The notes beneath the pieces are model-generated. The model had not been told where the DNA came from, ran no database searches, and saw nothing but the letters and a program-made list of their open reading frames with translations. The position numbers and the translations under genes are program-made. DNA of 64,000 nt from contig CAVQKH010000006.1 in assembly GCA_963712995.1 (NCBI GenBank), forward strand, positions 16,454 through 80,453, in the 5' to 3' direction. How positions within the stretch are numbered: the first letter of the stretch is position 1; the number at the start of each line of letters is the position of its first letter. Positions 1 to 64,000 of this stretch are shown here, one piece after another. The stretch comes from an uncultured Actinomycetota bacterium. Its GTDB lineage: Bacteria > Actinomycetota > Actinomycetes > Mycobacteriales > Pseudonocardiaceae.

Positions 1-17
1 GGGGGCTCTGCGAGCTG

Positions 18-560
18 ATGCTCGTCGGCGCCCGGGGCGCCGTCAACGGCGGGCGGAACGGGATGGTGCCGCGCGGCCTGGACGAGCTGCGCAGGCTCCA
101 GCACCGCCTCGACGACGCACTGGAGAACTTCGAGACGACCCTCACGGCGTGCGGTGCCGGGCGCGACCGGGCGCCACACGCCGTGGTCGCCGGACGCATC
201 GGCGCAGCGCACCATGGTGCTGGCAGTGGTGGCGGTCCGGCCAGCTTCGAGGAGGCACTGGCGCACCTGGAGCACTCCTGGATCTACCTGCGCGAGTTGA
301 CTGACCGCCATACGGACCCCTCGGCGATCCGCCCGATCGGCACTGCGCATCGGCCGCAACGTTGTTACGAGAAGTCGACCCGCCGCTTTCAGCAGCTGCT
401 CGACGCGCTCGACGTCTTCTCCGATCCCCTTCGGGGTATCGCGCTGGTGTCCTCCAACCCGGGGTCCTCCAATCCGGGGTCCTCCGGACCCGTGGCCGCC
501 GGATCCGGCCGGGGTATCAGGTTGGCCGCTCTTCAAGGCACCCCGCACGCGGGTTGGTAG
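18..560 (+). CDS. hypothetical protein (may continue upstream of the window)
   Basis: ORF with strong third-position G/C bias typical of coding DNA here; no recognisable motif; its 3' end overlaps the hairpin at 522-578. Confidence 0.3.
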   Translation: MLVGARGAVNGGRNGMVPRGLDELRRLQHRLDDALENFETTLTACGAGRDRAPHAVVAGRIGAAHHGAGSGGGPASFEEALAHLEHSWIYLRELTDRHTDPSAIRPIGTAHRPQRCYEKSTRRFQQLLDALDVFSDPLRGIALVSSNPGSSNPGSSGPVAAGSGRGIRLAALQGTPHAGW

Positions 561-578
561 CTCTTGAAGAGCGGCCAA
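522..578. terminator. perfect 16-bp inverted repeat between convergent genes (putative bidirectional terminator)
   Basis: TTGGCCGCTCTTCAAG (522-537) and CTTGAAGAGCGGCCAA (563-578) are exact reverse complements with a 25-nt loop; lies between the stop of ORF 18..560 and the stop of phoH2. Confidence 0.5.
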
Positions 579-585
579 GCCAAAC

Positions 586-1920
586 TCAGTGCGCGGAACC
601 CTCGAGCATCTCGGTGACCAACGCCGCGATCGGTGAGCGCTCGGAGCGGGTGAGGGTGACGTGGGCGAACAACGGATGCCCCTTGAGCTTCTCGATCACT
701 GCGGCCACCCCGTCATGCCGGCCCACCCGCAGATTGTCCCGCTGCGCGACATCGTGGGTGAGCACCACCCGGGATCCCGTGCCCAGCCGGGAGAGCACCG
801 TGAGCAGCACGTTGCGCTCCAGGGACTGTGCCTCGTCGACGATGACGAAGGCATCGTGCAGCGACCGGCCGCGGATGTGGGTCAACGGCATCACCTCGAG
901 CATCCCGCGATCGATCACCTCGTCGATGACGTTCGGTGAGGCGATCGCGCCGAGGGTGTCGAACACCGCCTGCGCCCAGGGTTGCATCTTCTCGTTCTCA
1001 CTACCCGGCAGGTAACCCAGATCCTGACCACCCACGGCATAGAGCGGCCGGAAGACGATGACACGGCGGTGCGCGCCGCGTTCCATCACGGCTTCCAGAC
1101 CCGCGCACAGCGCGAGCGCCGACTTGCCGGTCCCGGCGCGGCCGCCGAGGGAGACGATGCCGATCTCGGGGTCGAGCAGCAGCTCCAGTGCGATGCGCTG
1201 CTCAGCTGAGCGGCCGCGGAGCCCGAACGCCTCACGGTCCCCGCGGACCAGCCGGACGCGCTTGTCCGCGGTGATCCGGCCCAGCGCGGTCGCGGTGCCG
1301 GCGAGCAGCCGCAATCCGGTGTTGCAGGGCAGACTCGCGACCTCCGGGTGCTCGGTGAGCTCGGCGATCCCCTCCTTGTAGAGCACCTCCAGCACTGCTG
1401 AGCCGACCTCGACGTCACTCATCCCGGTCCACCCGGAGGGCACCACGTCCTGCGCGCGGTACTCGTCGGCAACCAGCCCGACCGCGCCTGCCTTGACCCG
1501 CAGCGGCATGTCCTTGGTGACCAGCGTGACGTTGCGACCGTCGGCGACCAGGTTCAGCGCGCAGGCCAGGATCCGGGAGTCGTTGCTGTCGGTACGGAAC
1601 CCGGAGGGCAGTACCGATGGGTCGCAGTGATTCAGTTCGACCCGCAACGTGCCGCCGAGCTCACCGATCGGGACCGGCGTGTCCAGCCGGCCGTGGGTAC
1701 GCCGCAGATCGTCCAGCAGCCGCAGCGCTTCCCGAGCGAACCAGCCCAACTCCGAGTGATGCCGCTTGCCTTCCAGTTCCCCGACGACCACAAGTGGCAG
1801 TACCACCTCGTGCTCGTCGAATCGGCTCAATGCCCACGGGTCGGACAGCAGAACTGACGTGTCCAACACGTAGGTGCGAACACCGAGGGCGGTGGAGTGA
1901 GGCGAGCGAGAAGCGATCAC
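586..1920 (-). CDS. phoH2: PhoH2-type protein: N-terminal PIN domain fused to PhoH-like ATPase
   Basis: N-terminus [12 protein letters not shown] (PIN-like); P-loop [12 protein letters not shown]; C-terminal PhoH-like region; 444 aa; GTG start. Confidence 0.9.
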
Positions 1921-2386
1921 GGCAGCTCCCTGACGAGCGCGGCACCCACGCCCGCTTCTCGGTGGGCCGGCCGGCCTCTGGCTGGTCGCTACCGCAGCGC
2001 CCCGTCGGGCTCAGCGGGACCGACCACGAGGGCCGGGTGCCGACCCTCCCGTGCTTGCCGTGAGCGGTTTACCCGCCCGATCGACATCAGCCACGACCAG
2101 GGCCTCCCGTAGCGAAACGCGTCGAGCACGTCTCACTGCCACCGCACGGTACCCGTCCGTGGCTACTGATGGCAGGCATCCACACAGGTGAATCGACCCG
2201 TGTCGAAGCGTGACCAAAGCAGTCCGTGAGTACACAACAGCGTTCTAGCTGCGCAGAGGTACCCCGTAGACCCGCATCAAGGACCGGAGTGGACCGGACT
2301 GCACGGCGACGGTGTGACATCGGCCACAGGCGCGCCTGCTGGGAACGACGTTGGTGGGAGCTGTGGCCAGATGCAGATGACCGCTC

Positions 2387-3595
2387 TCACCCCCGACTCA
2401 CGATCCCTTCGGCGCGCAGCGCCGAAGGGATCAGCGGCTCATCGAGTAACCGCTGGTAGCGCCCGCTCAGCGGCTGCTCCGGCGGGCGGGCGTCCAGCCA
2501 GGAGCGCAGCAGCCGGTATCCCTCGACATAAGTACTGGTGTAGGCGCGCCACAGCGGATCGGACAGGAAGCGCATCATCTGCCTGGCCCGCTGTTCGGGG
2601 ATCAGCAACCAGCGCTGCAGGTAGGCCAACACATCGGCTGGGTCGGCGCCCTGATCGTGCAGCATGAGCGCAGCGTCCTGACGGACACCGAGCAGGCCCG
2701 CCGACGCCACCTCCAGGCGCTCGGCGAGCTCTCCGTCCATCCGCAGTCCCAGATCACCGAGGATCTCCGCGGCCCACAGTCCCCATCCGGGGCCAACCGC
2801 GACCCGCAGCCCGAGGTCAGCCAGGCCCTCGGCCATCAGGCATTGCGGGGTGTTCACCAGGAAAATCGTCTGCTCAGCTTGATGCTGGGTGCGCACCAGG
2901 CCGGCTTCCTTGCGGCAGTGCTCGGTGTGGTGCCCGGGGTAGGACTCGTGCGCGACCAGGTGTGGCAGCTGCGCCCTCCGGTGCCCGAGATCAGCGTTGA
3001 TCGCCACCCGGGAGCGGTAGTCACCGAGGTAGTAGTTGAACCCACTCCATGGTTTGTCGGTGACCACCTCGTAATGCACGGTTTCCTGCGGGGGCAACTC
3101 GAACTCGGCCCGCGCCCGGTCCCGCAGCGCGCTGGACAGCGCCTGCACCGCGACCTCCAGCCGCTGCGGCGGGATCTCGTCGCGGGCCCGGTAGGCGGTC
3201 AACCGGTCAGCCAGTGGGTCGGCGCCGGGCAGCAACCGGTCGATCTCGGCATGTGCCTGGTGATAGACCTCGGGATCCCCCGGTTCGATGACCACATCGA
3301 AGTACGCTGCGACCTCCGTGACGAACCCGACCTGCTCCCCTGCCAGCACGCGTCCGCTGCACTCCAGGGCGAGAAGGTGGGCGGCCAAGAACTGCTCCCG
3401 CGGCTCGGACAATTCGGCGGCCGATAAGTCGGCTCGCAGCTGAACCGCCTGGCGGGCCAGTTCCGCCGGATCCGGCTTCGGCTCGTTGTCCACCTGGCGG
3501 CGCAACGCCGGATCACCGGTGTAGGCGTCGACGAAGCCCTCGACCAGGCGGTCGAACCGCAAACCAAGGGTCAGATACTCGCGGACCACGTTCAT
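2387..3595 (-). CDS. DUF885-like protein (putative metallopeptidase-like fold)
   Basis: Start moved to ATG at 3595 (MNVVREYL) to avoid overlap with uppS; motif HESYPGHHTEH resembles the DUF885 signature as remembered. Confidence 0.7.
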   Translation of the reverse strand: MNVVREYLTLGLRFDRLVEGFVDAYTGDPALRRQVDNEPKPDPAELARQAVQLRADLSAAELSEPREQFLAAHLLALECSGRVLAGEQVGFVTEVAAYFDVVIEPGDPEVYHQAHAEIDRLLPGADPLADRLTAYRARDEIPPQRLEVAVQALSSALRDRARAEFELPPQETVHYEVVTDKPWSGFNYYLGDYRSRVAINADLGHRRAQLPHLVAHESYPGHHTEHCRKEAGLVRTQHQAEQTIFLVNTPQCLMAEGLADLGLRVAVGPGWGLWAAEILGDLGLRMDGELAERLEVASAGLLGVRQDAALMLHDQGADPADVLAYLQRWLLIPEQRARQMMRFLSDPLWRAYTSTYVEGYRLLRSWLDARPPEQPLSGRYQRLLDEPLIPSALRAEGIVSRG

Positions 3596-3668
3596 GGATA
3601 CCAAGTATCCCGTCCGTGGCCCCGCTAGTGGGCGTCGAGCCGCAGTTCTGCATCGCCACCACGAGGGT

Positions 3669-4439
3669 CTACGACCCGAACCGCCGGTGCCTGGCGGTGT
3701 AGTCGCGCAGGGCACGCAGGAAATCCACCTTGCGGAAGGCCGGCCAGTAGGCGTCGCAGAACCAGAACTCCGAATGTGCCGACTGCCAGAGCAGGAAACC
3801 CGACAGCCGCTGCTCCCCCGAGGTTCGGATCACCAGGTCAGGGTCGGGCTGGCCGGAGGTGTAGAGGTGCTCGGCGATCTGCTCGACATCGAGCACCTCG
3901 GCGAGCTCCTCCATGGGGGTACCGGCCTCGGCGTGCTTGAGCAGCAGTTTGCGCAACGCGTCGGCAATCTCCTGGCGGCCGCCATAGCCCACCGCGACGT
4001 TCACCGCCAACCCTGGCCGGTCCCGGGTCCGCGCCGCCGCGCTGGTCAGCCGCTGGGCCATCTCCGAGGGCAGCAGGTCCAAAGCACCGACGACCCGCAC
4101 TCGCCAGGGCGTGTCCGGCGCGCACAGCTGGTCGACGACATCGGCGATGACCTCCAGTAGCGGCTCCAGCTCGCCCGGCGGGCGGTTGCGCAGGTTGTCC
4201 GGGGACAGCAGCCAGAACGTGGCGATTTCGATACCGGTCTCACGGCACCAGCCGAGCAGTTCTATCAGCTTCGCGGCACCGACCCGGTGGCCGTCACAGA
4301 CGTCGGCGAACCCGGCTTCCTTGGCCCAGCGCCGGTTGCCGTCCATGATCACCGCAACGTGGCGGGGCCGGTTCGCGGTACCGAGTTGGCGGGCCAGCCG
4401 GCGCTCGTAGAGCGCATAGACGAGGTCCTGCAGCCTCAC
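3669..4439 (-). CDS. uppS: cis(Z)-prenyl diphosphate synthase (UppS family; Rv1086-like by synteny)
   Basis: HVAVIMDGNRRWAKE and RTSGEQRLSGFLLWQ motifs typical of undecaprenyl/Z-farnesyl diphosphate synthases; 256 aa. Confidence 0.9.
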   Translation of the reverse strand: MRLQDLVYALYERRLARQLGTANRPRHVAVIMDGNRRWAKEAGFADVCDGHRVGAAKLIELLGWCRETGIEIATFWLLSPDNLRNRPPGELEPLLEVIADVVDQLCAPDTPWRVRVVGALDLLPSEMAQRLTSAAARTRDRPGLAVNVAVGYGGRQEIADALRKLLLKHAEAGTPMEELAEVLDVEQIAEHLYTSGQPDPDLVIRTSGEQRLSGFLLWQSAHSEFWFCDAYWPAFRKVDFLRALRDYTARHRRFGS

Positions 4440-4514
4440 AAGCCGGGAAGGCTACGCCCGGCCCCGGAGCAGATCATTCCCGGTGCCTGGCGCATTCAGC
4501 GGCTCAGCCTACGG

Positions 4515-5201
4515 TCACGTGGCCTCTTCGACGATCGCGATGGCGAAACCGTCGTAGCCTTTGACGCCGACGGTCTGGATGGCGGTGGCGCTGACCGACG
4601 GTTCGGCGGAGATCGCCTCGATGAGGCGCCGCGTGCCCTGCACGGCGGAGCTTTCGCTGCGGGCGTCGACCACCTCCCCACCCCGCACCACGTTGTCCAC
4701 GATGATCACGCCACCTGGTCTGGTCAGGCGCACCGAGGCGGCGAAGTACTCGGCGTTGTGCTCCTTGTCCGCATCGATGAACACGAGGTCGAACGGCGCG
4801 GCGTGCCCGTCGGCGAGTTCCTTGGCGAGCCGCGGGAGCACGTCCAGCGCCGCCCCGACTCGCACGTCCACCAGATCCGCGAGGCCGGCCCTGGCGATGT
4901 TGGCACGGGCCACTTCGACGTGTTTGTGCTCGTGCTCCACGGTGATCACGTGGCCGTCCGGTGGCAGCGCCCTGGCCAGCCAGATCGTGCTGTATCCACC
5001 CAGTGTGCCGAGCTCGAGGACCCGGCGGGCATCCACCAGCCTGGCGAGCAGGTTGAGCAGCTTGCCCTGTGCGGGTGAGACGGCGATAGCCGGCAGCCCC
5101 CCGGCGTCGCTGGCCGCGAGCGCAGCGTCCAGCGCCTCGTCCGTTCCGATGAGTGCGCCGGTGATGTAGTCGTCGACCGCCGTCCACTGCTGCTGGCTCA
5201 T
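4515..5201 (-). CDS. class I SAM-dependent O-methyltransferase (caffeoyl-CoA OMT-like)
   Basis: VLELGTLGGYSTIWLA (SAM motif I) and FDLVFIDADKEHN typical of the O-methyltransferase family 3. Confidence 0.85.
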   Translation of the reverse strand: MSQQQWTAVDDYITGALIGTDEALDAALAASDAGGLPAIAVSPAQGKLLNLLARLVDARRVLELGTLGGYSTIWLARALPPDGHVITVEHEHKHVEVARANIARAGLADLVDVRVGAALDVLPRLAKELADGHAAPFDLVFIDADKEHNAEYFAASVRLTRPGGVIIVDNVVRGGEVVDARSESSAVQGTRRLIEAISAEPSVSATAIQTVGVKGYDGFAIAIVEEAT

Positions 5202-5211
5202 AGTGACCAGG

Positions 5212-5817
5212 CTAGAGTTCGGGGCCGCGGGCGCGCAGGTCGTCGACGGTGGCCATGGCCTGCTGGAGCTCGCCGAGCCATTGCTGGGCGTGCTCGCCGA
5301 CCAGGCGCACCGCCCAGGCCAGTGCCTCCGACCGGGACCGCGCCACGCCAGCGTCGACCAGGGTGTCGAGCACCAGGCGCTCGGGCTGCCGCAACCGGGT
5401 CATCACCGGCACCGACAGCGTGGTGAACAATTCCTCGGTGTCACCGAGCCGGGCCCCCCAGGCCACTTTGCGCCGGTAGCGGTGCTCGGCCTGCCGCGCG
5501 ATCTCGATCCGCTCGTCCCGGGAGTCCTCCCGGAACCGGCTGATCCGGCCCGCCTCGGCGGCGGCGCGCTCAGCATCATCGGCGAACTGCTCGCCCAGTG
5601 CGGGCAACTCGCCCACGACCAGGATTTCCTCGCGGTCCACGGTGACCTCGACGTCACCGGTGAACCAGCCATCCGGCAACCGCCCCGCGAACCAGCCCTT
5701 GGCGTCGTCGGGCGACGGGAGATCAGCCTGCTGCCAGCCGCCGCGCCCAGGCCATCGGCTTCCGGCGCGCGCCGCATGCGGCCGTCCTCGTCCTACCATG
5801 GTTGCGCGTCCTCTCAC
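5212..5817 (-). CDS. conserved hypothetical protein (start uncertain)
   Basis: Coding-like ORF filling the gap between two genes; C-terminus looks helical/RHH-like; no firm family. Confidence 0.5.
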   Translation of the reverse strand: MRGRATMVGRGRPHAARAGSRWPGRGGWQQADLPSPDDAKGWFAGRLPDGWFTGDVEVTVDREEILVVGELPALGEQFADDAERAAAEAGRISRFREDSRDERIEIARQAEHRYRRKVAWGARLGDTEELFTTLSVPVMTRLRQPERLVLDTLVDAGVARSRSEALAWAVRLVGEHAQQWLGELQQAMATVDDLRARGPEL

Positions 5818-5915
5818 TCACTCCGTTGCTTCGATTACAACATTACTGCTGTTGCATCGGAGAGCAAGGGTTGTCCGCGCAGCGCGAACGCCGGCGGCAT
5901 CACACGCTGGCACGG

Positions 5916-7922
<2,007 letters not shown>

Positions 7923-7961
7923 GTGGGCTATCCTCCCTGCCCAGGCGAGCGCGCGGAACCT

Positions 7962-8210
7962 TTACTCCTCACGTGGAGTGGTGGAATCGTCGTCGAAGGA
8001 GTCCGGTACCCGGCGCAGGTGTTTGTTCATCGAGCGCACGAGCAGTGCCGCGGCGAGGAAAAGCAGCAACAGCAACACCAGAGCGGTCGGCGCGGCCTTG
8101 CCGAAGTCCTCGCCCTGCCCACCAGGATCGGGGTTGGGTGGCGGCGCGAGCGTCCCGAACCCGCTCACACCGGCCGTCGCGGGAAATTCCGTCAGCAAGA
8201 GCAAGCTCAC
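7962..8210 (-). CDS. small membrane protein (Rv1083-like position)
   Basis: GTG at 8210 overlaps the mca stop (GTGA); single hydrophobic helix [16 protein letters not shown]; the longer 7962..8582 ORF would overlap mca. Confidence 0.5.
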
Positions 8211-9097
8211 GCGAACACCCGCTCCCGGACACCGGAGAACAGATCGTCTTCGGGCAACGTGGTGTCGACCAGCGAACGGGCCAACTCGTACTCCTCGGTC
8301 GGCCACAGCTGCGCCTGCAGCGCATGCGGTACCCCGAACCACCGGCTGGCCGGGTCGATCTGAGTCGCGTGGGCCCGCAGCGCGTCGTCGCGCACCGGGA
8401 AGTACTCGGCGCACTCCACGCGGGTTGTCACCCGCTCCATCACATCCGGCGCCGAGGAGTCCCACTTTTCCAGCCATTCGACGAACGGAGACTCCTTGCC
8501 GGTCGCGATCAGCGCGTCGTGCAGCACCTGCATCCGCCGGCGAGAGAAACCGTGCGAGTAGTAGAGCTTCAGAGGCTGCCACGGCGCCCCGGCGTCCGGG
8601 AAACGTTCCGGGTCACCCGCAGCGTCGAACGCCGCCACCGACACCTCGTGGCAGCGGATGTGGTCGGGATGCGGGTAGCCACCCTTCTCGTCGTAGGTCA
8701 CCACCACATGCGGCCGGAACTCGCGGACCACCCGAACCAGATCCTGCGTGGGGCCCTCCAACGGCACCACCGCGAAACATTCCTGCGGCAACGGAGGTGC
8801 CGGGTCACCGTCAGGCATCCCGGAGTCGATGTAGCCAAGCCACCGGTGTCGCACACCCAGGATCTGCGCCGCGCGGGCCATCTCCTGCTGCCGGATCACG
8901 CTCATCTGCGCTGGGTGCTCGACCAGGTCGGCCGGTTCGAACGAGGGATTCAGGACGCTGCCTCGCTCCCCACCGGTGCAGGTGACGACCATCACGTCGT
9001 GACCGTCGGCGACATACCGGGCCATCGTCGCCGCACCCTTGCTCGACTCGTCGTCGGGATGTGCGTGCACCGCCATCATTCGCAGCTGCTCAGCCAT
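8207..9097 (-). CDS. mca: mycothiol S-conjugate amidase (LmbE/PIG-L family)
   Basis: [21 protein letters not shown]...TGGERG matches the remembered Mca N-terminus; synteny with greA. Confidence 0.9.
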
Positions 9098-9225
9098 GGA
9101 TGCCTGCTCGTCCCTTCTCCTACCGGCGCCAGAGGCGGGCTACCCCGGGCGGCGGGAATCCTCTGGTGTGTGGACCATTGTTCCCCGCCGCACCGACAGT
9201 TCCGACCAGCGGGCCGTCGGAGTAG

Positions 9226-9699
9226 GTGTCGCCATCGAGCAGGTGTCCATCGAGGGGGTGTAACGCCGTGACCGCCGGCCAACTTCCCGCGGGTCGTTAC
9301 GGGCGGCGCCCGCCTTCCGCCCGCCGTCGGTGGGCGGTGCCGGCAGGGCTCATCCTCGCCACCCTCATCGGGCTGGCAGTGGCGGTGATCGGCTACCGCA
9401 ACCTCGGCACCACGCCGATCCAGGGTTCGGCGCTCAGCTTCACCCTTCTGCCGGGCAATGCCGTGCACCTGCGGCTGAGTGTGATCCGGGACGACCCCTC
9501 GCAGGCGGCCGTGTGTATCGTCCGTGCCCGTTCCCTGGATGGGGAGGAAACCGGCCGAAAAGAAGTCTACGTGCCCCCCGCGGCGGGTCCGATCACGCTG
9601 TCCACAGTGGTGCACACCTCCCGGCCACCAATCACCGCTGAGGTCTTCGGATGCTCGTTCCAGGTGCCCGACTACCTAGCTCCGGTCCCGAACCACTGA
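9226..9699 (+). CDS. DUF4307 membrane protein (Rv1081c-like); start uncertain (GTG 9268 possible)
   Basis: Arg-rich N-terminus, one TM helix ([16 protein letters not shown]) and a beta-rich C-terminus; conserved position between mca and greA. Confidence 0.75.
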
Positions 9700-9910
9700 C
9701 TCGACCAAGAAGTTAATAGCCCCGCTGAACAGGCACGATCCCGATCCATTCACCCGTAAGGCTGAGGTTGGCCCTGACACCTCGTGTTACCGTGGAGGGC
9801 GCGCACGGCCCCGGGGCAGGGCCGTGTTTTTCCGTTCCGGCCGTCGGCTACCACGTCGGCGGCTCGGTTCGGTCCGCACCGCGGTAGCGGACGTCGGATC
9901 TGAAGGAGGA

Positions 9911-10408
9911 ATGATGACCGTGAGCGAGACCCAGGTGACCTGGCTGACCCAGGAATCCTACGACCGGCTCAAGCAGGAACTCGACGAGCTGGTGGCGAAC
10001 CGCCCAGTCATTGCCGCGAAGATCAACGACGCCCGTGAGGAAGGAGACCTCAAGGAGAACGGTGGCTACCACGCCGCCCGCGAGGAGCAGGCCCAGCTCG
10101 AGGCCCGGATCCGCCAGCTACAGGAGCTGCTCCGCGTCGCCAAGGTCGGCGGTGTCCCCACCCAGTCCGGGATCGCCGCACCCGGAATGGTCATCACGGT
10201 ACGCTACCAGGGAGAGGACGAGACCGAGACCTTCCTGCTCGGATCACTGGAGGAAGTTGCACACGGTGATCTGGAGGTCTACTCGCCGAACTCACCACTG
10301 GGTAAAGCGATCATCGGTGCCCACGAGGGCGAGGACCGCCACTACGAGCTGCCCAACGGCGGTCTGATGACCGTCGCCGTCGTCAAGGCCGAGCCTTTTA
10401 GAGGCTGA
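9911..10408 (+). CDS. greA: transcription elongation factor GreA
   Basis: [19 protein letters not shown]...[15 protein letters not shown]; GAAGGAGGA Shine-Dalgarno just upstream of ATG 9911. Confidence 0.95.
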
Positions 10409-10413
10409 ATTCT

Positions 10414-11619
10414 TCACTGCGACACCTGGTAGCCGGCCGCGTTCAGGTCGGCGATCAGTGCTGTGCAATGTTGCGGGCCGCGAGTCTCCAGACTCAACGC
10501 GACGACCACATCGCCGATTGCCAGACGACCGGCGGTGCGGGAGTGGGCCACATCGACCACGTTGGCTCCCGAGGCCCCCACTCGCGCCAGCAACGCGGCA
10601 AGTGCACCGGGCCGATCAGGCACGGTCACCTTCAGCGCCACGAACCGCCCGGCCGCCCTCAGGCCGTGCCGGATGAGGTGCATCAGCAGCAGCGGGTCGA
10701 CGTTGCCACCCGAGAGCACCGCACAGACCGGTCCCGGGAAGCGCTCGCCTGCCGCCAGCAACGCCGCGACCGCAGCCGCACCAGCCGGCTCGACCAGCAG
10801 CTTGGCCCGCTCCAGACACAACAGCAGCGCCTGGGACAGCGCCTCCTCCCCGACGGTGAGCACCTCATCGACCAATGCGGACACATGCGCGAAGCTCACC
10901 GGACCCACCTCGGAGACGGCGATCCCGTCGGCCATCGTGTACCTCGCTGGCAGCCGAACCGGTGCGCCGGCGGCCAGCGACGCAGGCCAGACCGCTGCGT
11001 GCTCGGCCTGCACCCCGATCACCCTCACCTCAGGTTTGACACCCTTGACCGCGGCGGCGATCCCACCGACAAGCCCACCACCACCGGTGGGCACCAGGAC
11101 GGTCGCCACGTCGGGCAGCTGCTCGAGCATCTCCAGACCCACCGTGCCCTGACCGGCCAGCACGTCGGGGTGGTCGAACGGGTGGATGAACACCGCCCCG
11201 GTCTCCTGCGCGAAGACGCGCGCGGCGGCCAGCGAGTCCTCGACGACGTCGCCGACGAGATGCACCTGTGCACCGTAGCCGCGCGTGGCGGCGATCTTGG
11301 GCAGCGCCGCGGTCACCGGCATGTAGACCGTTGCGGCGGTGCCCAACATCGCGGCCGCCAGCGCCACTCCCTGCCCATGGTTTCCGGCGCTGGCCGCCAC
11401 CACCCCACGGGCCCGCTGCGCCGCGGACAGGGCATGGATCCGCACATACGCGCCCCGAATCTTGAACGAACCCGTAAGCTGCAGGTTCTCGCATTTGAGG
11501 TGGACCGGGACCGCGCAGTGCTGGGCGAGCACCTCGCAGTACCGCACCGGGGTGCGCCTGATGACGCCATGCAGGGTCTCCCGGGCGAGTCTGATCTTCT
11601 CGATGCCGACCAGCTCCAT
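10414..11619 (-). CDS. ilvA: threonine ammonia-lyase (short form with one ACT-like domain)
   Basis: PLP lysine motif GSFKIRGAY, SAGNHGQGVA, C-terminal regulatory domain; 401 aa. Confidence 0.9.
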   Translation of the reverse strand: MELVGIEKIRLARETLHGVIRRTPVRYCEVLAQHCAVPVHLKCENLQLTGSFKIRGAYVRIHALSAAQRARGVVAASAGNHGQGVALAAAMLGTAATVYMPVTAALPKIAATRGYGAQVHLVGDVVEDSLAAARVFAQETGAVFIHPFDHPDVLAGQGTVGLEMLEQLPDVATVLVPTGGGGLVGGIAAAVKGVKPEVRVIGVQAEHAAVWPASLAAGAPVRLPARYTMADGIAVSEVGPVSFAHVSALVDEVLTVGEEALSQALLLCLERAKLLVEPAGAAAVAALLAAGERFPGPVCAVLSGGNVDPLLLMHLIRHGLRAAGRFVALKVTVPDRPGALAALLARVGASGANVVDVAHSRTAGRLAIGDVVVALSLETRGPQHCTALIADLNAAGYQVSQ

Positions 11620-11715
11620 AGTCGATGATCCTGCCAGCCGGCGAGCGCACGCCGGAAAACACCGCGCAGGATAACACCAGGGTAAGGTCGCCGATGAGCG
11701 TTTCGAGGAGGTGGA

Positions 11716-11949
11716 ATGGGTCGCCGCTGGGTACCGATCGTGGTCACCGCCGGGGTAGCCGCGTTGCTCGCGGGTGCCGCCGTCTTCACGGCTAACAGTG
11801 CGGGCTGCGCCGACCCGGGCAGCTATGTACGGGTACCAGGTGGTGTGCAGCTCGTCGGCGGATGCCTCAACAGCGCCGATCTCCCGGTCGCCCCCCCACC
11901 AGCCCCCGCCAAACCAGCCTCCCCACCCAAACCCCCCACCGGCGCCTAA
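11716..11949 (+). CDS. small proline-rich putative lipoprotein
   Basis: Signal peptide ending in a lipobox-like SAGC; Pro-rich tail PPPAPAKPASPPKPP. Confidence 0.45.
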   Translation: MGRRWVPIVVTAGVAALLAGAAVFTANSAGCADPGSYVRVPGGVQLVGGCLNSADLPVAPPPAPAKPASPPKPPTGA

Positions 11950-12007
11950 CCTCCACCGTCCCGCCCCTGGGCAAGGAAGACATATCGGGGTTGAGAGCAG
12001 CTGTTCG

Positions 12008-13144
12008 CTACGCGAGCGCGGTGCGCAGGTCCTCGATCAGGTCTTCGGCATCCTCGATGCCCACAGACAGGCGAAGGAGGTCGGCCGGTACCTCCAACTG
12101 GGTGCCCGTGGTGGAGGCGTGCGTCATGCGTCCGGGGTGCTCGATGAGGGACTCCACCCCACCCAGCGACTCAGCGAGGGTGAACAGCCGGGTTCGGGCA
12201 CACACCGCCAGCGCCGCCGCTGCGCCCCCACGCACGGTGAACGAGACCATGCCCCCGAAGCGGCGCATCTGCTTGGCGGCCACCTCATGGCCGGGATGGG
12301 TGTCCAAACCCGGGTAGTGCACACCGGTGATCGTCGGGTGCGCCTGCAGCGCCGCGACAACCCGCTCGGCGTTATCGCAGTGTCGCTCCATGCGCACTGC
12401 CAGGGTCTTGATCCCGCGTAAAGTCAGCCAGGCGTCGAAGGGCCCCGGCACCGCACCGGCGCCGTTCTGCAGGAACGCCACCTGCTCATCCAGCCCGGCG
12501 TCGTCGGTGATCAACGCGCCGCCAACCACGTCGGAGTGTCCACCGAGATACTTGGTGGTCGAGTGCAGCACCACATCGGCACCCAGTCCCAGGGGCGTCT
12601 GCAGGTAGGGGGTGGCGAAGGTGTTGTCCACCACCAGGCGGGCACCGGCTCCGTGGGCGATGCCCGCCAGCGCCGCGATATCCGCGATGGTGAGCAGCGG
12701 ATTGGTCGGCGTCTCGCACCACACCAACCGGGTCGTCGGACGCATCGCGTCCAACACCACATCGGGATCGGACTGTGAGACAGCGGTGTAGTCGATCCCC
12801 CAGGGTCCGAACACCTTGTCGATCAGGCGGAAAGTGCCCCCGTAGGCGTCGTCAGGGATGACGATGTGATCACCTGGCCGGCAGGTCGCTCGCAACAGGA
12901 CGTCGGTGGCCGCCATCCCGGAGGCGAAGGCCCGCCCGTGACGACCTCCCTCCAGCGCGGCCAGGCAGGTCTCCAACGCGGTGCGGGTGGGGTTGCCGGT
13001 GCGGGCGTACTCATATCCCTCGCGCAGGCCGCCAACACCGTCCTGAACGAAGGTGGAGGTGGCGTGGATCGGCACGATCACCGACCCGGTGTGGGGATCC
13101 GGATCCTGACCGGCGTGGATCGCGCGGGTGGCGAAACCTGTCAC
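12008..13144 (-). CDS. metB: cystathionine gamma-synthase/gamma-lyase (PLP-dependent)
   Basis: FATRAIHAG...HSTTKYLGGHSDV (PLP Lys) typical Cys/Met metabolism enzyme; Rv1079-like synteny. Confidence 0.9.
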   Translation of the reverse strand: MTGFATRAIHAGQDPDPHTGSVIVPIHATSTFVQDGVGGLREGYEYARTGNPTRTALETCLAALEGGRHGRAFASGMAATDVLLRATCRPGDHIVIPDDAYGGTFRLIDKVFGPWGIDYTAVSQSDPDVVLDAMRPTTRLVWCETPTNPLLTIADIAALAGIAHGAGARLVVDNTFATPYLQTPLGLGADVVLHSTTKYLGGHSDVVGGALITDDAGLDEQVAFLQNGAGAVPGPFDAWLTLRGIKTLAVRMERHCDNAERVVAALQAHPTITGVHYPGLDTHPGHEVAAKQMRRFGGMVSFTVRGGAAAALAVCARTRLFTLAESLGGVESLIEHPGRMTHASTTGTQLEVPADLLRLSVGIEDAEDLIEDLRTALA

Positions 13145-13189
13145 GTCGACAGCCTACGGCGATCCGCTGCCGGCGCGATCACCGCCACT

Positions 13190-13278
13190 GCGATCTTTGG
13201 TCGGCCCGCCGACGCGATCTTTGGTCGGCCCGCCGACGCGATCTTTGGTCGGCCCGCCGACGCGATCTTTGGTCGGCG
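13190..13278. repeat. 24-bp tandem repeat, about 3.7 copies, in the cbs-metB intergenic region
   Basis: GCGATCTTTGGTCGGCCCGCCGAC repeated head to tail at 13190, 13214, 13238 and partially at 13262; each unit contains the palindrome GTCGGC-CC-GCCGAC. Confidence 0.95.
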
Positions 13279-13302
13279 CTAGCGGATCCACCCGGCCTGT
13301 CG

Positions 13303-14673
13303 TTACCGCCCAGCCAGGAACCCCAGCACGTCCTGGCGAGTGACCACCCCCGCAGGCTTGCCGTCGATCAAGACCATGGCGCCGTCGGCGTTGGCCAAGG
13401 ACCGCATGAGCGAGCCGACTGACTCACCCCCGCCGATCGTCGGCAGCGGCGCCGCCATGTGCGCCTCGATGCAGTCTGCAAGTTGCGCGTCGCCGGCGAA
13501 CAAGGCCTCCAGCAGGACGCGCTCGTTGACCGCGCCGATCACCTCGGCCGCCATGACCGGTGGCTCAGCCGAGACCACCGGCAACTGCGAGACCCCGAAC
13601 TCGCGCAGAATCATCACGGCGTCGGCGACCGTCTCATTGGGATGGGTATGCACCAACTTGGGCAAGGTGCCGTCCTTGCCGACCAGCACGTCGGCGACCG
13701 TTGCTCCCGAGGAGTCCGGAGGCAGAAAGCCATAGGTGGCCATCCACGCGTCGTTGAAGACCTTGCCCAGATAACCGCGCCCGCCGTCGGGCAGCAACAC
13801 GACGATCACCGATTCGGGTCCGGCCTGGCCGGCCAGCCGCAGCGCGCCCACCACCGCCATCCCGCACGACCCCCCCAGCAGCAACCCCTCCTCACGGGCC
13901 AGCCGCCGGGTCATCGCGAAGGAATCGGTATCCGAGACCGGAATGATGTCGTCGCAGACATTGCGGTCATAGGTGCGGGGCCAGAAATCCTCCCCGACAC
14001 CCTCTACCAGGTAGGGCCGGCCGCTGCCGCCCGAATACACCGAACCCTCCGGATCGACGCCGATGATCTGCACCCGGCCCTCGCTCACCTCTTTGAGGTA
14101 GCGCCCAGTCCCGGAGATCGTCCCCCCGGTGCCGATACCGGCGACGAAGTGCGTGATCCGCCCCTGGGTCTGCGCCCACAACTCGGGACCGGTGCTGTGG
14201 TAGTGGCTGGCAGGGTTCTCCTTGTTGGAGTACTGATCGGGTTTCCACGCTCCGTCGATCTCCGCAGCGAGCCGGTCGGACACCGAGTAGTACGAGTCGG
14301 GATGGTCGACCGCGACGGCGGTGGGGCACACCACGACCTCCGCACCGTAGGCCTTGAGCACGTCTCGCTTGTCTTCGCCGACCTTGTCGGGGCAGACGAA
14401 CAGGCACCGGTAACCCTTGCGTTGGGCGATCATCGCCAGTCCGATACCGGTGTTTCCCGACGTCGGCTCGACGATCGTGCCGCCCGGCCGCAGCTGACCG
14501 GATCGCTCCGCCGCTTCCACCATCCGCACCGCGATCCGATCCTTCACGCTGCCGCCGGGATTGAGATACTCCACCTTCGCCAGGATCAGCGGCGCGAGGT
14601 CTTTGGCTACTGCGTTCAGTCGCACCAGCGGGGTGTTGCCGACCAGATCGATGATGTGCTCGGCGTAGTGCAC
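13303..14673 (-). CDS. cbs: cystathionine beta-synthase (PLP domain plus tandem CBS domains)
   Basis: GNTPLVRL...NPGGSVKDR PLP motif and C-terminal CBS pair; start set at GTG 14673 (VHYAEHIIDL); the 610-aa ORF upstream extension is not coding-like. Confidence 0.9.
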   Translation of the reverse strand: MHYAEHIIDLVGNTPLVRLNAVAKDLAPLILAKVEYLNPGGSVKDRIAVRMVEAAERSGQLRPGGTIVEPTSGNTGIGLAMIAQRKGYRCLFVCPDKVGEDKRDVLKAYGAEVVVCPTAVAVDHPDSYYSVSDRLAAEIDGAWKPDQYSNKENPASHYHSTGPELWAQTQGRITHFVAGIGTGGTISGTGRYLKEVSEGRVQIIGVDPEGSVYSGGSGRPYLVEGVGEDFWPRTYDRNVCDDIIPVSDTDSFAMTRRLAREEGLLLGGSCGMAVVGALRLAGQAGPESVIVVLLPDGGRGYLGKVFNDAWMATYGFLPPDSSGATVADVLVGKDGTLPKLVHTHPNETVADAVMILREFGVSQLPVVSAEPPVMAAEVIGAVNERVLLEALFAGDAQLADCIEAHMAAPLPTIGGGESVGSLMRSLANADGAMVLIDGKPAGVVTRQDVLGFLAGR

Positions 14674-14824
14674 TGGGTCTCCTGGCGGGATGAGGGCTGA
14701 CTGTGCTTGTACACACAGCACGCGACTGAGCGTCAGACGTATTTCAGAGCTTCTGGCGTGTATCAGAGTATTAGGGGTATTAGGGGCACCCCGCACCGCG
14801 CGGCGTCGAGGAGGTCTTTCAGCG

Positions 14825-15703
14825 ATGCAACATCCGTTGAGAAGAACCGCCGTCGTGGTCGGCGCCACCGGTGCGACGGTTGGCGCCGCGTACGGGGTAC
14901 TCACCCAGCAGGGACGGCGGGCGCGCCGAAACATCAAGATCCCGGGCTGGGCCCCGTTCCGCGCGGACGGGGTGTACCTGCCCGACGGGACCGGCCCATC
15001 AACGGTTGCGTGCACTGAGCCGTCCTCGGGGGAGATGGTCCGCATCATGATGCTGGGTGATTCCCTGGCGGCCGGCCTCGGCGTGGATGGGCCCGAGCAG
15101 TTACCCGGGACCGTGCTGGCTCGCGGACTGGCCAAGGACGCCGATCGACCGGTTCAGCTGGACACCCTGGGTATCTGCGGCTGCACGAGCCGCCGGCTGG
15201 GCGGGCAGGTGGACACCGCTCTGATCGATCCTCCGCACCTGGCCATCATCCTGATCGGCGCCAATGACCTGACCCGGCGGGTTCCGCCGTGGGAGTCGGC
15301 CAGACTGCTCGGCGACGCGGTGTCCAGGTTGCGAGCCGCCGGCAGCGCTGTGATCGTCGGCACCTGCCCGGATCTCGGCACGATCCGGCCGATCCCGCAA
15401 CCACTGCGCACCATCGCGCACACCTCCAGCTTGACCCTGGCCCGTCTGCAGCGCGATGCGGTATGCCGGGCCGGCGGGCTGCCGGTGCCCCTGGCCCAGC
15501 TACTCGCCCACGACTTCCTCACCCAGCCCGACACCATGTTCAGCCGGGACCATTACCACCCTTCCTCGGCCGGCTACCGCGCCGCCTGCGCGGTACTGCT
15601 CCCGGCACTGTGCTCAGCCCTGCGGGATACGTGCTCTTCAAGTACCACCAACCGGAGCACCACGCATGCGGGCCCGGTCACCCATTGGGGACCGGGCCCG
15701 TGA
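14825..15703 (+). CDS. SGNH/GDSL-family hydrolase
   Basis: Block I MMLGDSLAAGLG, block III IGANDL, block V DHYHPS; start at ATG 14825. Confidence 0.85.
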   Translation: MQHPLRRTAVVVGATGATVGAAYGVLTQQGRRARRNIKIPGWAPFRADGVYLPDGTGPSTVACTEPSSGEMVRIMMLGDSLAAGLGVDGPEQLPGTVLARGLAKDADRPVQLDTLGICGCTSRRLGGQVDTALIDPPHLAIILIGANDLTRRVPPWESARLLGDAVSRLRAAGSAVIVGTCPDLGTIRPIPQPLRTIAHTSSLTLARLQRDAVCRAGGLPVPLAQLLAHDFLTQPDTMFSRDHYHPSSAGYRAACAVLLPALCSALRDTCSSSTTNRSTTHAGPVTHWGPGP

Positions 15704-15719
15704 CAAGCGTCAGGAGTAG

Positions 15720-16493
15720 CTACTCGCCGCCTTGGAAATAGGACAGCAGCCGCAGGATCTCCAGGTACAACCAGACCAGGGTCACGGTGAGACCGAAGGC
15801 GACATACCACGCAGTCTTCTCCGGTGCACCCGCGCGGATCGCCTGGTCGGCGGCGTCGAAATCGATGAGGAAGCTGAACGCGGCGATTCCGATACACACC
15901 AGGCTGAAGATGATAGCCAGCGGGCTGCCATCACGCAGGCCGATACCACCCTGAGTGAAAAAGCCGGCGATGAGATTGACGATCATCAGGCCGACGACAC
16001 CGATCAAGGCACCGGTCAGCCACTTGGTGAACCGGGGCGTGACCTTCACCGCACCGGTCTTGTACACCACCAGCATGCCGCCGAACACAATCAGGGTGCC
16101 GGCGATCGCCTGCAGCACGATGGAGCTGCTGCCCGCGAAAGCTGAGCCGATGACGCCGCTGATTCCGCCGAGAAAGACACCTTCGACAGCGGCGTAGGTG
16201 AGGATCAGCGGCGGGCTGATGACCTTCTTGAAAATGATCACCATGGCCAGCACGAAACCGATCAGCGCGGCCGGCAGAGCAAGTTGCCACAGTCCGCTGA
16301 AATAGGTGGCCGCGCCGGTGGCGACGAGTACCGCCAAGGTGATAGCGGTCTTGGTGACCACATCATCGACGGTCATCGGTCGGCTGGTGGTCGGCGGGGC
16401 GCCGCCATAACGTTCGGGGGCAGAGTTGAAACCCGCGTAGCCGCCGCCCCCTACGGGAAGATTGCGGAATGCGGGGTTGCTGGTGGAGCGCAC
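15720..16493 (-). CDS. Bax inhibitor-1/YccA family membrane protein
   Basis: About 7 hydrophobic helices after a Gly/Pro-rich N-terminus; typical actinobacterial BI-1 family layout. Confidence 0.8.
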   Translation of the reverse strand: MRSTSNPAFRNLPVGGGGYAGFNSAPERYGGAPPTTSRPMTVDDVVTKTAITLAVLVATGAATYFSGLWQLALPAALIGFVLAMVIIFKKVISPPLILTYAAVEGVFLGGISGVIGSAFAGSSSIVLQAIAGTLIVFGGMLVVYKTGAVKVTPRFTKWLTGALIGVVGLMIVNLIAGFFTQGGIGLRDGSPLAIIFSLVCIGIAAFSFLIDFDAADQAIRAGAPEKTAWYVAFGLTVTLVWLYLEILRLLSYFQGGE

Positions 16494-16682
16494 CGTGTTC
16501 CTCCTGGTGGGCGTGGCAGGCTGTCACCGGGTCCAACGCGCCTGCGGCGGATCCGGTTCCCGGGCCCGCTGAATCGGACTTTACCCCTCGTCCCGTGACA
16601 TGCCGGCAAGCGAGCGTGACAGCCGCGCGTTACTGTACGCAAGATAGACAGACCCGGACCCGGAACAGGGCGGAGGCGGGCA

Positions 16683-16820
16683 ATGAGCTGGTGGGGCTGG
16701 GTGATTCTCGCGCTGGTGGTCGTTGTGCTGCTGGCCGCTCTCACCATGGTCATCCAGCGTCGAAGGCGGCGCGGCGGGGTGATCGGGCTCGGTGACTCGG
16801 ACCGGAGCGCCCCACAGTGA
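16683..16820 (+). CDS. 45-aa single-pass membrane peptide (not in the ORF track)
   Basis: ATG 16683; MSWWGWVILALVVVVLLAALTMVIQRRRRRG...; its TGA overlaps the GTG start of the next gene (GTGA at 16817-16820). Confidence 0.45.
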   Translation: MSWWGWVILALVVVVLLAALTMVIQRRRRRGGVIGLGDSDRSAPQ

Positions 16821-17404
16821 CCACGCCGACTCCCGCGTTGCTGCTGCGAGCGAGTGAGCTGGTCGGCCGTCCGGTGGTCGCCCTCAGCGGAGACCTGGTC
16901 GCCGAGATCAAAGACATCGTCTTCGAACGCACCGGCGGTCGTATCGCGGGTTTCACGCTGCGTAATCCAGGGTTGCTCAGCCGCTCCCGCAAGGATGCGC
17001 TGCCCTGGGGCGGCGTGCACGGGGTGGGCCGCGACGCCGTGATGGTCTCCGCCGAGACCGAACTCATTGCCTCCAAGGAGCTCGCACCGCGCCGGAAGGC
17101 CCGCCACGCGGACGTGCTGGAGGATCGGGTGCTCACCGACAACGGCCGCGACCTCGGTCGGGTGGTGGACGTGGTGCTGCACGGCGGAACCAGCCTGGAG
17201 GTGGTGGGCTACGAGGTGGAGGCCAGCCAGGCCCTCGGCACGGCGGGTCGGCGGGTACTCATCCCCCTGCCCGATACCGTGGCGGTCTCCGGTGAGAACC
17301 TCATCGTCCCTGCGGCGGCTGCCGAGTTCGTCTCCGAGGATCTGGCCGGCTTCGGCGCGGCCGTGGACGCCTTCCGGGCCTGGTTGCGAGAGGGTGCTGG
17401 CTGA
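16817..17404 (+). CDS. PRC-barrel domain protein
   Basis: ASELVGRPVVALSGDLVAEIKDIVF and a second VLTDNGRDLGRVVDVVL segment, typical PRC-barrel repeats. Confidence 0.7.
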   Translation: MTTPTPALLLRASELVGRPVVALSGDLVAEIKDIVFERTGGRIAGFTLRNPGLLSRSRKDALPWGGVHGVGRDAVMVSAETELIASKELAPRRKARHADVLEDRVLTDNGRDLGRVVDVVLHGGTSLEVVGYEVEASQALGTAGRRVLIPLPDTVAVSGENLIVPAAAAEFVSEDLAGFGAAVDAFRAWLREGAG

Positions 17405-17838
17405 TGCTCTTCAGTCAGGTACGTAAACGCGATGTGGTCAACACTGCCACCGCGACCCGGGTTGCCAGAGTGGACGGCTTGGTCGTACTGCCCGGGCCTG
17501 CCAGGGTGGCGCTGCTGCGATTGGGCAAGGTCAGCGGTGCCGGCACCCTGGTTTCCTGGGGTGACCTGCAAGGCTTCGGGCCCGACGCCGTGACGGTGGC
17601 GACCGACGCCGTGATCCGGCCGGCCCGCGACGATCTGGAACGGCGGGCCGAGAACAACGACCTGGAGATCCTGGGGAAGCGGGTCCTCACTGAGCGAGGA
17701 ATGGAACTCGGCACGGTCACCGACGTGGACTTCGACCCGGAGACGGGTGTGGTCACCTCACTGGTCACCAAGACCGAGACCATCCCCGGACAACGGTTGA
17801 TCGGTCTGGGCAACTACGCGGTCGTCGTGTCGGATTAG
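17404..17838 (+). CDS. PRC-barrel domain protein
   Basis: ILGKRVLTERGMELGTVTDVDFDPETG PRC-like segment; start overlaps the previous stop (TGATG). Confidence 0.65.
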   Translation: MLFSQVRKRDVVNTATATRVARVDGLVVLPGPARVALLRLGKVSGAGTLVSWGDLQGFGPDAVTVATDAVIRPARDDLERRAENNDLEILGKRVLTERGMELGTVTDVDFDPETGVVTSLVTKTETIPGQRLIGLGNYAVVVSD

Positions 17839-18794
17839 CGCGCTGGTGGGAGGTTCTGGACGTGCTGGAACCCGAATCTCCCCTTGATGCAGAGGTGGCC
17901 GTGGGTGATGCTGTGATCCGACGGTGAGGTCACATTGACGATCTGCCCGTGCTGCACGTGCAATTCGAGGTTGCATCCCACGCCGCAGAACGAGCAGACC
18001 GTGGTGGTGACGGTCTCGGCGGCCGGGTCCCAGTGCCCCGATTCCCGCAGTTCGTGTTCACGGACCGACTTGAGTGCGCCCGTGGGACATACGCCGATGC
18101 AGTTCCCGCAGTAGACGCAGGCCGAAGCAGGCAATTCGACGTCGTACTCGGTGGCGATGCGCGCGTCGAAACCACGGCCTGCCGCGGCGATGGCGAAGCT
18201 GAATTGGGCGTCGGTGCCGCATGCTTTGACGCATTTGTAGCACATGATGCATCGGGAGTAGTCGCGCACGTAGAGATCGTTGTCGATCTTGATGGGTTGC
18301 GCGACGGTCTCCGCGGTGGAGCCATCCGGGGGATGGTGATGCCCGGCGTGGCGGCGGTCCCGCTCACCGGCTGCCGCCGGCGCGCCCGGCGGGCCGTAGC
18401 GCCCCGGGTCCACACCGTAGGCGGCTATCCACCGGTGCACATCAGCGTCGGCCTGTGACAGGTCGACCGATGAGGCGAGCAGTTCCAGCACCATTCGCCG
18501 GCTGTGCCGCACCCGCTCGGTGTTCGTGCGCACCTGCATGCCCTCCTCCACCTTGCGGGCACAGGACGGGACGAGCACTCGGGAACCTTCGACTTCCACG
18601 ACGCACACCCGGCACGCGTTGACCGGAGTGAGGTTGGGGGCCCAGCACAGCGTCGGGGTGTCAGCTTGATCGGTATCGCCGAGACAGTGCAGTGCTTCGA
18701 GGATCGTCGAGCCCTCGGGGACGCGGATCTCGCGGCCATCCAGGGTCATCGTCACCAGACGCCGGATCGCCCCGAGCATCACCGGGATACTCAT
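17835..18794 (-). CDS. formate dehydrogenase Fe-S module (2Fe-2S + 2x 4Fe-4S + MopB-type 4Fe-4S domain), equivalent to the N-terminal third of FdsA/NuoG
   Basis: Start ATG 18794 overlaps the upstream stop (ATGA). Motifs: TLCWAPNLTPVNACRVCVVEV (2Fe-2S), CIMCYKCVKAC and CVYCGNCIGVCP (4Fe-4S), CSFCGVGCNL...HLCIKGRFGF (molybdopterin-enzyme 4Fe-4S domain). Confidence 0.85.
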   Translation of the reverse strand: MSIPVMLGAIRRLVTMTLDGREIRVPEGSTILEALHCLGDTDQADTPTLCWAPNLTPVNACRVCVVEVEGSRVLVPSCARKVEEGMQVRTNTERVRHSRRMVLELLASSVDLSQADADVHRWIAAYGVDPGRYGPPGAPAAAGERDRRHAGHHHPPDGSTAETVAQPIKIDNDLYVRDYSRCIMCYKCVKACGTDAQFSFAIAAAGRGFDARIATEYDVELPASACVYCGNCIGVCPTGALKSVREHELRESGHWDPAAETVTTTVCSFCGVGCNLELHVQHGQIVNVTSPSDHSITHGHLCIKGRFGFQHVQNLPPAR

Positions 18795-20653
18795 GGGCGC
18801 ACCTTCGTGTTGGTCGAGCCGTTGCGAGACGGGTCCGGTGGCGCGGCCAGCAGGCCGAGGGCGATCGCGGACTGCACGGCGGCCGGCGCGGTGTGCCCCA
18901 GCCCGCAGATCGAGGCGTCCTGCATGACCCGGGCCAGGTCCGCCAGCAGAGCCAGCTCGGTCTCCCGGGACCCACGCGGCGCACCGCGGGTCAGCCGGGC
19001 CAGCGCCTCCTCCTGCCGGACTGTCCCGACCCGGCACGGGACGCACTGCCCGCAGGACTCGTCCCGGAAAAACGCCGCGATCCGGCGCAGCATCGCGGTG
19101 AGATCGGCCGTGGTATCGAGGACCAGGATCACGCCCGAACCCAGCGTCGCCCCGATCTCGCGGGCGCCTTCCAGGGTGAGCGGGGTGTCGAGCTGGTGGG
19201 GCAGGACAAACCCGCCGGCAGCGCCGCCGAGCAGGATCGCGCGCAGCTCACCGGTCACGCCGCCGGCCAGCGCGAGCAGCTCACGTAGCGTCGTCCCGAA
19301 CGGCACCTCGTACACCCCGGGCACCGCGATCGCGCCCGAGAGGCAGAACAGTTTGGTGCCGGTGCTGCGGCCGCCACCGACGCCGGAGAAACCGGGACCG
19401 CCGAGTTCCAGAACCTCGAGGACGTTGTAGAGCGTCTCGACGTTGTTGATCAATGTGGGTTTGCCGAACAGGCCCGAGACGCTGGGGAAAGGGGGTTTGT
19501 TGCGTGGTTCGCCGCGGTAGCCTTCGATCGAGTTCAGCAGTGCGGTCTCCTCACCGCAGATGTAGGCGCCCGCGCCCCGGCGTAGCTCGATGTCGAACGC
19601 GAAGCCCTCCCCCATCACGTCCACGCCGAGGTATCCCCGCCGGCGGGCGGCCTCGATCGCGACCTGCAGCCGCCGCGTGGCCAGCGGGTACTCGCCGCGG
19701 ATGTAGAGGTAGCCGAGCTCGCAGCCGGTCGCGTAGCCCGCGATCGTCATCGCCTCGATCAGCCCGAACGGGTCGAGTTCCATGAGGACCCGGTCCTTGA
19801 ACGTGCCGGGCTCGGACTCGTCGGCATTGCAGACCAGGTAGTGCGGTCGCTGCGGCGCGGTGGCGACGCCGTCCCACTTCACCCCGGTGGGGAACGCCGC
19901 CCCGCCGCGGCCGGTCAGCCCGGAGTCACGCACCTCGGTGATCACCCGGCTCGGGCCGAGCTCGATCGCCCGGCGCAGCGCGGCGTACCCGCCGTGCGCG
20001 CGGTAGTCGTCCAGGCTGGTCGGGTCGACCACACCGACCCGGCGCAGCAGCCGAGGCCCAGCGTGCCCGGTTTGCGGGACACTCACCCGAGCATCAGCGA
20101 ACGCCTGGTCCGCCGTCACGGCATCGATGCCGCCCCGCGCCGCGGCGAGCACCTGCAGCGGGGTGGCCGGTGCCTGGCTGAAATCGGGTTCCCCGGCGAG
20201 CTGGTGCAGCACGGCGGGGGCGCGCTCGCACAAGCCCAGGCACGGGCTGCGCACCCAGCAGGCGTCCTGTGGACCCAACTGCGCGGTCAAGGCGGAAGCG
20301 ATGGCCTCTCCCCCGGCCGGGCCGCACACGATGTCGTCGCAGACGTGGATCACCCGTGGCGCGCGCGGCTCGGTGGCGAACATCGCGTAGAACGTGGCGA
20401 CGCCGTAGATCTCGGCGGGCGGGACCGATAGCCGCCGCGCGATGTGGTTCAGGGCGCCCGCGCTGATCCAGCCCACCGCGTCGGACACCGCGTGCAACGC
20501 CGGCAGCAGCAGGTGCCGGCGACTGCGGGCGCCGTGCCCGGCGTCGGTGAAGTGCGCCTCGGGCACCGGGGCACCAAGCTCTCCGGACAGGGCGGCGTCC
20601 ACCGCGTCCCGCTCGGCCTCGGTGGGCACGGCGGCGGAGAGCCGCAGATCCAT
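18791..20653 (-). CDS. NAD-reducing diaphorase subunit, NuoE-like fused to NuoF-like (FdsG/FdsB-type)
   Basis: N-terminal thioredoxin-like 2Fe-2S region (VCDDIVC); GRGGAAFPTGVKW FMN site; YLVCNADESEPGTFKDR; ESCGQCVPCRVG 4Fe-4S. Confidence 0.9.
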   Translation of the reverse strand: MDLRLSAAVPTEAERDAVDAALSGELGAPVPEAHFTDAGHGARSRRHLLLPALHAVSDAVGWISAGALNHIARRLSVPPAEIYGVATFYAMFATEPRAPRVIHVCDDIVCGPAGGEAIASALTAQLGPQDACWVRSPCLGLCERAPAVLHQLAGEPDFSQAPATPLQVLAAARGGIDAVTADQAFADARVSVPQTGHAGPRLLRRVGVVDPTSLDDYRAHGGYAALRRAIELGPSRVITEVRDSGLTGRGGAAFPTGVKWDGVATAPQRPHYLVCNADESEPGTFKDRVLMELDPFGLIEAMTIAGYATGCELGYLYIRGEYPLATRRLQVAIEAARRRGYLGVDVMGEGFAFDIELRRGAGAYICGEETALLNSIEGYRGEPRNKPPFPSVSGLFGKPTLINNVETLYNVLEVLELGGPGFSGVGGGRSTGTKLFCLSGAIAVPGVYEVPFGTTLRELLALAGGVTGELRAILLGGAAGGFVLPHQLDTPLTLEGAREIGATLGSGVILVLDTTADLTAMLRRIAAFFRDESCGQCVPCRVGTVRQEEALARLTRGAPRGSRETELALLADLARVMQDASICGLGHTAPAAVQSAIALGLLAAPPDPSRNGSTNTKVRP

Positions 20654-20662
20654 GGACGCTCC

Positions 20663-22591
20663 TTACCCGCCGGCCGGCGCCGGCGTCACCTTCTCGATCC
20701 GGACTGCGGTGGCCTTGAACTCCGAGGTGCCCGATTTCGGGTCCCACGCGTCGTTGGTGATCAGGTTGGTGTCCACCTGCTCGGAGAAGTGTGGGGTGAA
20801 CGAGGCCAGCCCGGGCCGCAGTGACGGGTCGAAGGCCACCGGTGCCTCCACCGACCCGCGCCGCGAGCTCACCCGCACCCGCTCCCCCTCGGCGATGCCC
20901 AGCTCCGCGGCATCGGTCGCGTCCATCCGCAGTGCCTCCCGGCGGCGCATCGGCGAGGCGTACCCACCGGTCTGCACGCCGGAGTTGTAGGCGTCCAGCA
21001 GCCGGACGGTGGTCAGCCGGATCGGGAACTCCTCGGTCAGCTCATCGACCGGTGGCACGTGTTCCACCGGCACGAACGGCGCCGCCGGCCCCCGCAGTTC
21101 CGGGTCGGTCTCCCACAGCCGGGCGTGCATCAGCGGGGTGCCCGGGTGATCCTCGGAGGGGCAGGGCCACTGCAACCCGCCCAGCGTGTCCAGCCGCGGG
21201 TAGGACATGCCGTGGTGCCAGTTCAGGGACAGCGCGCGCAGCTCGTCCCACACCTGCTCGGCGCTGGGTCGGCCCCAGTCGTGGCCCAGCCGATCGGCGA
21301 GCGCGCACAGGATGTGGGTGTCCGGCCAGGCCTGGCCGGGTGGCTCGATCGCCTTGCGCACCCGCTGCACCCGCCGCTCGCTGTTGGTGACGGTGCCCTC
21401 GTACTCACACCAGTCGGCGGCGGCGGGCAGCACGACATCGGCCAACTCGGCGGTCGCGGTGCGGAAGATGTCCTGCACGACCAGGATGTCCAGGCCGTTC
21501 AGCAGGCGACGCGCGTGCGCGGCGTTGGCTTCCGACTCGGCGGGGTTCTCCCCGATGCAGTACAGCGCGCGCAGCTCACCGCGGTCCATCGCCTCGAACA
21601 TCTGCGACAGGTGCATCCCGGGTTTCGGGGAGATCGTGGTGCCCCAAGCCTGCTCGTAACGTGCCCGCGCCTCGGTGTCGCCGAGGTCGTAGCCACCAGG
21701 CAGCTTCGCCGGAATGGCACCCATGTCCCCGCCGCCCTGCACGTTGTTCTGCCCGCGCAACGGGCACAGGCCCGAGCCGAAGCGCCCGACATGCCCGGTC
21801 AGCAACGCCAGATTGATCAACGCGAAGACGTAGTCGGCGGCGTTGTGATGCTCGGTGATCCCCAGTGTCCAGCACAGCTGCGCCCGGTCGGCGCGGGCGT
21901 AGGCGTGTGCCAGCTTCTTGATCAGCTCAGCGGGGACCTTGGTGATCTCCTCGGCCCGCTGCAAGGTGTAGGGCTCGACGGTGCGCCGGTAGTCCGCGAA
22001 ACCAGTGGTCGCCCGGTCGATGAACCTCCGGTTCTCCAACCCGGCCGCGATGATCTCCCGGCCGACGGCGTTGGCCAGCGCGATGTCGGTGCCGACGTCC
22101 AGGCCCAGCCAGCCATCGGCCCACTGGGCGGTACTGGTCCGCCGGGGGTCCACCGAGTACATCCGGGCACCGCGTCTGAGCCCCTGCAGCACGTGGTGGA
22201 AGAAGATCGGGTGCGTCTCGCGCGCGTTGGAACCCCACAGCACGATGAGGTCGGCTTGCTCCGCCTCGAGGTAACTACTCGTGCCGCCACCGGCACCGAA
22301 GACCGTCGTCAGACCGACGACGCTGGGAGCGTGTCAAGTACGGTTGCAGCTGTCGACGTTGTTGCTCCCCATCACCGCCCGGGTGAACTTCTGCGCCGTG
22401 TAGTTCATCTCGTTGGTGGCCTTCGAGCAGCTGAACATGCCGAAGGCGTCCCCGCGGTGGCGGGCGAAGCCGGCCGCGGCGCGGCCCAGCGCCTCGTCCC
22501 AGCTCGCCGGTTGCAGCCGCCCGGCGTCGCGGACCAGAGGCTCGGTCAGGCGCACGTGCCGGACTTTCCGCATGCCGTTGCGTTTTCCCAT
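20663..22591 (-). CDS. fdhA: formate dehydrogenase catalytic (Mo/W-bisPGD) subunit with in-frame UGA read as selenocysteine
   Basis: Two same-frame ORFs (22334..22591 and 20663..22243) joined through TGA 22334-22336; [18 protein letters not shown] and [16 protein letters not shown] match FdhF/FdsA-type enzymes. Confidence 0.85.
22304..22322 (-). promoter_or_regulatory. SECIS-like recoding hairpin
   Basis: mRNA C-GUCGUC-GGUCU-GACGAC-G starts 11 nt after the UGA; its loop and spacing resemble the E. coli fdhF SECIS as remembered. Confidence 0.6.
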
Positions 22592-22666
22592 CCCCCTACC
22601 TTCCTGTGCCAGACTGGATGCGGAATTGAGCGTAACCCTCTTGGGCGCGAACGGCGGTTAGATCAC

Positions 22667-23530
22667 ATGGGGCGGCTGACGGTGGGCCACCCCGTGCTGC
22701 GGCTCAGCTCGGAGCACTGGAGCCGGCAGCCCGACCGGCTCGCTGTCGAGGAACCACTGGAGCTGCGCGTTGGCCGCCGCGCGCTGGCGGTCACCATGCG
22801 CACCCCGGGTCACGACGTGGAACTCGTGCACGGGTTCCTGCTGACCGAGGGCGTGATCACCTCGGTGAGTGACGTCACCTCGGCGCGGTACTGCGACTCG
22901 CTGGACGGCAACGGACGCAACACCTACAACGTGCTCGACGTGGCGCTCGCTCCCGGAGTGGCCGCGCCGGCCGCCGGTGTGGACCGCAACTTCTACACGA
23001 CCTCCTCCTGCGGTGTGTGCGGTAAGGCCTCGCTCGACGCCGTGCGCCTGCACACCCGGTTCTCCCCGGCGCAGGACCCCGCGCGCGTGTCGTCGCAAAC
23101 ACTGTTCGCGATGCCGGATGCGTTGCGCGCCGGGCAACAACTGTTCGAGTCCACCGGCGGCCTGCACGCGGCCGGGCTGTTCACCGTCGATGGCCACCTG
23201 CTCGTCGTGCGCGAGGACGTGGGCCGGCACAACGCCGTGGACAAGGCGCTCGGCTGGGCGTTGCTCAACGGTCGCATCCCGGCTACCGGCTGCGTGCTCA
23301 TGGTGTCCGGGCGGGCCTCGTTCGAGCTCGTCCAGAAGGCGGTGATGGCGGGCGTCCCGGTGCTCGCGGCAGTGTCCGCTCCCTCGTCGCTGGCCGTCGA
23401 GCTGGCAGCCGAGTCCGGTCTGACGCTGGTCGGGTTCCTGCGCGGCACCACCATGAATGTCTACGCCGGCGCCAACCGGATCATGACAACCTGCACGGCG
23501 GATAGCGTGGGGACGGAACAGCATCCCTAA
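22667..23530 (+). CDS. fdhD: formate dehydrogenase accessory sulfurtransferase FdhD
   Basis: ATG 22667; [42 protein letters not shown] motifs; only the last 287 aa of the 823-aa ORF 21059..23530 are real. Confidence 0.9.
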
Positions 23531-23755
23531 TGTCACACTTAATGATGTCATTTTCCCCTGAGGATAGACAGCAGGATCGCCCCTTTCACCTGGGTGTGAG
23601 TCGAGTGCGTCGGTGATGTTTTTTCACCATCGCCCCTGCCAAGCCAGCTCCTCATGGGCATGAGCGAGCCAGCTGTGCACCGAAGGTCACCCCACGTGGC
23701 GGTGGCGCTACCCTCACTAGCTGCACCCCGCACCCGCACCGCTCTGTGAGGCCTG

Positions 23756-24592
23756 ATGTCCAGCACCAATCCGCCGCTCTCCGACGATGTCAAACCAGTC
23801 ATTGACATCACCAAGCCGAGCATCGCCAGGGCCTATGACGCGGCCCTGAACGGCAAGGACAACTACGAGGTTGACCGCGAGTTCCTCCAGCGGATCCTGG
23901 AGGTGGCACCGGAAGCGAAACAGATCGCGTGGGACAACAGGATGTTCCTGATCCGCCTAGTCCGATTCCTCGCTTACGGGGCTGGAATCACGCAGTTCCT
24001 CGACTGCGGCTCAGGCCTACCGACGGCGGAGAATACCCACCAAGTCGCCCAGCGCATCCGACCGGACGCACGCGTGATCTACGTCGACAACGACCCTGTC
24101 GTACTCTCCTACGGCCGCGCACTCCTCCAGGAAAACGACCAAACCCACCTCATCGACGCCGACATCTTCGAACCACGCCAGCTCTTCGACAACGAAGATA
24201 TCCGCAAGTATCTCGATTTCTCCGAGCCGATCGCGTTGTTGCAGAACGCGACGCTGCACCACTACAACGGCACACGCGGTCCGGCCGAGATCATGCACGA
24301 GTACATCGACGCGTTGCCGTCGGGCTCCTACGTGGGGATCAGCCATTTCTACGATCCCGAGACCAGCGAATACAGCACCCTCGCCCGGAAAATCGAACAA
24401 GTCTTCCTGCGCAGCCCGATCGGCTGCGGGTGGTTCCGAACCCGGGCCGAGATCGAAAGCATGTTCTCCGGCCTCGAACTGGTGGAACCCGGACTGACCC
24501 TCTGTGCTGAGTGGTGGCCCGACGGACCTCGCACCACACCACTACTACCTGTCCAGCATTGCATCATCGGTGGCGTCGGCCGCAAACCATAA
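23756..24592 (+). CDS. SAM-dependent methyltransferase, Methyltransf_19/DUF574-type
   Basis: ARAYDAALNGKDNYEVDRE...NRMFLIRLVRFLA...QFLDCGSGLPT...VIYVDNDPVVLSYGRALL matches the remembered actinomycete family. Confidence 0.8.
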   Translation: MSSTNPPLSDDVKPVIDITKPSIARAYDAALNGKDNYEVDREFLQRILEVAPEAKQIAWDNRMFLIRLVRFLAYGAGITQFLDCGSGLPTAENTHQVAQRIRPDARVIYVDNDPVVLSYGRALLQENDQTHLIDADIFEPRQLFDNEDIRKYLDFSEPIALLQNATLHHYNGTRGPAEIMHEYIDALPSGSYVGISHFYDPETSEYSTLARKIEQVFLRSPIGCGWFRTRAEIESMFSGLELVEPGLTLCAEWWPDGPRTTPLLPVQHCIIGGVGRKP

Positions 24593-24636
24593 TCCAGCCG
24601 GGATGATTCCCCCCTCGCCAAGGCGTTAATCCCAGA

Positions 24637-27600
24637 TCACAGTCCGGGAAGCATGAGGTTGCGTCGTTCCGCCGCACTGAGTTCCCGGCAGGCACGTAGG
24701 CGGGCTTTAGCGATGATGGCCTCGACGCTGACTGTCGCATCCCAGACTCGACTGGTTCCATCACGTGACGCAGAAGCAATTCGTTTCCCATCTGGAGACC
24801 ACGCCACCCCTTCGACCCCTGCGGTGTGAGCACCGACGACGATGATCTCAGCGCCGGACTCGGCGTTCCAGATTCGGACCGTCCGGTCGCGTGACCCGGT
24901 GGCCAGCCGCCGTCCGTCCTGTGACCAGGCGACTCCTTGAATCTCATCGTCGTGGCCCAGTAGCACTGCGAGTTGGCTGCCGTTGTGCGCGTCCCAGACC
25001 CGGGCCGTCCGATCGCGTGACGCGGTGACCAGCCGCTGCCCTTCTGGTGACCACTCCACCCGCTGAATCCAATCGTCGTGTCCACGGAACACTGCGAGCT
25101 GACTTCCGCTGCGGACATCCCAGATCCGGGCCGTCCGGTCGTTGGACGCGGTGGCCAGCCGGCGCCCATCCGGCGCCCACGCCACACCCCAGATCTCGTC
25201 GTCGTGGCCGAGTAGCACGGCAAGCTGGCTGCCGCTGTGCGCGTCCCAGACCCGGGCCGTCCGATCGCGTGACACAGTAGCCAGCTGGCGCCCGTCCGGT
25301 GACCACGCAATTCCCCGAAACCCATCGTCGTGGCCAGACAACACGCAGAGCGGGCGGCCGCTGGGAACCTCCCAGATCCGGGCAGTGCGGTCGGACCCGC
25401 TGGCCAGCCGTCGTCCGTCCGGGGACCACGCCACTCTTAGGTTCGCGGGTCGCACCATCGCGAGCTCGTCGCAGCTCTGGGCGTCCCAGATCCGGGCCGT
25501 CTGATCATCTGAAGCGGTGGCCAGCAGCTGTCCATCCGGTGACCAAGCCACGTCCCGAACCGATTGGGTATGACCGTGCAGCAGAGCGAGCTCGCTGTCA
25601 GCGCGTAGGTCCCAGATCCGCGCTGTCCGATCGTCCGACGCGGTGGCCAGCCGCTGCCCATCCGGTGACCACTCCACCCATCGGACCCAACCGTGGTGGC
25701 CGTAAAGCACCTCACGAGCGACGCCAACTACGGCGTCCCAGATCCGGACTGTCCGGTCGATCGACGCGGTGGCCAGCCGCTGCCCATCCGGTGACCACGC
25801 CACTCCCCGAACCTCTGACTCGTGGCCGGACAGCACGATCAGCTCACTGCCGGCTTTGGCATCCCAGATCCGGGCCGTCCGGTCGTACGAGGCGGTGGCT
25901 AGCCGCTGCCCATCAGGTGACCACGCCACCGCCTGAATCCAGCCATGGTGGCCCCGCAACAGCACCGATTCGTTGCCATCGTCGGTATCCCAGATCCGAA
26001 CCGTCTGATCGTGTGATCCAGTGGCGAGGTGCTGCCCGTCCGGTGACCAGGCCACCCCCCGAACCTCGTCTTCGTGGCCACGCAATACCGCGAGTTCGGC
26101 GTAGCTCTGAGCGTCCCAGATCCGGGCCGTTCGGTCGCGTGACCCGGTGGCAAGGTGCTGACCATCCGGTGACCAGGCCACCCGTCGAAGTCCGTTTTGG
26201 TGGCCGCACAACACTGCGAGCTCAGCTCCGGTGCCGGCGTCCCAGATCCGGACGGTCCGGTCGATCGAGGCAGTGGCCAGCCGCTGCCCGTCCGGTGACC
26301 AGGCCACCCCCTGAACCCAATCATCATGGCCACGCAGCACAGCGACCTCGGCTCCGGTGGGATCCCAAATCCGCGCCGTCTGATCGCGTGACCCGGTGGC
26401 CAACCGCTGCCCATCCGGCGACCACGCCACACAGAAAACGTGGTCATCGTGGCCACGGAGAATAATACGGACCTTGGAGGCAGCAAGGGAAACCGTCAGG
26501 GCCCGGAGAGCAAGAGCGGTGGGGGCGCATTCTGCAAAGGCGGCGAGGGCGAGCAGGAGGCTGTAGTCAGGGTCATGATCGACGGCGCCGAGTGCTTGCC
26601 GGGCGATGGTCTCGGACAGGCGCTGCATCGTGGCACGATCAGCCCGGTTGGAGAACGCCAGGAACTCCGCGACCAGAGGGAGGCTGGCCACCAGCTCGCC
26701 GTCTGAGGTGGTCCATCGTTGGGCAGCGCGGAGGCGCTCATCACGCAGCAGGTAGGCGTCCTGGCGGCCGGAATTCTCCCAATCCCTGGCCCACCGTTCC
26801 ACGTCCGCTCGCCAGCGAAGCTGATCGACGCCCGCCTCGATGGCTTGCCGCAGCGGCGCCCAGGAACGGAACAACGCCTCGTGAGCCACATCGAGGATGG
26901 CGTCGGCGCCGTCTCCATTGCTGGTCAGCAGGCGCGCAGCGATGAATGCCTCGGCGACCCGCCACTGGGCGTCTGTGAGCGCACTGCGCGGAACCCTTCG
27001 GCGAGTGGGTTCGTTCTCGCCGATTGCGACAAATTTCAGCAGGGTCGACAGCACCGGACCAGCCGGATCAGGACCCCCTAACTCGGCGGTGACCTTGTCA
27101 GCCTGGCGGTTGAGCACCCCGGCGACCCCGCCGATGCGTTGGTAAGCATCGGCAGTCAATACCCGCGCCGGGCCAGCCGCAAGGCAGAGTTCCTGCAGCG
27201 CGTACGCCAGCAACGGCAGGGCGTCGCCACCTCCTGCGTCGGCGGCTATTCGATGCGGCAGGGTCGCTGGATCGAAGGTCAGTCCTGCTTGTCGGGCTGG
27301 CTGCTCAATCACGTCGACTAGTGCGGCGCGACTCAGCGTGCCCACCATGACCGGGTCGTGCAGCAGCCGGGCGTGGTTGGTGCCCAGGAAAGTGGTCAGG
27401 AACTCCGATCGCATGATCACGACGATCCACAGCTTGGGGTCATCCACAAGTGCGACGCTCAGCCCGCTCAGAAACTGATCACGCTCGTCCTGTCCCGACA
27501 GAGTGATCAGCTCTTCGGCCTGGTCAACAATGAGCAGCACCGGGGCATTCGGACGGCCATGCGCGTTGCGCAGCTCGTCGACGACAGACGCCAGGCCGGT

Positions 27601-28227
27601 GGCGTCGGCGCTTAGAGCAGCCCGCACGTCATTGATGGTCCGGCCCGGGCAGGCCATTGCCAGACTCTGGGCGAGGCTGCGGTGTGGATGGTCCCCCGGC
27701 ACGACCGGCGGCAGGACGATCCAGCCGCTGCGCCGGTGCCGCAACCGCGGCACGAGCCCGGCTTGGATCAGCGACGACTTTCCAGCGCCTGATGGACCGA
27801 CCACCGCGACGAGCCGATGAGCTTGTGCTGCGACCACGGGATGAAGACGTTCCACGAGCTCGGTCACCTCGGCGTCCCGGCCGAAGAACACCGCCGAGTC
27901 GTATTCTGTGAATGCCTCAAGCCCAGGGAACGGTGGCCGATCCAAATCCCAGATGGAGCGAGCAGGTAACACGAGACGCTCCTCAGTCACGTGCTGCCAG
28001 ACCATCAACCCGATGATCGTCAGCACGATGACGCCGGCCAGCGGCAGCGACCCTCGACGAAGGAGCTCCAAACCCCACGGGAAGGCTCCCGTGGCATGGG
28101 CCAGATTGCCGGTGGCAACGCCGAGCAAGGTCACAAACAGGAACAGCAGGATCTGAACAAGCAGCAGAGAACGCCTGCGGGACATACCCCAGCGTCGCAT
28201 GCCACACTCGATCAAAGATGCCTTCAA
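24637..28227 (-). CDS. membrane-anchored STAND (nSTAND-type) P-loop NTPase with 14 WD40 repeats
   Basis: Two N-terminal TM helices, PFPGLEAFTEYDSAVFFGRDAEV...VVGPSGAGKSSL Walker A, helical middle domain, then 14 repeats of the GH..V..VAWSPDG..LAT.S.D.T.RIWD type; 1196 aa; exact start uncertain. Confidence 0.9.
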   Translation of the reverse strand: MKASLIECGMRRWGMSRRRSLLLVQILLFLFVTLLGVATGNLAHATGAFPWGLELLRRGSLPLAGVIVLTIIGLMVWQHVTEERLVLPARSIWDLDRPPFPGLEAFTEYDSAVFFGRDAEVTELVERLHPVVAAQAHRLVAVVGPSGAGKSSLIQAGLVPRLRHRRSGWIVLPPVVPGDHPHRSLAQSLAMACPGRTINDVRAALSADATGLASVVDELRNAHGRPNAPVLLIVDQAEELITLSGQDERDQFLSGLSVALVDDPKLWIVVIMRSEFLTTFLGTNHARLLHDPVMVGTLSRAALVDVIEQPARQAGLTFDPATLPHRIAADAGGGDALPLLAYALQELCLAAGPARVLTADAYQRIGGVAGVLNRQADKVTAELGGPDPAGPVLSTLLKFVAIGENEPTRRRVPRSALTDAQWRVAEAFIAARLLTSNGDGADAILDVAHEALFRSWAPLRQAIEAGVDQLRWRADVERWARDWENSGRQDAYLLRDERLRAAQRWTTSDGELVASLPLVAEFLAFSNRADRATMQRLSETIARQALGAVDHDPDYSLLLALAAFAECAPTALALRALTVSLAASKVRIILRGHDDHVFCVAWSPDGQRLATGSRDQTARIWDPTGAEVAVLRGHDDWVQGVAWSPDGQRLATASIDRTVRIWDAGTGAELAVLCGHQNGLRRVAWSPDGQHLATGSRDRTARIWDAQSYAELAVLRGHEDEVRGVAWSPDGQHLATGSHDQTVRIWDTDDGNESVLLRGHHGWIQAVAWSPDGQRLATASYDRTARIWDAKAGSELIVLSGHESEVRGVAWSPDGQRLATASIDRTVRIWDAVVGVAREVLYGHHGWVRWVEWSPDGQRLATASDDRTARIWDLRADSELALLHGHTQSVRDVAWSPDGQLLATASDDQTARIWDAQSCDELAMVRPANLRVAWSPDGRRLASGSDRTARIWEVPSGRPLCVLSGHDDGFRGIAWSPDGRQLATVSRDRTARVWDAHSGSQLAVLLGHDDEIWGVAWAPDGRRLATASNDRTARIWDVRSGSQLAVFRGHDDWIQRVEWSPEGQRLVTASRDRTARVWDAHNGSQLAVLLGHDDEIQGVAWSQDGRRLATGSRDRTVRIWNAESGAEIIVVGAHTAGVEGVAWSPDGKRIASASRDGTSRVWDATVSVEAIIAKARLRACRELSAAERRNLMLPGL
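24730..26480 (-). repeat. intragenic tandem array of about 126-nt WD40-coding repeats (approximate bounds)
   Basis: Near-identical peptide repeats (AWSPDGQRLATAS.DRTARIWDA) and matching DNA repeats that create many alternative-frame ORFs in the track. Confidence 0.85.
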
Positions 28228-28343
28228 TCCATACCAGGGACGGGTTCAGCGCAACGCAACGAGACGCTCACGACTGACTCGCCACTGCATATGCGACCAA
28301 CGCACTACCAAGGTGCGTCCAGCGTGCCAGCAAGAAGCTTTCC

Positions 28344-29478
28344 GTGGGATCCAGGCTGCATGCAGGCGTCGGCGCGACCCCACGGGGCCGGGTACTACCG
28401 CGGCACGCGGCGAGCATCATCGCCGAAGCTCTGGCCAACACTCGCGTGCTCATCGGTGGGCGGCAGTGCGGCAAGAGCACGCTGGTCCGGGTGCAGGCCA
28501 AGGATCGCAACGCGGAGTGGCGCAATCTCACTCGGCGGTGACCCGGCAAGCGGCAGCATCCGACCCGACCGGCTTCGTCGACTTCGGCGAGCTCATGGTG
28601 ATCGACGAGACACAGCGGGTTCCGGGCTGCTGCTCGCGATCAAAGAGCAGATCGACACCGACCCACGGCCAGGGAGGTAGCTGCTGCCAGCTCCACGCGA
28701 GTCCTTGGGCTTCGGGCGCTGCCCAACACCCTACCAAGGCCGTACCGAAACGATCGAGCTCTGACCGTTCTCTCAGGGCGAGATCAACAACCTCCCGGAC
28801 AGCTTCGTCGATGCCACGTTCGCTGATCCCGGGGCACTGAACCACACGAGCGCGGTCAGCCGCGGCGACTACACCGAGCGGATCGTCCGGGGAGGCTTTC
28901 CCGAAGCCGTCGCTCGCGCCAACCCAGCTCGGCGGGAACGCTTCTTCGACTCTTACGTTGCCGATCCCGTGGCGCGCGACGTCAGCCAGCTCTCGGAGAT
29001 CGAACAGCCGGCGCAGCTGCGCGCCTTACTGCGGCTACTCGCGGCCCGCTCAGGACAGCTCCTGGTCGCTAACGCTCTGAGCAACGATCTCAAAGTCTCG
29101 GCGCGGACCGTGGAGCCTGCTCGAAAATCTTCTTAATCAAGCGGATTCCCGCATGGTCGCAACGTGTCCAACGCCGGCGCCCGCAGCCAGTTGCGGCCCG
29201 GAAGCCCGTTCGGACCCTAGCTGGAGGCCTTCGTCCTGATAGAGCTGTCCCGCCAGTTCACTGGTCGTGCCGGCAGGCGGCTCGGTACGGACTTCGTGGC
29301 TGGGCTCGTCCTCATGCACAGGCACCCAGACGGTCCCGTTCGGCCCGCGCATGCGAGCCGTCCCAGCAAGCGCGCTATGGGAGATCCCCGGGCCCCAATC
29401 ACCTCTGCGCACACCCACTGCTGCCTGACCAGCTGGTCATGCAGCTGGGGAGTCCGGTGCGCGGGCCTGGGTGGTTGA
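28344..29478 (+). pseudogene. AAA ATPase with DUF4143 domain, multiply frameshifted
   Basis: Pieces in three frames: GGRQCGKSTL (Walker A), DPTGFVDFGELMVIDETQRVPG, IKEQIDTDPRPGR, RGGFPEAVARANPARRERFFDSYV...RDVSQLSEIEQPAQLRALLRLLAARSGQLL. Confidence 0.7.
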
Positions 29479-29594
29479 GCCGAGAGCGAAGCAAATCACC
29501 CAAAGCAGACCCCGCCGATCTTCGTGAATCGCCCGTATGTCAAGATCAGGTTCAGTCCCGGCTGGGCGAGGGGGCCAGCCGGGGCCTTACTAGA

Positions 29595-30051
29595 GTGGCA
29601 GCGATGCAGCTCCTCAACACCAAATGGCGCGCCCTCGACGGCTTACAACTGGTTGGTACGATCGTCGTATCGGACGAACCAGCCGATTAGGGCGATCGTC
29701 CTTGTCCACGGCGCTGGCGTCGACCGTGAGGAGGGCGGCTTCTTTATCCGGCTGGCCCAGGGATTTGCCGAGGTCGGCGTGGTGCCGCTGCGCTACGACC
29801 TGTGTGGTCACGGTGAAAGTGGTGGTCGGCAGGAAGTGGTGACCCTGGCAGCTCACCTCAACGACATCCGTGTCGCCCTCGCCCATGTGCGCGAGGAGAC
29901 TGGCGCAAGCGCCATTAGTCTGATGGGGACGAGCTTCGGTGGCGGATTAGCGGCCTACTATGCCGCCAAGCGGCCAGACGAACTGACGCGGCTGGCGCTT
30001 CTCAATCCGCAGCTCAACTACAAGACTCGATACATCGATCAGAAGCCATAG
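29595..30051 (+). pseudogene. alpha/beta hydrolase, copy A (frameshift near 29680, premature stop at 30049)
   Basis: MQLLNTKWRALDGLQLVG..DEPAD in one frame, RAIVLVHGAGVDREEGGFF...GTSFGGG in the next; paralog of 47504..48327. Confidence 0.7.
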
Positions 30052-30146
30052 TGGCTGGTGTGCGGCAGATCGTTGGCAGCGAAATACCGGACGAGCTGGT
30101 CGGGCCGGGAACGTCCAGGGATAACTGAACGTGAGACCATAGAGCT

Positions 30147-30863
30147 GTGACCACGAGTCTCAATCAGCCCGCCCTCATCCTCTGGGACATAGACCACACG
30201 CTCATCGCCATCGGCGAGGTTAGTCGCGAGATTTACGCGAAGGCGTTTGAGGAGGTGGTTGGTCAGCCACTACGTGAGCTGGCTGACATGACCGGCCGCA
30301 CTGAGCAGGCCATCCTGATTGACACACTAGCACTGCACGGTGTTTCAGATCCCGAGAGTAAATTCGAGGATTTCTACGCCGCACTTGGCAGAGCAGCCAA
30401 CAAGCTCCGCGAGCGTATGCGCATAGCCGGACGCAGACTGCCTGGCGCCAAGGAAGCGGTCGTTGCATTGGGGGCGTACAACGTGGTGCAGACCGTTGTA
30501 ACTGGCAATATCAAACCGATCGCAGCGACAAAGCTCGAGGTCTTCCAGCTCTCGGAGCATATGGACCTTGAGGTTGGCGGTTACGGTTCGGATAGCGACA
30601 CCCGGCCGCCGCTCATTCGTCAGGCGTGGCAGCGGGCGGAGCATAAGTATAGTCGGGCCTTCGAGCCAGATCGGTTAGTAGTTATCGGGGATACACCGCT
30701 TGACATAGCAGCCGCGCGCGAAGTTGGCGTCCACTCCGTCGGTGTAGCAACCGGCAGTAGCACGGTGGAAGATCTCATGGCAGCGCAAGCCAGCATCGTT
30801 CTCCCCGATTTGACAGATACCGAGGCAGTTATCCGGGCGGTCTGTCGGGTCGCCCTTGCCTGA
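30147..30863 (+). CDS. HAD-superfamily hydrolase (phosphatase-like)
   Basis: Motif I LWDIDHTL, motif IV VIGDTPLDIAAA; 238 aa; absent from the copy-B module. Confidence 0.85.
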   Translation: MTTSLNQPALILWDIDHTLIAIGEVSREIYAKAFEEVVGQPLRELADMTGRTEQAILIDTLALHGVSDPESKFEDFYAALGRAANKLRERMRIAGRRLPGAKEAVVALGAYNVVQTVVTGNIKPIAATKLEVFQLSEHMDLEVGGYGSDSDTRPPLIRQAWQRAEHKYSRAFEPDRLVVIGDTPLDIAAAREVGVHSVGVATGSSTVEDLMAAQASIVLPDLTDTEAVIRAVCRVALA

Positions 30864-32417
30864 TTAGTTCGCTGATAAACGCTGCGCGATGACGCTAGCA
30901 TAGAGTTCGCGGAATTCGCGAGCTGGTTTGCTGTTAGCATACGGACCGAGCGCTCCGCAAAACTCGCCGATGCGTTCAACGACGCGCGCCGAGCCAATTG
31001 CTTCACTGAGCGCCACTGCCTCCGCAGCTATTTCACAGGCGCGCTCAACTTCATGTTGTAGTAAGTAGCATCGAGCCAATCGTACGAGATAGTGCACGCG
31101 ATCACGAACACGATGCGGCGCCTTCTGCGCCAGGAGATCGAGGGCTCTCGTAAGCGCAGCAGCCGCTTCGGTCGTCATGCCGAGGTCGAGGTAGCACGCA
31201 CCTGCTTGAGCCGTGATTTCGACCTCGTCAACGTATGAAATCCACAATGGCTCTTCTTCCTGCCCAGCGTTGCTAAAAGCCATACGCATCTCATCGAGGC
31301 TATGCAAACAGTCGTTACTGTTATGCAGACCAGCATGAGCACGAGCAAGCCGAGTAGCCAGCATCGTCTTGGTGAGCGGGGTCAAGCTACCGTTGCCGAC
31401 GCTGAACGCTGTCTGCGCCAAGGAGAGGGCGGGTTTAAGGTGCCCTCGGTAGGTCTCTTGAAGGCTTAGGTAGGCAAGGGAGCTGGCAGCGAGCGCTGGT
31501 TGTTCTGCCTCGTGAGCTGCGTATACCGCAGTCGTCAGATAACGGCGGGCAGCCCCGTGGCGGTTACCATCGAGCGCCAGCCAGCCGGTCATCTGGCTCA
31601 GCTGTGCAAAAGCAGCAAGACCGTCCGCCGGCTCCTGTTCGACATTGACCCCGAGGCGGGCGACGTACCGCGACAGCGGAAGATACAGCGTGTCGCCGCC
31701 AAGCTCGTCGTCCAGCTCCAGGAAGAGTCTGAGCAGTACATCTGCGCGCTTGGCGAGTGATGCACCCTCTAGGGCCGAGACGCCTACCCCACCTACCTCG
31801 CGGTTGCGGAGTAACGGAAGGCGGTCGGTGGCCAAGTCATTCAGCAGAGCTGTCAGTACGAGACTGCCCTCGTCGACACCGATGGTATCTGATAAAGCAC
31901 CACTTTGACTCGCCACCGCCTGGCCGGTCTGACCTGGCATTCGGAACCAGAGCAACCTCGGCGGTATCCGCAACATCCGCGCCCAGTGCGCCAAGGTGTC
32001 CAAGCTGCGGATTGGCGGACCAGTCTCGATCCGGCTGATCTGCGGTTGCCGCAGGCCCATCCACTGGCCGAGCAACGTTTGCGAAATGCCGTCTGGACCG
32101 TAGACCGCATAGTGATGCGGATGCGTGCGGTAGGCACGGGATACCCAGCCGATGTGCTGGGCAGCGAAGGCCTGCTGGAACTGCTCGGTCTGCCAAAACT
32201 CGGCGGGGACTTCTGGCGGAGCGATGAGCTTGTCACGCGACGCACGCTGGCAGCGGGCGCACTGGCGCTCGGTGTTGTCCTTCGCCAGGTGTGTACCGCA
32301 GCGACAGTAGTAGCGGCGTGGTGGGCGGGATGCCACGGGCGCCCCTTCCGATTCTTTGTCCGTTCCGGGGAGTGTAACGGTCCGCCATCGCCCGTGATCG
32401 AACCGTCTGTCTAGCAA
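30864..32417 (-). CDS. XRE-family HTH regulator with N-terminal zinc ribbon and C-terminal TPR-like domain (alternative GTG start at 32336)
   Basis: YYCRCGTHLAKDNTERQCARCQ; HTH LLGQWMGLRQPQISRIETG; long helical-repeat C-terminus. Confidence 0.85.
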   Translation of the reverse strand: MLDRRFDHGRWRTVTLPGTDKESEGAPVASRPPRRYYCRCGTHLAKDNTERQCARCQRASRDKLIAPPEVPAEFWQTEQFQQAFAAQHIGWVSRAYRTHPHHYAVYGPDGISQTLLGQWMGLRQPQISRIETGPPIRSLDTLAHWARMLRIPPRLLWFRMPGQTGQAVASQSGALSDTIGVDEGSLVLTALLNDLATDRLPLLRNREVGGVGVSALEGASLAKRADVLLRLFLELDDELGGDTLYLPLSRYVARLGVNVEQEPADGLAAFAQLSQMTGWLALDGNRHGAARRYLTTAVYAAHEAEQPALAASSLAYLSLQETYRGHLKPALSLAQTAFSVGNGSLTPLTKTMLATRLARAHAGLHNSNDCLHSLDEMRMAFSNAGQEEEPLWISYVDEVEITAQAGACYLDLGMTTEAAAALTRALDLLAQKAPHRVRDRVHYLVRLARCYLLQHEVERACEIAAEAVALSEAIGSARVVERIGEFCGALGPYANSKPAREFRELYASVIAQRLSAN

Positions 32418-32684
32418 GGATCGCCTCGCCTACCAGTGTGGATACGCCCATCCACTGTGTGGCATGGGTGGGTGCATACCGACGCACTTCGATGATCTTC
32501 CAAGGCCCCAGGGCCGGGCCGAACGCTGAGTTGGTGCGTCTCCCCATCGGGAGGCCTCCCCCTTCGCCAGCGCGGTGTTCCCCGGTTCTGGGTGCCGTCC
32601 AGCCGCTGAGACGGCGCATGGACGCCAGGGAAGTACGGAGTCCATCACGGGTCCGGCCTTCCAAATTGTACGAGAGGAACCACC

Positions 32685-32837
32685 ATGCCTGACGCTCTTG
32701 TCGCAGGACAGCATGCTGCCGGTCGCTACATCGCCCTTTGTGGTCAAGACGTGTTGCCCTCAAGTCTCGCCGAACCGGGAAACGGCCACTGTCCGCCATG
32801 TGTTGTGATCCCCGCTCAGAGATCGGGAATGTCATGA
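32685..32837 (+). CDS. 50-aa Cys-containing small protein (not in the ORF track as such)
   Basis: MPDALVAGQHAAGRYIALCGQDVLPSSLAEPGNGHCPPC; the GRYIALCGQDVLP..L.EPGNG.C core is conserved in copy B (50316..50636); stop overlaps the next start (ATGA). Confidence 0.45.
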   Translation: MPDALVAGQHAAGRYIALCGQDVLPSSLAEPGNGHCPPCVVIPAQRSGMS

Positions 32838-33025
32838 GCGCCGACGATCGCACCATCCCCGTCACTTGCCAGATCCACGGCAGCAAGGGGTATTGCAACC
32901 TCCGCGTGACAAAGGTTGATAAGGAGATCGTGCTGAATCCGCACATTGACGGCTCCTGCGTGATCAGGCTGGACCGAACTGCCGCAGCTCAGCTCTTCGA
33001 CATTCTTGGGGATTGGTTGGGATGA
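32834..33025 (+). CDS. 63-aa hypothetical protein
   Basis: ATG 32834 translationally coupled to the upstream small ORF; no homolog in copy B. Confidence 0.4.
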   Translation: MSADDRTIPVTCQIHGSKGYCNLRVTKVDKEIVLNPHIDGSCVIRLDRTAAAQLFDILGDWLG

Positions 33026-33046
33026 ACTGGTATCGGCAATTCATAA

Positions 33047-33346
33047 ATGAGTACGACAGCCATCACGGCCACTTGCGTGGCAGAGTGCTTGCCGCGTGCG
33101 GGGGTGGAGTTCTCACCGCTGCGGACGCTCAGGATCACCAGCCTACTCACTATCCGTGGCCTCCGCAGCTACTTCCGCAAAGGAAACCCGGGTCCGGCGC
33201 CATCCGGCGAGCTGTCATATCCCGAGCAGGTTTGTCCGGAGTGTTATCGCGCCAGCTCCTCCCCCGCCGGTCTGGACGACAGGACGGACATGATACCCTC
33301 CCGCTTACCACTCGTCCACGGCGAACAGGCGTTGAGCCGTGACTGA
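33047..33346 (+). CDS. 99-aa hypothetical protein
   Basis: ORF whose stop overlaps the next start (GTGACTGA); the C-terminal residues resemble the end of the copy-B ORF 50166..50636. Confidence 0.35.
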   Translation: MSTTAITATCVAECLPRAGVEFSPLRTLRITSLLTIRGLRSYFRKGNPGPAPSGELSYPEQVCPECYRASSSPAGLDDRTDMIPSRLPLVHGEQALSRD

Positions 33347-33569
33347 CGACGACCGTCAGCTCTTGCTGGATCTGCGACGGATGGCGGACGCGTGCGGTGC
33401 GTTCTGCGCGGGAGTCATAGAGCACGATCTCTCACGGGAAGATCAGCTGGCTTTAAGCGACTGGTTGGCCGAGATGGCTGAACGTATCCGCAAGCGGGGA
33501 CTGACAACCTTCATGGTCATCGAGGGTGAAGCGGTAAGTTCTGCCAGCCAGACAGGCGGAATGGTATGA
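33339..33569 (+). CDS. 76-aa hypothetical protein
   Basis: MTDDDRQLLLDLRRMADACGAFCAGVIEHDLSREDQLALSDWL; a frameshifted homolog is present in copy B (50630-50846). Confidence 0.5.
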   Translation: MTDDDRQLLLDLRRMADACGAFCAGVIEHDLSREDQLALSDWLAEMAERIRKRGLTTFMVIEGEAVSSASQTGGMV

Positions 33570-33856
33570 ACAAGGGTGAAGCCGCACCTAAACCAACGCC
33601 GGGTTACTTGGGTGTTTCTCGACCACCACCACCCTCACCGATTAGCCGGGCAACTCGAACGAGCCCTGGCCGTGGCAAGCAGATGCAATCAGCACTATGT
33701 AGTGCACCGCTGACACCAAGGTGTCTCAGACGAGCCTTACGAGGTGTCGGTCTGTCGTAGGCAGAAGGGGCGGAAGCGGTTTTCTGTCGCGTCGGGGAGC
33801 TTGCCCCCGGCTTGCTGCTCGCTGCGGCGACAATCGTGGTCACACGGCGGCAGCCC

Positions 33857-34879
33857 TCAGGCGCCGGTCGTGAGCACCATCCGGAAACGGGCGTTGCCGG
33901 AGAGCATCTTGTTGTATGCCTGTGCCGCCTGTTCCAGCGGCAACGTCTCGATCATCGGCCGCACGTTGCTCAGCACACTGAAGCGCAGGGTGTCCTCGGA
34001 GTCCTGGGAGGTGCCCGAGGCGTGTCCGGTGATCGTGTAGGAGCCACCGAGCAGCATCGCCGCCGGGACCCCGATCGGATCCATTGAGGCGCCGACCACC
34101 AGCAGCGTGCCCCGCGGGCGAAGGCCGCTGAACACTGCCGCCATCGCGTCTGCACTGGTCACGGTGGACAAGATCACATCGGCGCCGCCGAGCTGCGACA
34201 GCACGGCGCCCGGATCGCCGGCGGTGCTGTCGATGTAGTGGTGAGCGCCCAGCCGACGGGCGAGCTCCTCCTTGCCACGGCCGCGGGCGATGGCCACCGT
34301 CTCAAAGCCCAGCTTGACCGAGAACTGCACGCCGAGGTGGCCAAGGCCGCCGATGCCCAAAACCGCCACCCGATCGCCCCCCACAACGCCGCTGCGGCGC
34401 AGCGCGTTATACGTCGTGATCCCGGCGCACAGCAGCGGCGCGGCCTCGTCGGCGGCCAAGTTGTCCGGCATCGAGGCCATCGCGTTGGCCTTGACGACCA
34501 CGTAGTCGGCATAGCCGCCATCCATGGTGATTCCCGGGATCTGCATGTTCTGGCAGTTGATCGCATCCCCACGGCGACACCACTCGCAGTAGCCGCAGTT
34601 GCCGCCGAACCAGCCGACACCCACGCGCTGGCCGACCTGCCAGCCCTTGACCCCCTCGCCCAGAGCCTCGATCACGCCGGCTATCTCGTGCCCGGGAACC
34701 AGCGGGTACCCCACCCCCGGAAAGTCGCCCTCCTTGGCCAACACGTCGCTGTGACAAACACCGCACGCATGCACCCGCACCAGCGCCTGGTCGAACCCGG
34801 GCCGGGGAACCTCACGCTCCTCCAACTCGAAGTCCGCTCCCGCCTCCTTGACCACCACTGCTCTCATGCCCGCCATCAC
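33857..34879 (-). CDS. zinc-dependent alcohol dehydrogenase (MDR family)
   Basis: ACGVCHSDV, GHEIAGVI, structural-Zn Cys cluster CGYCEWCRRG, GIGGLGHLGVQF Rossmann motif. Confidence 0.9.
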   Translation of the reverse strand: MMAGMRAVVVKEAGADFELEEREVPRPGFDQALVRVHACGVCHSDVLAKEGDFPGVGYPLVPGHEIAGVIEALGEGVKGWQVGQRVGVGWFGGNCGYCEWCRRGDAINCQNMQIPGITMDGGYADYVVVKANAMASMPDNLAADEAAPLLCAGITTYNALRRSGVVGGDRVAVLGIGGLGHLGVQFSVKLGFETVAIARGRGKEELARRLGAHHYIDSTAGDPGAVLSQLGGADVILSTVTSADAMAAVFSGLRPRGTLLVVGASMDPIGVPAAMLLGGSYTITGHASGTSQDSEDTLRFSVLSNVRPMIETLPLEQAAQAYNKMLSGNARFRMVLTTGA

Positions 34880-35652
34880 AACCCCTGTCTTTACTGGTTT
34901 AGATCAAAAAAGTCCCTCGACCGACGCCGGTCTGGACGGACCCACGGATGAGCACGATGCCGCCCACCCACAGCCGGCAACAGCACGAGCCGACGCCTGC
35001 CATCCACCCAGAACCAGCCCACCACAGATGGCGAGTCTCCGAAAGCACGGAACATCAAACGTCCGCATCCCACCACCCTGGTGCCCAGCCGTGGCCTGCC
35101 CCGGAGTCGGCCCACCGGAGGCATGGAGTTGTTGATCTGAATCGTGATGACCTCTTCTGTGTGAACGCTGATCGGGCAGTGCGCTCGCGTACCTGGGAGT
35201 ACCGTTGTGTACCGCTGAGCTGCGGCTACATGCCAGCGCGTATCGACTCATGCGGACTCGTCGTGTCACTTCCGCTGACGGCGACACACTGACGGTCCCG
35301 GTTAAGGCCCAGGTTGGAAGGCCCAGGTTGGAAGGCTGAGCCCAATGTGCCGGCAGGGCTCTCGATCGGTGATCGGGCCGGGTCAGAGGGTCCTGGTAGT
35401 AGCCAGGCGGGTGCCGTCAGATCACACCACCGCAGGCACCGTGTCGGTGTGGTCGTGAGGCCTGATGGCACGGCCGCTGCCATCGACTGCCACTGTTTCG
35501 TGAGGGTGTCGCGTGGGCGATCCGGACCAGGAGTGGTGCCGCTTTACTCCGACACAATCCAATATCTGGCAGACGCTGACCTTGCGATCACCGTAACAAG
35601 AGCTACCGCGTCGTCGACAAGGGGAACAACAGCACGAGAAAGGCCCACCCTG

Positions 35653-36376
35653 ATGAGCGCCCCGCAACCACCACCACGCAACCGCCTGGGCACGGTGACA
35701 TTTGTCATCGCCGTCCTCGGTGCAGTGCTCGCGGTTATCCCAGCCACGGTGGCATTCGGAGTCCTGCTTTGCATCATCGCGATTATCCCGGCGATCGTAT
35801 CCTTCCGACGGGTCCGCAAGGGCACTGCCAACAACCGCCGCCAATCCGTTGCCGCGCTCGTACTGGCGCCCGTGTTCTTCATCGTGGCCGTGAGCCTCTC
35901 ACCATCTCCGCCAGCCAACACTACCGCCGGAGATAGGACGCCGCTGCCAAATCTGGCCAGCACACCCGCGCTCCAGCAATCCACCCCGGCCATCACTGCC
36001 CTGCCCGAGCTCGCACCTGCACCCGAGCTCGCACCTGCACCCGCGGTAGCACCGGCACCCTATCTAGCACCTGCACCCGCGGTAACACCCGCCCCTGCCC
36101 AGGCCGCGCCGCGACACCCGCCCCAGCCCTCGCAGCAGCGCCAGTCCCCGCCCCTGGTACGGCGCCCGCTTCGCCTGCGGCGGCCCCGAATGCGGGTTCT
36201 CCCACGAGATCGACCGGCAGTCGACCGGCAGCCCTTCCGCTGGATCAGCTGGTGGATCGCCTTATTACGCCAACTGTGCAGCCGCTCGAGCCGCAGGTGT
36301 CGCGCCGTTACACAAGGGCGACCCCGGTTATCGCTCCGGGCTTGACCGCGACAGTGACGGTATCGCTTGCGAATGA
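35653..36376 (+). pseudogene. membrane protein with Pro/Ala-rich linker and C-terminal Excalibur Ca-binding domain; at least one frameshift
   Basis: ATG 35653 gives two TM helices then APAPELAPAP repeats; the Excalibur motif YYANCAAARAAGVAPLHKGDPGYRSGLDRDSDGIACE ends at TGA 36374-36376 in a different frame. Confidence 0.5.
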
Positions 36377-36478
36377 ACCCAGTCCCGTCCTGAGCTACTT
36401 GCGAAGCGAAGCGCCAGCGATCGCAGAGACCGCGCAGCTCAGCCGGTGAGGTTCCGCGCAGGTCAACGATGAGCCCCA

Positions 36479-36549
36479 GTGAGTACCGGCCGTAGCTGGG
36501 CACAGCCGGACAGACCCTACGATCCCCTGACCTCATTCGCGCAGGTCAG
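36479..36549. repeat. copy R1 of a ~70-90-nt dispersed repeat
   Basis: GTGAGTACCGGCCGTAGCTGGGCACAGCCGGACAG.CCCTACG.TCCCC.GACCTCATTC.CGCAGGTCAG is shared with 41134-41220 and 60381-60468. Confidence 0.9.
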
Positions 36550-36597
36550 ACCCTGCTCGCCGTCATCATCGTCCTGGCTATCAGCGAGGTTTCCGAG

Positions 36598-37053
36598 TTG
36601 TGCCCGTGGACCGCACGCAAGCTCATTCGCTGGTCCGCCCACCGCCGGTACGCCCCTCCACCCTGGGCTGAGCTTCGCGCCGAGGAGCTCGCCGCGTACC
36701 TCGATGATCGGCCCGGCGGAGTGCTCAAGCTCATCACCGCACTCGGCTTCACGGCTGCGGCGCTCGCGACCCGTAAGACCGCCCCTGGTGTCGCACCACC
36801 CGTTCCACAGTGGTGGCCCACCAGGCTGACGGTTCCCGTCCATTACGAATATGACAAGTGGATAGATTTTTTTGTTCATCCCAACACCCACGCAGCGCGA
36901 CAATCTTGGCATCAGTTAGTCGATTCGGTCCGCGACGCAGCCAAAGAAGTGGGTGTGCGTCAAACACTCATGGCGCCGCTGCATAAAAGAGCTACAGAGG
37001 ATCACCAGAGACGATCGTTGGATGACAGTCGCAAGCAATCTCAACCTCCTTGA
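36598..37053 (+). CDS. hypothetical protein
   Basis: 151-aa ORF with no recognisable motif; composition drifts to low G+C toward its 3' end. Confidence 0.3.
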   Translation: MCPWTARKLIRWSAHRRYAPPPWAELRAEELAAYLDDRPGGVLKLITALGFTAAALATRKTAPGVAPPVPQWWPTRLTVPVHYEYDKWIDFFVHPNTHAARQSWHQLVDSVRDAAKEVGVRQTLMAPLHKRATEDHQRRSLDDSRKQSQPP

Positions 37054-37629
37054 AAGTATCCATAGGTCACGCCGGAAGCAAATCCCGATAAAATACAAGA
37101 AATTCGCTGGTATTCCAGGCTTTCGTAAGCAATTCCACTGGTGCAATCTCGCAGACTCAACTATCATGCACTACCGGGCCGCCATTGATACAGCCCGTGT
37201 TGAGATCCGCAGCCTCACCAACGATTTTCTACTCAGCTCAGCCCTTGGTTGATCTCGAGTTCTACTGGGAGAAACGAGGTCGACGAAGCCGGTTGACCGA
37301 GTCAAGTCTAGTGTCATGAGACAAATCCAGCTGGGACTATTACCTCGTGGAGAACAAGCTCAAGCAGGGCTTGGTTGACGTGTCGTCGCCATCGCCGAGT
37401 GTCAGCATCGAGATCAAGCTTGCCCTGAATACTGATGAACGTTGACAAACGTAGGCGGATGAGACCAAAGATGAGAACACCTGGGTTTCGCCGCCTCGCG
37501 AAGATCCTCGCGTTGGCGGTGGCGTCCCCAGCCGGATCTTCTACGACACGCAGTTTAGGAATGGTTCGCCAATAACAGACTGCACATGGCGCCTGACGTG
37601 CTGTTTTGTCTCGTTATCGGCGTCCGCCC

Positions 37630-37752
37630 TCACAGCCATTTCGCATCGGCTTCGCGCTCCGCCAGAACGATCGACGTGGAGTCCCGGCCACGCCGGGTCG
37701 TGGTGAGGAGATGCTGGATCTGGTTGGTGCCTTCGTAGATCTTAGCGATCTC
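37630..37752 (-). pseudogene. C-terminal remnant of an acyl-CoA dehydrogenase
   Basis: Minus-strand translation EIAKIYEGTNQIQHLLTTTRRGRDSTSIVLAEREADAKWL-stop; KIYEGTN.IQ is the classic ACAD C-terminal motif; nothing upstream remains. Confidence 0.5.
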
Positions 37753-38299
37753 TCACCTGCCCAAAAGGACCTGAGTAATCTACCGAGACAACAATCGGTG
37801 AGCAGCGGAAACATATCTCGCCAATTCTCGCTACTACACGACATCTGACGGCCTGGAGACGGCCTGATCATGGCCAACCTACCCTCATCCCCAGGGCACG
37901 CCATGAGGAACGCGCTCCGCACAGGATAGCGGATGCGAGTCAGTAGACCGGCTAGCTAGCGATACCAGAACGTGCCGGTCGTGACTGAACAGCTCGTCTG
38001 ACCAGCACAGACATTCCTCGCCAGTACGTGCTGTTGCCGGAGGTGGCTGGCGCGAGGTGGAGGATCCGGATGGCGTAGACTGCTAGCCGCCCGGTCGGAC
38101 AACTGTGCTGTCCCCAGGTCGTCGACATGTTGAAACGGTACTCTAAACACCTACCAGGCGGATGCTGGTCCCGTGTCATCGCAGGTAACGCAATGATTGG
38201 TATTGCCGATATAGTGGCGTATAGGGGCCTTATTCTGCAAGGTTGGCCTCTTTAATGCCAGGGAGCAGGCCTAAAGCCTGGGTTAAGGAAGGTGTCAGT

Positions 38300-39467
38300 A
38301 TGGAGATCGCAGAGCGCGCTCAGGCGCTGGCACTGAAGATCCGTAAGCACAAGGCCAGTATCGAGACGGAAGAAGGGACCAAGAACGCTTTCGTAATGCC
38401 CTTTATCGGCACCGTCCTCGGGTATGACGTCTTCGATCCCAATGAAGTCATCCCAGAGTTCACCGCAGACGTCGGTACGAAGAAGGGAGAGAAAATTGAT
38501 TATGCCATCGTTCATAACGGGCAGGTGCAGGTCCTGGTCGAGGTCAAGAAGATTAACGACCCGCTCCGCATTGAACATGCTTCTCAGCTCTTCCGATACT
38601 TCGCTGCCACCAATGCTAGAATCGCGATCCTGACCAACGGGGAAATCTACGAGTTTTACACAGATCTGGACGCCCCCAACCGGATGGACTCTAAACCGTT
38701 CCTAGTGTTGAATTTCTCGGATATCGACGAAACGCTTCTTCCGGAGCTGGCCAAGCTGACCAAGGAGTCCTTCGATCTCGACTCCGTGATCAGTGCAGCG
38801 GGCGAGCTGAAGTACATCGGACAACTCAAGCGGATCCTCGCTGCCCAGTTCAAAGAGCCCGAGGACGAGTGGGTCAGATTCTTGACGACTCGTGTGTACG
38901 AAGGGTCTTTCACGACGTATACGCGACCAGTTCGTCCCGCTGGTGAAGAAAGCTGCGTATCAGTTCTTGAACGAACAGGTGAATGATCGTCTGAAGAACG
39001 CCCTCGGCGGGCCTGGCTCCTACGTCAGCGTCTCCAACGGCACTGCTGGGACCGAGGAGCACGCCGAACCGAAGTCTGACCGACCGGAACTTACCGGGGA
39101 CGACAATCCCGGCGACTGAAGCGGTGATGCCATCACCACCGAGGAGGAACTGGACGGCTATCGGGTCGTGCGGGCCATCGTCTGCAGCGAGGTTCCAATG
39201 GTAAGGATTGTGGCCCGAGACACCAAGAGCTACTTCGGTATCCTGCTCGACGACAACAACCGCAAGCCGATCGCTCGGTTATGGTTCAACCGTTCGAAGA
39301 AATATCTCGGACTCTTCGACGAGAACAAGGTTGAGACGCGGGTCATCATCAACGACATCGAAGGCATTTACCAACACGCCGACCAATTACGGAAGACAGC
39401 CAGGTATCTCAACAATTCCGCGCTCGCCAACACTCCCCTCGGGTGGACAGCGACTGAAATCAGCTAG
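38300..39467 (+). pseudogene. type I restriction enzyme HsdR N-terminal-domain (nuclease-like) protein, two frameshifts
   Basis: RBS AAGGAAGG before ATG 38300; EEGTKNAFVMPFI...GEKIDYAI...VLVEVKK (PD-(D/E)xK-like); continues in other frames at about 38910 (VRDQFVPLVKKAAYQFLNEQV) and about 39120 (GYRVVRAIV...KSYFGILLDDNNRKPIARLWF). Confidence 0.65.
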
Positions 39468-39706
39468 ACCAAGAACCTGTTGGCCGCAGGACGGGAGAGG
39501 CGGATGCTCTCCCGTCGAAGCGACGGGATACCCGCGTCCCCTGGTGACCAGCATCCTCGTGTCCGCCCTGAACCATCCCGGAGCCGAGTCCCGCCGGAGG
39601 CACAGGTTTGTTCCTCGGGAGCAGTTGATGTCTTCTCCCGATACCGTCGAAGGGGTCGAGCGGAGGGACGGGATGGCGACGATTAAGCTGACAAAAGAGA
39701 AGCTTC

Positions 39707-40042
39707 TTGGACGCCGTGGGCGACGCCAAATTAGCGCTGGTCGACTTCTGGGGACCGCGGTGTCGACTGTGCCGCATGTTCGACCCTGTTTTCGAGGAAG
39801 CATCGCAGCACCACCCCGACGTGATGTTCGGCAAGGTCGACGCCGAGGCGCATTGCCAGCTTGCCGCCATGTTCCGCGTCATGTCCCTTCCCACCCTAGT
39901 GATCATGAAAGAAGGCTTCGTGAATTATGCCAGATCGGGCACCCTGCCGCTGGAGGATCTGGAGGACCTTGTGGATCAAGCCCGCGCACTGGACATGGAC
40001 GAGGTACGCAGAAAACGAGCCGCCCGTCGCAGAGCGGGATAG
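39707..40042 (+). CDS. thioredoxin-like protein (N-terminus probably frameshifted; ATG 39672 lies in another frame)
   Basis: LVDFWGPRCRLCRMFDPVFEE...SLPTLVIMKEG thioredoxin fold with an atypical C-R-L-C site; MATIKLTKE upstream is out of frame. Confidence 0.55.
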   Translation: MDAVGDAKLALVDFWGPRCRLCRMFDPVFEEASQHHPDVMFGKVDAEAHCQLAAMFRVMSLPTLVIMKEGFVNYARSGTLPLEDLEDLVDQARALDMDEVRRKRAARRRAG

Positions 40043-40118
40043 AACCTAACTATCCTCGGTCGAGCACGGCGGAGACCAGCTCGGTCGCGGAAACCGGTCC
40101 CGGAGCAGCGGGTGCCTG

Positions 40119-40175
40119 TGGACCGGGCGACGGGAATCGAACCAGCATGGCCAGCTTGGAAGATCGGGCGGCGAT
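40119..40175 (-). pseudogene. degenerate 3' remnant of a tRNA-Gly(UCC)-like gene (old att scar?)
   Basis: The reverse complement reads ...CTTCCAAGCTGGCCATGCTGGTTCGATTCCCGTCGCCCGGTCCA: a TCC anticodon-loop-like CTTCCAA, GGTTCGATTCC T-loop, acceptor and CCA. The stems no longer pair and the 5' half is absent. Confidence 0.45.
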
Positions 40176-40916
40176 CAAGGTTTTGACCTGCACTAATGCG
40201 GACCTGCGGGTATCCAGCGACAGATGACATGAGTAACTGCTGTTTTACCCTTCACGACCCTGGGAAGGGGCACGCGGGGGGGCACACACTCGGCTGGCTA
40301 GGTCTCCCTCTTCGGAGGGGAAGGCGGAGATCCTGCGATTAACAGATGCGGGCAGGTCCCTGATCGGACCGCGCGATGTGGGCATGCGCGCTTCGCCTGG
40401 TGGCGTTCGAGTGCGGAACGGTGCTGCTCGTTGCGGTCAGAACTGCGGTCACGTGTGGCAGTCGCGCGCCCTGGATGATGATGACCGAGGCGAGAGCCCA
40501 CTTGACCCCCAGGACGTAGGAGTAGGCATCTCCTCTGGTCAGAACCGGTGCAGACGCCGTGTACGCGAGTACTCGACGTGCGGGTTGTTCGCCTCTGTGC
40601 AGGACGTGGTCCCCAAATGGTCCGGCGGGGAGTCTGCCTACTCCCCCGCCTCCTCGTCCTGGCCGCCGATCTCGTAACGGTGCTGGAGTCAATGGTGGCC
40701 GAAGGCCATCGCGCAGCGACGCGGAGCGCCATTTACGCCAACGCAGCGACGTGGACGATTACAGGCGGGTGAGGGAGCCGCAGCACAGATGATCGCCTCT
40801 GAACGCTAGTGGGGAAGGCTGCGCCGGACGCGCGGTCAAAGGGTTCGACCTGCGGCCTACGGAAAACCTGTTGTGGGCTGGTCGGTGCTGATGGTTCGGG
40901 GATGACGGTGGGTGGG

Positions 40917-41105
40917 ATGCTGTCGGTTATGCCTGGGCCGCCGCGACGGGTGTTTGTGAGTCACACGTCGGAGCTGCGGCGGCTGCCCGAGGGCGGTTCG
41001 TTTGTGGTCGCAGCAGAGCGGGCGGTGATCCGGTCCGGTGACGCCATGGTGGATATGGCGTATTTCGGGGCCCGAGACGAGGCCCCCGCGCAGGTGTGCC
41101 GGGTT
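40917..41105 (+). pseudogene. N-terminal fragment of a DUF4062 (TIR-like) domain protein
   Basis: [52 protein letters not shown] is the usual N-terminus of actinomycete STAND proteins; it is cut off where repeat R2 begins. Confidence 0.5.
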
Positions 41106-41133
41106 TCGGTATGGCTCGCCGGTGCTACGGCCG

Positions 41134-41220
41134 GTGAGTACCGGCCATAGCTGGGCACAGCCGGACAGCACCCTACGGTCCCCGACCTCATTCACGCAGG
41201 TCAGGGGACGATGCGGGTGG
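41134..41220. repeat. copy R2 of the dispersed repeat
   Basis: See R1; preceded by the hairpin GGCCGGT-GAGT-ACCGGCC, as in R3. Confidence 0.9.
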
Positions 41221-41230
41221 GGCAGGTGAG

Positions 41231-41335
41231 GCATGCTGCGGAGGCCCTTGCACACCCGTCCTGGGAGGCACGGCGATTACTTGATCTTGCGGACACCGGG
41301 TAGTGGGTCGACGCTAGCCAAGGGCCACGAGGACC
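41231..41335. repeat. ~100-bp direct repeat, left copy
   Basis: TGCGGAGGCCCTTGC.CACCCGTCCTGGGA.GCACGGCG.TTACTTGATCTTGCGGACAC... recurs at 44142-44247 in the same orientation. Confidence 0.85.
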
Positions 41336-41390
41336 AGCGCCGCTGTCCCAGCCAACCCGCGGCGGCACAGACCGTCAGACAGTTCGTCTA

Positions 41391-43409
41391 GTGTCCAGTC
41401 TCATGGCTGAGTTGGTGCTCCAGGCAGGCGACGGCCACGTCGCGCGACTAGCTCACGAATCAGACGCTGTTCGAGCGGTTGTCGAGATGGTTTGGAATGC
41501 AGTCGACGCGGAAGCGTGGAACGTCTCCGTTCGGATAGAGCGCGAGGATCTGCTCGGTGCGATTATCGCCATCCACGTTGAGGATGACGGCCACGGCATC
41601 AATGTCAACGAGGTTGAAGCCGACTTCGGCCGTATTGGCGACTCTTGGAAAGCCCGCAGTACGCGATCAAAAAACGATGTTCGTGGTCTACATGGCAGCC
41701 TCGGCGAGGGAAGGCTACGAGCTTTCGCCCTGGGCACTCGTGTGCGTTGGCGGAGTGTTGGCGAGGACGCTACGGGAGCGATGCATGAGGTCATCATCGA
41801 TGGTCAGCGGGCGAAACGCAACATCTTCCGTTGGGACTCAACCCCAGTATCAGGTAGCGAGCAAGGCACGATCTTCAGCGCGTACAACGATGAGCAGCGC
41901 AGTCTCGGGGCACTCGAAGCTGACACGACCCTGCCCACCTTGCGCTCCCACTTCGCGCCTATTCTTCTACATAATCCCGAGCTACAGATCAGCTACGATG
42001 GCAGCTCTCCGACCCAACCCGGAAATTGTCGAAGACACGTCGATGAGTGTTCCTATCGGCACAGATGGCCTACACGGTAACCTCCAGCTACGGATCATCG
42101 AATGGCGCCAAGGCAAACATCGGGCAATCTATTACGGATCTGACGATCAACACTTCACCTATGAAGAAGACGGCTCGGACGTTGAGAGCCAGTTCCCCTA
42201 CTCAGCGTATGTTACGTGGCCGAACCTGCGTGATCAAGCGAACTATCTGAGTCTCGGCGAGCTCTACTCCGAGCCGACCAGAGATGTTTGGAGGGCCGTC
42301 CGCACGGCGATCAGGGAATATTTCGCCATGCGGCGTCGACAGCGACGCCGGAGCAAGTTGACCGCTGGAAGGATGCCGGAGTCTATCCCTACAAAGGCGC
42401 ACCAGCTTCCGAGGCGGAAAGAGCCGAGCGAGCCGTTTTTGATGTCGTATCGGGTGCTCTCAGTACGCATATTCCAAGAAGGGATTTAGTCGGCGCCCGT
42501 CTGACGCTAGCGCTTCTACGGGACGCGATTCGACACGAGCCTGAAAGTTGACGGCCGTGTTGCACGAGGTGGCGTCTCGAACCCCGACGATTCTGAGACG
42601 CCGACGCGCCTCTTGACTGAGACGACCTTAGCCTCGATTATCAAGTCTGCCAATGTCGTCGCAAGCCGAAACAAGTTTTTGCTGGCACTCAATCATCTTC
42701 TGTTCGATCCTGACGACTCGCCGATGGTCGGCGAGCGGGATCACCTACACCGAATCCTTGAGGGCGAGCTCTGGATCTTCGGTGAGGGCTATAACATGAT
42801 GAACAGCGAGAAGGGTTTGACACAAGTGCTCCGTACCCACCTCAAGCTGTCTGGCCTACCCGACAAGAATGTTACTACCGTCAAACGATGGACGCAAAGA
42901 CCGGCAGAGTCGACCTTCACCTTGCCGCCCGAGCCCAGGAGCATGACCGAGTCCGTCATCTGATTGTCGAGTTGAAGGCACCTGACATTACGATTGGCAG
43001 GAAAGAACTCGACCAGATCGAGGACTATGCCAACGTCCTTGCCTCAAACGCGCAATTCAGCAGTGCAACTGCACAGTGGGACATCATTCTCGTTGGGACG
43101 AAGCTCGACGACCTCGCAAGAAACCGCATTCACAATGATGGCTTCGAGGTTGGAAGCTTCGGGTTCGCGACCAGCACGGGGGCACCGCGTGTAACGGCGT
43201 TTGTGCGCCGCTGGCGCGATGTGCTTGACGAGAACAAGCGACGCCTTGACTTCCTCACATCGGTTCTCCAGCACGACCCATCAACGCCCGAGGGGCTTGG
43301 ATGGATGCGAGAGCACTATGCCGATGTTTTACCTGACGACTTGGTGCAGAAGCAAGAGCCATCTGGCTCAACAGCCTCTGCGGATGCTCAGGACCCGGGA
43401 GCCGCATAG
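41391..43409 (+). pseudogene. GHKL/HATPase_c-type ATPase with C-terminal nuclease-like region, at least 4 frameshifts
   Basis: AVVEMVWNAVDAEA (N box), IHVEDDGHGI (G1 box), FGRIGDSWK. The reading frame then moves at about 41995, 42340, 42560 and 42890, ending ...LIVELKAPDITIGRKELDQIEDY... Confidence 0.65.
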
Positions 43410-44002
43410 CTCAAGTCGAGCCATATTCGGGATGAGTTACTTGTCGGAGCTTCGCCGGATTTCGGTACAGGTGATCCAGGATAGATTCCACGGAATCTTG
43501 CAGCTATCTTCGCGTCAGAAGCTTCGACCATATCTCCATGCGCTCCACGGTTGCGTAGTTTTCTCAAGTGGTGGGTCATGTCAGCGAGAGTATCGGGGAA
43601 TTTAGCCGCCAGGTCTTGCAGCTTGCGCTGAAGCGTTTTGTTCGAAGAGATGCCCTGCTCGGCACAGATGGCCTCCAAGATGTTTCCTATTCCTACTACG
43701 AAGCTTGTCGGGTCACTTGCCTTGGTCGGCAACGCCTTCTCGTACAACTCCCTAACCTTCTCGGGAAGACCGCGAACATCGGGTGGCTGAGGATAAAGTA
43801 TCGTTACTGGCCAGTCGGCGGGATCTTCATAGTGCCATTCGCGATAAGTATAAAAGATCAAACCTTCGCATCCTGGACACTGCATGACCCGTGCGTGAAT
43901 ATACCACTGATAATCAGTGAAGCCGTCAGGGTCAGCCACTATGGTCTCTGATGGTTCAAAGACTTCTCGCTGAGATCGCCGGTGAAGCCGCAATGACCAC
44001 AT
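43388..44002 (-). pseudogene. DUF4145-like protein, C-terminal frameshift
   Basis: HHLRKLRNRGAHGD motif (family from memory); the expected C-terminus DSVESILDHLYRNPAKLRQ lies in another frame, ending near 43421. Confidence 0.55.
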
Positions 44003-44141
44003 GGCATGCCAGGCAGGATACCAGTGTCCGGCCTCATGCGGCCTGAAGGCAATCTAAGATGTACCTGCCAGTCAGGAGGCACTTACGGGTAGCACCACAA
44101 CGATGCCGTGCTCACCATATAGTCCTGTAAGCGATGCCCTA

Positions 44142-44247
44142 GATGCACCTTGCGGAGGCCCTTGCGCACCCGTCCTGGGAAGCACGGCGGTTACTTGATC
44201 TTGCGGACACGTGGTAGGAGTACGGGCTAGCGAAGGGCTCCAAGGGT
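44142..44247. repeat. ~100-bp direct repeat, right copy
   Basis: Matches 41231-41335 with scattered mismatches. Confidence 0.85.
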
Positions 44248-44326
44248 TGACAGGCACCGAAACAGTAGTGTAAGTACCGGGTGTAGGCTCCACGCGCGTC
44301 GATCTTGACATCCGGAGGCGAGCACG

Positions 44327-44973
44327 GTGCCACCCAGGTTCAACCAGTCCAAGCTCAACGCCGCCATGCGGCAACTGAGCACCGCATCAAACGATCTCAA
44401 GCGGTACGGTCGGCAGCTTGAGGTCGCTGGTCGCGAACTTGATCGTAAGAACCGCTCGGCTGGAGATCAGCTTCGCCAGCTGCCCCGCAGCCAGCCCCGA
44501 GTCTCTGTGCCTGAACAGATCCTGCTCGACTCCGTCCGCGAGCACGTGACGGCTATCTGATTGATCGTCCTCACGACATTTTCCTGTCACACGCTACTGC
44601 CGATCTCCCTCTAGCCCGAGCCCTGCACGATGAGCTCCAAGCGCTCGGCGCTGAGGTCTGGATGGACGATTTCAGCATCAAGCTCGGCCAGAACATCGTC
44701 CAGGTAATCACCTAGGTATCTCGTTGTCCCGCGTGGGTATTGTGCTGGTGACGCCAGCGGCTATCGCCGGACGCTACTGGGTCGAGAAGGAGTTCTCGGC
44801 CCTCCTCAACAGCAAGGAGACCGTCATCCCGGTGCTGCATGAGGTTTCGTGGAGCCAGCTGGGCTGCATATAGTCCACTGCTGCACCTCAACAAAGGGCT
44901 GAGCACTGCGAATCGAACGCTACAGGAGATTGCGATTTTGATTGCTGGGACATTGGTTGATGATGCGGCATGA
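44327..44973 (+). pseudogene. TIR-domain protein, at least 2 frameshifts
   Basis: Coiled-coil N-terminus, then in other frames HDIFLSHATADLPLARALHDELQALGAEVWMDDFSIKLGQNI, GIVLVTPAAIAGRYWVEKEFSALLNSKETVIPVLHEV and SPLLHLNKGLSTANRTLQEIAILIAG. Confidence 0.6.
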
Positions 44974-45093
44974 GATGATACTGCTATCGACGCCTTCGCG
45001 CCCACAAGACTTTACTGGCAGGAGAAGTGGGCATCATGGGTGAATACGACTACCGCAGTCCGGGCTTATCCAAGCCTGCGGTAGAATGAATTC

Positions 45094-45643
45094 ATGAAAC
45101 GAATTTCAACGGAAGCGTATCAGGCGCTTCGTGATGCGTTGCCGGTCATCACGTGGAACAAGCGTCCCTTTGAGACGCTGCTGCGCACGTCATTACGTGA
45201 TCATCCTGAGTTGCTATCAAACTTGAACTTTGCCGACACCAAGCGGGCCGTGGCCGACGCTCTGGTTGACCGGCTTGTCCAGCACGAGGATCGATACCAA
45301 GAAGTGACATTACAGTTCATGCTCGAAATCGCTAGCATGGATCGCTTCCCTAACCTCGAACAGCTTAAAGATGATGCCGATCGGAGTATACGACTCAAAG
45401 AAGCAAGAAGTGCTGTTGCTCACCTACGATCCATCACGGAAAAATATGCATCGAACATTGAAGAGGCTGCTATACGAGATGCTGCTCGTAAAGCTGAAGC
45501 AGCCCAGAACGCGGCACTGAGACGCTTCAGCGACGACCTTGAAGCACTGCGAGTACGTTTTCTTGATCTACAGACCGAATCCGACGCTCACGCACGGGGC
45601 TATGCGCTTGAGTCACTTCTCGCTGACCTTTTTCTACTGTACG
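45094..45643 (+). pseudogene. 5' part of a gene truncated by the homopolymer block (about to enter a restriction-endonuclease/Mrr-like domain)
   Basis: 183 aa of normal sequence ending ...ESDAHARGYALESLLADLFLLYE, after which the frame reads only poly-Lys/poly-Phe. Confidence 0.5.
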
Positions 45644-47203
<1,560 letters not shown>

Positions 47204-47503
47204 GGGTAACTGCGACTACACGAGATTCATACGCCCCCAGCGCCTCAGTATCTGACTGAGATAGGAATACGCACTACAGTTGCAAGCTTGCAAGGTCGCA
47301 ACTGTTCTCGCGGATACTATTATAAATATGTTTGACAAATAGTCAACTATGGCCATTGACCTAGGCACGATGGCTCCAATTTACGCGCCCTGAACATCGC
47401 ATCTCACTGTCCTTAGCATACGCTTTAGCTGAGTCAGTGTTGGACGCAGTACCTCAGCACGGTTTGCCGCCTCCGCCAGCGGACACTCTTCGGAGTAGCT
47501 AGA

Positions 47504-48327
47504 GTGGCTCAGATGCAGATCATCAACACCACGTGGCGTACTCTCGACGGCTTGCAGCTGGCCGGGTCACTCGTCGTGCCAAACGAACCAGCCGACAGAG
47601 CGATCGTCCTGGTCCACGGCGCTGGCGTCGACCGTGAGGAGGGCGGCTTCTTCGCCCGGCTGGCCGAGGGACTGGGCAAGGTCGGCGTGGCGTCGCTGCG
47701 CTACGACCTGCGCGGCCACGGTCAGAGCGGCGGCCGGCTCGGAGAGGTCGCTCTGACGGCCCATCTCAATGACATCCGGGTCGCTCTCGCCCAGGTGCGT
47801 GAAGCAACCGGCGCACATGACATCAGTCTGTTGGGGACGAGCTTCGGTGGCGGATTGACTGCTTACTATGCCGCCGAGCTGGCCGACCAACTGACACGGC
47901 TAGATCTCAACCCGCAGCTCAACTACAAGGCTCGATATATTGATCAGAAGCCGTATTGGTCGAATGACTACCTCGACGACGAGGCGGCGCAAGCGTTCAG
48001 CGAAGAGGGTTACATTAGCCATCGGCCGGGTGTTAAGCACGGCCGGGCGTTATTGAACGAGGTGTTCTGGATCAGGCCGGTTGAAGTGCTTGGCGACATC
48101 AAGGCACCGACCTTGATCGTGCACGGCACCGAGGACACATTCGTCCCTGTTGAGTCCTCGCGGACTGCCGCCGAGCAGTTGCCGCCCCGCACAAGCTTGT
48201 AGAGATTGACGGTGCACAACATGGCTTCGCCGTAGACGACGACCCTCAGTACCTCAATCCGCAAAGCCAGGAGTGGCAGGCGTTCGTCATCCGGACGGTG
48301 GCGGACTGGTTGGCGGAGACTTCATAA
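47504..48327 (+). pseudogene. alpha/beta hydrolase, copy B (single frameshift near 48190, otherwise full length)
   Basis: VLVHGAGVDREEGGFF...GTSFGGG...PTLIVHGTEDTFVP, then a shift to KLVEIDGAQHGFAVDDD...ADWLAETS-stop at 48325-48327. Confidence 0.7.
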
Positions 48328-50040
48328 CTGTCGGCTGCGAGGTTGCGAGCGCTTCGCGCAACGCACGGGGTCCGGGCCGGTTGCGCCATGGCTTGAGGGC
48401 GGCCATGCCCACATCAGTTCTCGTTTGGTGCGCTGTGAGGTGGTAGATGAAGCGAGTTGGACGGCTTCCAACCCCGTGCTTGCTGCTTCATCCGGTTCGC
48501 CAGCAAGTGCCAATGATGACGTCCGGCGCGCGAGGAAATAGCCACGATCGCGGCGCGAGAGTTCGTCGGTGGATAAGACTTGACCATAAAGTGCTGCGGC
48601 CTGTTGGGGTCTGCCAGCCTCGATGTAGCAGCTCGCCGTCCGGAGCGTCGGCGCTTCTGGTTGAAAGGAGCAGCCGAGCTGGCCGGGCTTTGCATTGTCA
48701 AGCGCAATGTCAGCAAGAAGCTGACGAGCCAAATCAAGTTTCTGCTGAATGAGACTGATGGGCTCGCCGACCATCGCCAAGCCACGCGCCTCTTGCTGCG
48801 TCACTTCTGCACGTACTGACCTCGGAAGCTGCCATGGGCCGTACTGTGCAGCTTGGGCCAATGTCAAGACGCGTACAGCGTCACGGTCTTCATAGGCCAT
48901 TTGCGATTTTCGCAGCAAAATGTAGCCTTGTGCAGCAGTGTCGCCAGCCGCCTGCGCCCATTCAGTCGCGCGGTCATACCAGAAGCAGGCACGCCGAGGA
49001 TGGTGGAGGTGGCGGTACAGCAGACCGGCGAACTCGCACCCCGTGCTCCGACCGAAAGCAGTTCACTGCGCACAGCCTGTGGGACGTCACGGACACGCTT
49101 CTCGATAGCACCGAGAATACCGAGCACTACCGGAAGCGTCTTGGTGGGGCCAAGCACACCGTCGTCGGCTTCGCAGGTGTCGAGTTGACACCGGAAGTAA
49201 TCCACCACCGAGCCATCCATATAGCGGTGCGCGTCTGCCAGAGCGGCGGCGACATGATGCAGCTCGTCAAAGTCGAGATCCAATGAGAGCGATTCAATAG
49301 TTAACGGAAGCTCATCAGCTGGCAGACCATTGGAAATTTGTAACATGTCGAGAAGATTTCCGAGCCCGCTCGAAGCAAGGGCGTGCGGCTCCAACGGCAG
49401 CCACAGTGATTGGCCGTCTACGACCAATGGCAACGATATCCGTAGGGCGGGAGGTAACGGAGCTGGATAGGAATTTTTCGGCGTCCCGAGAATTCTTCGG
49501 CGATTACCGGCCGGATCGCTTCATCTGGCCGTTCTGGGTTAATGCTACTGCCCGGGTCTGGCCTGGCATGTCAAACCACAGAAGGTTAGGCGGTATCTTG
49601 AGCACCCGCGCCAGTACACCAAGGTGTCAAGCTGCGGATTGGCGGACCAGTCTCAATTCGGCTGATCTGTGGTTGCCGCAGGCCCACCATGAACCGGGCA
49701 GGAGTTAGCAGATGCCATCGGGACCATAGACCGCATAGTGATGCGGGTGAGTGCGGTAGGCGCGGGATACCCCACCGATGTGCTGGGCGGCGAAAGCTTC
49801 TTCGAACTGTTCGGTCTCCCAGAACTCGGCAGGCACCTGGGCGGGGCAATAAGCTTGTCACGCGAAGCACGCTGACACCGGGAACACTGACGCTCGGTGT
49901 TGTCCTTCGCCAGACGCGTGCCGCAGCGGCAGTAGTAGCGAGTGGTGAGCGGGATGCCACGGGCGCGCCCCTTCCGATTCCTTGTCCGATTTCCGGTGGG
50001 AGTGTAACAGTCCACCCGCCCCCATGATCCAAACCGTCTG
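48322..50040 (-). pseudogene. XRE/zinc-ribbon/TPR regulator, copy B, several frameshifts
   Basis: RYYCRCGTRLAKDNTERQCSRCQRASRDKLIAPP, GLRQPQISRIETGPPIRSL and TPR-like C-terminal pieces are spread over ORFs 49653..50132, 49586..50188, 48864..49433 and 48322..48918. Confidence 0.7.
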
Positions 50041-50315
50041 GCAAGCAAGAGAATCGCTCTACCAGCGTGGATACACCCATCCACTGTGTGGTAGGATGGG
50101 ACACGTCCGATCCCACTTCGATGATCTTCCATGGCCCCCAGGGCCGGGCTGAACGCTGAGCTGGTGTGGTCCTGAACATGCAGGACATCCCCGCTTCGCC
50201 AGTCCGGCGTTCCCCGGTTCTGGGTGCCGTCCAGCTGCGGGCAACGTATAGACGCCAGGAGGTACGAAAACCGTCGCCGATCCGATCTTCAGAGTTGGTA
50301 GGATGGAGTTACCCA

Positions 50316-50636
50316 ATGCCCGCCAAACACACCCTCAAGCGCAAAAAAGCTGAGCGAGCTGCCCATCGCCGCACTGCCGAAGTCGTTGACGCCCGGACCC
50401 TTCAATCTCATCTTTTAACGCCTGACGCTCTGGCCGCAGGCTTATCTGCTGCGGGCCGCTACATCGCCCTTTGCGGCCAGGACGTATTGCCTGCCAGCCT
50501 TACCGAACCGGGAAACGGGCGATGTTCGTTGTGTAAAGTGGAAAAACGATTCCGGCGCAGAGGGCGGGGGCGTGATGACTGGTGTGAACCGTCCTCCGTT
50601 GCTTCCAGGGTGGACGGGGCGAGAAGCCGTGACTGA
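50316..50636 (+). CDS. small Cys-containing protein, copy-B counterpart of 32685..32837 (fused or extended form)
   Basis: ATG 50316 after GGATGGAG; contains AAGRYIALCGQDVLPASLTEPGNGRCSLC. Confidence 0.4.
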   Translation: MPAKHTLKRKKAERAAHRRTAEVVDARTLQSHLLTPDALAAGLSAAGRYIALCGQDVLPASLTEPGNGRCSLCKVEKRFRRRGRGRDDWCEPSSVASRVDGARSRD

Positions 50637-50846
50637 CGAGGATTACCAGCTGCTGCGTGATCTGCGGAAGATGACGATAGCTGCGGCGCATTCTGCCACG
50701 GCGTTTTGGAAGATAATCTTTCACGGGATGACCAGATTGCTTTAGGCGGGAGTGGCTGGCGGGGATGGGGAGACGGTTTCAGGGAGAGGGCGTTGAGGAC
50801 GCCTGTGGTGATTGAGGGAGGAAGACGAGTGAGGCCTGCTCGGCAG

Positions 50847-50905
<59 letters not shown>

Positions 50906-51219
50906 TAGGCGGGGCGGTGTGAGAAAGGTGAGAGCCGACACCGAGAACCAACGCCGGTGGCTGGGTGTTTCTCGACCGGCACCGTCACGAGGGGGTGACG
51001 ATACGGTGGCGGCGGGGGGATGCAGTCGCTTATGTATTGAATGGTAAGAGGCTGGGCGACCACGGGATGATTGATATACTGGGCACTATTCCGGTGTTAC
51101 CGGGTGGGTGAGCTGATTTGGCGGAGGTGCGGGTGGTGGGGAAGAGGTGGGTAAGGGAGGGGTGAGGGACGAAGCGTTTGCCAACATTGGTTATTTGACT
51201 GGGAGACTTCAGATTACCG

Positions 51220-51546
51220 TCACGGTTCAGTTGCCTTGGAGTCTTGTTTCTCCATCAGTGTAAATTCATAACCAAGAATCTCAACTTTATCGCCATCGGC
51301 TGGTCGGACCCCTGCGCTAAAATCGTAAACAGTCGCCGGCTGATTTGGATTGAAGTGAATCATGAGAGTGCCAATGCTTTTGTTGGGGTTATGCGCCAAA
51401 GCGTGTTGAATACCGTCCATGTTCTCAGATAACAATCGTGACTTAGTAGCCAGGTAAGCGGTAAACTGAATCATCTTGAACTTTTCATGATAGTCGGCCG
51501 CCGAACCCAAGCCAGATGAATCGGGCCTTTCGTCGATCTTTGGCAT
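51220..51546 (-). pseudogene. hypothetical low-G+C gene; its open frame continues upstream to about 51700 without a start and abuts the IS end
   Basis: ORF MPKIDERPDSS...; the same frame is open upstream (..SHVCEQALEKFRGKIAQGAAWFSRPKLQKWLERQ) up to a stop next to the IS66-family left end at 51714. Confidence 0.35.
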
Positions 51547-51713
51547 TTGGCGCTCAAGCCACTTCTGAAGTTTCGGCCTAGAAAACCAGGCCGCACCCTG
51601 CGCGATTTTGCCTCGGAACTTCTCTAGCGCTTGCTCGCAGACGTGAGAGGCTATTTGCGCAGCTTCCTCTGAGTGACCATGAGAGGAGCTGCATGAGAGT
51701 GTGCGTCAAATTA

Positions 51714-53384
51714 TGTGACTGGATAGGTCTTCCTGCGGGGCTGGTCCGTTCTGGCTCTGGCTCTGGGTCGGTGTGGTGGCTGGGCTTTGGTCGGCGTGTC
51801 GTGGGGGCTGATCCGGTTTGTGACGTGTTTTGATCTTTGAGTGTCTGAGCAGTCGCAGGTTCCCCGCCGGCCCTCGTATGAGGAGTTGCTGGTCGAGAAC
51901 GCTGGGTTGAGGGCTGAGAACGGCCAGTTGCGTGAGGGGCTGACCGCGGCTGTGGTGCGGATCGGTGAGCTTGAGGCGCGGTTGGGGATGACGTCGAAGA
52001 ACTCCAGCAAGCCGCCGAGCTCGGATGGGCTCACCAAACCGGCGCCGAAGTCGCTACGGGGGAAGTCGAAGCGTGGTTCGGGCCGCCCGAAAGGTCAGAT
52101 GGGGTTCACACTCTCGCCGGTCGATGACCCCGACCACAGGGTCGAGCACGAACCGCGGGCCTGCTGCGGGTGCGGGGCCGGCCTGGCTGGTGCGGTGTGG
52201 GCGGGGGTGGAAGCCAGGCAGGTGTTCGACCTGCCGCCGCTGCGCCTGGAGGTCACCGAGCACCGGCTGATCTCCCGTGCCTGCACGTGCGGAGTCATCA
52301 CCAAGGCCGACGCCCCGCAGGGGGTGTCCGCCCCGGTGCAGTACGGGTCGCGGCTGGCCGGGGTCGGGGTGTACCTGTTCCACGGGCAGTTCCTGTCCAA
52401 ATCCCGTACCGTCAGACTCTGGGTGACCTGTTCGGTGCGAAGATCGCCGCTTCCACGGTGGTGTCCTGGACCAAGCGGATCGCCGCCCAGGTCGTTGCCA
52501 GGGTCGTCCCGGTGATCACGGACCGGATCGCCCGCTCTGATGTGGCGCATTTCGATGAGACCGGGTTCCGCACCGCCGGGAAACTGCACTGGATGCACTC
52601 GGCGTCCACAAGTACCGATGTGCTGCTCACCGTGCATCCCAAGCGTGGGGTTAAGGGGATGGACGCCGCCGGGGTGCTTCCCCGGTTCACCGGGACCGCG
52701 ATTCATGACGCGTGGGCGCCGTATGACACGTACACCAACGTCACGCACGCCCTGTGTAACGCCCACGTCCTGCGGGAACTCGTCTACGTCGTGGACACCG
52801 CACCGAAACCCCTCAGGGTTCTGGCCACTCAGGCGATCGACGCCCTCGTGGAAATCAAGGACCTCGTCGCCGAAACCACCGCCATGGCAACCGTGATGGC
52901 GACGACCGCTGGGCCGGCTGAGCATCTGAACCCGCATGACCTCACCCAGCGCAAGGACGAGCAGGCTCATGTGCTGCGATCAGCGCTCGTGCTAGGCAAG
53001 AACGCCACCGCGGGGCGGGCCACGAAGCTGGAAGCCAAGTACAACACCTTGTTCACCCGGATGATTAACCGGTGGGAGGACTACCAGCGGTTCACCCACG
53101 ACCCCGCCGTAAGTTTCGATAACAACGCGGCTGAGCAGACCATCAGGATGCCGAAACTGAGGGTCAAGGTCTCCGGCTGCATGCGGACCCTGAGCGGCGC
53201 CGAAGAATTCGCCGCGATCCGCTCCTACACCGCCACCGCTGTACGACAGGGCCAGAACATGCTCGACGTCCTCATCCACGCCGCCGACGGCGCCCCCTGG
53301 ATCCCCGCCACCTGACCCCCGTCACGCCCAACCGCGGTCACGCGGCGCATCACCATGCCAAAAACCCGACACCTATCCAGTTAC
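51714..53384 (+). mobile_element. IS66-family insertion sequence (single-ORF type)
   Basis: Terminal inverted repeats GTGACTGGATAGGT (51715-51728) and ACCTATCCAGTTAC (53371-53384), 13 of 14 complementary; no obvious target-site duplication. Confidence 0.65.
51841..53315 (+). pseudogene. IS66-family transposase with one frameshift near 52400
   Basis: SKNSSKPPSSDGL, zinc-finger-like CCGCG...CTCG, then in the next frame DLFGAKIAASTVVSW...AHFDETGFRTAGKLHWMH...HDAWAPY...LCNAHVLREL. Confidence 0.75.
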
Positions 53385-53974
53385 GCGCAGCGAAAGCGAT
53401 TTCGCAGAACGGGCGGCGGCGTCGAAGAAATTGCGATTAGTCAGTGGTACTGGTTGGGCTGCCATCCAAGAGTTGTTTGGGCAAGGGGCTCAGGCAACAG
53501 GTGACGGTGAAGGCTCGCGGGGGCGGGCGCGGAAGAGCTGAAAAGAAGGTACTACACCGCCATTGCCCTCCCTCGGGCACCAAAGGGCTACGGGCAGCAA
53601 ATCACGCTGCCCGTAGCCCACCTACCACTAGCATTCCCCGGTGATTGAATCCCGCCACAATAATCTTCCCGATTTGCCTTGGCATCGGGCGCAAGAGATG
53701 GAAAAATGAAAGGAGAAAAGAAATGCAAGAATCGAACAATGGAAGGATAAGCGGAATGCCAAGTACGGCGAACTGCCTACCTACGATCACACCGAACAAG
53801 GCGTGGCCGATGACCATGAAACTATTCAGGAGGCCAGCGTCGCCCACCAACGGCGCATCGAACGCAACCGCGACGTCCGAGAGCAGTTGATCCAGCAGCT
53901 CAATACCGGCGCTTTAGCTATCACCGCCCCACCCGGAACCCGAGCTACCCCTGCAAGCGCACCGCAGCCGACTC

Positions 53975-55713
53975 CACGGGACCTCGTGCCGCACTCTACC
54001 TGCGGGTCAGCACCGAAGAACAAGCCCATAAAGGCGGTGAGGCTGAAGGCTACTCACTACCCACCCAACGCGATGCCTGCCGACTCAAGGCCCAAGATCT
54101 CGGCGCCATCGTCACTGAGGAGTACGTCGAAGCGGGCGATTCTGCCCGCTCAGCCAACCGTCCCGAGCTGCAACGCCTACTTCGCGACGTCAAACAGAAA
54201 CGGTTCGACTATGTCATCGTCCACAAGATCGACCGCTGGGCACGCTGGAAGGAAGACGACGTTCTGCTCACAGCCGCCCTTGCCCGCGTCGGCACCGAAC
54301 TCATCTCGGCCAGCGAGTACTTTGACGACACTCCGGCCGGCCGCTTCCACCGCAACGTCATGGCCGACGTCGCTCAGTACCACTCCGACAACCTGTCGGT
54401 CGAAGTCCTCAAGGGCATGAACAAGAAAGCCGAGAAAGGTGGGACACCGTTCCGGGCTCCGCTGGGCTACCTCAACCACCACGAAATTGGCGCAAACGGC
54501 GCCGACGTACGCACTGTCATCACCGACCCCGACCGCGCTCCCCTCATCCGCTGGGCCCTGGAAGAATACGCCACCGGGCACTGGAGTGGCCGCGCACTCA
54601 TAGAAGCACTCACCCGTAAAGGCCTCACCACGCGCCCCACGCGCAACAAACTCGGCGAGCCGATCAGTATGACCACCTTCTACCGCTTACTCAGCAACCC
54701 CTACTACATGGGCATCGTCTGCTACCACGGCATCTACTACGAAGGCACCCACCAACCGCTGGTTGACCCCGAAACATGGCTGCGTATCCAGGACGTGCTC
54801 AGTACGCATCACCTGGCCGGAGAGAAAAGATCGCGTCCACCATCACTATCTCAAAGGCACCATATTCTGCGGAGAATGCGGCACACGACTGGTGTTTCAG
54901 CCGCCACCGCGGCAACGGCGGCATCTACGATTATTACCTGTGCCTGAGCCGTAAGACCAAACGGCGACCATGCAGCCGCACCGTTATTCGTCTGACGCCA
55001 TCGAAGCGGCTGTCGCCCGTTTTTATCGCAGCTTCCAACTCAGCCCCGCCGGGGTTGGGGCCATCCGCGAAGCGGTGAAGACCGAACTCCGCGCCGAGCA
55101 GGCCCAAGCCGAACAAGACCAGAGCCGTGCTCGTCGCCGCATCGCCGCACTCACCGACCAGCGCGCCAAGCTGCTTACTGCCCACTACACCGGCGCTGTG
55201 CCGCTTGATCTCTTGAAAACTGAAATGACCCGGCTGACCCGAGAGAAGATCGACGCCGAGAACGAACTGGCGACCGCCACCGCTACCCTCACCGACTTGG
55301 CCGGACAACTCGAACGAGCCCTCGCCGTAGCGGGCAACTGCAACCAGCACTACGCGGCGGCACCATCCCGAATCCGGCGACAGATCAACCAAGGCTTGTT
55401 CAAAGCGCTCTACCTACACCGTGACGGCGAAGTAGCGCACATCGAGCTGACAGAACCCTTCGCGCAACTGCTCGCAGACGACCTACTCTCCAGCGTCAGC
55501 GCCCAGGCAGCCCTGACCGGCGAGCCAGCCGACGAACAGAGCAGCACACGGGCAGGCACGGCTGACCGCGCTCGTCCGTCCGCCGTCCTGCGGACCGTCA
55601 TCACCGGTGACCAGATACACAAAGCGCCCCAGCAGGACCTGCTGGGGCGCGGTTTGCACAACGTTCGTCTGGTGCCCCCGGTGGGAGTCGAACCCACACT
55701 GCGGCCTTTTTAA
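53975..55713 (+). pseudogene. large serine recombinase, no start codon in frame and at least 3 frameshifts
   Basis: AALYLRVSTEEQ (catalytic Ser), FDYVIVHKIDRWAR, recombinase domain PLGYLNH...YYMGIV.YHG, zinc ribbon KGTIFCGECGTRL / YDYYLC, and a coiled-coil C-terminus, spread over 4 frames. Confidence 0.75.
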
Positions 55714-55715
55714 GA
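55671..55715 (-). repeat. direct repeat of the tRNA 3' half (distal att site)
   Basis: 55671-55706 is identical over 36 nt to 60478-60513 (GGTGCCCCCGGTGGGAGTCGAACCCACACTGCGGCC); similarity continues into the anticodon loop. Confidence 0.9.
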
Positions 55716-55921
55716 GGACTGGCTTCTCGAACTCGCTACCGCCTCCGACCTGCGATAGAGCGGCAAGCGATGAGCACCAGCACCCGACTTAGGCACGTAT
55801 TGGGCACAGCCCCTTGCACCTCAGGTGCTGCTGCAGTGTTGACCTGATGACGCGCACGACGAAGGCCCACGGAAGTCGCTGGGTTATGAGCCGGTTATGA
55901 GCCCGCAACCGCCCCCGCCAG

Positions 55922-56707
55922 CTAGCGGTCAGTGCTCTGGCACGCTCGGCTGCTCTTGGCGTCCGGCTCCGGCCACTTCTCGGCCATGGCGATCTGCTCC
56001 GACGTCACGACGACGCGATCGACTGCGGCGCCCTTAGCGCTCACGCCGTCGAGGATGGCGTCGGTCAGGTCGGCGCCCTCCAGGCACGCGTCGGTGAGGG
56101 TCGCGCCGCGAAGGTCGGCCCCAGTCAGGTTGGCGCCACGCAGGTCCGCCGTGTCGAGGTCCGAGTACCGCAGCACGGCGCCCCGCAGGTCGGCATCGCG
56201 GAGATCCACACCCACGAGCGAGGAACGTGGCGCCTCGAACCGGGACGGCCGTTCCTGCGCGGGGTCGTCGCTGATGACGTCGTAGCTACGTCCGAGCAGG
56301 ATGCCAGTCAGCGCCACCCCCAGCACCACCGCCGAAGCCAGCATGAAGACACGGCCAGCCCATCCGGAACCGAGGTACAACGCGAGGGCACCGGTCGTGC
56401 CCACGCCAGCCACGAGCACGCCGAACGGGCCGAGCACCTGACCTGCCGCCGCCGTCAAGGCGATCACCACCACCGGCCAGACCCAGAGCAGGCGATCCTT
56501 CGGACGGTCGGCGGGCGGCCACGGCTCGATCTCGTCCGCCGGGGTACCGCCGGTCCGGCGCACGACCGGGGACGACGCGCCCTCGTGCGGTGGGGTCGGG
56601 GAAGCGGGTTCGCCCTCGCCGAACTCCAAGTCGGCACCCGGCGGTGGGTTGGGTGCCGCAGACCCACCGTTCTGGCTCTCAGGCCCGTCTCCACCAGGTT
56701 TCGCCAC
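55922..56707 (-). CDS. membrane protein with C-terminal pentapeptide repeats
   Basis: Pro-rich N-terminus, 3-4 TM helices, then GVDLRDADLRGAVLRYSDLDTADLRGANLTGADLRGATLTDACLEGADLTDAIL. Confidence 0.75.
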   Translation of the reverse strand: MAKPGGDGPESQNGGSAAPNPPPGADLEFGEGEPASPTPPHEGASSPVVRRTGGTPADEIEPWPPADRPKDRLLWVWPVVVIALTAAAGQVLGPFGVLVAGVGTTGALALYLGSGWAGRVFMLASAVVLGVALTGILLGRSYDVISDDPAQERPSRFEAPRSSLVGVDLRDADLRGAVLRYSDLDTADLRGANLTGADLRGATLTDACLEGADLTDAILDGVSAKGAAVDRVVVTSEQIAMAEKWPEPDAKSSRACQSTDR

Positions 56708-56762
56708 GTGCGAATCGTGGCAGGGTCGCCGCCCGGATGAGTCAGCGAGGCGGCGTCGGCAT

Positions 56763-57776
56763 CTACTCCGGCGTCACCGACGTCTGCGGTTGCTGTTGCG
56801 GGACCTCGACCGGTGGCGGTTTCTGGTACGCCAGCGTCTCCTGCCGATGGTCGAACACTTTTCGCAGCGTCGCGTTGGTGATGCGTTCGTCCGCCGTGGT
56901 GTTCGGATGCGGGAGGTGCAGGCGTGCGTAGAGGTCGAAGCGGGACAGCTCCGTGAGCACGGCGACGCTGGTGCCGTACTCGTGTGCCACAGCCACCGCC
57001 CCGCGGTAGGCGAGAAAGGCGACGGTATAAGGAACTAGTGCCAGTAGCAGCCACAGGCCATGGCGCCACATCACCAAGACGGTCGTCAATGCCGCCAGCA
57101 GCGCCACGAACGTCGTGCGGATCGCGAGTTCGAGTTGGACGCGCTGGTTCTGTACGTACCCGATCTCTCGCTCGCCGCCAACCATGGCGAGGCGGGGAAC
57201 GGCCGTGATGGGATCCAATTCGTAGGCCCTCCCCACCAAGCGCTCATAACGGCGCAGGACGTTGCCAAGCCTGGTCGGCATCACCTCGTCCAGATACTGG
57301 GGATACGACGCGAGCGCCCGCCGCGATTCCGCGGCGACGATGGCGGCGCGTACCAGTTCGGGCGGCGCGGATTCGCTCCTCAATGCGAGGGTGGTGTCCT
57401 TGCCGAGCCACTGTGCCGGCAACTGGTCGCCATCCTCCAGGTTCGACTTGCGACGCCGGTGGTACATCGTCCTGGCCGTGGCGAGCTCGACCGCCAGGCG
57501 AGAGGTGCCCCAGTAGCCCTCCATGACCTGGATGAGCGCGAACTGCAGCGGGTTCAGCGCCAGCGCGATCACGACCGCGCCAAAGCTCGCCAGCAGCACC
57601 TCGGCGAGATTGATGTCGGCGAGCGCAGACCAGCGCACGCGATCGGACCCGCCGATCTGGACCAAGCCGTACACGTACACCACCAACACGGTCGCCGGCA
57701 GCAGACTCACCACGGTGAAATAGCGTCCGACCTTGGCAGCGCCCGACGAGAGGGTCGAGGCAACGTCCGCGCTCAT
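56763..57776 (-). CDS. 4-TM membrane protein of unknown family
   Basis: TM pairs at both ends flank a soluble segment of about 130 aa (…EVMPTRLGNVLRRYERLVGRAYELD…); start overlaps the upstream stop (ATGA). Confidence 0.65.
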   Translation of the reverse strand: MSADVASTLSSGAAKVGRYFTVVSLLPATVLVVYVYGLVQIGGSDRVRWSALADINLAEVLLASFGAVVIALALNPLQFALIQVMEGYWGTSRLAVELATARTMYHRRRKSNLEDGDQLPAQWLGKDTTLALRSESAPPELVRAAIVAAESRRALASYPQYLDEVMPTRLGNVLRRYERLVGRAYELDPITAVPRLAMVGGEREIGYVQNQRVQLELAIRTTFVALLAALTTVLVMWRHGLWLLLALVPYTVAFLAYRGAVAVAHEYGTSVAVLTELSRFDLYARLHLPHPNTTADERITNATLRKVFDHRQETLAYQKPPPVEVPQQQPQTSVTPE

Positions 57777-58186
57777 CGGGTGATCGGTGCCTTGCGTTCA
57801 CACGCCTGGCAGGTCCATTCCTTTGCATCAGGGCATGCCACCAACCGCCCCTTCCTACACTCCGAACACTTCTGCCTCGCGACGTAGTAGACGTGGCCAC
57901 CGACACACCGCCAGGGATCGCCCCCGTCCCTGGTGCCGAGCGACCAGCACACCGGACAGAGAGCGCCGTAGTACCTGTGCGCTCCGCAGAACCACACCTC
58001 ACCGTCCTCGCAGACTGCGATCTTCTCGCAGCCCCGGCACTGGTGCCACAGCACCCAGCCATGGGTACCGCATTGCCCGCTGTGTCGCGTCTGCAACGAT
58101 AACTGCTTCTGACATTGCGGCAACGGACACGGGTACGCCGCGCCCGACCTCGACACTCCAGGAACCCTCCAGCCTGGCGCGACCAT
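57773..58186 (-). CDS. Cys-rich multi-zinc-ribbon protein
   Basis: 137 aa with paired cysteines CPLPQC, CRGC, CPVC, CSEC, CQAC; contains a TTA codon (58100-58102); start uncertain. Confidence 0.55.
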   Translation of the reverse strand: MVAPGWRVPGVSRSGAAYPCPLPQCQKQLSLQTRHSGQCGTHGWVLWHQCRGCEKIAVCEDGEVWFCGAHRYYGALCPVCWSLGTRDGGDPWRCVGGHVYYVARQKCSECRKGRLVACPDAKEWTCQACERKAPITR

Positions 58187-58736
58187 CAGAGCACCCGTCG
58201 CGGGCAGGAGAACGGCCGCCTATCAAGTCCCACGCCAGTCACCCCCGTAGAACCATGACCGTATAGGCCAAAGCGTAAGGGCTCCCGCACCGGCTTTAAA
58301 TATAGAGCCTCCATGATGATGCCGTGGGCCCCTATGGTCTCGATTTGGTCGATACAGGCTCACCAGTTCCACCTCGGCGACTCGCCGCACACCGTCACCC
58401 TGCGCGTCGCGGGTGGCCTGTTTACCTCCTACCGGCGTCTACAACGATCGCAGTTGCCGGAGAACGTGGTCTGTACTTCCTGGCACTCTGCCGTGGGCCC
58501 GGTCCGGATACGCGCCATGTCGATCAGACATGGCACGTCGCTCGTGTTGACCGGCGCTCGTTTTGCGGACTAAGCCGTCACCGAGAATGCCGATCTGGGA
58601 TCCGGGATCCGGGTTTGGTCGGCACGGTGACGTGCTCGTCGGCAGGGTGACAAAGCGACCCGGCCGTGTGGTGGTCGGGCATTGGCACGGTGATGGCCGG
58701 ATCTGGGCGTGACAGGGCCCCGATGGAGCGTGTTGA

Positions 58737-59315
58737 TCAGGTTCTCAGGGGAGGGGCCAGAAGGTGGCCGTGGCTGAACGCGCCGATGACCGACCACGGC
58801 GGGTCTGGATAACCGAACAGCTCCCGGTAGCGCAGCGCGACGCCGGCGAGCAAGTTCAACGCGTGCCCGAGCAGCGTGGGCTGCGCCGCCGGGCGGATGA
58901 GCAGCTCCCGATCAATCCGCGTGCAGTGCGCAACCGCGCGCTGGTAGAGCCACCGCGCGTGGTACTCAGGAGCGCGGCGCAGCCAGCGGCGCACCGTGGA
59001 GACCGGCCGGTCCAGCGTGGCCGCGATGGTCCGGAAACCTGACCCGGCGGCCTTGGCGGCCAGCGCGTGCCCGATCACTTCGGTGGCATCGGCGCGCCGG
59101 GCGCTCAGCGCACCGGGCAGCAGGATCTGGGTGGCCCCGCACTCAGCGCAGCGCGCTCGCCGGGGGGTCACCGTCAACGTGGCTGCTCCCAGCCCTCGCA
59201 CGGAGCGAGTGCGGGCGTGTCCGTACGGGCGCAGGGTTCCCGCGCACCCCGGACAGCGCATCGCCCCGGCGAGCAGGCTCTCCTCGGCCCGTTGCGGGCA
59301 GGACACGACGATCAC
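58737..59315 (-). CDS. DUF6431-like protein (zinc ribbon plus HTH; transposon-associated family, from memory)
   Basis: MRCPGCAGTLRPYGHARTRSV...RRARCAECGATQILLPG...RPVSTVRRWLRR. Confidence 0.55.
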   Translation of the reverse strand: MIVVSCPQRAEESLLAGAMRCPGCAGTLRPYGHARTRSVRGLGAATLTVTPRRARCAECGATQILLPGALSARRADATEVIGHALAAKAAGSGFRTIAATLDRPVSTVRRWLRRAPEYHARWLYQRAVAHCTRIDRELLIRPAAQPTLLGHALNLLAGVALRYRELFGYPDPPWSVIGAFSHGHLLAPPLRT

Positions 59316-59832
59316 CGATCGCGACTCCGTTCATGCCGGGGAGGGTTTCCTACCACGCCGCCGCCGGGAAGGGGCCAGTTCGTGTGGCGCGGCGTCGATC
59401 GCGGCGATGTTCGTCACCTCGTTGCCGACGACCATCACCGCCCGCCGGCCCGCCGATCAACCTCGACCCACCGACGCCCTCCGCGCTCGGTCCACGTCGT
59501 CCTCGGCGCGGTGACGGTGCCGATCAAACGCACAGCTCCGACCGAGCCATTGGCATCGTCAACGACGAATCGCTCCCCGATGGTCGCCTTCCGCGATGAC
59601 GTTCAACACGCTCGCAGCCGGAATGAAGAATCTCCGGCGAAGACTGAAATCGGGTACGAGCCAATGCAGCCAACGCGATCGCTGCCGTTGAGTACAGTGA
59701 CCAACCCCGCCCGCCGGTCCGGCCCGCGCGAGCACGGCCGATAGGCCGCGCGCAGCAAGCGGAGCCAGACCGAGCGGGCAGGCGACCTGCGTGCACAGCC
59801 CGACCACGTCCGCTCCGCCGTAGGCGGCGCTC

Positions 59833-60342
59833 TTGATCCCAGAGTCCGGCCGGGGGGAACTGCTGTTAGACGAGTGGTGTCCGTCGGTTGGGACGGCGTG
59901 GTCGGATAGCGGTAACAGGCGAGACCAGCGACAACTCAAGCACCGGGCCAAGGGCGACACCCGCTCAGCTCCCTCTCCCCCAGAACTCACTCAGCTACTT
60001 CACGATCACCTGGCCATGCACGGAACCGATGCCGAGGGCCGACTATTTCGAGGGGTCCGCAGCGGGCGCGAGCTGGAGGAGAGCACCTATCACCGTGTGT
60101 GGCGTAAGGCCCGCCAGGCGGCCCTGACCGCCGAGGAATACGCCTCGCCGCTCGCGCGGCGGCCTTACGACCTCCGCCACGCGGCGGTGTCGACATGGCT
60201 CAACGCAGGCGTGCCAGCCACGCAGGTCGCAGAGTGGGCAGGCCACAGTGTCGCGGTTCTGCTGCAGATCTACGCGAAGTGCCTCTCGGGGCAGGAGGAA
60301 CTGGCTCGGAAGCGAATCGAAGCTCGGTTGCGTGAGGCGTAG
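59833..60342 (+). pseudogene. tyrosine recombinase/integrase, C-terminal catalytic half only
   Basis: LKHRAKGDTRSAPSPPELTQLL, RRPYDLRHAAVSTWLNAGV, WAGHSVAVLLQIYAKC (R, H-x-x-R-like, H, Y catalytic elements); the N-terminal SAM-like and core-binding parts are missing upstream of about 59820. Confidence 0.75.
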
Positions 60343-60380
60343 CAGGTGCGCACTTCGGCACGTATTCGGCACAGACGGCC

Positions 60381-60468
60381 GGTGAATACCGGCCGTAGCT
60401 GGGCACAGCCGGACAGCACCCTGCGGTCGCCTGACCTCATTCACGCAGGTCAGGGGACGATGCGGGTG
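60381..60468. repeat. copy R3 of the dispersed repeat, between integrase and tRNA
   Basis: See R1 and R2. Confidence 0.9.
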
Positions 60469-60477
60469 GTAAGGGCG

Positions 60478-60552
60478 GGTGCCCCCGGTGGGAGTCGAAC
60501 CCACACTGCGGCCCTTTTAAGGGGCCTGCCTCTGCCTTTGGGCTACGGGGGC
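60478..60552 (-). tRNA. tRNA with anticodon UAA (Leu/UUA by anticodon) but a class-I cloverleaf with a 5-nt variable loop
   Basis: Reverse complement GCCCCCG-TA-GCCC-AAAGGCAG-AGGC-A-GGCCC-CTTAAAA-GGGCC-GCAGT-GTGGG-TTCGACT-CCCAC-CGGGGGC-A-CC; perfect acceptor, anticodon and T stems; canonical GGTTCGA T-loop. Confidence 0.85.
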
Positions 60553-60602
60553 GTTCACCTAGGGTAGCCAGGCCACCCGGTGGCGGATCACGAAGTGTCG
60601 GA

Positions 60603-61925
60603 TCACGGGGCGGCGTTGGCGCGGACGAAGTCGGCTTTCGGGTCGTTGATCTGGCCCAGCGACACCACCTCGCGGCGGAACAGCAGGGCAGCGGTCCAGT
60701 CGGCCAGGATACGGACCTTGCGGTTGAACGTCGGCATCCGGCTCAGGTGGTAGGTGCGGTGCATGAACCAGGCCACGAAGCCGGTGAGCCTGATCCCGTA
60801 GATCTCCGCCACCCCGCGGTAGAGGCCCAGGCTGGCCACCGACCCCGCGTACCGGTGCTGGTAGTGCCGCAGGGCGTGGCCGCGGAGGTAGGCGATCACG
60901 TTCTCGGCCAGCACCTCGGCCTGGCGGACGGCGTGCTGCGCTGATGGGCTACAGACTGCGCTCGGGTCCTCGGAGGTCAAGTCGGGCACAGCTGCGCAGT
61001 CCCCGGCGGAGAAGACATCCGGGCAGCCCACCACCTGCAAACTCGCCTGGCAGCGCAGCCGTTTGCGGTCATCCAGTGGCAGATCGGTCTGCTGCAGCAC
61101 CGGGTTGGCCTTCACCCCAGCGGTCCAGACGATGGTGTCGGCGTCGAACTCGGTGCCCTCATCGAGGACCACGTGGCTGTTCTCCATCGTGGTGACCCGG
61201 GTGTTGAGGAAGATCTCGATACCACGCCGGGTCAACCGCTTCACGGTGTAACGGCCCAGCTTCTCGCTGACCTCGGGCATGATCCGGCCGGTGGCCTCGA
61301 CCAGCACCCAGCGCATGTCCTGCGGCTCGACGGTCTCGTAGTACCGGCAGGCGTAGCGGGCCATGTCCTGGAGCTCGGCGAGCACTTCGATCCCCGCGTA
61401 TCCCCCGCCGATCACCAGGAAACTCAGCAGCTTGCGGCGCAGCTGCGCGTCGGTCGTGGCGTCGGCGGCTTCCAGCCGGGACAGTACGTGGTTGCGCAGG
61501 TAGATCGCCTCGCCGATGGTCTTGAAGGCGATGCCGTGCTCGGCGAGCCCGGGGATGGGCAGCGTGCGTGCGATGGAACCCGGCGCCATCACCAGCACGT
61601 CATAGCCGAGCTGCTCGACGTTGCCGGCACAGTTCTCGATGGTGACGATCCGGTGGGCGTGCTCGACTCCGGTGACCCGGCCGCATACGACGTGGCAGCG
61701 CCGCAGCACCCGGCGCAACGGCACGACCACGTGGCGCGGTTCGATCGACCCCGCCGCGGCCTCGGGCAGGAACGGCTGGTAGGTCATCTGCGTCTGCGGA
61801 TCCACCACGGTGATGGACGCATCGCTCTGGCTGAGCTTGGACTGCAGCCCCAGCGCGGTGTACATCCCCACGTAGCCGCCGCCGACGATGAGGATGCGTG
61901 GCGGTTGAGCAGGCACACGATCCAT
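60603..61925 (-). CDS. ndh: type II NADH dehydrogenase (NDH-2)
   Basis: ILIVGGGYVGMY and VIGGGYAGIE dinucleotide-binding motifs; 440 aa. Confidence 0.9.
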   Translation of the reverse strand: MDRVPAQPPRILIVGGGYVGMYTALGLQSKLSQSDASITVVDPQTQMTYQPFLPEAAAGSIEPRHVVVPLRRVLRRCHVVCGRVTGVEHAHRIVTIENCAGNVEQLGYDVLVMAPGSIARTLPIPGLAEHGIAFKTIGEAIYLRNHVLSRLEAADATTDAQLRRKLLSFLVIGGGYAGIEVLAELQDMARYACRYYETVEPQDMRWVLVEATGRIMPEVSEKLGRYTVKRLTRRGIEIFLNTRVTTMENSHVVLDEGTEFDADTIVWTAGVKANPVLQQTDLPLDDRKRLRCQASLQVVGCPDVFSAGDCAAVPDLTSEDPSAVCSPSAQHAVRQAEVLAENVIAYLRGHALRHYQHRYAGSVASLGLYRGVAEIYGIRLTGFVAWFMHRTYHLSRMPTFNRKVRILADWTAALLFRREVVSLGQINDPKADFVRANAAP

Positions 61926-61987
61926 GGCACCAGTATCCCCTTCACCGCCAGGGCGTGCTCGGGCTTTATCGGATGAGCTGGCCGGGA

Positions 61988-62707
61988 TCAGGCGGACCCG
62001 ATCCCGGCCAGCTCAGCCGCGCGGCGCAGCACGGCGACCAGCATCGCCGGGGTGAGCCGGCCGGTGAAGGTGTTCTGCTGGCTGACGTGGTAGCAGCCGA
62101 GCAGGTGCAACCCGTCCAGGGTGACCTCGGTGCCGTGCCCGAAGCGGGGCCGCGGACGGGGCACCGACCAGCCCGCGGCGCTCAGCGCGGGCAGCAGCGC
62201 CTGCCAACCGAACGCGCCGAGCACCACCACCGCCCGCAGCGTGGGGCGCAGCAGTGCCAGCTCGCGGATCAGCCAGGGCCGGCAGGCGTCACGTTCGGCG
62301 GGGGTGGGCTTGTTGGCCGGTGGAGCGCAGTGCACCGGGGCGGTGATCCGGGTGCGGTGCAGCGTCAGCCCGTCACCCCGGTGTGTGGCGAGCGGTCGGT
62401 CCGCCAGACCGACCTCGTGCAGTGCCGCGTAGAGCACGTCCCCGGAGCGGTCCCCAGTGAACATCCGGCCGGTCCGGTTGGCGCCGTGGGCGGCCGGTGC
62501 GAGCCCGACGATGGCCAGCGCGGCGTCCGGCGGTCCGAACCCCGGCACCGGACGCCCCCAGTAGGTCTGGTCACGGTAGGCGGCCCGCTTCTCGCCGGCG
62601 ACCTCCTCCCGCCAGGCCACCAGCCGCGGGCATACCCGGCACCCGGTCACCGCATCGTCCAGCGCCGCCAGCTTCTCGCGTGTCGCGCTCTCCGGCCCGC
62701 AGGACAT
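61988..62707 (-). CDS. udgB: uracil-DNA glycosylase, family 5 (UdgB-type)
   Basis: [23 protein letters not shown] motif (A instead of the family-4 catalytic E); Fe-S cysteines near the N-terminus; HVSQQN near the C-terminus. Confidence 0.85.
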
Positions 62708-63657
62708 CAGCCGAGGCCGAGTGCGATGCCGTCGAGGATGTCGTGCTCGCTGACCACGAGCTCGGCGATCCCCGCACGGGTGTGCAGCGCCTCGGCGAGC
62801 ACCCGCGCAATGAGCGCCCCGCCGGCGATGACGTCCACCCGTCCGGGATGGATCACGGGATTACCGGCCCGCTGCTGATGCGTCGAGGCCAGCAGGTCCG
62901 CTGCGGCGCCACGCAACTGCTCCAGCGACAGGCGGGACAGGTGGGTGCGCTCGGAATCGTAGGCAGGCAGCCGCTGGGCCACCGCGGACAGCGTGGTGAT
63001 GGTGCCCGCCACCCCGACCCAGGTGCGCGCCTTGTCCACCGGAACATCGGCGAAGGCCTCCTGCAGGGTCTGCGCCGCGAACTGCTCAGCGGCGCTGATC
63101 TCCTCCGGCGTCGCGGGGTCCGAGCGCAAGTGCCGCTCGGTGATCCGGACGCATCCGACGTTCACCGACCGCGCCGCCGTGACCTGCGCACTCCTGCCGT
63201 CCCAGTCACCGAGCACCACCTCGGTGGACCCGCCGCCCACATCGACGACCACGAAGGGCCCGGCAGCCGGATCCAGGTCACCGACCGCGCCGGTGAACGA
63301 CAGCCGCGCCTCCTCATCGCCGGTGATCACCTCGGCATCGGTACCGAGAGTGCTGCGCACCATCCCGAAGAACTCCTCCCGGTTGGCCGCGTCCCGGATC
63401 GCCGAAGTGGCCACCATCCGGACCCGTTCGGTATCCGCGCACCGCGCGGTGACGGCGTAATCGGCCAGCGCCACCCGGGTGCGCTCCAGGGCCTCCGGAG
63501 CCAGCCGACCGGTGGCGTCGACACCCTGACCGAGCCGGACGATGCGCATCTCCCGATGCACGTCGGCGAGCTTGTCAGCACTCAGGTCCGCGACAAGCAA
63601 CCGAATCGAGTTGGTCCCGCAGTCGATCGCGGCCACCCGCACCATGTCCAGCTCCAT
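62707..63657 (-). CDS. ppx: exopolyphosphatase, Ppx/GppA family
   Basis: [31 protein letters not shown]-fold motifs; followed by DUF501, as in mycobacterial ppx2 loci. Confidence 0.9.
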
Positions 63658-63716
63658 TCAGCAGACTCAACGGGGCAATCAGGCAGCATATAACCCGCTC
63701 AGACAGCTGAAGGGGA

Positions 63717-64000
63717 TCAGGCGCAGGGGCCGGCGGTCCACCAGGGGGAGAGCTGGGCGAGAACCTCGTCGCCGAAGGGGTTGACGCCGGGGCCGCGGGC
63801 CAGCGCGTGGGCGACGTGAACGTGCAGGCATTTCACCCGGCCCGGCATGCCGCCGGCGCTGACCTGGGTACCCAACGGTTCCAGCGCATCACGCTCGGCC
63901 AGGTAGGACTCGTGCGCGGCCCGGTAGGCGGCAGCGAGCTCGGGATCGGTCGCGAGCCGATCGGTCATCTCCCGCATCGCGCCACTGGCCTCGATCCCCC
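63717..64000 (-). CDS. DUF501 protein (3' part; start lies beyond the window)
   Basis: GGMPGRVKCLHVHVAHALA motif; ORF open to the window edge. Confidence 0.7.
   Translation of the reverse strand, partial: GIEASGAMREMTDRLATDPELAAAYRAAHESYLAERDALEPLGTQVSAGGMPGRVKCLHVHVAHALARGPGVNPFGDEVLAQLSPWWTAGPCA

Follow-up and report, generated by a model that had tools for sequence, protein, structure and literature searches.

The locus raises the question of whether a TGA triplet inside a formate dehydrogenase gene ends translation or encodes selenocysteine (Sec). In the window, by which we mean the whole 64-kb stretch of DNA that was analysed, fdhA (20663..22591, minus strand) was identified as the Mo/W-bis-PGD catalytic subunit of formate dehydrogenase by PF00384 (211 bits) and PF01568 (82 bits), and it consists of two minus-strand open reading frames (ORFs) in the same frame, one of 85 aa (22591..22334) and one of 526 aa (22243..20663). 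A single stop, TGA (22336..22334), separates them, with no frameshift and no further stop, and the read-through product spans 642 codons when the in-frame TGA is counted. The preliminary description of this DNA had proposed exactly this arrangement, two same-frame ORFs parted by TGA alone, and its coordinates, frame and peptide were all reproduced. The peptide upstream of the TGA ends in ...NNVDSCNRT and the codon that follows is CAC (His), giving U-H at the junction if the triplet specifies Sec. A Shine-Dalgarno-like AGGAAGG lies 7 nt upstream of ATG 22591, and initiation at this codon would place the residue at Sec86, whereas a start at ATG 22573 would make it Sec80; the N-terminal fragments of relatives begin at equivalents of either 22573 or 22591.

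The position of the TGA within the protein family points to a catalytic role. The triplet aligned with the X (Sec140) of E. coli FDH-H (1aa6), within NNVDCCARV-X-HGPSVAGL, and with the X of the F420-dependent formate dehydrogenase 9t1s. The stop had earlier been placed at the catalytic Sec/Cys position on the basis of a comparison with E. coli FdhF, which proved correct. The best PDB matches of FdhA were formate dehydrogenases of the FdhF type (E values of 1e-142 to 1e-121), aligned from chain residue ~60, and the alignment with these chains also showed conservation of the Arg in the ...LRGQNNVQG motif. The His beside Sec and this Arg match H141 and R333 of the E. coli enzyme, which we take to be its catalytic residues. 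The best NCBIfam model was TIGR01591 (Fdh-alpha), which matched over profile positions 52-672 with 609.8 bits, below its equivalog cut-off of 666.25 bits; the next model, NasC, reached 360 bits. Models of the FdoG/FdnG-like formate dehydrogenase class gave weak matches, with 177 bits for TIGR01553 and 167 bits for NF041513, against cut-offs of 814 and 1400. The N-terminal [4Fe-4S] domain is absent from the FdhA polypeptide, where TIGR01591 positions 1-50 found no match, and these same positions were found at the C-terminus of FdhC (residues 264-313, 47.5 bits). This suggests that FdhA works like the alpha subunit of FdhF or FdsA, in a split variant.

The genes around fdhA are consistent with a complete enzyme. 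On the minus strand fdhA, which holds the Moco part only, heads an operon of three genes and is followed by fdhB and fdhC, with products of 642, 620 and 318 aa, and this order is common to related loci. FdhB (18791..20653, minus strand; PF01257, PF01512, PF10589, PF10531) is a fusion of a NuoE-like [2Fe-2S] part with a NuoF-like FMN/NAD(H)/[4Fe-4S] part, that is, a diaphorase module, and it matched the NCBIfam model TIGR01959 (nuoF_fam) with 435.7 bits in addition to NuoE and FDH-gamma models. The start codon of fdhC (ATG 18791) overlaps the fdhB stop. FdhC (17835..18791, minus strand; PF13510, PF00037, PF22117, and PF04879 at its C-terminal end) is a separate Fe-S module composed of a NuoG-N-terminal-like [2Fe-2S] part, two [4Fe-4S] clusters and a C-terminal Mo-enzyme [4Fe-4S] domain. 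FdhC supplies what normally forms the N-terminus of the alpha subunit. Related loci also carry this gene after fdhB, and in distant homologues (40-45% identity) the FdhC-type part is fused directly to the Moco part. Divergent from fdhA lies fdhD (22667..23530, plus strand), encoding a formate dehydrogenase accessory sulfurtransferase of 287 aa (PF02634 FdhD-NarQ, 242 bits) whose translation carries the SCGVCGK and GRHNAVDK motifs. The minus-strand ORF 22658-23551, considered as a missing N-terminal part of fdhA, had no Pfam match and was rejected as an antisense shadow of fdhD.

Several features indicate that coding continues through the TGA. The GC3 values on its two sides were 0.91-0.92, and no other in-frame TGA of the window had coding-like sequence on both flanks. 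Among the orthologues that carry TGA at this codon (TGA-type), the residues of fdhA are conserved both upstream and downstream of the triplet and the third codon positions are saturated; invariant residues combined with variable third positions across the UGA indicate that same-frame coding continues there under purifying selection. These observations bear on the reading that fdhA is truly split, so that the 85-aa peptide would join a C-terminal protein with its own start codon to form an enzyme that has no residue at the Sec site. Gene callers annotate two ORFs here and in more than 100 related genomes, and the family already tolerates having its Fe-S module and Moco part encoded apart, both of which lend this reading some support. 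The first in-frame restart, however, lies 31 codons beyond the UGA (Val +31), past invariant residues, and the intervening stretch is near-invariant as protein with free third positions. Moreover, such an enzyme would lack the metal-ligand residue, and homologues with a Cys codon at the site are continuous through it. We therefore give almost no credence to a split gene and return to the reading of the TGA as a Sec codon.

This reading calls attention to the sequence immediately 3' of the UGA, where the preliminary description had noted a SECIS-like hairpin. The element (22305..22321, minus strand) consists of a 5' arm GUCGUC (22321..22316), a loop GGUCU (22315..22311) and a 3' arm GACGAC (22310..22305), and this 6-bp form begins 12 nt after the UGA. 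An extra outer C-G pair (22322/22304) is possible, yielding a 7-bp form that starts 11 nt after the UGA. The window contained 72 perfect hairpins of 7 bp with loops of 4-6 nt, showing that such structures are common in this GC-rich DNA, and no other 6-bp hairpin across the 64 kb had a GGTCT loop. The 61-nt context of the hairpin folded with no better energy than its shuffles (z = 0.0); the 23-nt minimal hairpin stood out modestly from its shuffles (z = -2.6). Taken alone, then, the hairpin is not beyond chance, and its significance comes from the comparison of orthologues. Searches with Rfam at gathering thresholds returned nothing near the fdhA TGA, and at permissive thresholds the best hit was RF01989 (SECIS_3) at 22278-22339 on the minus strand, which scored 15 bits where the gathering threshold is 63 (E = 1.3), so that scoring by a curated SECIS covariance model, a check suggested earlier, gave no recognised match. 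Because SECIS elements of bacteria are short and differ between lineages, the Rfam result weakens membership in that family rather than function.

The comparison of orthologues, likewise proposed earlier as a way to contrast Cys codons with TGA, was informative. At the Sec site, TGA was present in 48 other species-representative genomes and TGC or TGT in 14 loci, giving a TGA-type set of 49 sequences, the window included, and a Cys-type set of 14. The 49 TGA-type sequences share common descent, and the record titles of some hint at mis-binned contigs, so their phylum breadth is to be read cautiously. The six hairpin pairs formed in all 49 TGA-type sequences, and the stem was kept in none of the 14 Cys-type ones; the loop was GGTCT (GGUCU) in 48 of 49. 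Within the TGA-type set, pair 18-30 was CG in 44 sequences, GC in four and UA in one, pair 20-28 was UG in 29, CG in 16 and UA in four, and the U17-A31 pair was UA in 40 and UG in nine. RNAalifold predicted the identical helix from the orthologue alignment. In 500 shuffles, neither the pairing nor the covariation score of the real alignment was ever reached, and pairing amounted to 94.9% in the true register versus 17-82% in slid registers. Synonymous sites were frozen solely within the hairpin codons +5..+9, where third-position entropy was 0-0.55 bits in TGA-type genes versus 0.65-1.55 in Cys-type genes, compared with 1.5-1.9 bits at flanking four-fold codons of TGA-type genes; Gly +7, for instance, was encoded by GGT in 48 of 49. 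The hairpin reading was thereby strengthened, as the element is conserved with covariation and in TGA-type genes only. Of the 7-bp stem originally drawn, the six inner pairs stood, and the outer C15-G33 pair did not, since 17 of 48 distinct orthologous sequences have bases there that do not pair.

These data also bear on whether the TGA reflects a sequencing or assembly error, with a true TGC or TGT at the site, or is decoded as something other than Sec through a reassigned code or near-cognate suppression. The source is an apparent metagenome-assembled contig whose completeness and accuracy are uncertain and which contains at least one gross artefact, a 1.25-kb homopolymer/AT-repeat, and one homologue (P0117) carries Arg at the Sec position, a single substitution away from TGA. 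Against this, 48 genomes assembled independently have TGA at this codon, always together with the hairpin. A reassigned code is excluded by TGA being the commonest ordinary stop in the window, where it ends 14 of the 26 ORFs called with confidence. Overall, we consider error or non-Sec decoding extremely unlikely. The protein records agree with a Sec codon: the full-length homologue P0120 has Cys opposite the TGA, the 116 closest proteins among the matches listed (73-93% identity, mostly from Pseudonocardia or Pseudonocardiales) are all 497-567 aa long, which implies that their gene models were cut just past the TGA, and the N-terminal pieces of relatives (79-97 aa) all end in ...SCNRT. The best named match of the window gene was a 'Pseudonocardiales bacterium' protein with 93% identity. 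The organism is represented in run ERR11523665 as well, where an exact-protein look-up matched a 2.9-kb Logan contig. From these truncated gene calls, we infer that the TGA is probably conserved in more than 100 Pseudonocardiales proteins.

Decoding as Sec depends on the sel machinery, which the preliminary description predicted to be encoded elsewhere in the genome. Neither selA, selB, selD nor tRNA-Sec (the latter sought with ARAGORN and Rfam) was found within the 64-kb window. In three TGA-type loci (L014, L022 and L036), a tRNA-Sec gene adjoins the fdhA orthologue, and at two of the three a selD-selA-selB cluster is present as well; NCBIfam cut-offs were exceeded by selA, selB and selD in L022 and by selA and selD in L036. 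A 93-nt 'tRNA-Val' in L002, considered as a mis-typed tRNA-Sec, was dismissed, as Rfam supports no tRNA there. In a published survey, four of five Pseudonocardia genomes possessed SelD, SelA and SelB and the fifth lacked all three, and FDH-alpha was the commonest bacterial selenoprotein, found in 822 organisms (PMC5029168). That fifth genome, the silence of the window on sel genes and the report of mycobacterial formate dehydrogenase pseudogenes with a retained SECIS (PMC13449736) would fit a relic, in which the lineage has lost its Sec machinery, the UGA now terminates and no enzyme is made. Such decay is difficult to reconcile with the strong coding signature in both halves of the gene and with a hairpin that matches the conserved consensus perfectly. 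In addition, none of fdhB, fdhC and fdhD is shortened or disrupted, their arrangement follows that of relatives, and frameshifts or additional stops are absent. A pseudogene is accordingly very unlikely in our assessment.

We conclude that the fdhA TGA (22334..22336, minus strand) is very probably the Sec codon of a split, cytoplasmic and probably NAD+-linked formate dehydrogenase of the 'FDH3' type. The alignment of the site, the conservation of the TGA, the covariation of the hairpin and the sel genes beside orthologues all support the interpretation as a Sec formate dehydrogenase put forward in the preliminary description. In the proposed mechanism, SelB carrying Sec-tRNA(Sec) would bind the hairpin GUCGUC-GGUCU-GACGAC and deliver Sec at the UGA in place of termination. 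The product would be a protein of 642 aa (or 636 aa), in which Sec would ligate the metal of a Mo or W pterin beside the conserved His, and FdhD would sulfurate the cofactor. Electrons from formate would then enter FdhC at its C-terminal [4Fe-4S] domain, move along the remaining Fe-S clusters of that protein, reach the FMN of FdhB and finally pass to NAD+, the presumed acceptor. For annotation, the consequence is practical: in the protein collection searched, the window gene and its 116 closest listed relatives are recorded as truncated or as fragments ('hypothetical protein, partial', 'YjgC-like oxidoreductase'), automated gene prediction having ended them at the Sec codon, and reading through would restore a complete, probably NAD+-linked, selenium-dependent formate dehydrogenase to this soil actinobacterium.

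A wider interpretation is tentative. A near-identical 17-nt hairpin accompanies the split fdhA-fdhB-fdhC in genomes labelled as belonging to more than 10 phyla, a breadth that may be inflated by mis-binning. It is conceivable, though on balance doubtful, that the hairpin GUCGYC-GGUCU-GRCGRC, which has no bulged U, represents a distinct and horizontally mobile SECIS class accepted by diverse SelB proteins. The hairpin was lost in all Cys-codon lineages, with coupled residue changes from VVGLTT/VAGLAT to VAGLSA. If such a mobile class exists, these genes would form a natural series well suited to the study of how Sec is converted to Cys and how a SECIS decays.

Comparison with known formate dehydrogenases places the window enzyme more precisely. 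In the SECIS of E. coli fdhF, of which more than 5400 genomes gave matches with 100% identity, GGUC, with G23 and U24, spans nt 22-25 counted from the U of UGA. The window hairpin has GGUC at these positions too, and the equal spacing proposed earlier holds; both hairpins also arise from the same codons, Val-Val/Ala-Gly-Leu-.... The E. coli element differs in its tetraloop, GGUC, and in a bulged U that is required there; the stem of the window hairpin runs unbroken over 6-7 bp and is capped by a loop of 5 nt, GGUCU. E. coli FdhF also has its own N-terminal [4Fe-4S] domain, while the window FdhA aligns only from chain residue 60, and the partner of FdhF is hydrogenase 3 and not a NuoE/F-type diaphorase. 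In module content, the window enzyme resembles the NAD+-dependent FdsABG-type enzymes (Rhodobacter capsulatus 6tg9, Cupriavidus necator and Methylorubrum extorquens FDH1), with which it shares the NuoE-like, NuoF-like, NuoG-N-terminal-like Fe-S and Mo/W-bis-PGD parts and an FdhD/FdsC-type sulfurtransferase, and FdhA was aligned to residues 307-932 of 6tg9_A. The alpha subunit of those enzymes is one continuous chain of ~960 aa, in contrast to the split alpha of the window with its order of Moco part, diaphorase and Fe-S part, and Sec is not conserved in them (PMC7176365). The mycobacterial FDH-O-type enzyme is likewise an actinobacterial selenoprotein with a SECIS immediately 3' of the UGA and is routinely annotated as two ORFs, yet with ~1064 aa, an FdoG/FdnG-like sequence and membrane association it belongs to another class (PMC13449736).

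The closest counterpart is FDH3 of Actinomycetospora chiangmaiensis DSM 45062, for which Sec (U80) and a SECIS predicted by bSECISearch were described (Rohwerder et al. 2020, PMC7176365). Its three genes encode 640, 614 and 316 aa, compared with 642, 620 and 318 aa in the window (PMC7176365); its FdhA is likewise the metallopterin part only, FdhB a NuoE/NuoF fusion and FdhC a separate Fe-S protein, Sec lies near residue 80, and both hosts belong to the Pseudonocardia group. The two differ in that physiology and proteomics exist for A. chiangmaiensis, in which formate removal was selenium-dependent and FdhA3/B3/C3 and SelA/B/D were detected by proteomics (PMC7176365), whereas the window enzyme, from an uncultured Pseudonocardiales-like organism, is known from its sequence and is likened to FDH3 through the published description. 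A gene from the congener Actinomycetospora lemnae (L002) shares 82% identity with the window gene, the TGA and an identical 17-nt hairpin. The window fdhA thus encodes a known enzyme type, a split formate dehydrogenase containing Sec having already been described in this related genus (PMC7176365). It adds no new biology, and the Sec trait is usual in Pseudonocardia (PMC5029168). The likeness leads to the prediction that formate oxidation by the host would need selenium, as shown for Actinomycetospora (PMC7176365).

The gene for the catalytic molybdenum-cofactor (Moco) part of a formate dehydrogenase (FDH), fdhA, lies in the window as two ORFs sharing one frame, of 85 aa (22591..22334, minus strand) and 526 aa (22243..20663, minus strand), and the sole stop separating them is an in-frame TGA at 22336..22334 (minus strand); these coordinates and the read-through peptide agree with the preliminary description. 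The third-position GC content was 0.91 and 0.92 on the two sides of the TGA, the strong bias typical of genuine genes in this DNA, and no other in-frame TGA in the window is flanked by at least 60 stop-free coding-like codons on each side. In the orthologue alignment, four-fold third positions were near saturation (1.5-1.9 bits) both before and after the stop, and the residues were invariant or almost so, indicating that both regions are translated in one frame. A truly split gene would require an independent start for the C-terminal protein, but the earliest in-frame ATG, GTG or TTG occurs 31 codons past the TGA, behind a block of invariant residues, making such a protein implausible. Reassignment of the genetic code is contradicted by the ordinary use of TGA, which terminates 14 of the 26 confident ORFs in the window, more than any other stop.

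The read-through product of 642 codons carries the PF00384 (molybdopterin oxidoreductase) and PF01568 (MGD-binding) domains, with TIGR01591, formate dehydrogenase alpha, as the top curated family (609.8 bits) and FdhF-type formate dehydrogenases as the top relatives of solved structure (E 8e-142 to 1e-121). Alignment with Escherichia coli FDH-H (1aa6) placed NNVDCCARV-X-HGPSVAGL over NNVDSCNRT-[stop]-HAPSVVGL, where X is Sec140; the FdhF alignment given in the preliminary description was thus correct, and the stop occupies the catalytic Sec/Cys position. The F420-dependent FDH 9t1s likewise has X at the position of the stop.

A scan of species-representative genomes yielded 80 homologous loci (L001-L080), in which the active-site codon was TGA in 48 loci, as in the window, and TGC or TGT in 14. 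Among the matches listed from a large protein collection, the 116 closest proteins (P0001-P0116) were 73-93% identical, all 497-567 aa long and covered only 76-85% of the query; those with names were mostly from Pseudonocardia or a "Pseudonocardiales bacterium", and the inspected members start 11 to about 45 codons past the stop position. At least 15 relatives have the N-terminal piece as a small ORF of its own (79-97 aa, against 85 aa in the window), in each case terminating in ...SCNRT. The selenoprotein gene is therefore systematically mis-annotated in this collection as separate C-terminal and N-terminal pieces. The names of the C-terminal entries and of the N-terminal entries (P0161-P0175) include "hypothetical protein, partial" and "YjgC-like oxidoreductase". 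A full-length homologue from Actinoallomurus (P0120) has Cys at the Sec position. Another full-length homologue (P0117; 645 aa, on a 2183-bp ENA contig) has Arg there while retaining the Sec-type residues VVGLTT; a single substitution separates CGA from TGA, and the Arg could stem from a sequencing error or from a recent mutation that inactivates the gene. Several high-GC orthologues of 67-68% identity (L005, L006, L008 and others) bear unexpected titles (Spirochaetia, Candidatus Micrarchaeaceae archaeon, Verrucomicrobiia), reflecting either very wide transfer of the operon or mis-binning of some contigs.

The SECIS-like hairpin described 3' of the UGA, C-GUCGUC-GGUCU-GACGAC-G (22322..22304, minus strand), proves nothing when taken alone, but the comparative evidence for it is strong. 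Perfect 7-bp hairpins with a loop of 4-6 nt occur 72 times in the window; the 61-nt context of this hairpin has no folding advantage over shuffled sequence (z = 0.0), and only the 23-nt minimal hairpin (-11.2 kcal/mol, z = -2.6) is modestly unusual. The sole Rfam match over the site was SECIS_3, below threshold (15 bits vs 63). Across 60 nt from the TGA onward in all 49 TGA-type sequences (window included), RNAalifold returned precisely a 6-bp helix, with columns 16-21 paired with 27-32, and all six pairs were intact in 49/49. The pairs varied in a compensated manner at 18-30 (C-G 44, G-C 4, U-A 1) and 20-28 (U-G 29, C-G 16, U-A 4), and pair 17-31 was U-A in 40 and U-G in 9. The 7-bp stem originally proposed needs trimming by one pair: in 17 of the 48 distinct sequences the bases of the seventh (15-33) cannot pair, so it falls outside the conserved element. 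On that 7-pair structure, none of 500 shuffles attained the observed pairing or covariation score, and sliding the 3' arm to other registers lowered pairing from 94.9% to 17-82%. The GGUCU loop was present in 48 of 49 TGA-type sequences. Third codon positions in these sequences are frozen in the hairpin only, with entropies of 0.55, 0, 0.14, 0 and 0.55 bits at codons +5 to +9 after the UGA, against 1.88 and 1.84 bits at +2 and +3 and 1.52, 1.75 and 1.77 bits at +10, +11 and +13. None of the 14 Cys-type genes had all six pairs, and the loop differed in 13 of them; within the close group (at least 57% identity), the 12 Cys-type genes varied at the same third positions (0.65-1.55 bits). The Gly codon at +7 was GGT in 48/49 Sec-type genes and chiefly GGC or GGG in Cys-type genes. 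This is the pattern that would be expected of an RNA element required only with a UGA codon.

The 64-kb window contained no tRNA-Sec and no selA, selB or selD. ARAGORN placed tRNA-Sec beside TGA-type orthologues in L014, L022 and L036; the L014 (Geodermatophilaceae) copy scores 77.9 bits with Rfam RF01852 and precedes the gene by about 130 nt. ARAGORN also called a 93-nt "tRNA-Val (gac)" at 7908-8000 of L002, some 2 kb upstream of the orthologue in Actinomycetospora lemnae; since Rfam found neither tRNA nor tRNA-Sec there at gathering thresholds, this call is probably false. Searches by tblastn followed by NCBIfam models with cut-offs identified selA (430-480 bits vs 268) and selD (335-396 bits vs 125) beside TGA-type orthologues, with selD close to the gene in L015 and L054 too, and selB at 283 bits (cut-off 242) in L022. 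In L036, a Thermoleophilaceae MAG, the fragmented selB (6723-8187) is broken into two frames, with tblastn pieces at 6723-7067 and 7201-7731 and an ORF at 7129-8187 scoring under the cut-off, probably because a long-read assembly error shifted the frame. SelD, SelA and SelB are all present in A. chiangmaiensis and four of five Pseudonocardia genomes, and FDH-alpha is the most widespread bacterial selenoprotein (Peng et al., PMC5029168). The conserved TGA, the restriction of the hairpin to TGA-type genes and the Sec140 alignment support the selenocysteine reading, and it is very probable that the UGA is decoded as Sec in a functional enzyme resembling FDH3, the split Sec-containing FDH of A. 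chiangmaiensis. The small remaining probability is shared by a relic gene whose genome has lost the sel machinery genes, the truly split gene, and an error or other decoding. The finding correctly re-annotates a gene cut short by automated pipelines, and it holds no new biology.

Directly after fdhA lie fdhB, a 620-aa NuoE/NuoF-like fusion (20653..18791, minus strand), and fdhC, a 318-aa Fe-S protein (18791..17835, minus strand) with 2Fe-2S, two 4Fe-4S and a C-terminal molybdoenzyme [4Fe-4S] module. The divergent fdhD, an FdhD/NarQ sulfurtransferase gene (22667-23530, plus strand; PF02634, 242 bits), lies upstream; the minus-strand ORF at 22658-23551 was dismissed as its antisense shadow, and the longest-ORF list shows here only that shadow and an over-extended plus-strand ORF (21059-23530). 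TIGR01591 positions 52-672 fall on FdhA and positions 1-50 on the C-terminus of FdhC, so the split in the classical alpha subunit falls exactly at the junction of its Fe-S and Moco parts, which are encoded in permuted order. The order Moco part, NuoEF, Fe-S part was kept in essentially all loci of at least 57% identity with a long enough contig, Sec-type and Cys-type alike, and in about 50 of L001-L080 under many phylum labels; distant homologues (40-45% identity) have the conventional form, a fusion in which the Fe-S part leads straight into the Moco part.

Near the FDH cluster, sulfur and thiol metabolism genes occupy 5916-15135 (minus strand): cystathionine beta-synthase (13303-15135), a cystathionine gamma-synthase/lyase family gene (12008-13144), mycothiol conjugate amidase Mca (8207-9097), which supports an actinobacterial origin, and a DUF255 thioredoxin-like protein (5916-7922). 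On the other side, an actinobacterial SAM-dependent methyltransferase (PF04672; 23756-24592, plus strand) adjoins a 1196-aa protein (24637-28227, minus strand) in which about 14 WD40 repeats follow an nSTAND1 NTPase domain. From about 29000 to 55000, the GC content is 0.55-0.65 instead of 0.67-0.72, and the coding signature is less pronounced than on either side; the region may be mobile DNA or an island gained by horizontal transfer. Positions 45646-46893 consist entirely of low-complexity sequence, about 1.25 kb long (a poly-A run, then about 290 T, about 500 nt of ATATT/ATAAT repeats and about 350 A), which interrupts an ORF beginning at 45094; it resembles an artefact of assembly or scaffolding and warns that the assembly is imperfect.

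The closest described counterpart is the cytoplasmic FDH3, one of three Sec-containing FDHs in A. chiangmaiensis, whose SECIS elements were predicted by bSECISearch (Rohwerder and colleagues, PMC7176365). FdhA3, with Sec at position 80, comprises the metallopterin-binding part alone and has 640 aa (642 in the window). FdhB3 is a NuoE and NuoF fusion of 614 aa (620 in the window), and FdhC3, a separate protein in place of the N-terminal Fe-S domain, has 316 aa (318 in the window). FdhA3/B3/C3 and SelA/SelB/SelD were seen by proteomics, and formate built up without selenite but not with it (PMC7176365). The split of the alpha subunit has been described there for one organism; its breadth may not have been. 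The window enzyme differs in type from the Sec-containing FDH-O found, with Sec machinery, in about 40% of mycobacterial genomes in a 2026 survey (PMC13449736). The E. coli fdhF sequence used for comparison was found at 100% identity in more than 5400 genomes, labelled "fdhF ... selenocysteine-containing". Its hairpin and that of the window are made of the same Val-Val/Ala-Gly-Leu codons, codon for codon, and GGUC falls at nt 22-25 from the U of the UGA in both, bearing out the loop type and spacing first proposed; the E. coli fold, however, has a 4-nt loop and a bulged U, whereas the window has a continuous stem and a 5-nt loop.

Follow-up and report, generated by a model that had tools for sequence, protein, structure and literature searches.

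The tRNA gene and its fold

Which amino acid does a short tRNA with the anticodon UAA bring to the rare codon UUA, and is such a tRNA a working part of the cell that carries it? Bacterial tRNA-Leu are in general class II. The stretch of DNA analysed here (the window, 64,000 nucleotides from an uncultured Pseudonocardiaceae bacterium) contains a tRNA gene with the leucine anticodon on a class I body, and the initial annotation had proposed that it might be a non-canonical UUA reader.

We observed that ARAGORN called a single tRNA in the whole window, a tRNA-Leu at 60478-60552 (-) with the anticodon taa at position 34. The Rfam model RF00005 matched 60480-60552 (-) from end to end, with 54.8 bits and E = 4.7e-9 (gathering score 29). 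The features of the gene are as follows.

60480..60552 (-): type I tRNA-Leu(UAA) with a short variable loop, 73 nt, G1-A73 (ARAGORN, Rfam RF00005, sequence, identity to the tRNA of MAG L014)
60517..60519 (-): anticodon U34 A35 A36 (sequence, ARAGORN, Rfam)
60515-60521 (-): anticodon loop C32-A38, CUUAAAA (sequence; same loop in nearly all of 65 aligned homologues)

Read from its 5' end, the tRNA consists of the acceptor strand GCCCCCG, UA, the D arm GCCC-AAAGGCAG-AGGC, a single A, the anticodon stem GGCCC/GGGCC around CUUAAAA, the variable loop GCAGU of 5 nt, the T arm GUGGG-UUCGACU-CCCAC, the second acceptor strand CGGGGGC and the discriminator A73. The long variable arm of bldA-type class II tRNAs (>10 nt, with a stem-loop) is absent. 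The initial annotation had described all of these structural details correctly, including the C-A mismatch in the D arm, as well as the anticodon and the class I shape (sequence, ARAGORN and Rfam). The mismatch, C13.A22, was the sole non-standard pair flagged in the Rfam alignment. A thermodynamic fold recovered three of the four arms (acceptor, anticodon and T) at -38.6 kcal/mol (z = -2.75), and the nucleotides of the tertiary interactions (U8-A14, G18 G19, U54 U55 C56 and A58) are all present. The loop also contains A36 A37 A38, a run that is typical for tRNAs decoding UNN codons.

At the 3' end, A73 is followed by CC (60479-60478) and then by a further C, giving ACCC. The CCA end is only partly encoded, and since its terminal A is not encoded, the tRNA would depend on the CCA-adding enzyme. 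Many relatives at the NDH-2 loci described below likewise lack an encoded CCA. A scan for sigma-70 promoters and terminators in 60300-60800, which covered ~250 nt upstream of the tRNA, returned none; such a scan is weak and uninformative for a high-GC actinomycete. The LeuRS gene and the rest of the tRNA set are located outside the window.

Orthologues downstream of NDH-2

The gene upstream of the tRNA served as the synteny anchor.

60603..61925 (-): gene of NDH-2 (type II NADH dehydrogenase), conserved neighbour upstream of the tRNA (Pfam Pyr_redox_2 and NDH2_C; 80 related loci)

Using the window NDH-2, we retrieved the best 80 NDH-2 loci from species-representative genomes and called their tRNAs with ARAGORN. 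In 72 of these best 80 loci, NDH-2 was followed closely, on its own strand, by a tRNA-Leu(taa) of 73-75 nt, and the anticodon UAA was retained in all 72, as had been read from the window gene. The loci came from Pseudonocardiales, Frankiales, Jatrophihabitantaceae, Geodermatophilaceae, Nocardioidaceae and Mycobacteriales genomes, and they include Pseudonocardia, Saccharopolyspora, Actinosynnema, Halopolyspora, Actinopolyspora, Gandjariella and Frankia. The best NDH-2 match (95% amino-acid identity) was a Pseudonocardiaceae MAG. The tRNA of the public MAG L014 was the same as the window tRNA, base for base, while that of L010, whose NDH-2 is 95% identical, differed by 1 nt; in both, the flank downstream of the tRNA differs from that of the window. 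As judged from these loci, the NDH-2-tRNA arrangement is ancestral.

We further examined the structure using 65 distinct homologues, in which the standard-cloverleaf pairs were counted and compared with two controls, namely 500 shuffles and partners slid by 1-3 columns. Standard pairs were found in 94.7% of the cells, as against 82.7% in the shuffled and 31-59% in the slid alignments, and 17 of the 21 stem pairs had changes on both sides. The covariation score was 0.345 (0.113 when shuffled), and the observed measures were matched by 0/500 shuffles. T8, A14, G17/G18 and A58 were invariant columns. Position 13-22 was non-paired in 64 of the 65 homologues, so that C13.A22 is a family trait and not damage. 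The variable region was 5 nt long in 62 and 6 nt in the other 3. The D loop of the window tRNA (AAAGGCAG) is 1 nt below that of most homologues, and this shorter loop (AAAGG) is common to the nearest relatives L010, L012, L014 and L019.

The post-NDH-2 position held a different form in one genome. In the Frankiaceae MAG BP_193 (L083:5429-5514), an 85-nt class II tRNA-Leu(taa) is present at the syntenic spot just after NDH-2; its variable arm forms the hairpin UGCUC-GCGA-GAGCA, and similarity to the type I genes is seen in its T arm and at the end of its variable region. The remaining relatives with a tRNA after NDH-2 all had the short form. The L083 gene hints at the gain or loss of a variable arm at one orthologous locus. 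We also observed that the post-NDH-2 orthologues of Pseudofrankia sp. BMG5.36 (L080) and Frankia sp. AgB1.9 (L082) have the acceptor GCCGGUG and the loop CCUAAAA, which places a C at position 33. U at this position is almost universal.

A family of short tRNA-Leu

When the 75-nt gene was compared by BLAST with phage and plasmid records, full-length matches of 75-87% identity were obtained, and those that were annotated were tRNA-Leu of 74-79 nt. Among the short tRNAs fetched, ARAGORN assigned UAA to those of Nonomuraea gerenzanensis, Nocardia farcinica, an Arthrobacter replicon and Streptomyces phage Genie2, and further to those of Sinorhizobium phage Phosso, cyanophage P-RSM6, Pseudomonas phage ZC03 and Myxococcus phage Mx1. 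Other anticodons were CAA in Tsukamurella, UAG in Thermobifida phage P318, AAG and CAG in a Nonomuraea plasmid tRNA array, and CAG and GAG in mycobacteriophage Myrna. The D arm GCCC-AAY(N)GGCAG-AGGC, A73 and a 5-nt variable loop were common to all of them, and the anticodons (UAA, CAA, UAG, CAG, AAG and GAG) were exclusively those of leucine. From these shared features, we take the fetched short tRNAs to be one homologous family with anticodons confined to the leucine box. As many of the BLAST matches were phage tRNA-Leu, a phage or element origin of the window tRNA was also considered; it was ruled out by the conserved chromosomal synteny.

We then compared the window tRNA with 40 of the 45 tRNAs of M. 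tuberculosis (Mtb). It was nearest to Leu-TAA (60/73), followed by Leu-CAA (58/73), well ahead of the others; the next-nearest were tRNA-Arg and tRNA-Glu, where the similarity was mainly in the acceptor stem. The type II tRNA-Leu have a D arm like that of the window tRNA (N13.A22, loop AAU-GGCAG); those of Mtb have G13.A22 and a similar D loop. An origin by anticodon mutation from another isotype, such as tRNA-Phe (whose loop CUGAAAA is one change away), tRNA-Lys or tRNA-Glu (with the same GCCCCC acceptor), was rejected, as these Mtb tRNAs scored far lower than Leu-TAA and Leu-CAA and their D arms differ.

The tRNAscan-SE sets of Mtb H37Rv and M. smegmatis (Msm) hold five tRNA-Leu genes each, of which CAG, GAG and TAG are type II (83-87 nt) and CAA and TAA are type I (74 nt) (PMC11541572 supplement). 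Each genome has exactly one tRNA-Leu(TAA), the 74-nt type I 'Leu-4', and the Mtb sequence is GCCCCCAUAGCCCAAUUGGCAGAGGCAGCGGACUUAAAAUCCGUCAAGUGUCGGUUCGAGUCCGACUGGGGGCA (PMC11541572 supplement). Mature 77-nt Leu-TAA reads were present in every listed Mtb tRNA-seq sample, at 1-25 each (PMC11541572). A short-loop tRNA-Leu(TAG) in mycobacterial tRNA clusters was noted by Behra et al. (PMC6582537). The window tRNA shares with the Mtb and Msm Leu(TAA) the 5-nt variable loop, the acceptor GCCCCC(G/A), the D arm GCCC-AAU(U)GGCAG-AGGC with C13.A22, the CUUAAAA loop and A73, with 60/73 positions identical. It differs from them by compensatory stem changes (7-66 is G-C vs A-U, with others in the anticodon and T stems) and by a D loop that is 1 nt shorter. 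We conclude that the window tRNA is, by all comparative signs, the syntenic orthologue of the mycobacterial Leu(TAA), with the synteny taken from the NDH-2 loci and the mycobacterial match from the sequence.

The charging of a short tRNA-Leu has been studied by Fan et al. (NAR 2019, PMC6614811) in S. coelicolor, where a type I tRNA-Leu(CAA) occurs alongside four type II species and there is only one LeuRS. In vitro, this LeuRS charged the type I tRNA-Leu(CAA) at 6.25 s-1 uM-1, compared to 14.2 for the bldA tRNA (kcat/Km ~44%), and the 5-nt variable loop and U8-A14 were important for charging (PMC6614811). The E. coli LeuRS was unable to charge it, and the S. coelicolor LeuRS did not charge the human mitochondrial tRNA-Leu(UUR) (PMC6614811). 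According to the citation in that paper of Pettersson and Kirsebom (2011), bldA can be replaced by the type I tRNA once its CAA has been changed to UAA. The window tRNA likewise has the 5-nt variable loop and U8-A14, and the engineered UAA version decodes UUA in vivo; however, the S. coelicolor type I anticodon is CAA, and the Streptomyces UAA reader, bldA, is type II. The window tRNA is tied to this biochemically tested tRNA through the mycobacterial CAA and TAA homologues, and not by direct alignment. With bldA itself, it shares the anticodon UAA, the codon UUA, the rare-codon setting and the high-GC actinomycete background, but bldA has a long variable arm and a developmental regulatory role, while the window tRNA has a short variable loop. 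The human mitochondrial tRNA-Leu(UUR) is also a type I tRNA-Leu with the anticodon UAA; it is organellar, has its own synthetase and is not specifically related in sequence to the window tRNA.

The short type I tRNA-Leu is thus an already known kind that is documented in Actinomycetota. The view that bacterial tRNA-Leu are class II, on which the initial annotation had relied, holds in general, but it fails in Actinomycetota, as S. coelicolor, Mtb and Msm all have type I forms. In this phylum, a short tRNA-Leu with UAA, CAA or another anticodon should not be taken as anomalous, and the window tRNA has a confident Leu isotype that is canonical for the clade.

The tRNA as an integration site

The tRNA had also been described as an integration site, and this was borne out. 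The following features were found downstream of it.

60478..60531 (-): tRNA-proximal attachment-site repeat, from the anticodon stem-loop to the 3' end (repeat search, pairwise alignment)
55671..55724 (-): tRNA 3' part, displaced to the far end of the insert (repeat search, pairwise alignment)
55725..60477 (no strand): inserted element of ~4.75 kb between the repeat copies (Pfam, GC3 gene picking, repeats)
55922-56707 (-): pentapeptide-repeat protein in the element (Pfam)
56763-57776 (-): element ORF, function unassigned (GC3 gene picking)
57773-58186 (-): element ORF, function unassigned, with a TTA codon (GC3 gene picking)
58737-59315 (-): DUF6431/HTH protein in the element (Pfam)
59833..60342 (+): probable C-terminal fragment of a tyrosine integrase, 169-aa ORF, convergent with the tRNA (Pfam PF00589)
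55617..55650 (-): terminator-like hairpin, 12-bp stem (10 G-C pairs), TTTGTGT tail (terminator scan; downstream flanks of relatives; BLAST)

The two repeat copies are 54 nt long, 93% identical and 4.8 kb apart, and they include an identical block of 36 nt (60478-60513 and 55671-55706, i.e. tRNA positions 40-73 plus CC). Two matches to a 25-nt probe of the T arm and acceptor were found in 0/100 shuffles. The distal copy has T31-A39 where the gene has C31-G39, which is a compensatory pair, and ACCA follows its acceptor stem. The difference at pair 31-39, on the 5' side of the identical block, suggests that this part of the distal copy came from the attP of the element, with strand exchange within the identical block.

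The hairpin at 55617-55650 begins 20 nt past the displaced tRNA end. We observed the same hairpin sequence directly 3' of the intact tRNA in L013 and L016, and in BLAST L013 7370-7722 matched window positions 55727-55373. As the hairpin directly follows an intact tRNA in these two relatives, 55617-55650 is the native tRNA terminator and the distal copy is the original 3' end. The insert is absent at the tRNA in L013 and L016, and the flanks of the other relatives are unrelated.

The integrase fragment matched PF00589 with E = 3.8e-6 and 27.2 bits against a cut-off of 27.1, over profile positions 67-167 of 172. We found no N-terminal part of the integrase, so the gene has probably decayed, and the element is probably now immobile. 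The geometry of tRNA and integrase in the window is also found in Tsukamurella and in phage REQ2. The Tsukamurella integrase, a neighbour of a type I tRNA-Leu(CAA), gave no tblastn match in the window, which ruled out the window remnant as an integrase of the Tsukamurella lineage. Temperate actinophages also integrate at this target: the integrases of Rhodococcus phage REQ2 and Gordonia phage Trax are adjoined by a copied 3' part of a type I tRNA-Leu (UAA-type in REQ2, CAA-type in Trax). Their attP are like the window site in that the copy runs from the anticodon stem-loop or the T arm through to the tRNA 3' end, the gene being rebuilt and a partial copy displaced. Unlike these prophage sites, the window has only a C-terminal integrase fragment, and its element is without phage genes. 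A 77-nt tRNA-Leu(taa) that ARAGORN called beside the REQ2 integrase (L094:2467-2543) was set aside as an attP core and not a gene, its 5' half being un-tRNA-like.

A repeat of ~95 bp with two hairpins (ACGGCCGGU...ACCGGCCGU and CCUGACCU...AGGUCAGG) occurs at window positions 60375-60469, 41127-41220 and 36472-36565, and the copies at 60375-60469 and 41127-41220 are 93-98% identical. One copy separates the integrase remnant from the tRNA end, and the other two are inside the older island described below; a similar sequence follows the L011 tRNA. This repeat could be an element-end or arm-site module.

TTA codons in the window

The TTA codon at 58100-58102, to which the initial annotation had drawn attention, is real, being codon 29 of the ORF 57773-58186 (-). 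In the likely core genes of the window, TTA accounted for 3 of 7133 codons (within 2387-3715 and 12008-13144), and in the island genes for 2 of 1880, with one more island gene affected besides ORF 57773-58186. Since TTA is also found in core genes, its presence at 58100-58102 near the tRNA carries no signal.

Identity and role of the window tRNA

The explanation that we hold with high confidence is that the window tRNA is a housekeeping tRNA-Leu(UAA), orthologous to those of its relatives and very probably charged by LeuRS, and that it served as the attB for an integrative element that has since decayed. It is, on this account, the chromosomal, vertically inherited tRNA-Leu(UAA) of this Pseudonocardiaceae bacterium and a member of the type I family. 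Charging with leucine by the LeuRS of the organism is expected from the homology and from the S. coelicolor work (PMC6614811). The tRNA is presumably expressed, and it would decode the rare UUA and probably UUG by wobble. The cell most likely has no other dedicated UUA reader, as is the case in M. smegmatis and M. tuberculosis. On the same account, tyrosine-integrase elements use the 3' half of the tRNA as their attB, a hot spot that begins with the anticodon stem-loop and ends with the CC. An element of ~4.75 kb inserted there, such that the tRNA was rebuilt exactly from the attP copy of the element and the original 3' end and terminator were moved 4.8 kb off. The insertion would have left ACCC at the present gene and ACCA at the original end; the rebuilt tRNA is intact, as it is identical to that of L014.

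A class I shape combined with a leucine anticodon might also be seen in the body of another isotype that brings a different amino acid to UUA, for recoding or deliberate mistranslation, as with tRNAProX/ProRSx or an allo-tRNA. We consider this extremely improbable, since the nearest Mtb tRNAs are the two type I tRNA-Leu and no other isotype, and the homologous family uses Leu-box anticodons only. UAA is kept at one syntenic locus across several actinomycete orders, and type I Leu(TAA) is the only UAA tRNA of Mtb and Msm. Leucylation of a homologous type I tRNA-Leu has been demonstrated in vitro (PMC6614811), and Pfam found no dedicated synthetase gene adjoining the window tRNA. Nothing thus points to recoding or mistranslation, and the proposal of a non-canonical reader with uncertain charging gives way to an orthologue of documented type I tRNA-Leu (PMC6614811, PMC11541572). 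It is also very improbable that the gene is a pseudogene, or that it was brought in or damaged by the mobile element and is not the tRNA with which the cell works. The 3' part from position 40 on did come with the inserted element, the CCA is incompletely encoded (CCC) and no promoter-like site was found in 60300-60800; however, the rebuilt gene is identical to the tRNA of L014, a relative without this insertion, and its four stems are fully paired save for the family-wide C13.A22. The ancestral NDH-2-tRNA arrangement and the missing CCA of many relatives also speak against damage. Both a recoding tRNA and a dead gene are further contradicted by the covariation among the homologues, as they are by the conservation, the spread of anticodons and the tRNA sets of the mycobacteria.

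The housekeeping identity would be compatible with an added regulatory layer of the bldA kind, in which a limited level or charging of the tRNA gates the TTA genes, including those of the island. TTA is very rare in the window (the counts given above), the Mtb orthologue reads low in comparison to Leu-TAG, the S. coelicolor LeuRS charges type I less efficiently than type II (PMC6614811), and bldA is a precedent. We nevertheless regard such a layer as unlikely and see nothing in the window that points to it, as the TTA codons are not confined to island genes but also occur in core genes of ordinary appearance, the window contains no TTA-bearing developmental regulator that we could find, and the literature examined described no such role for the mycobacterial orthologue. 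A broader joint scenario, in which UUA is ancestrally decoded, in much of Actinomycetota, by the type I tRNA-Leu(UAA) of the conserved NDH-2-tRNA locus alone, this tRNA interconverts with class II through gain or loss of the variable-arm hairpin, and in this lineage it gates TTA genes in a bldA-like manner by low abundance or slower charging, is in our view a little more doubtful still. For annotation, the housekeeping reading means that the gene should be named tRNA-Leu(UAA), and the region downstream a tRNA-linked genomic island.

Phage-borne short tRNA-Leu(UAA)

We also scanned IMG/VR viral contigs for the signature of the type I tRNA-Leu(UAA), GGCAGAGGCA-N5-YTTAAAA-N15-16-TTCRA. The signature was present in at least 120 contigs (L096-L215), and in 118 of these ARAGORN called a tRNA-Leu(taa) of 73-79 nt with the same D arm. 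The fetched viral stretches, among the matches listed, had a G+C of 0.28-0.65 with a median of 0.41, and with this median most of the listed contigs are probably not from actinophages. Further phage loci with a short tRNA-Leu(UAA) are L002, L003, L090, L091 and L093, and isolates with it include P-RSM6, ZC03, Mx1 and Phosso. We found no description of a short phage tRNA-Leu in the literature searched. If the LeuRS of the hosts acts like that of E. coli, the phage-borne tRNAs would stay uncharged in non-actinobacterial hosts. The abundance of the short tRNA-Leu(UAA) in low-G+C phage contigs and the class II form in one Frankiaceae genome could interest tRNA biologists; neither is a property of the window.

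The wider variable region

Mobile elements are often found inserted beside tRNA genes, and a second, older region lies past the native tRNA end.

29400..55670 (no strand): older variable region with lower G+C (BLAST of L012, L015 and L067 vs the window; composition; Pfam)

This region contains an IS66 transposase, serine recombinase fragments, hydrolases and HSDR_N proteins. In BLAST comparisons, the post-tRNA flank of the relatives resumed at ~29.4 kb of the window or lower, so that ~31 kb downstream of the tRNA is variable and island-like. The post-tRNA sequences among the relatives were many and mutually unrelated. A search of the window for a third, degenerate copy of the tRNA 3' part gave nothing above 29/44 matches beyond the two known copies; the outer boundary near 29.4 kb is thus placed by the comparison of relatives only.

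Several other observations were made in the window. A 1196-aa ORF at 24637-28227 (-) encodes an nSTAND1 NTPase followed by ~14 WD40 repeats, and the 126-bp tandem repeats at 24737-26432 are the WD40 units. In an A+T-rich patch at 44000-48000, the G+C falls to 0.46 at 44-46 kb and 0.32 at 46-48 kb (genome ~68%); the ORF 46463-46972 (-) within it had no Pfam match. Near the patch are a DUF4145 protein at 43388-44002 (-) and HSDR_N proteins at 38243-38986 (+) and 42888-43409 (+). A module of ~3 kb is duplicated (29590-33116 vs 47499-50676, 73-95% identity, 17.6-17.9 kb apart); it carries an alpha/beta hydrolase (29524-30051 + and 47504-48202 +), and part of it is also found downstream of the L013 tRNA. 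The region 52170-55713 holds an IS66-family transposase at 52170-53315 (+) and the 'Recombinase' domain fragment of a serine recombinase at 54360-54947 (+). ORFs in other frames beside this fragment suggest a frameshifted large serine recombinase, inside the older island and next to the native tRNA terminator.
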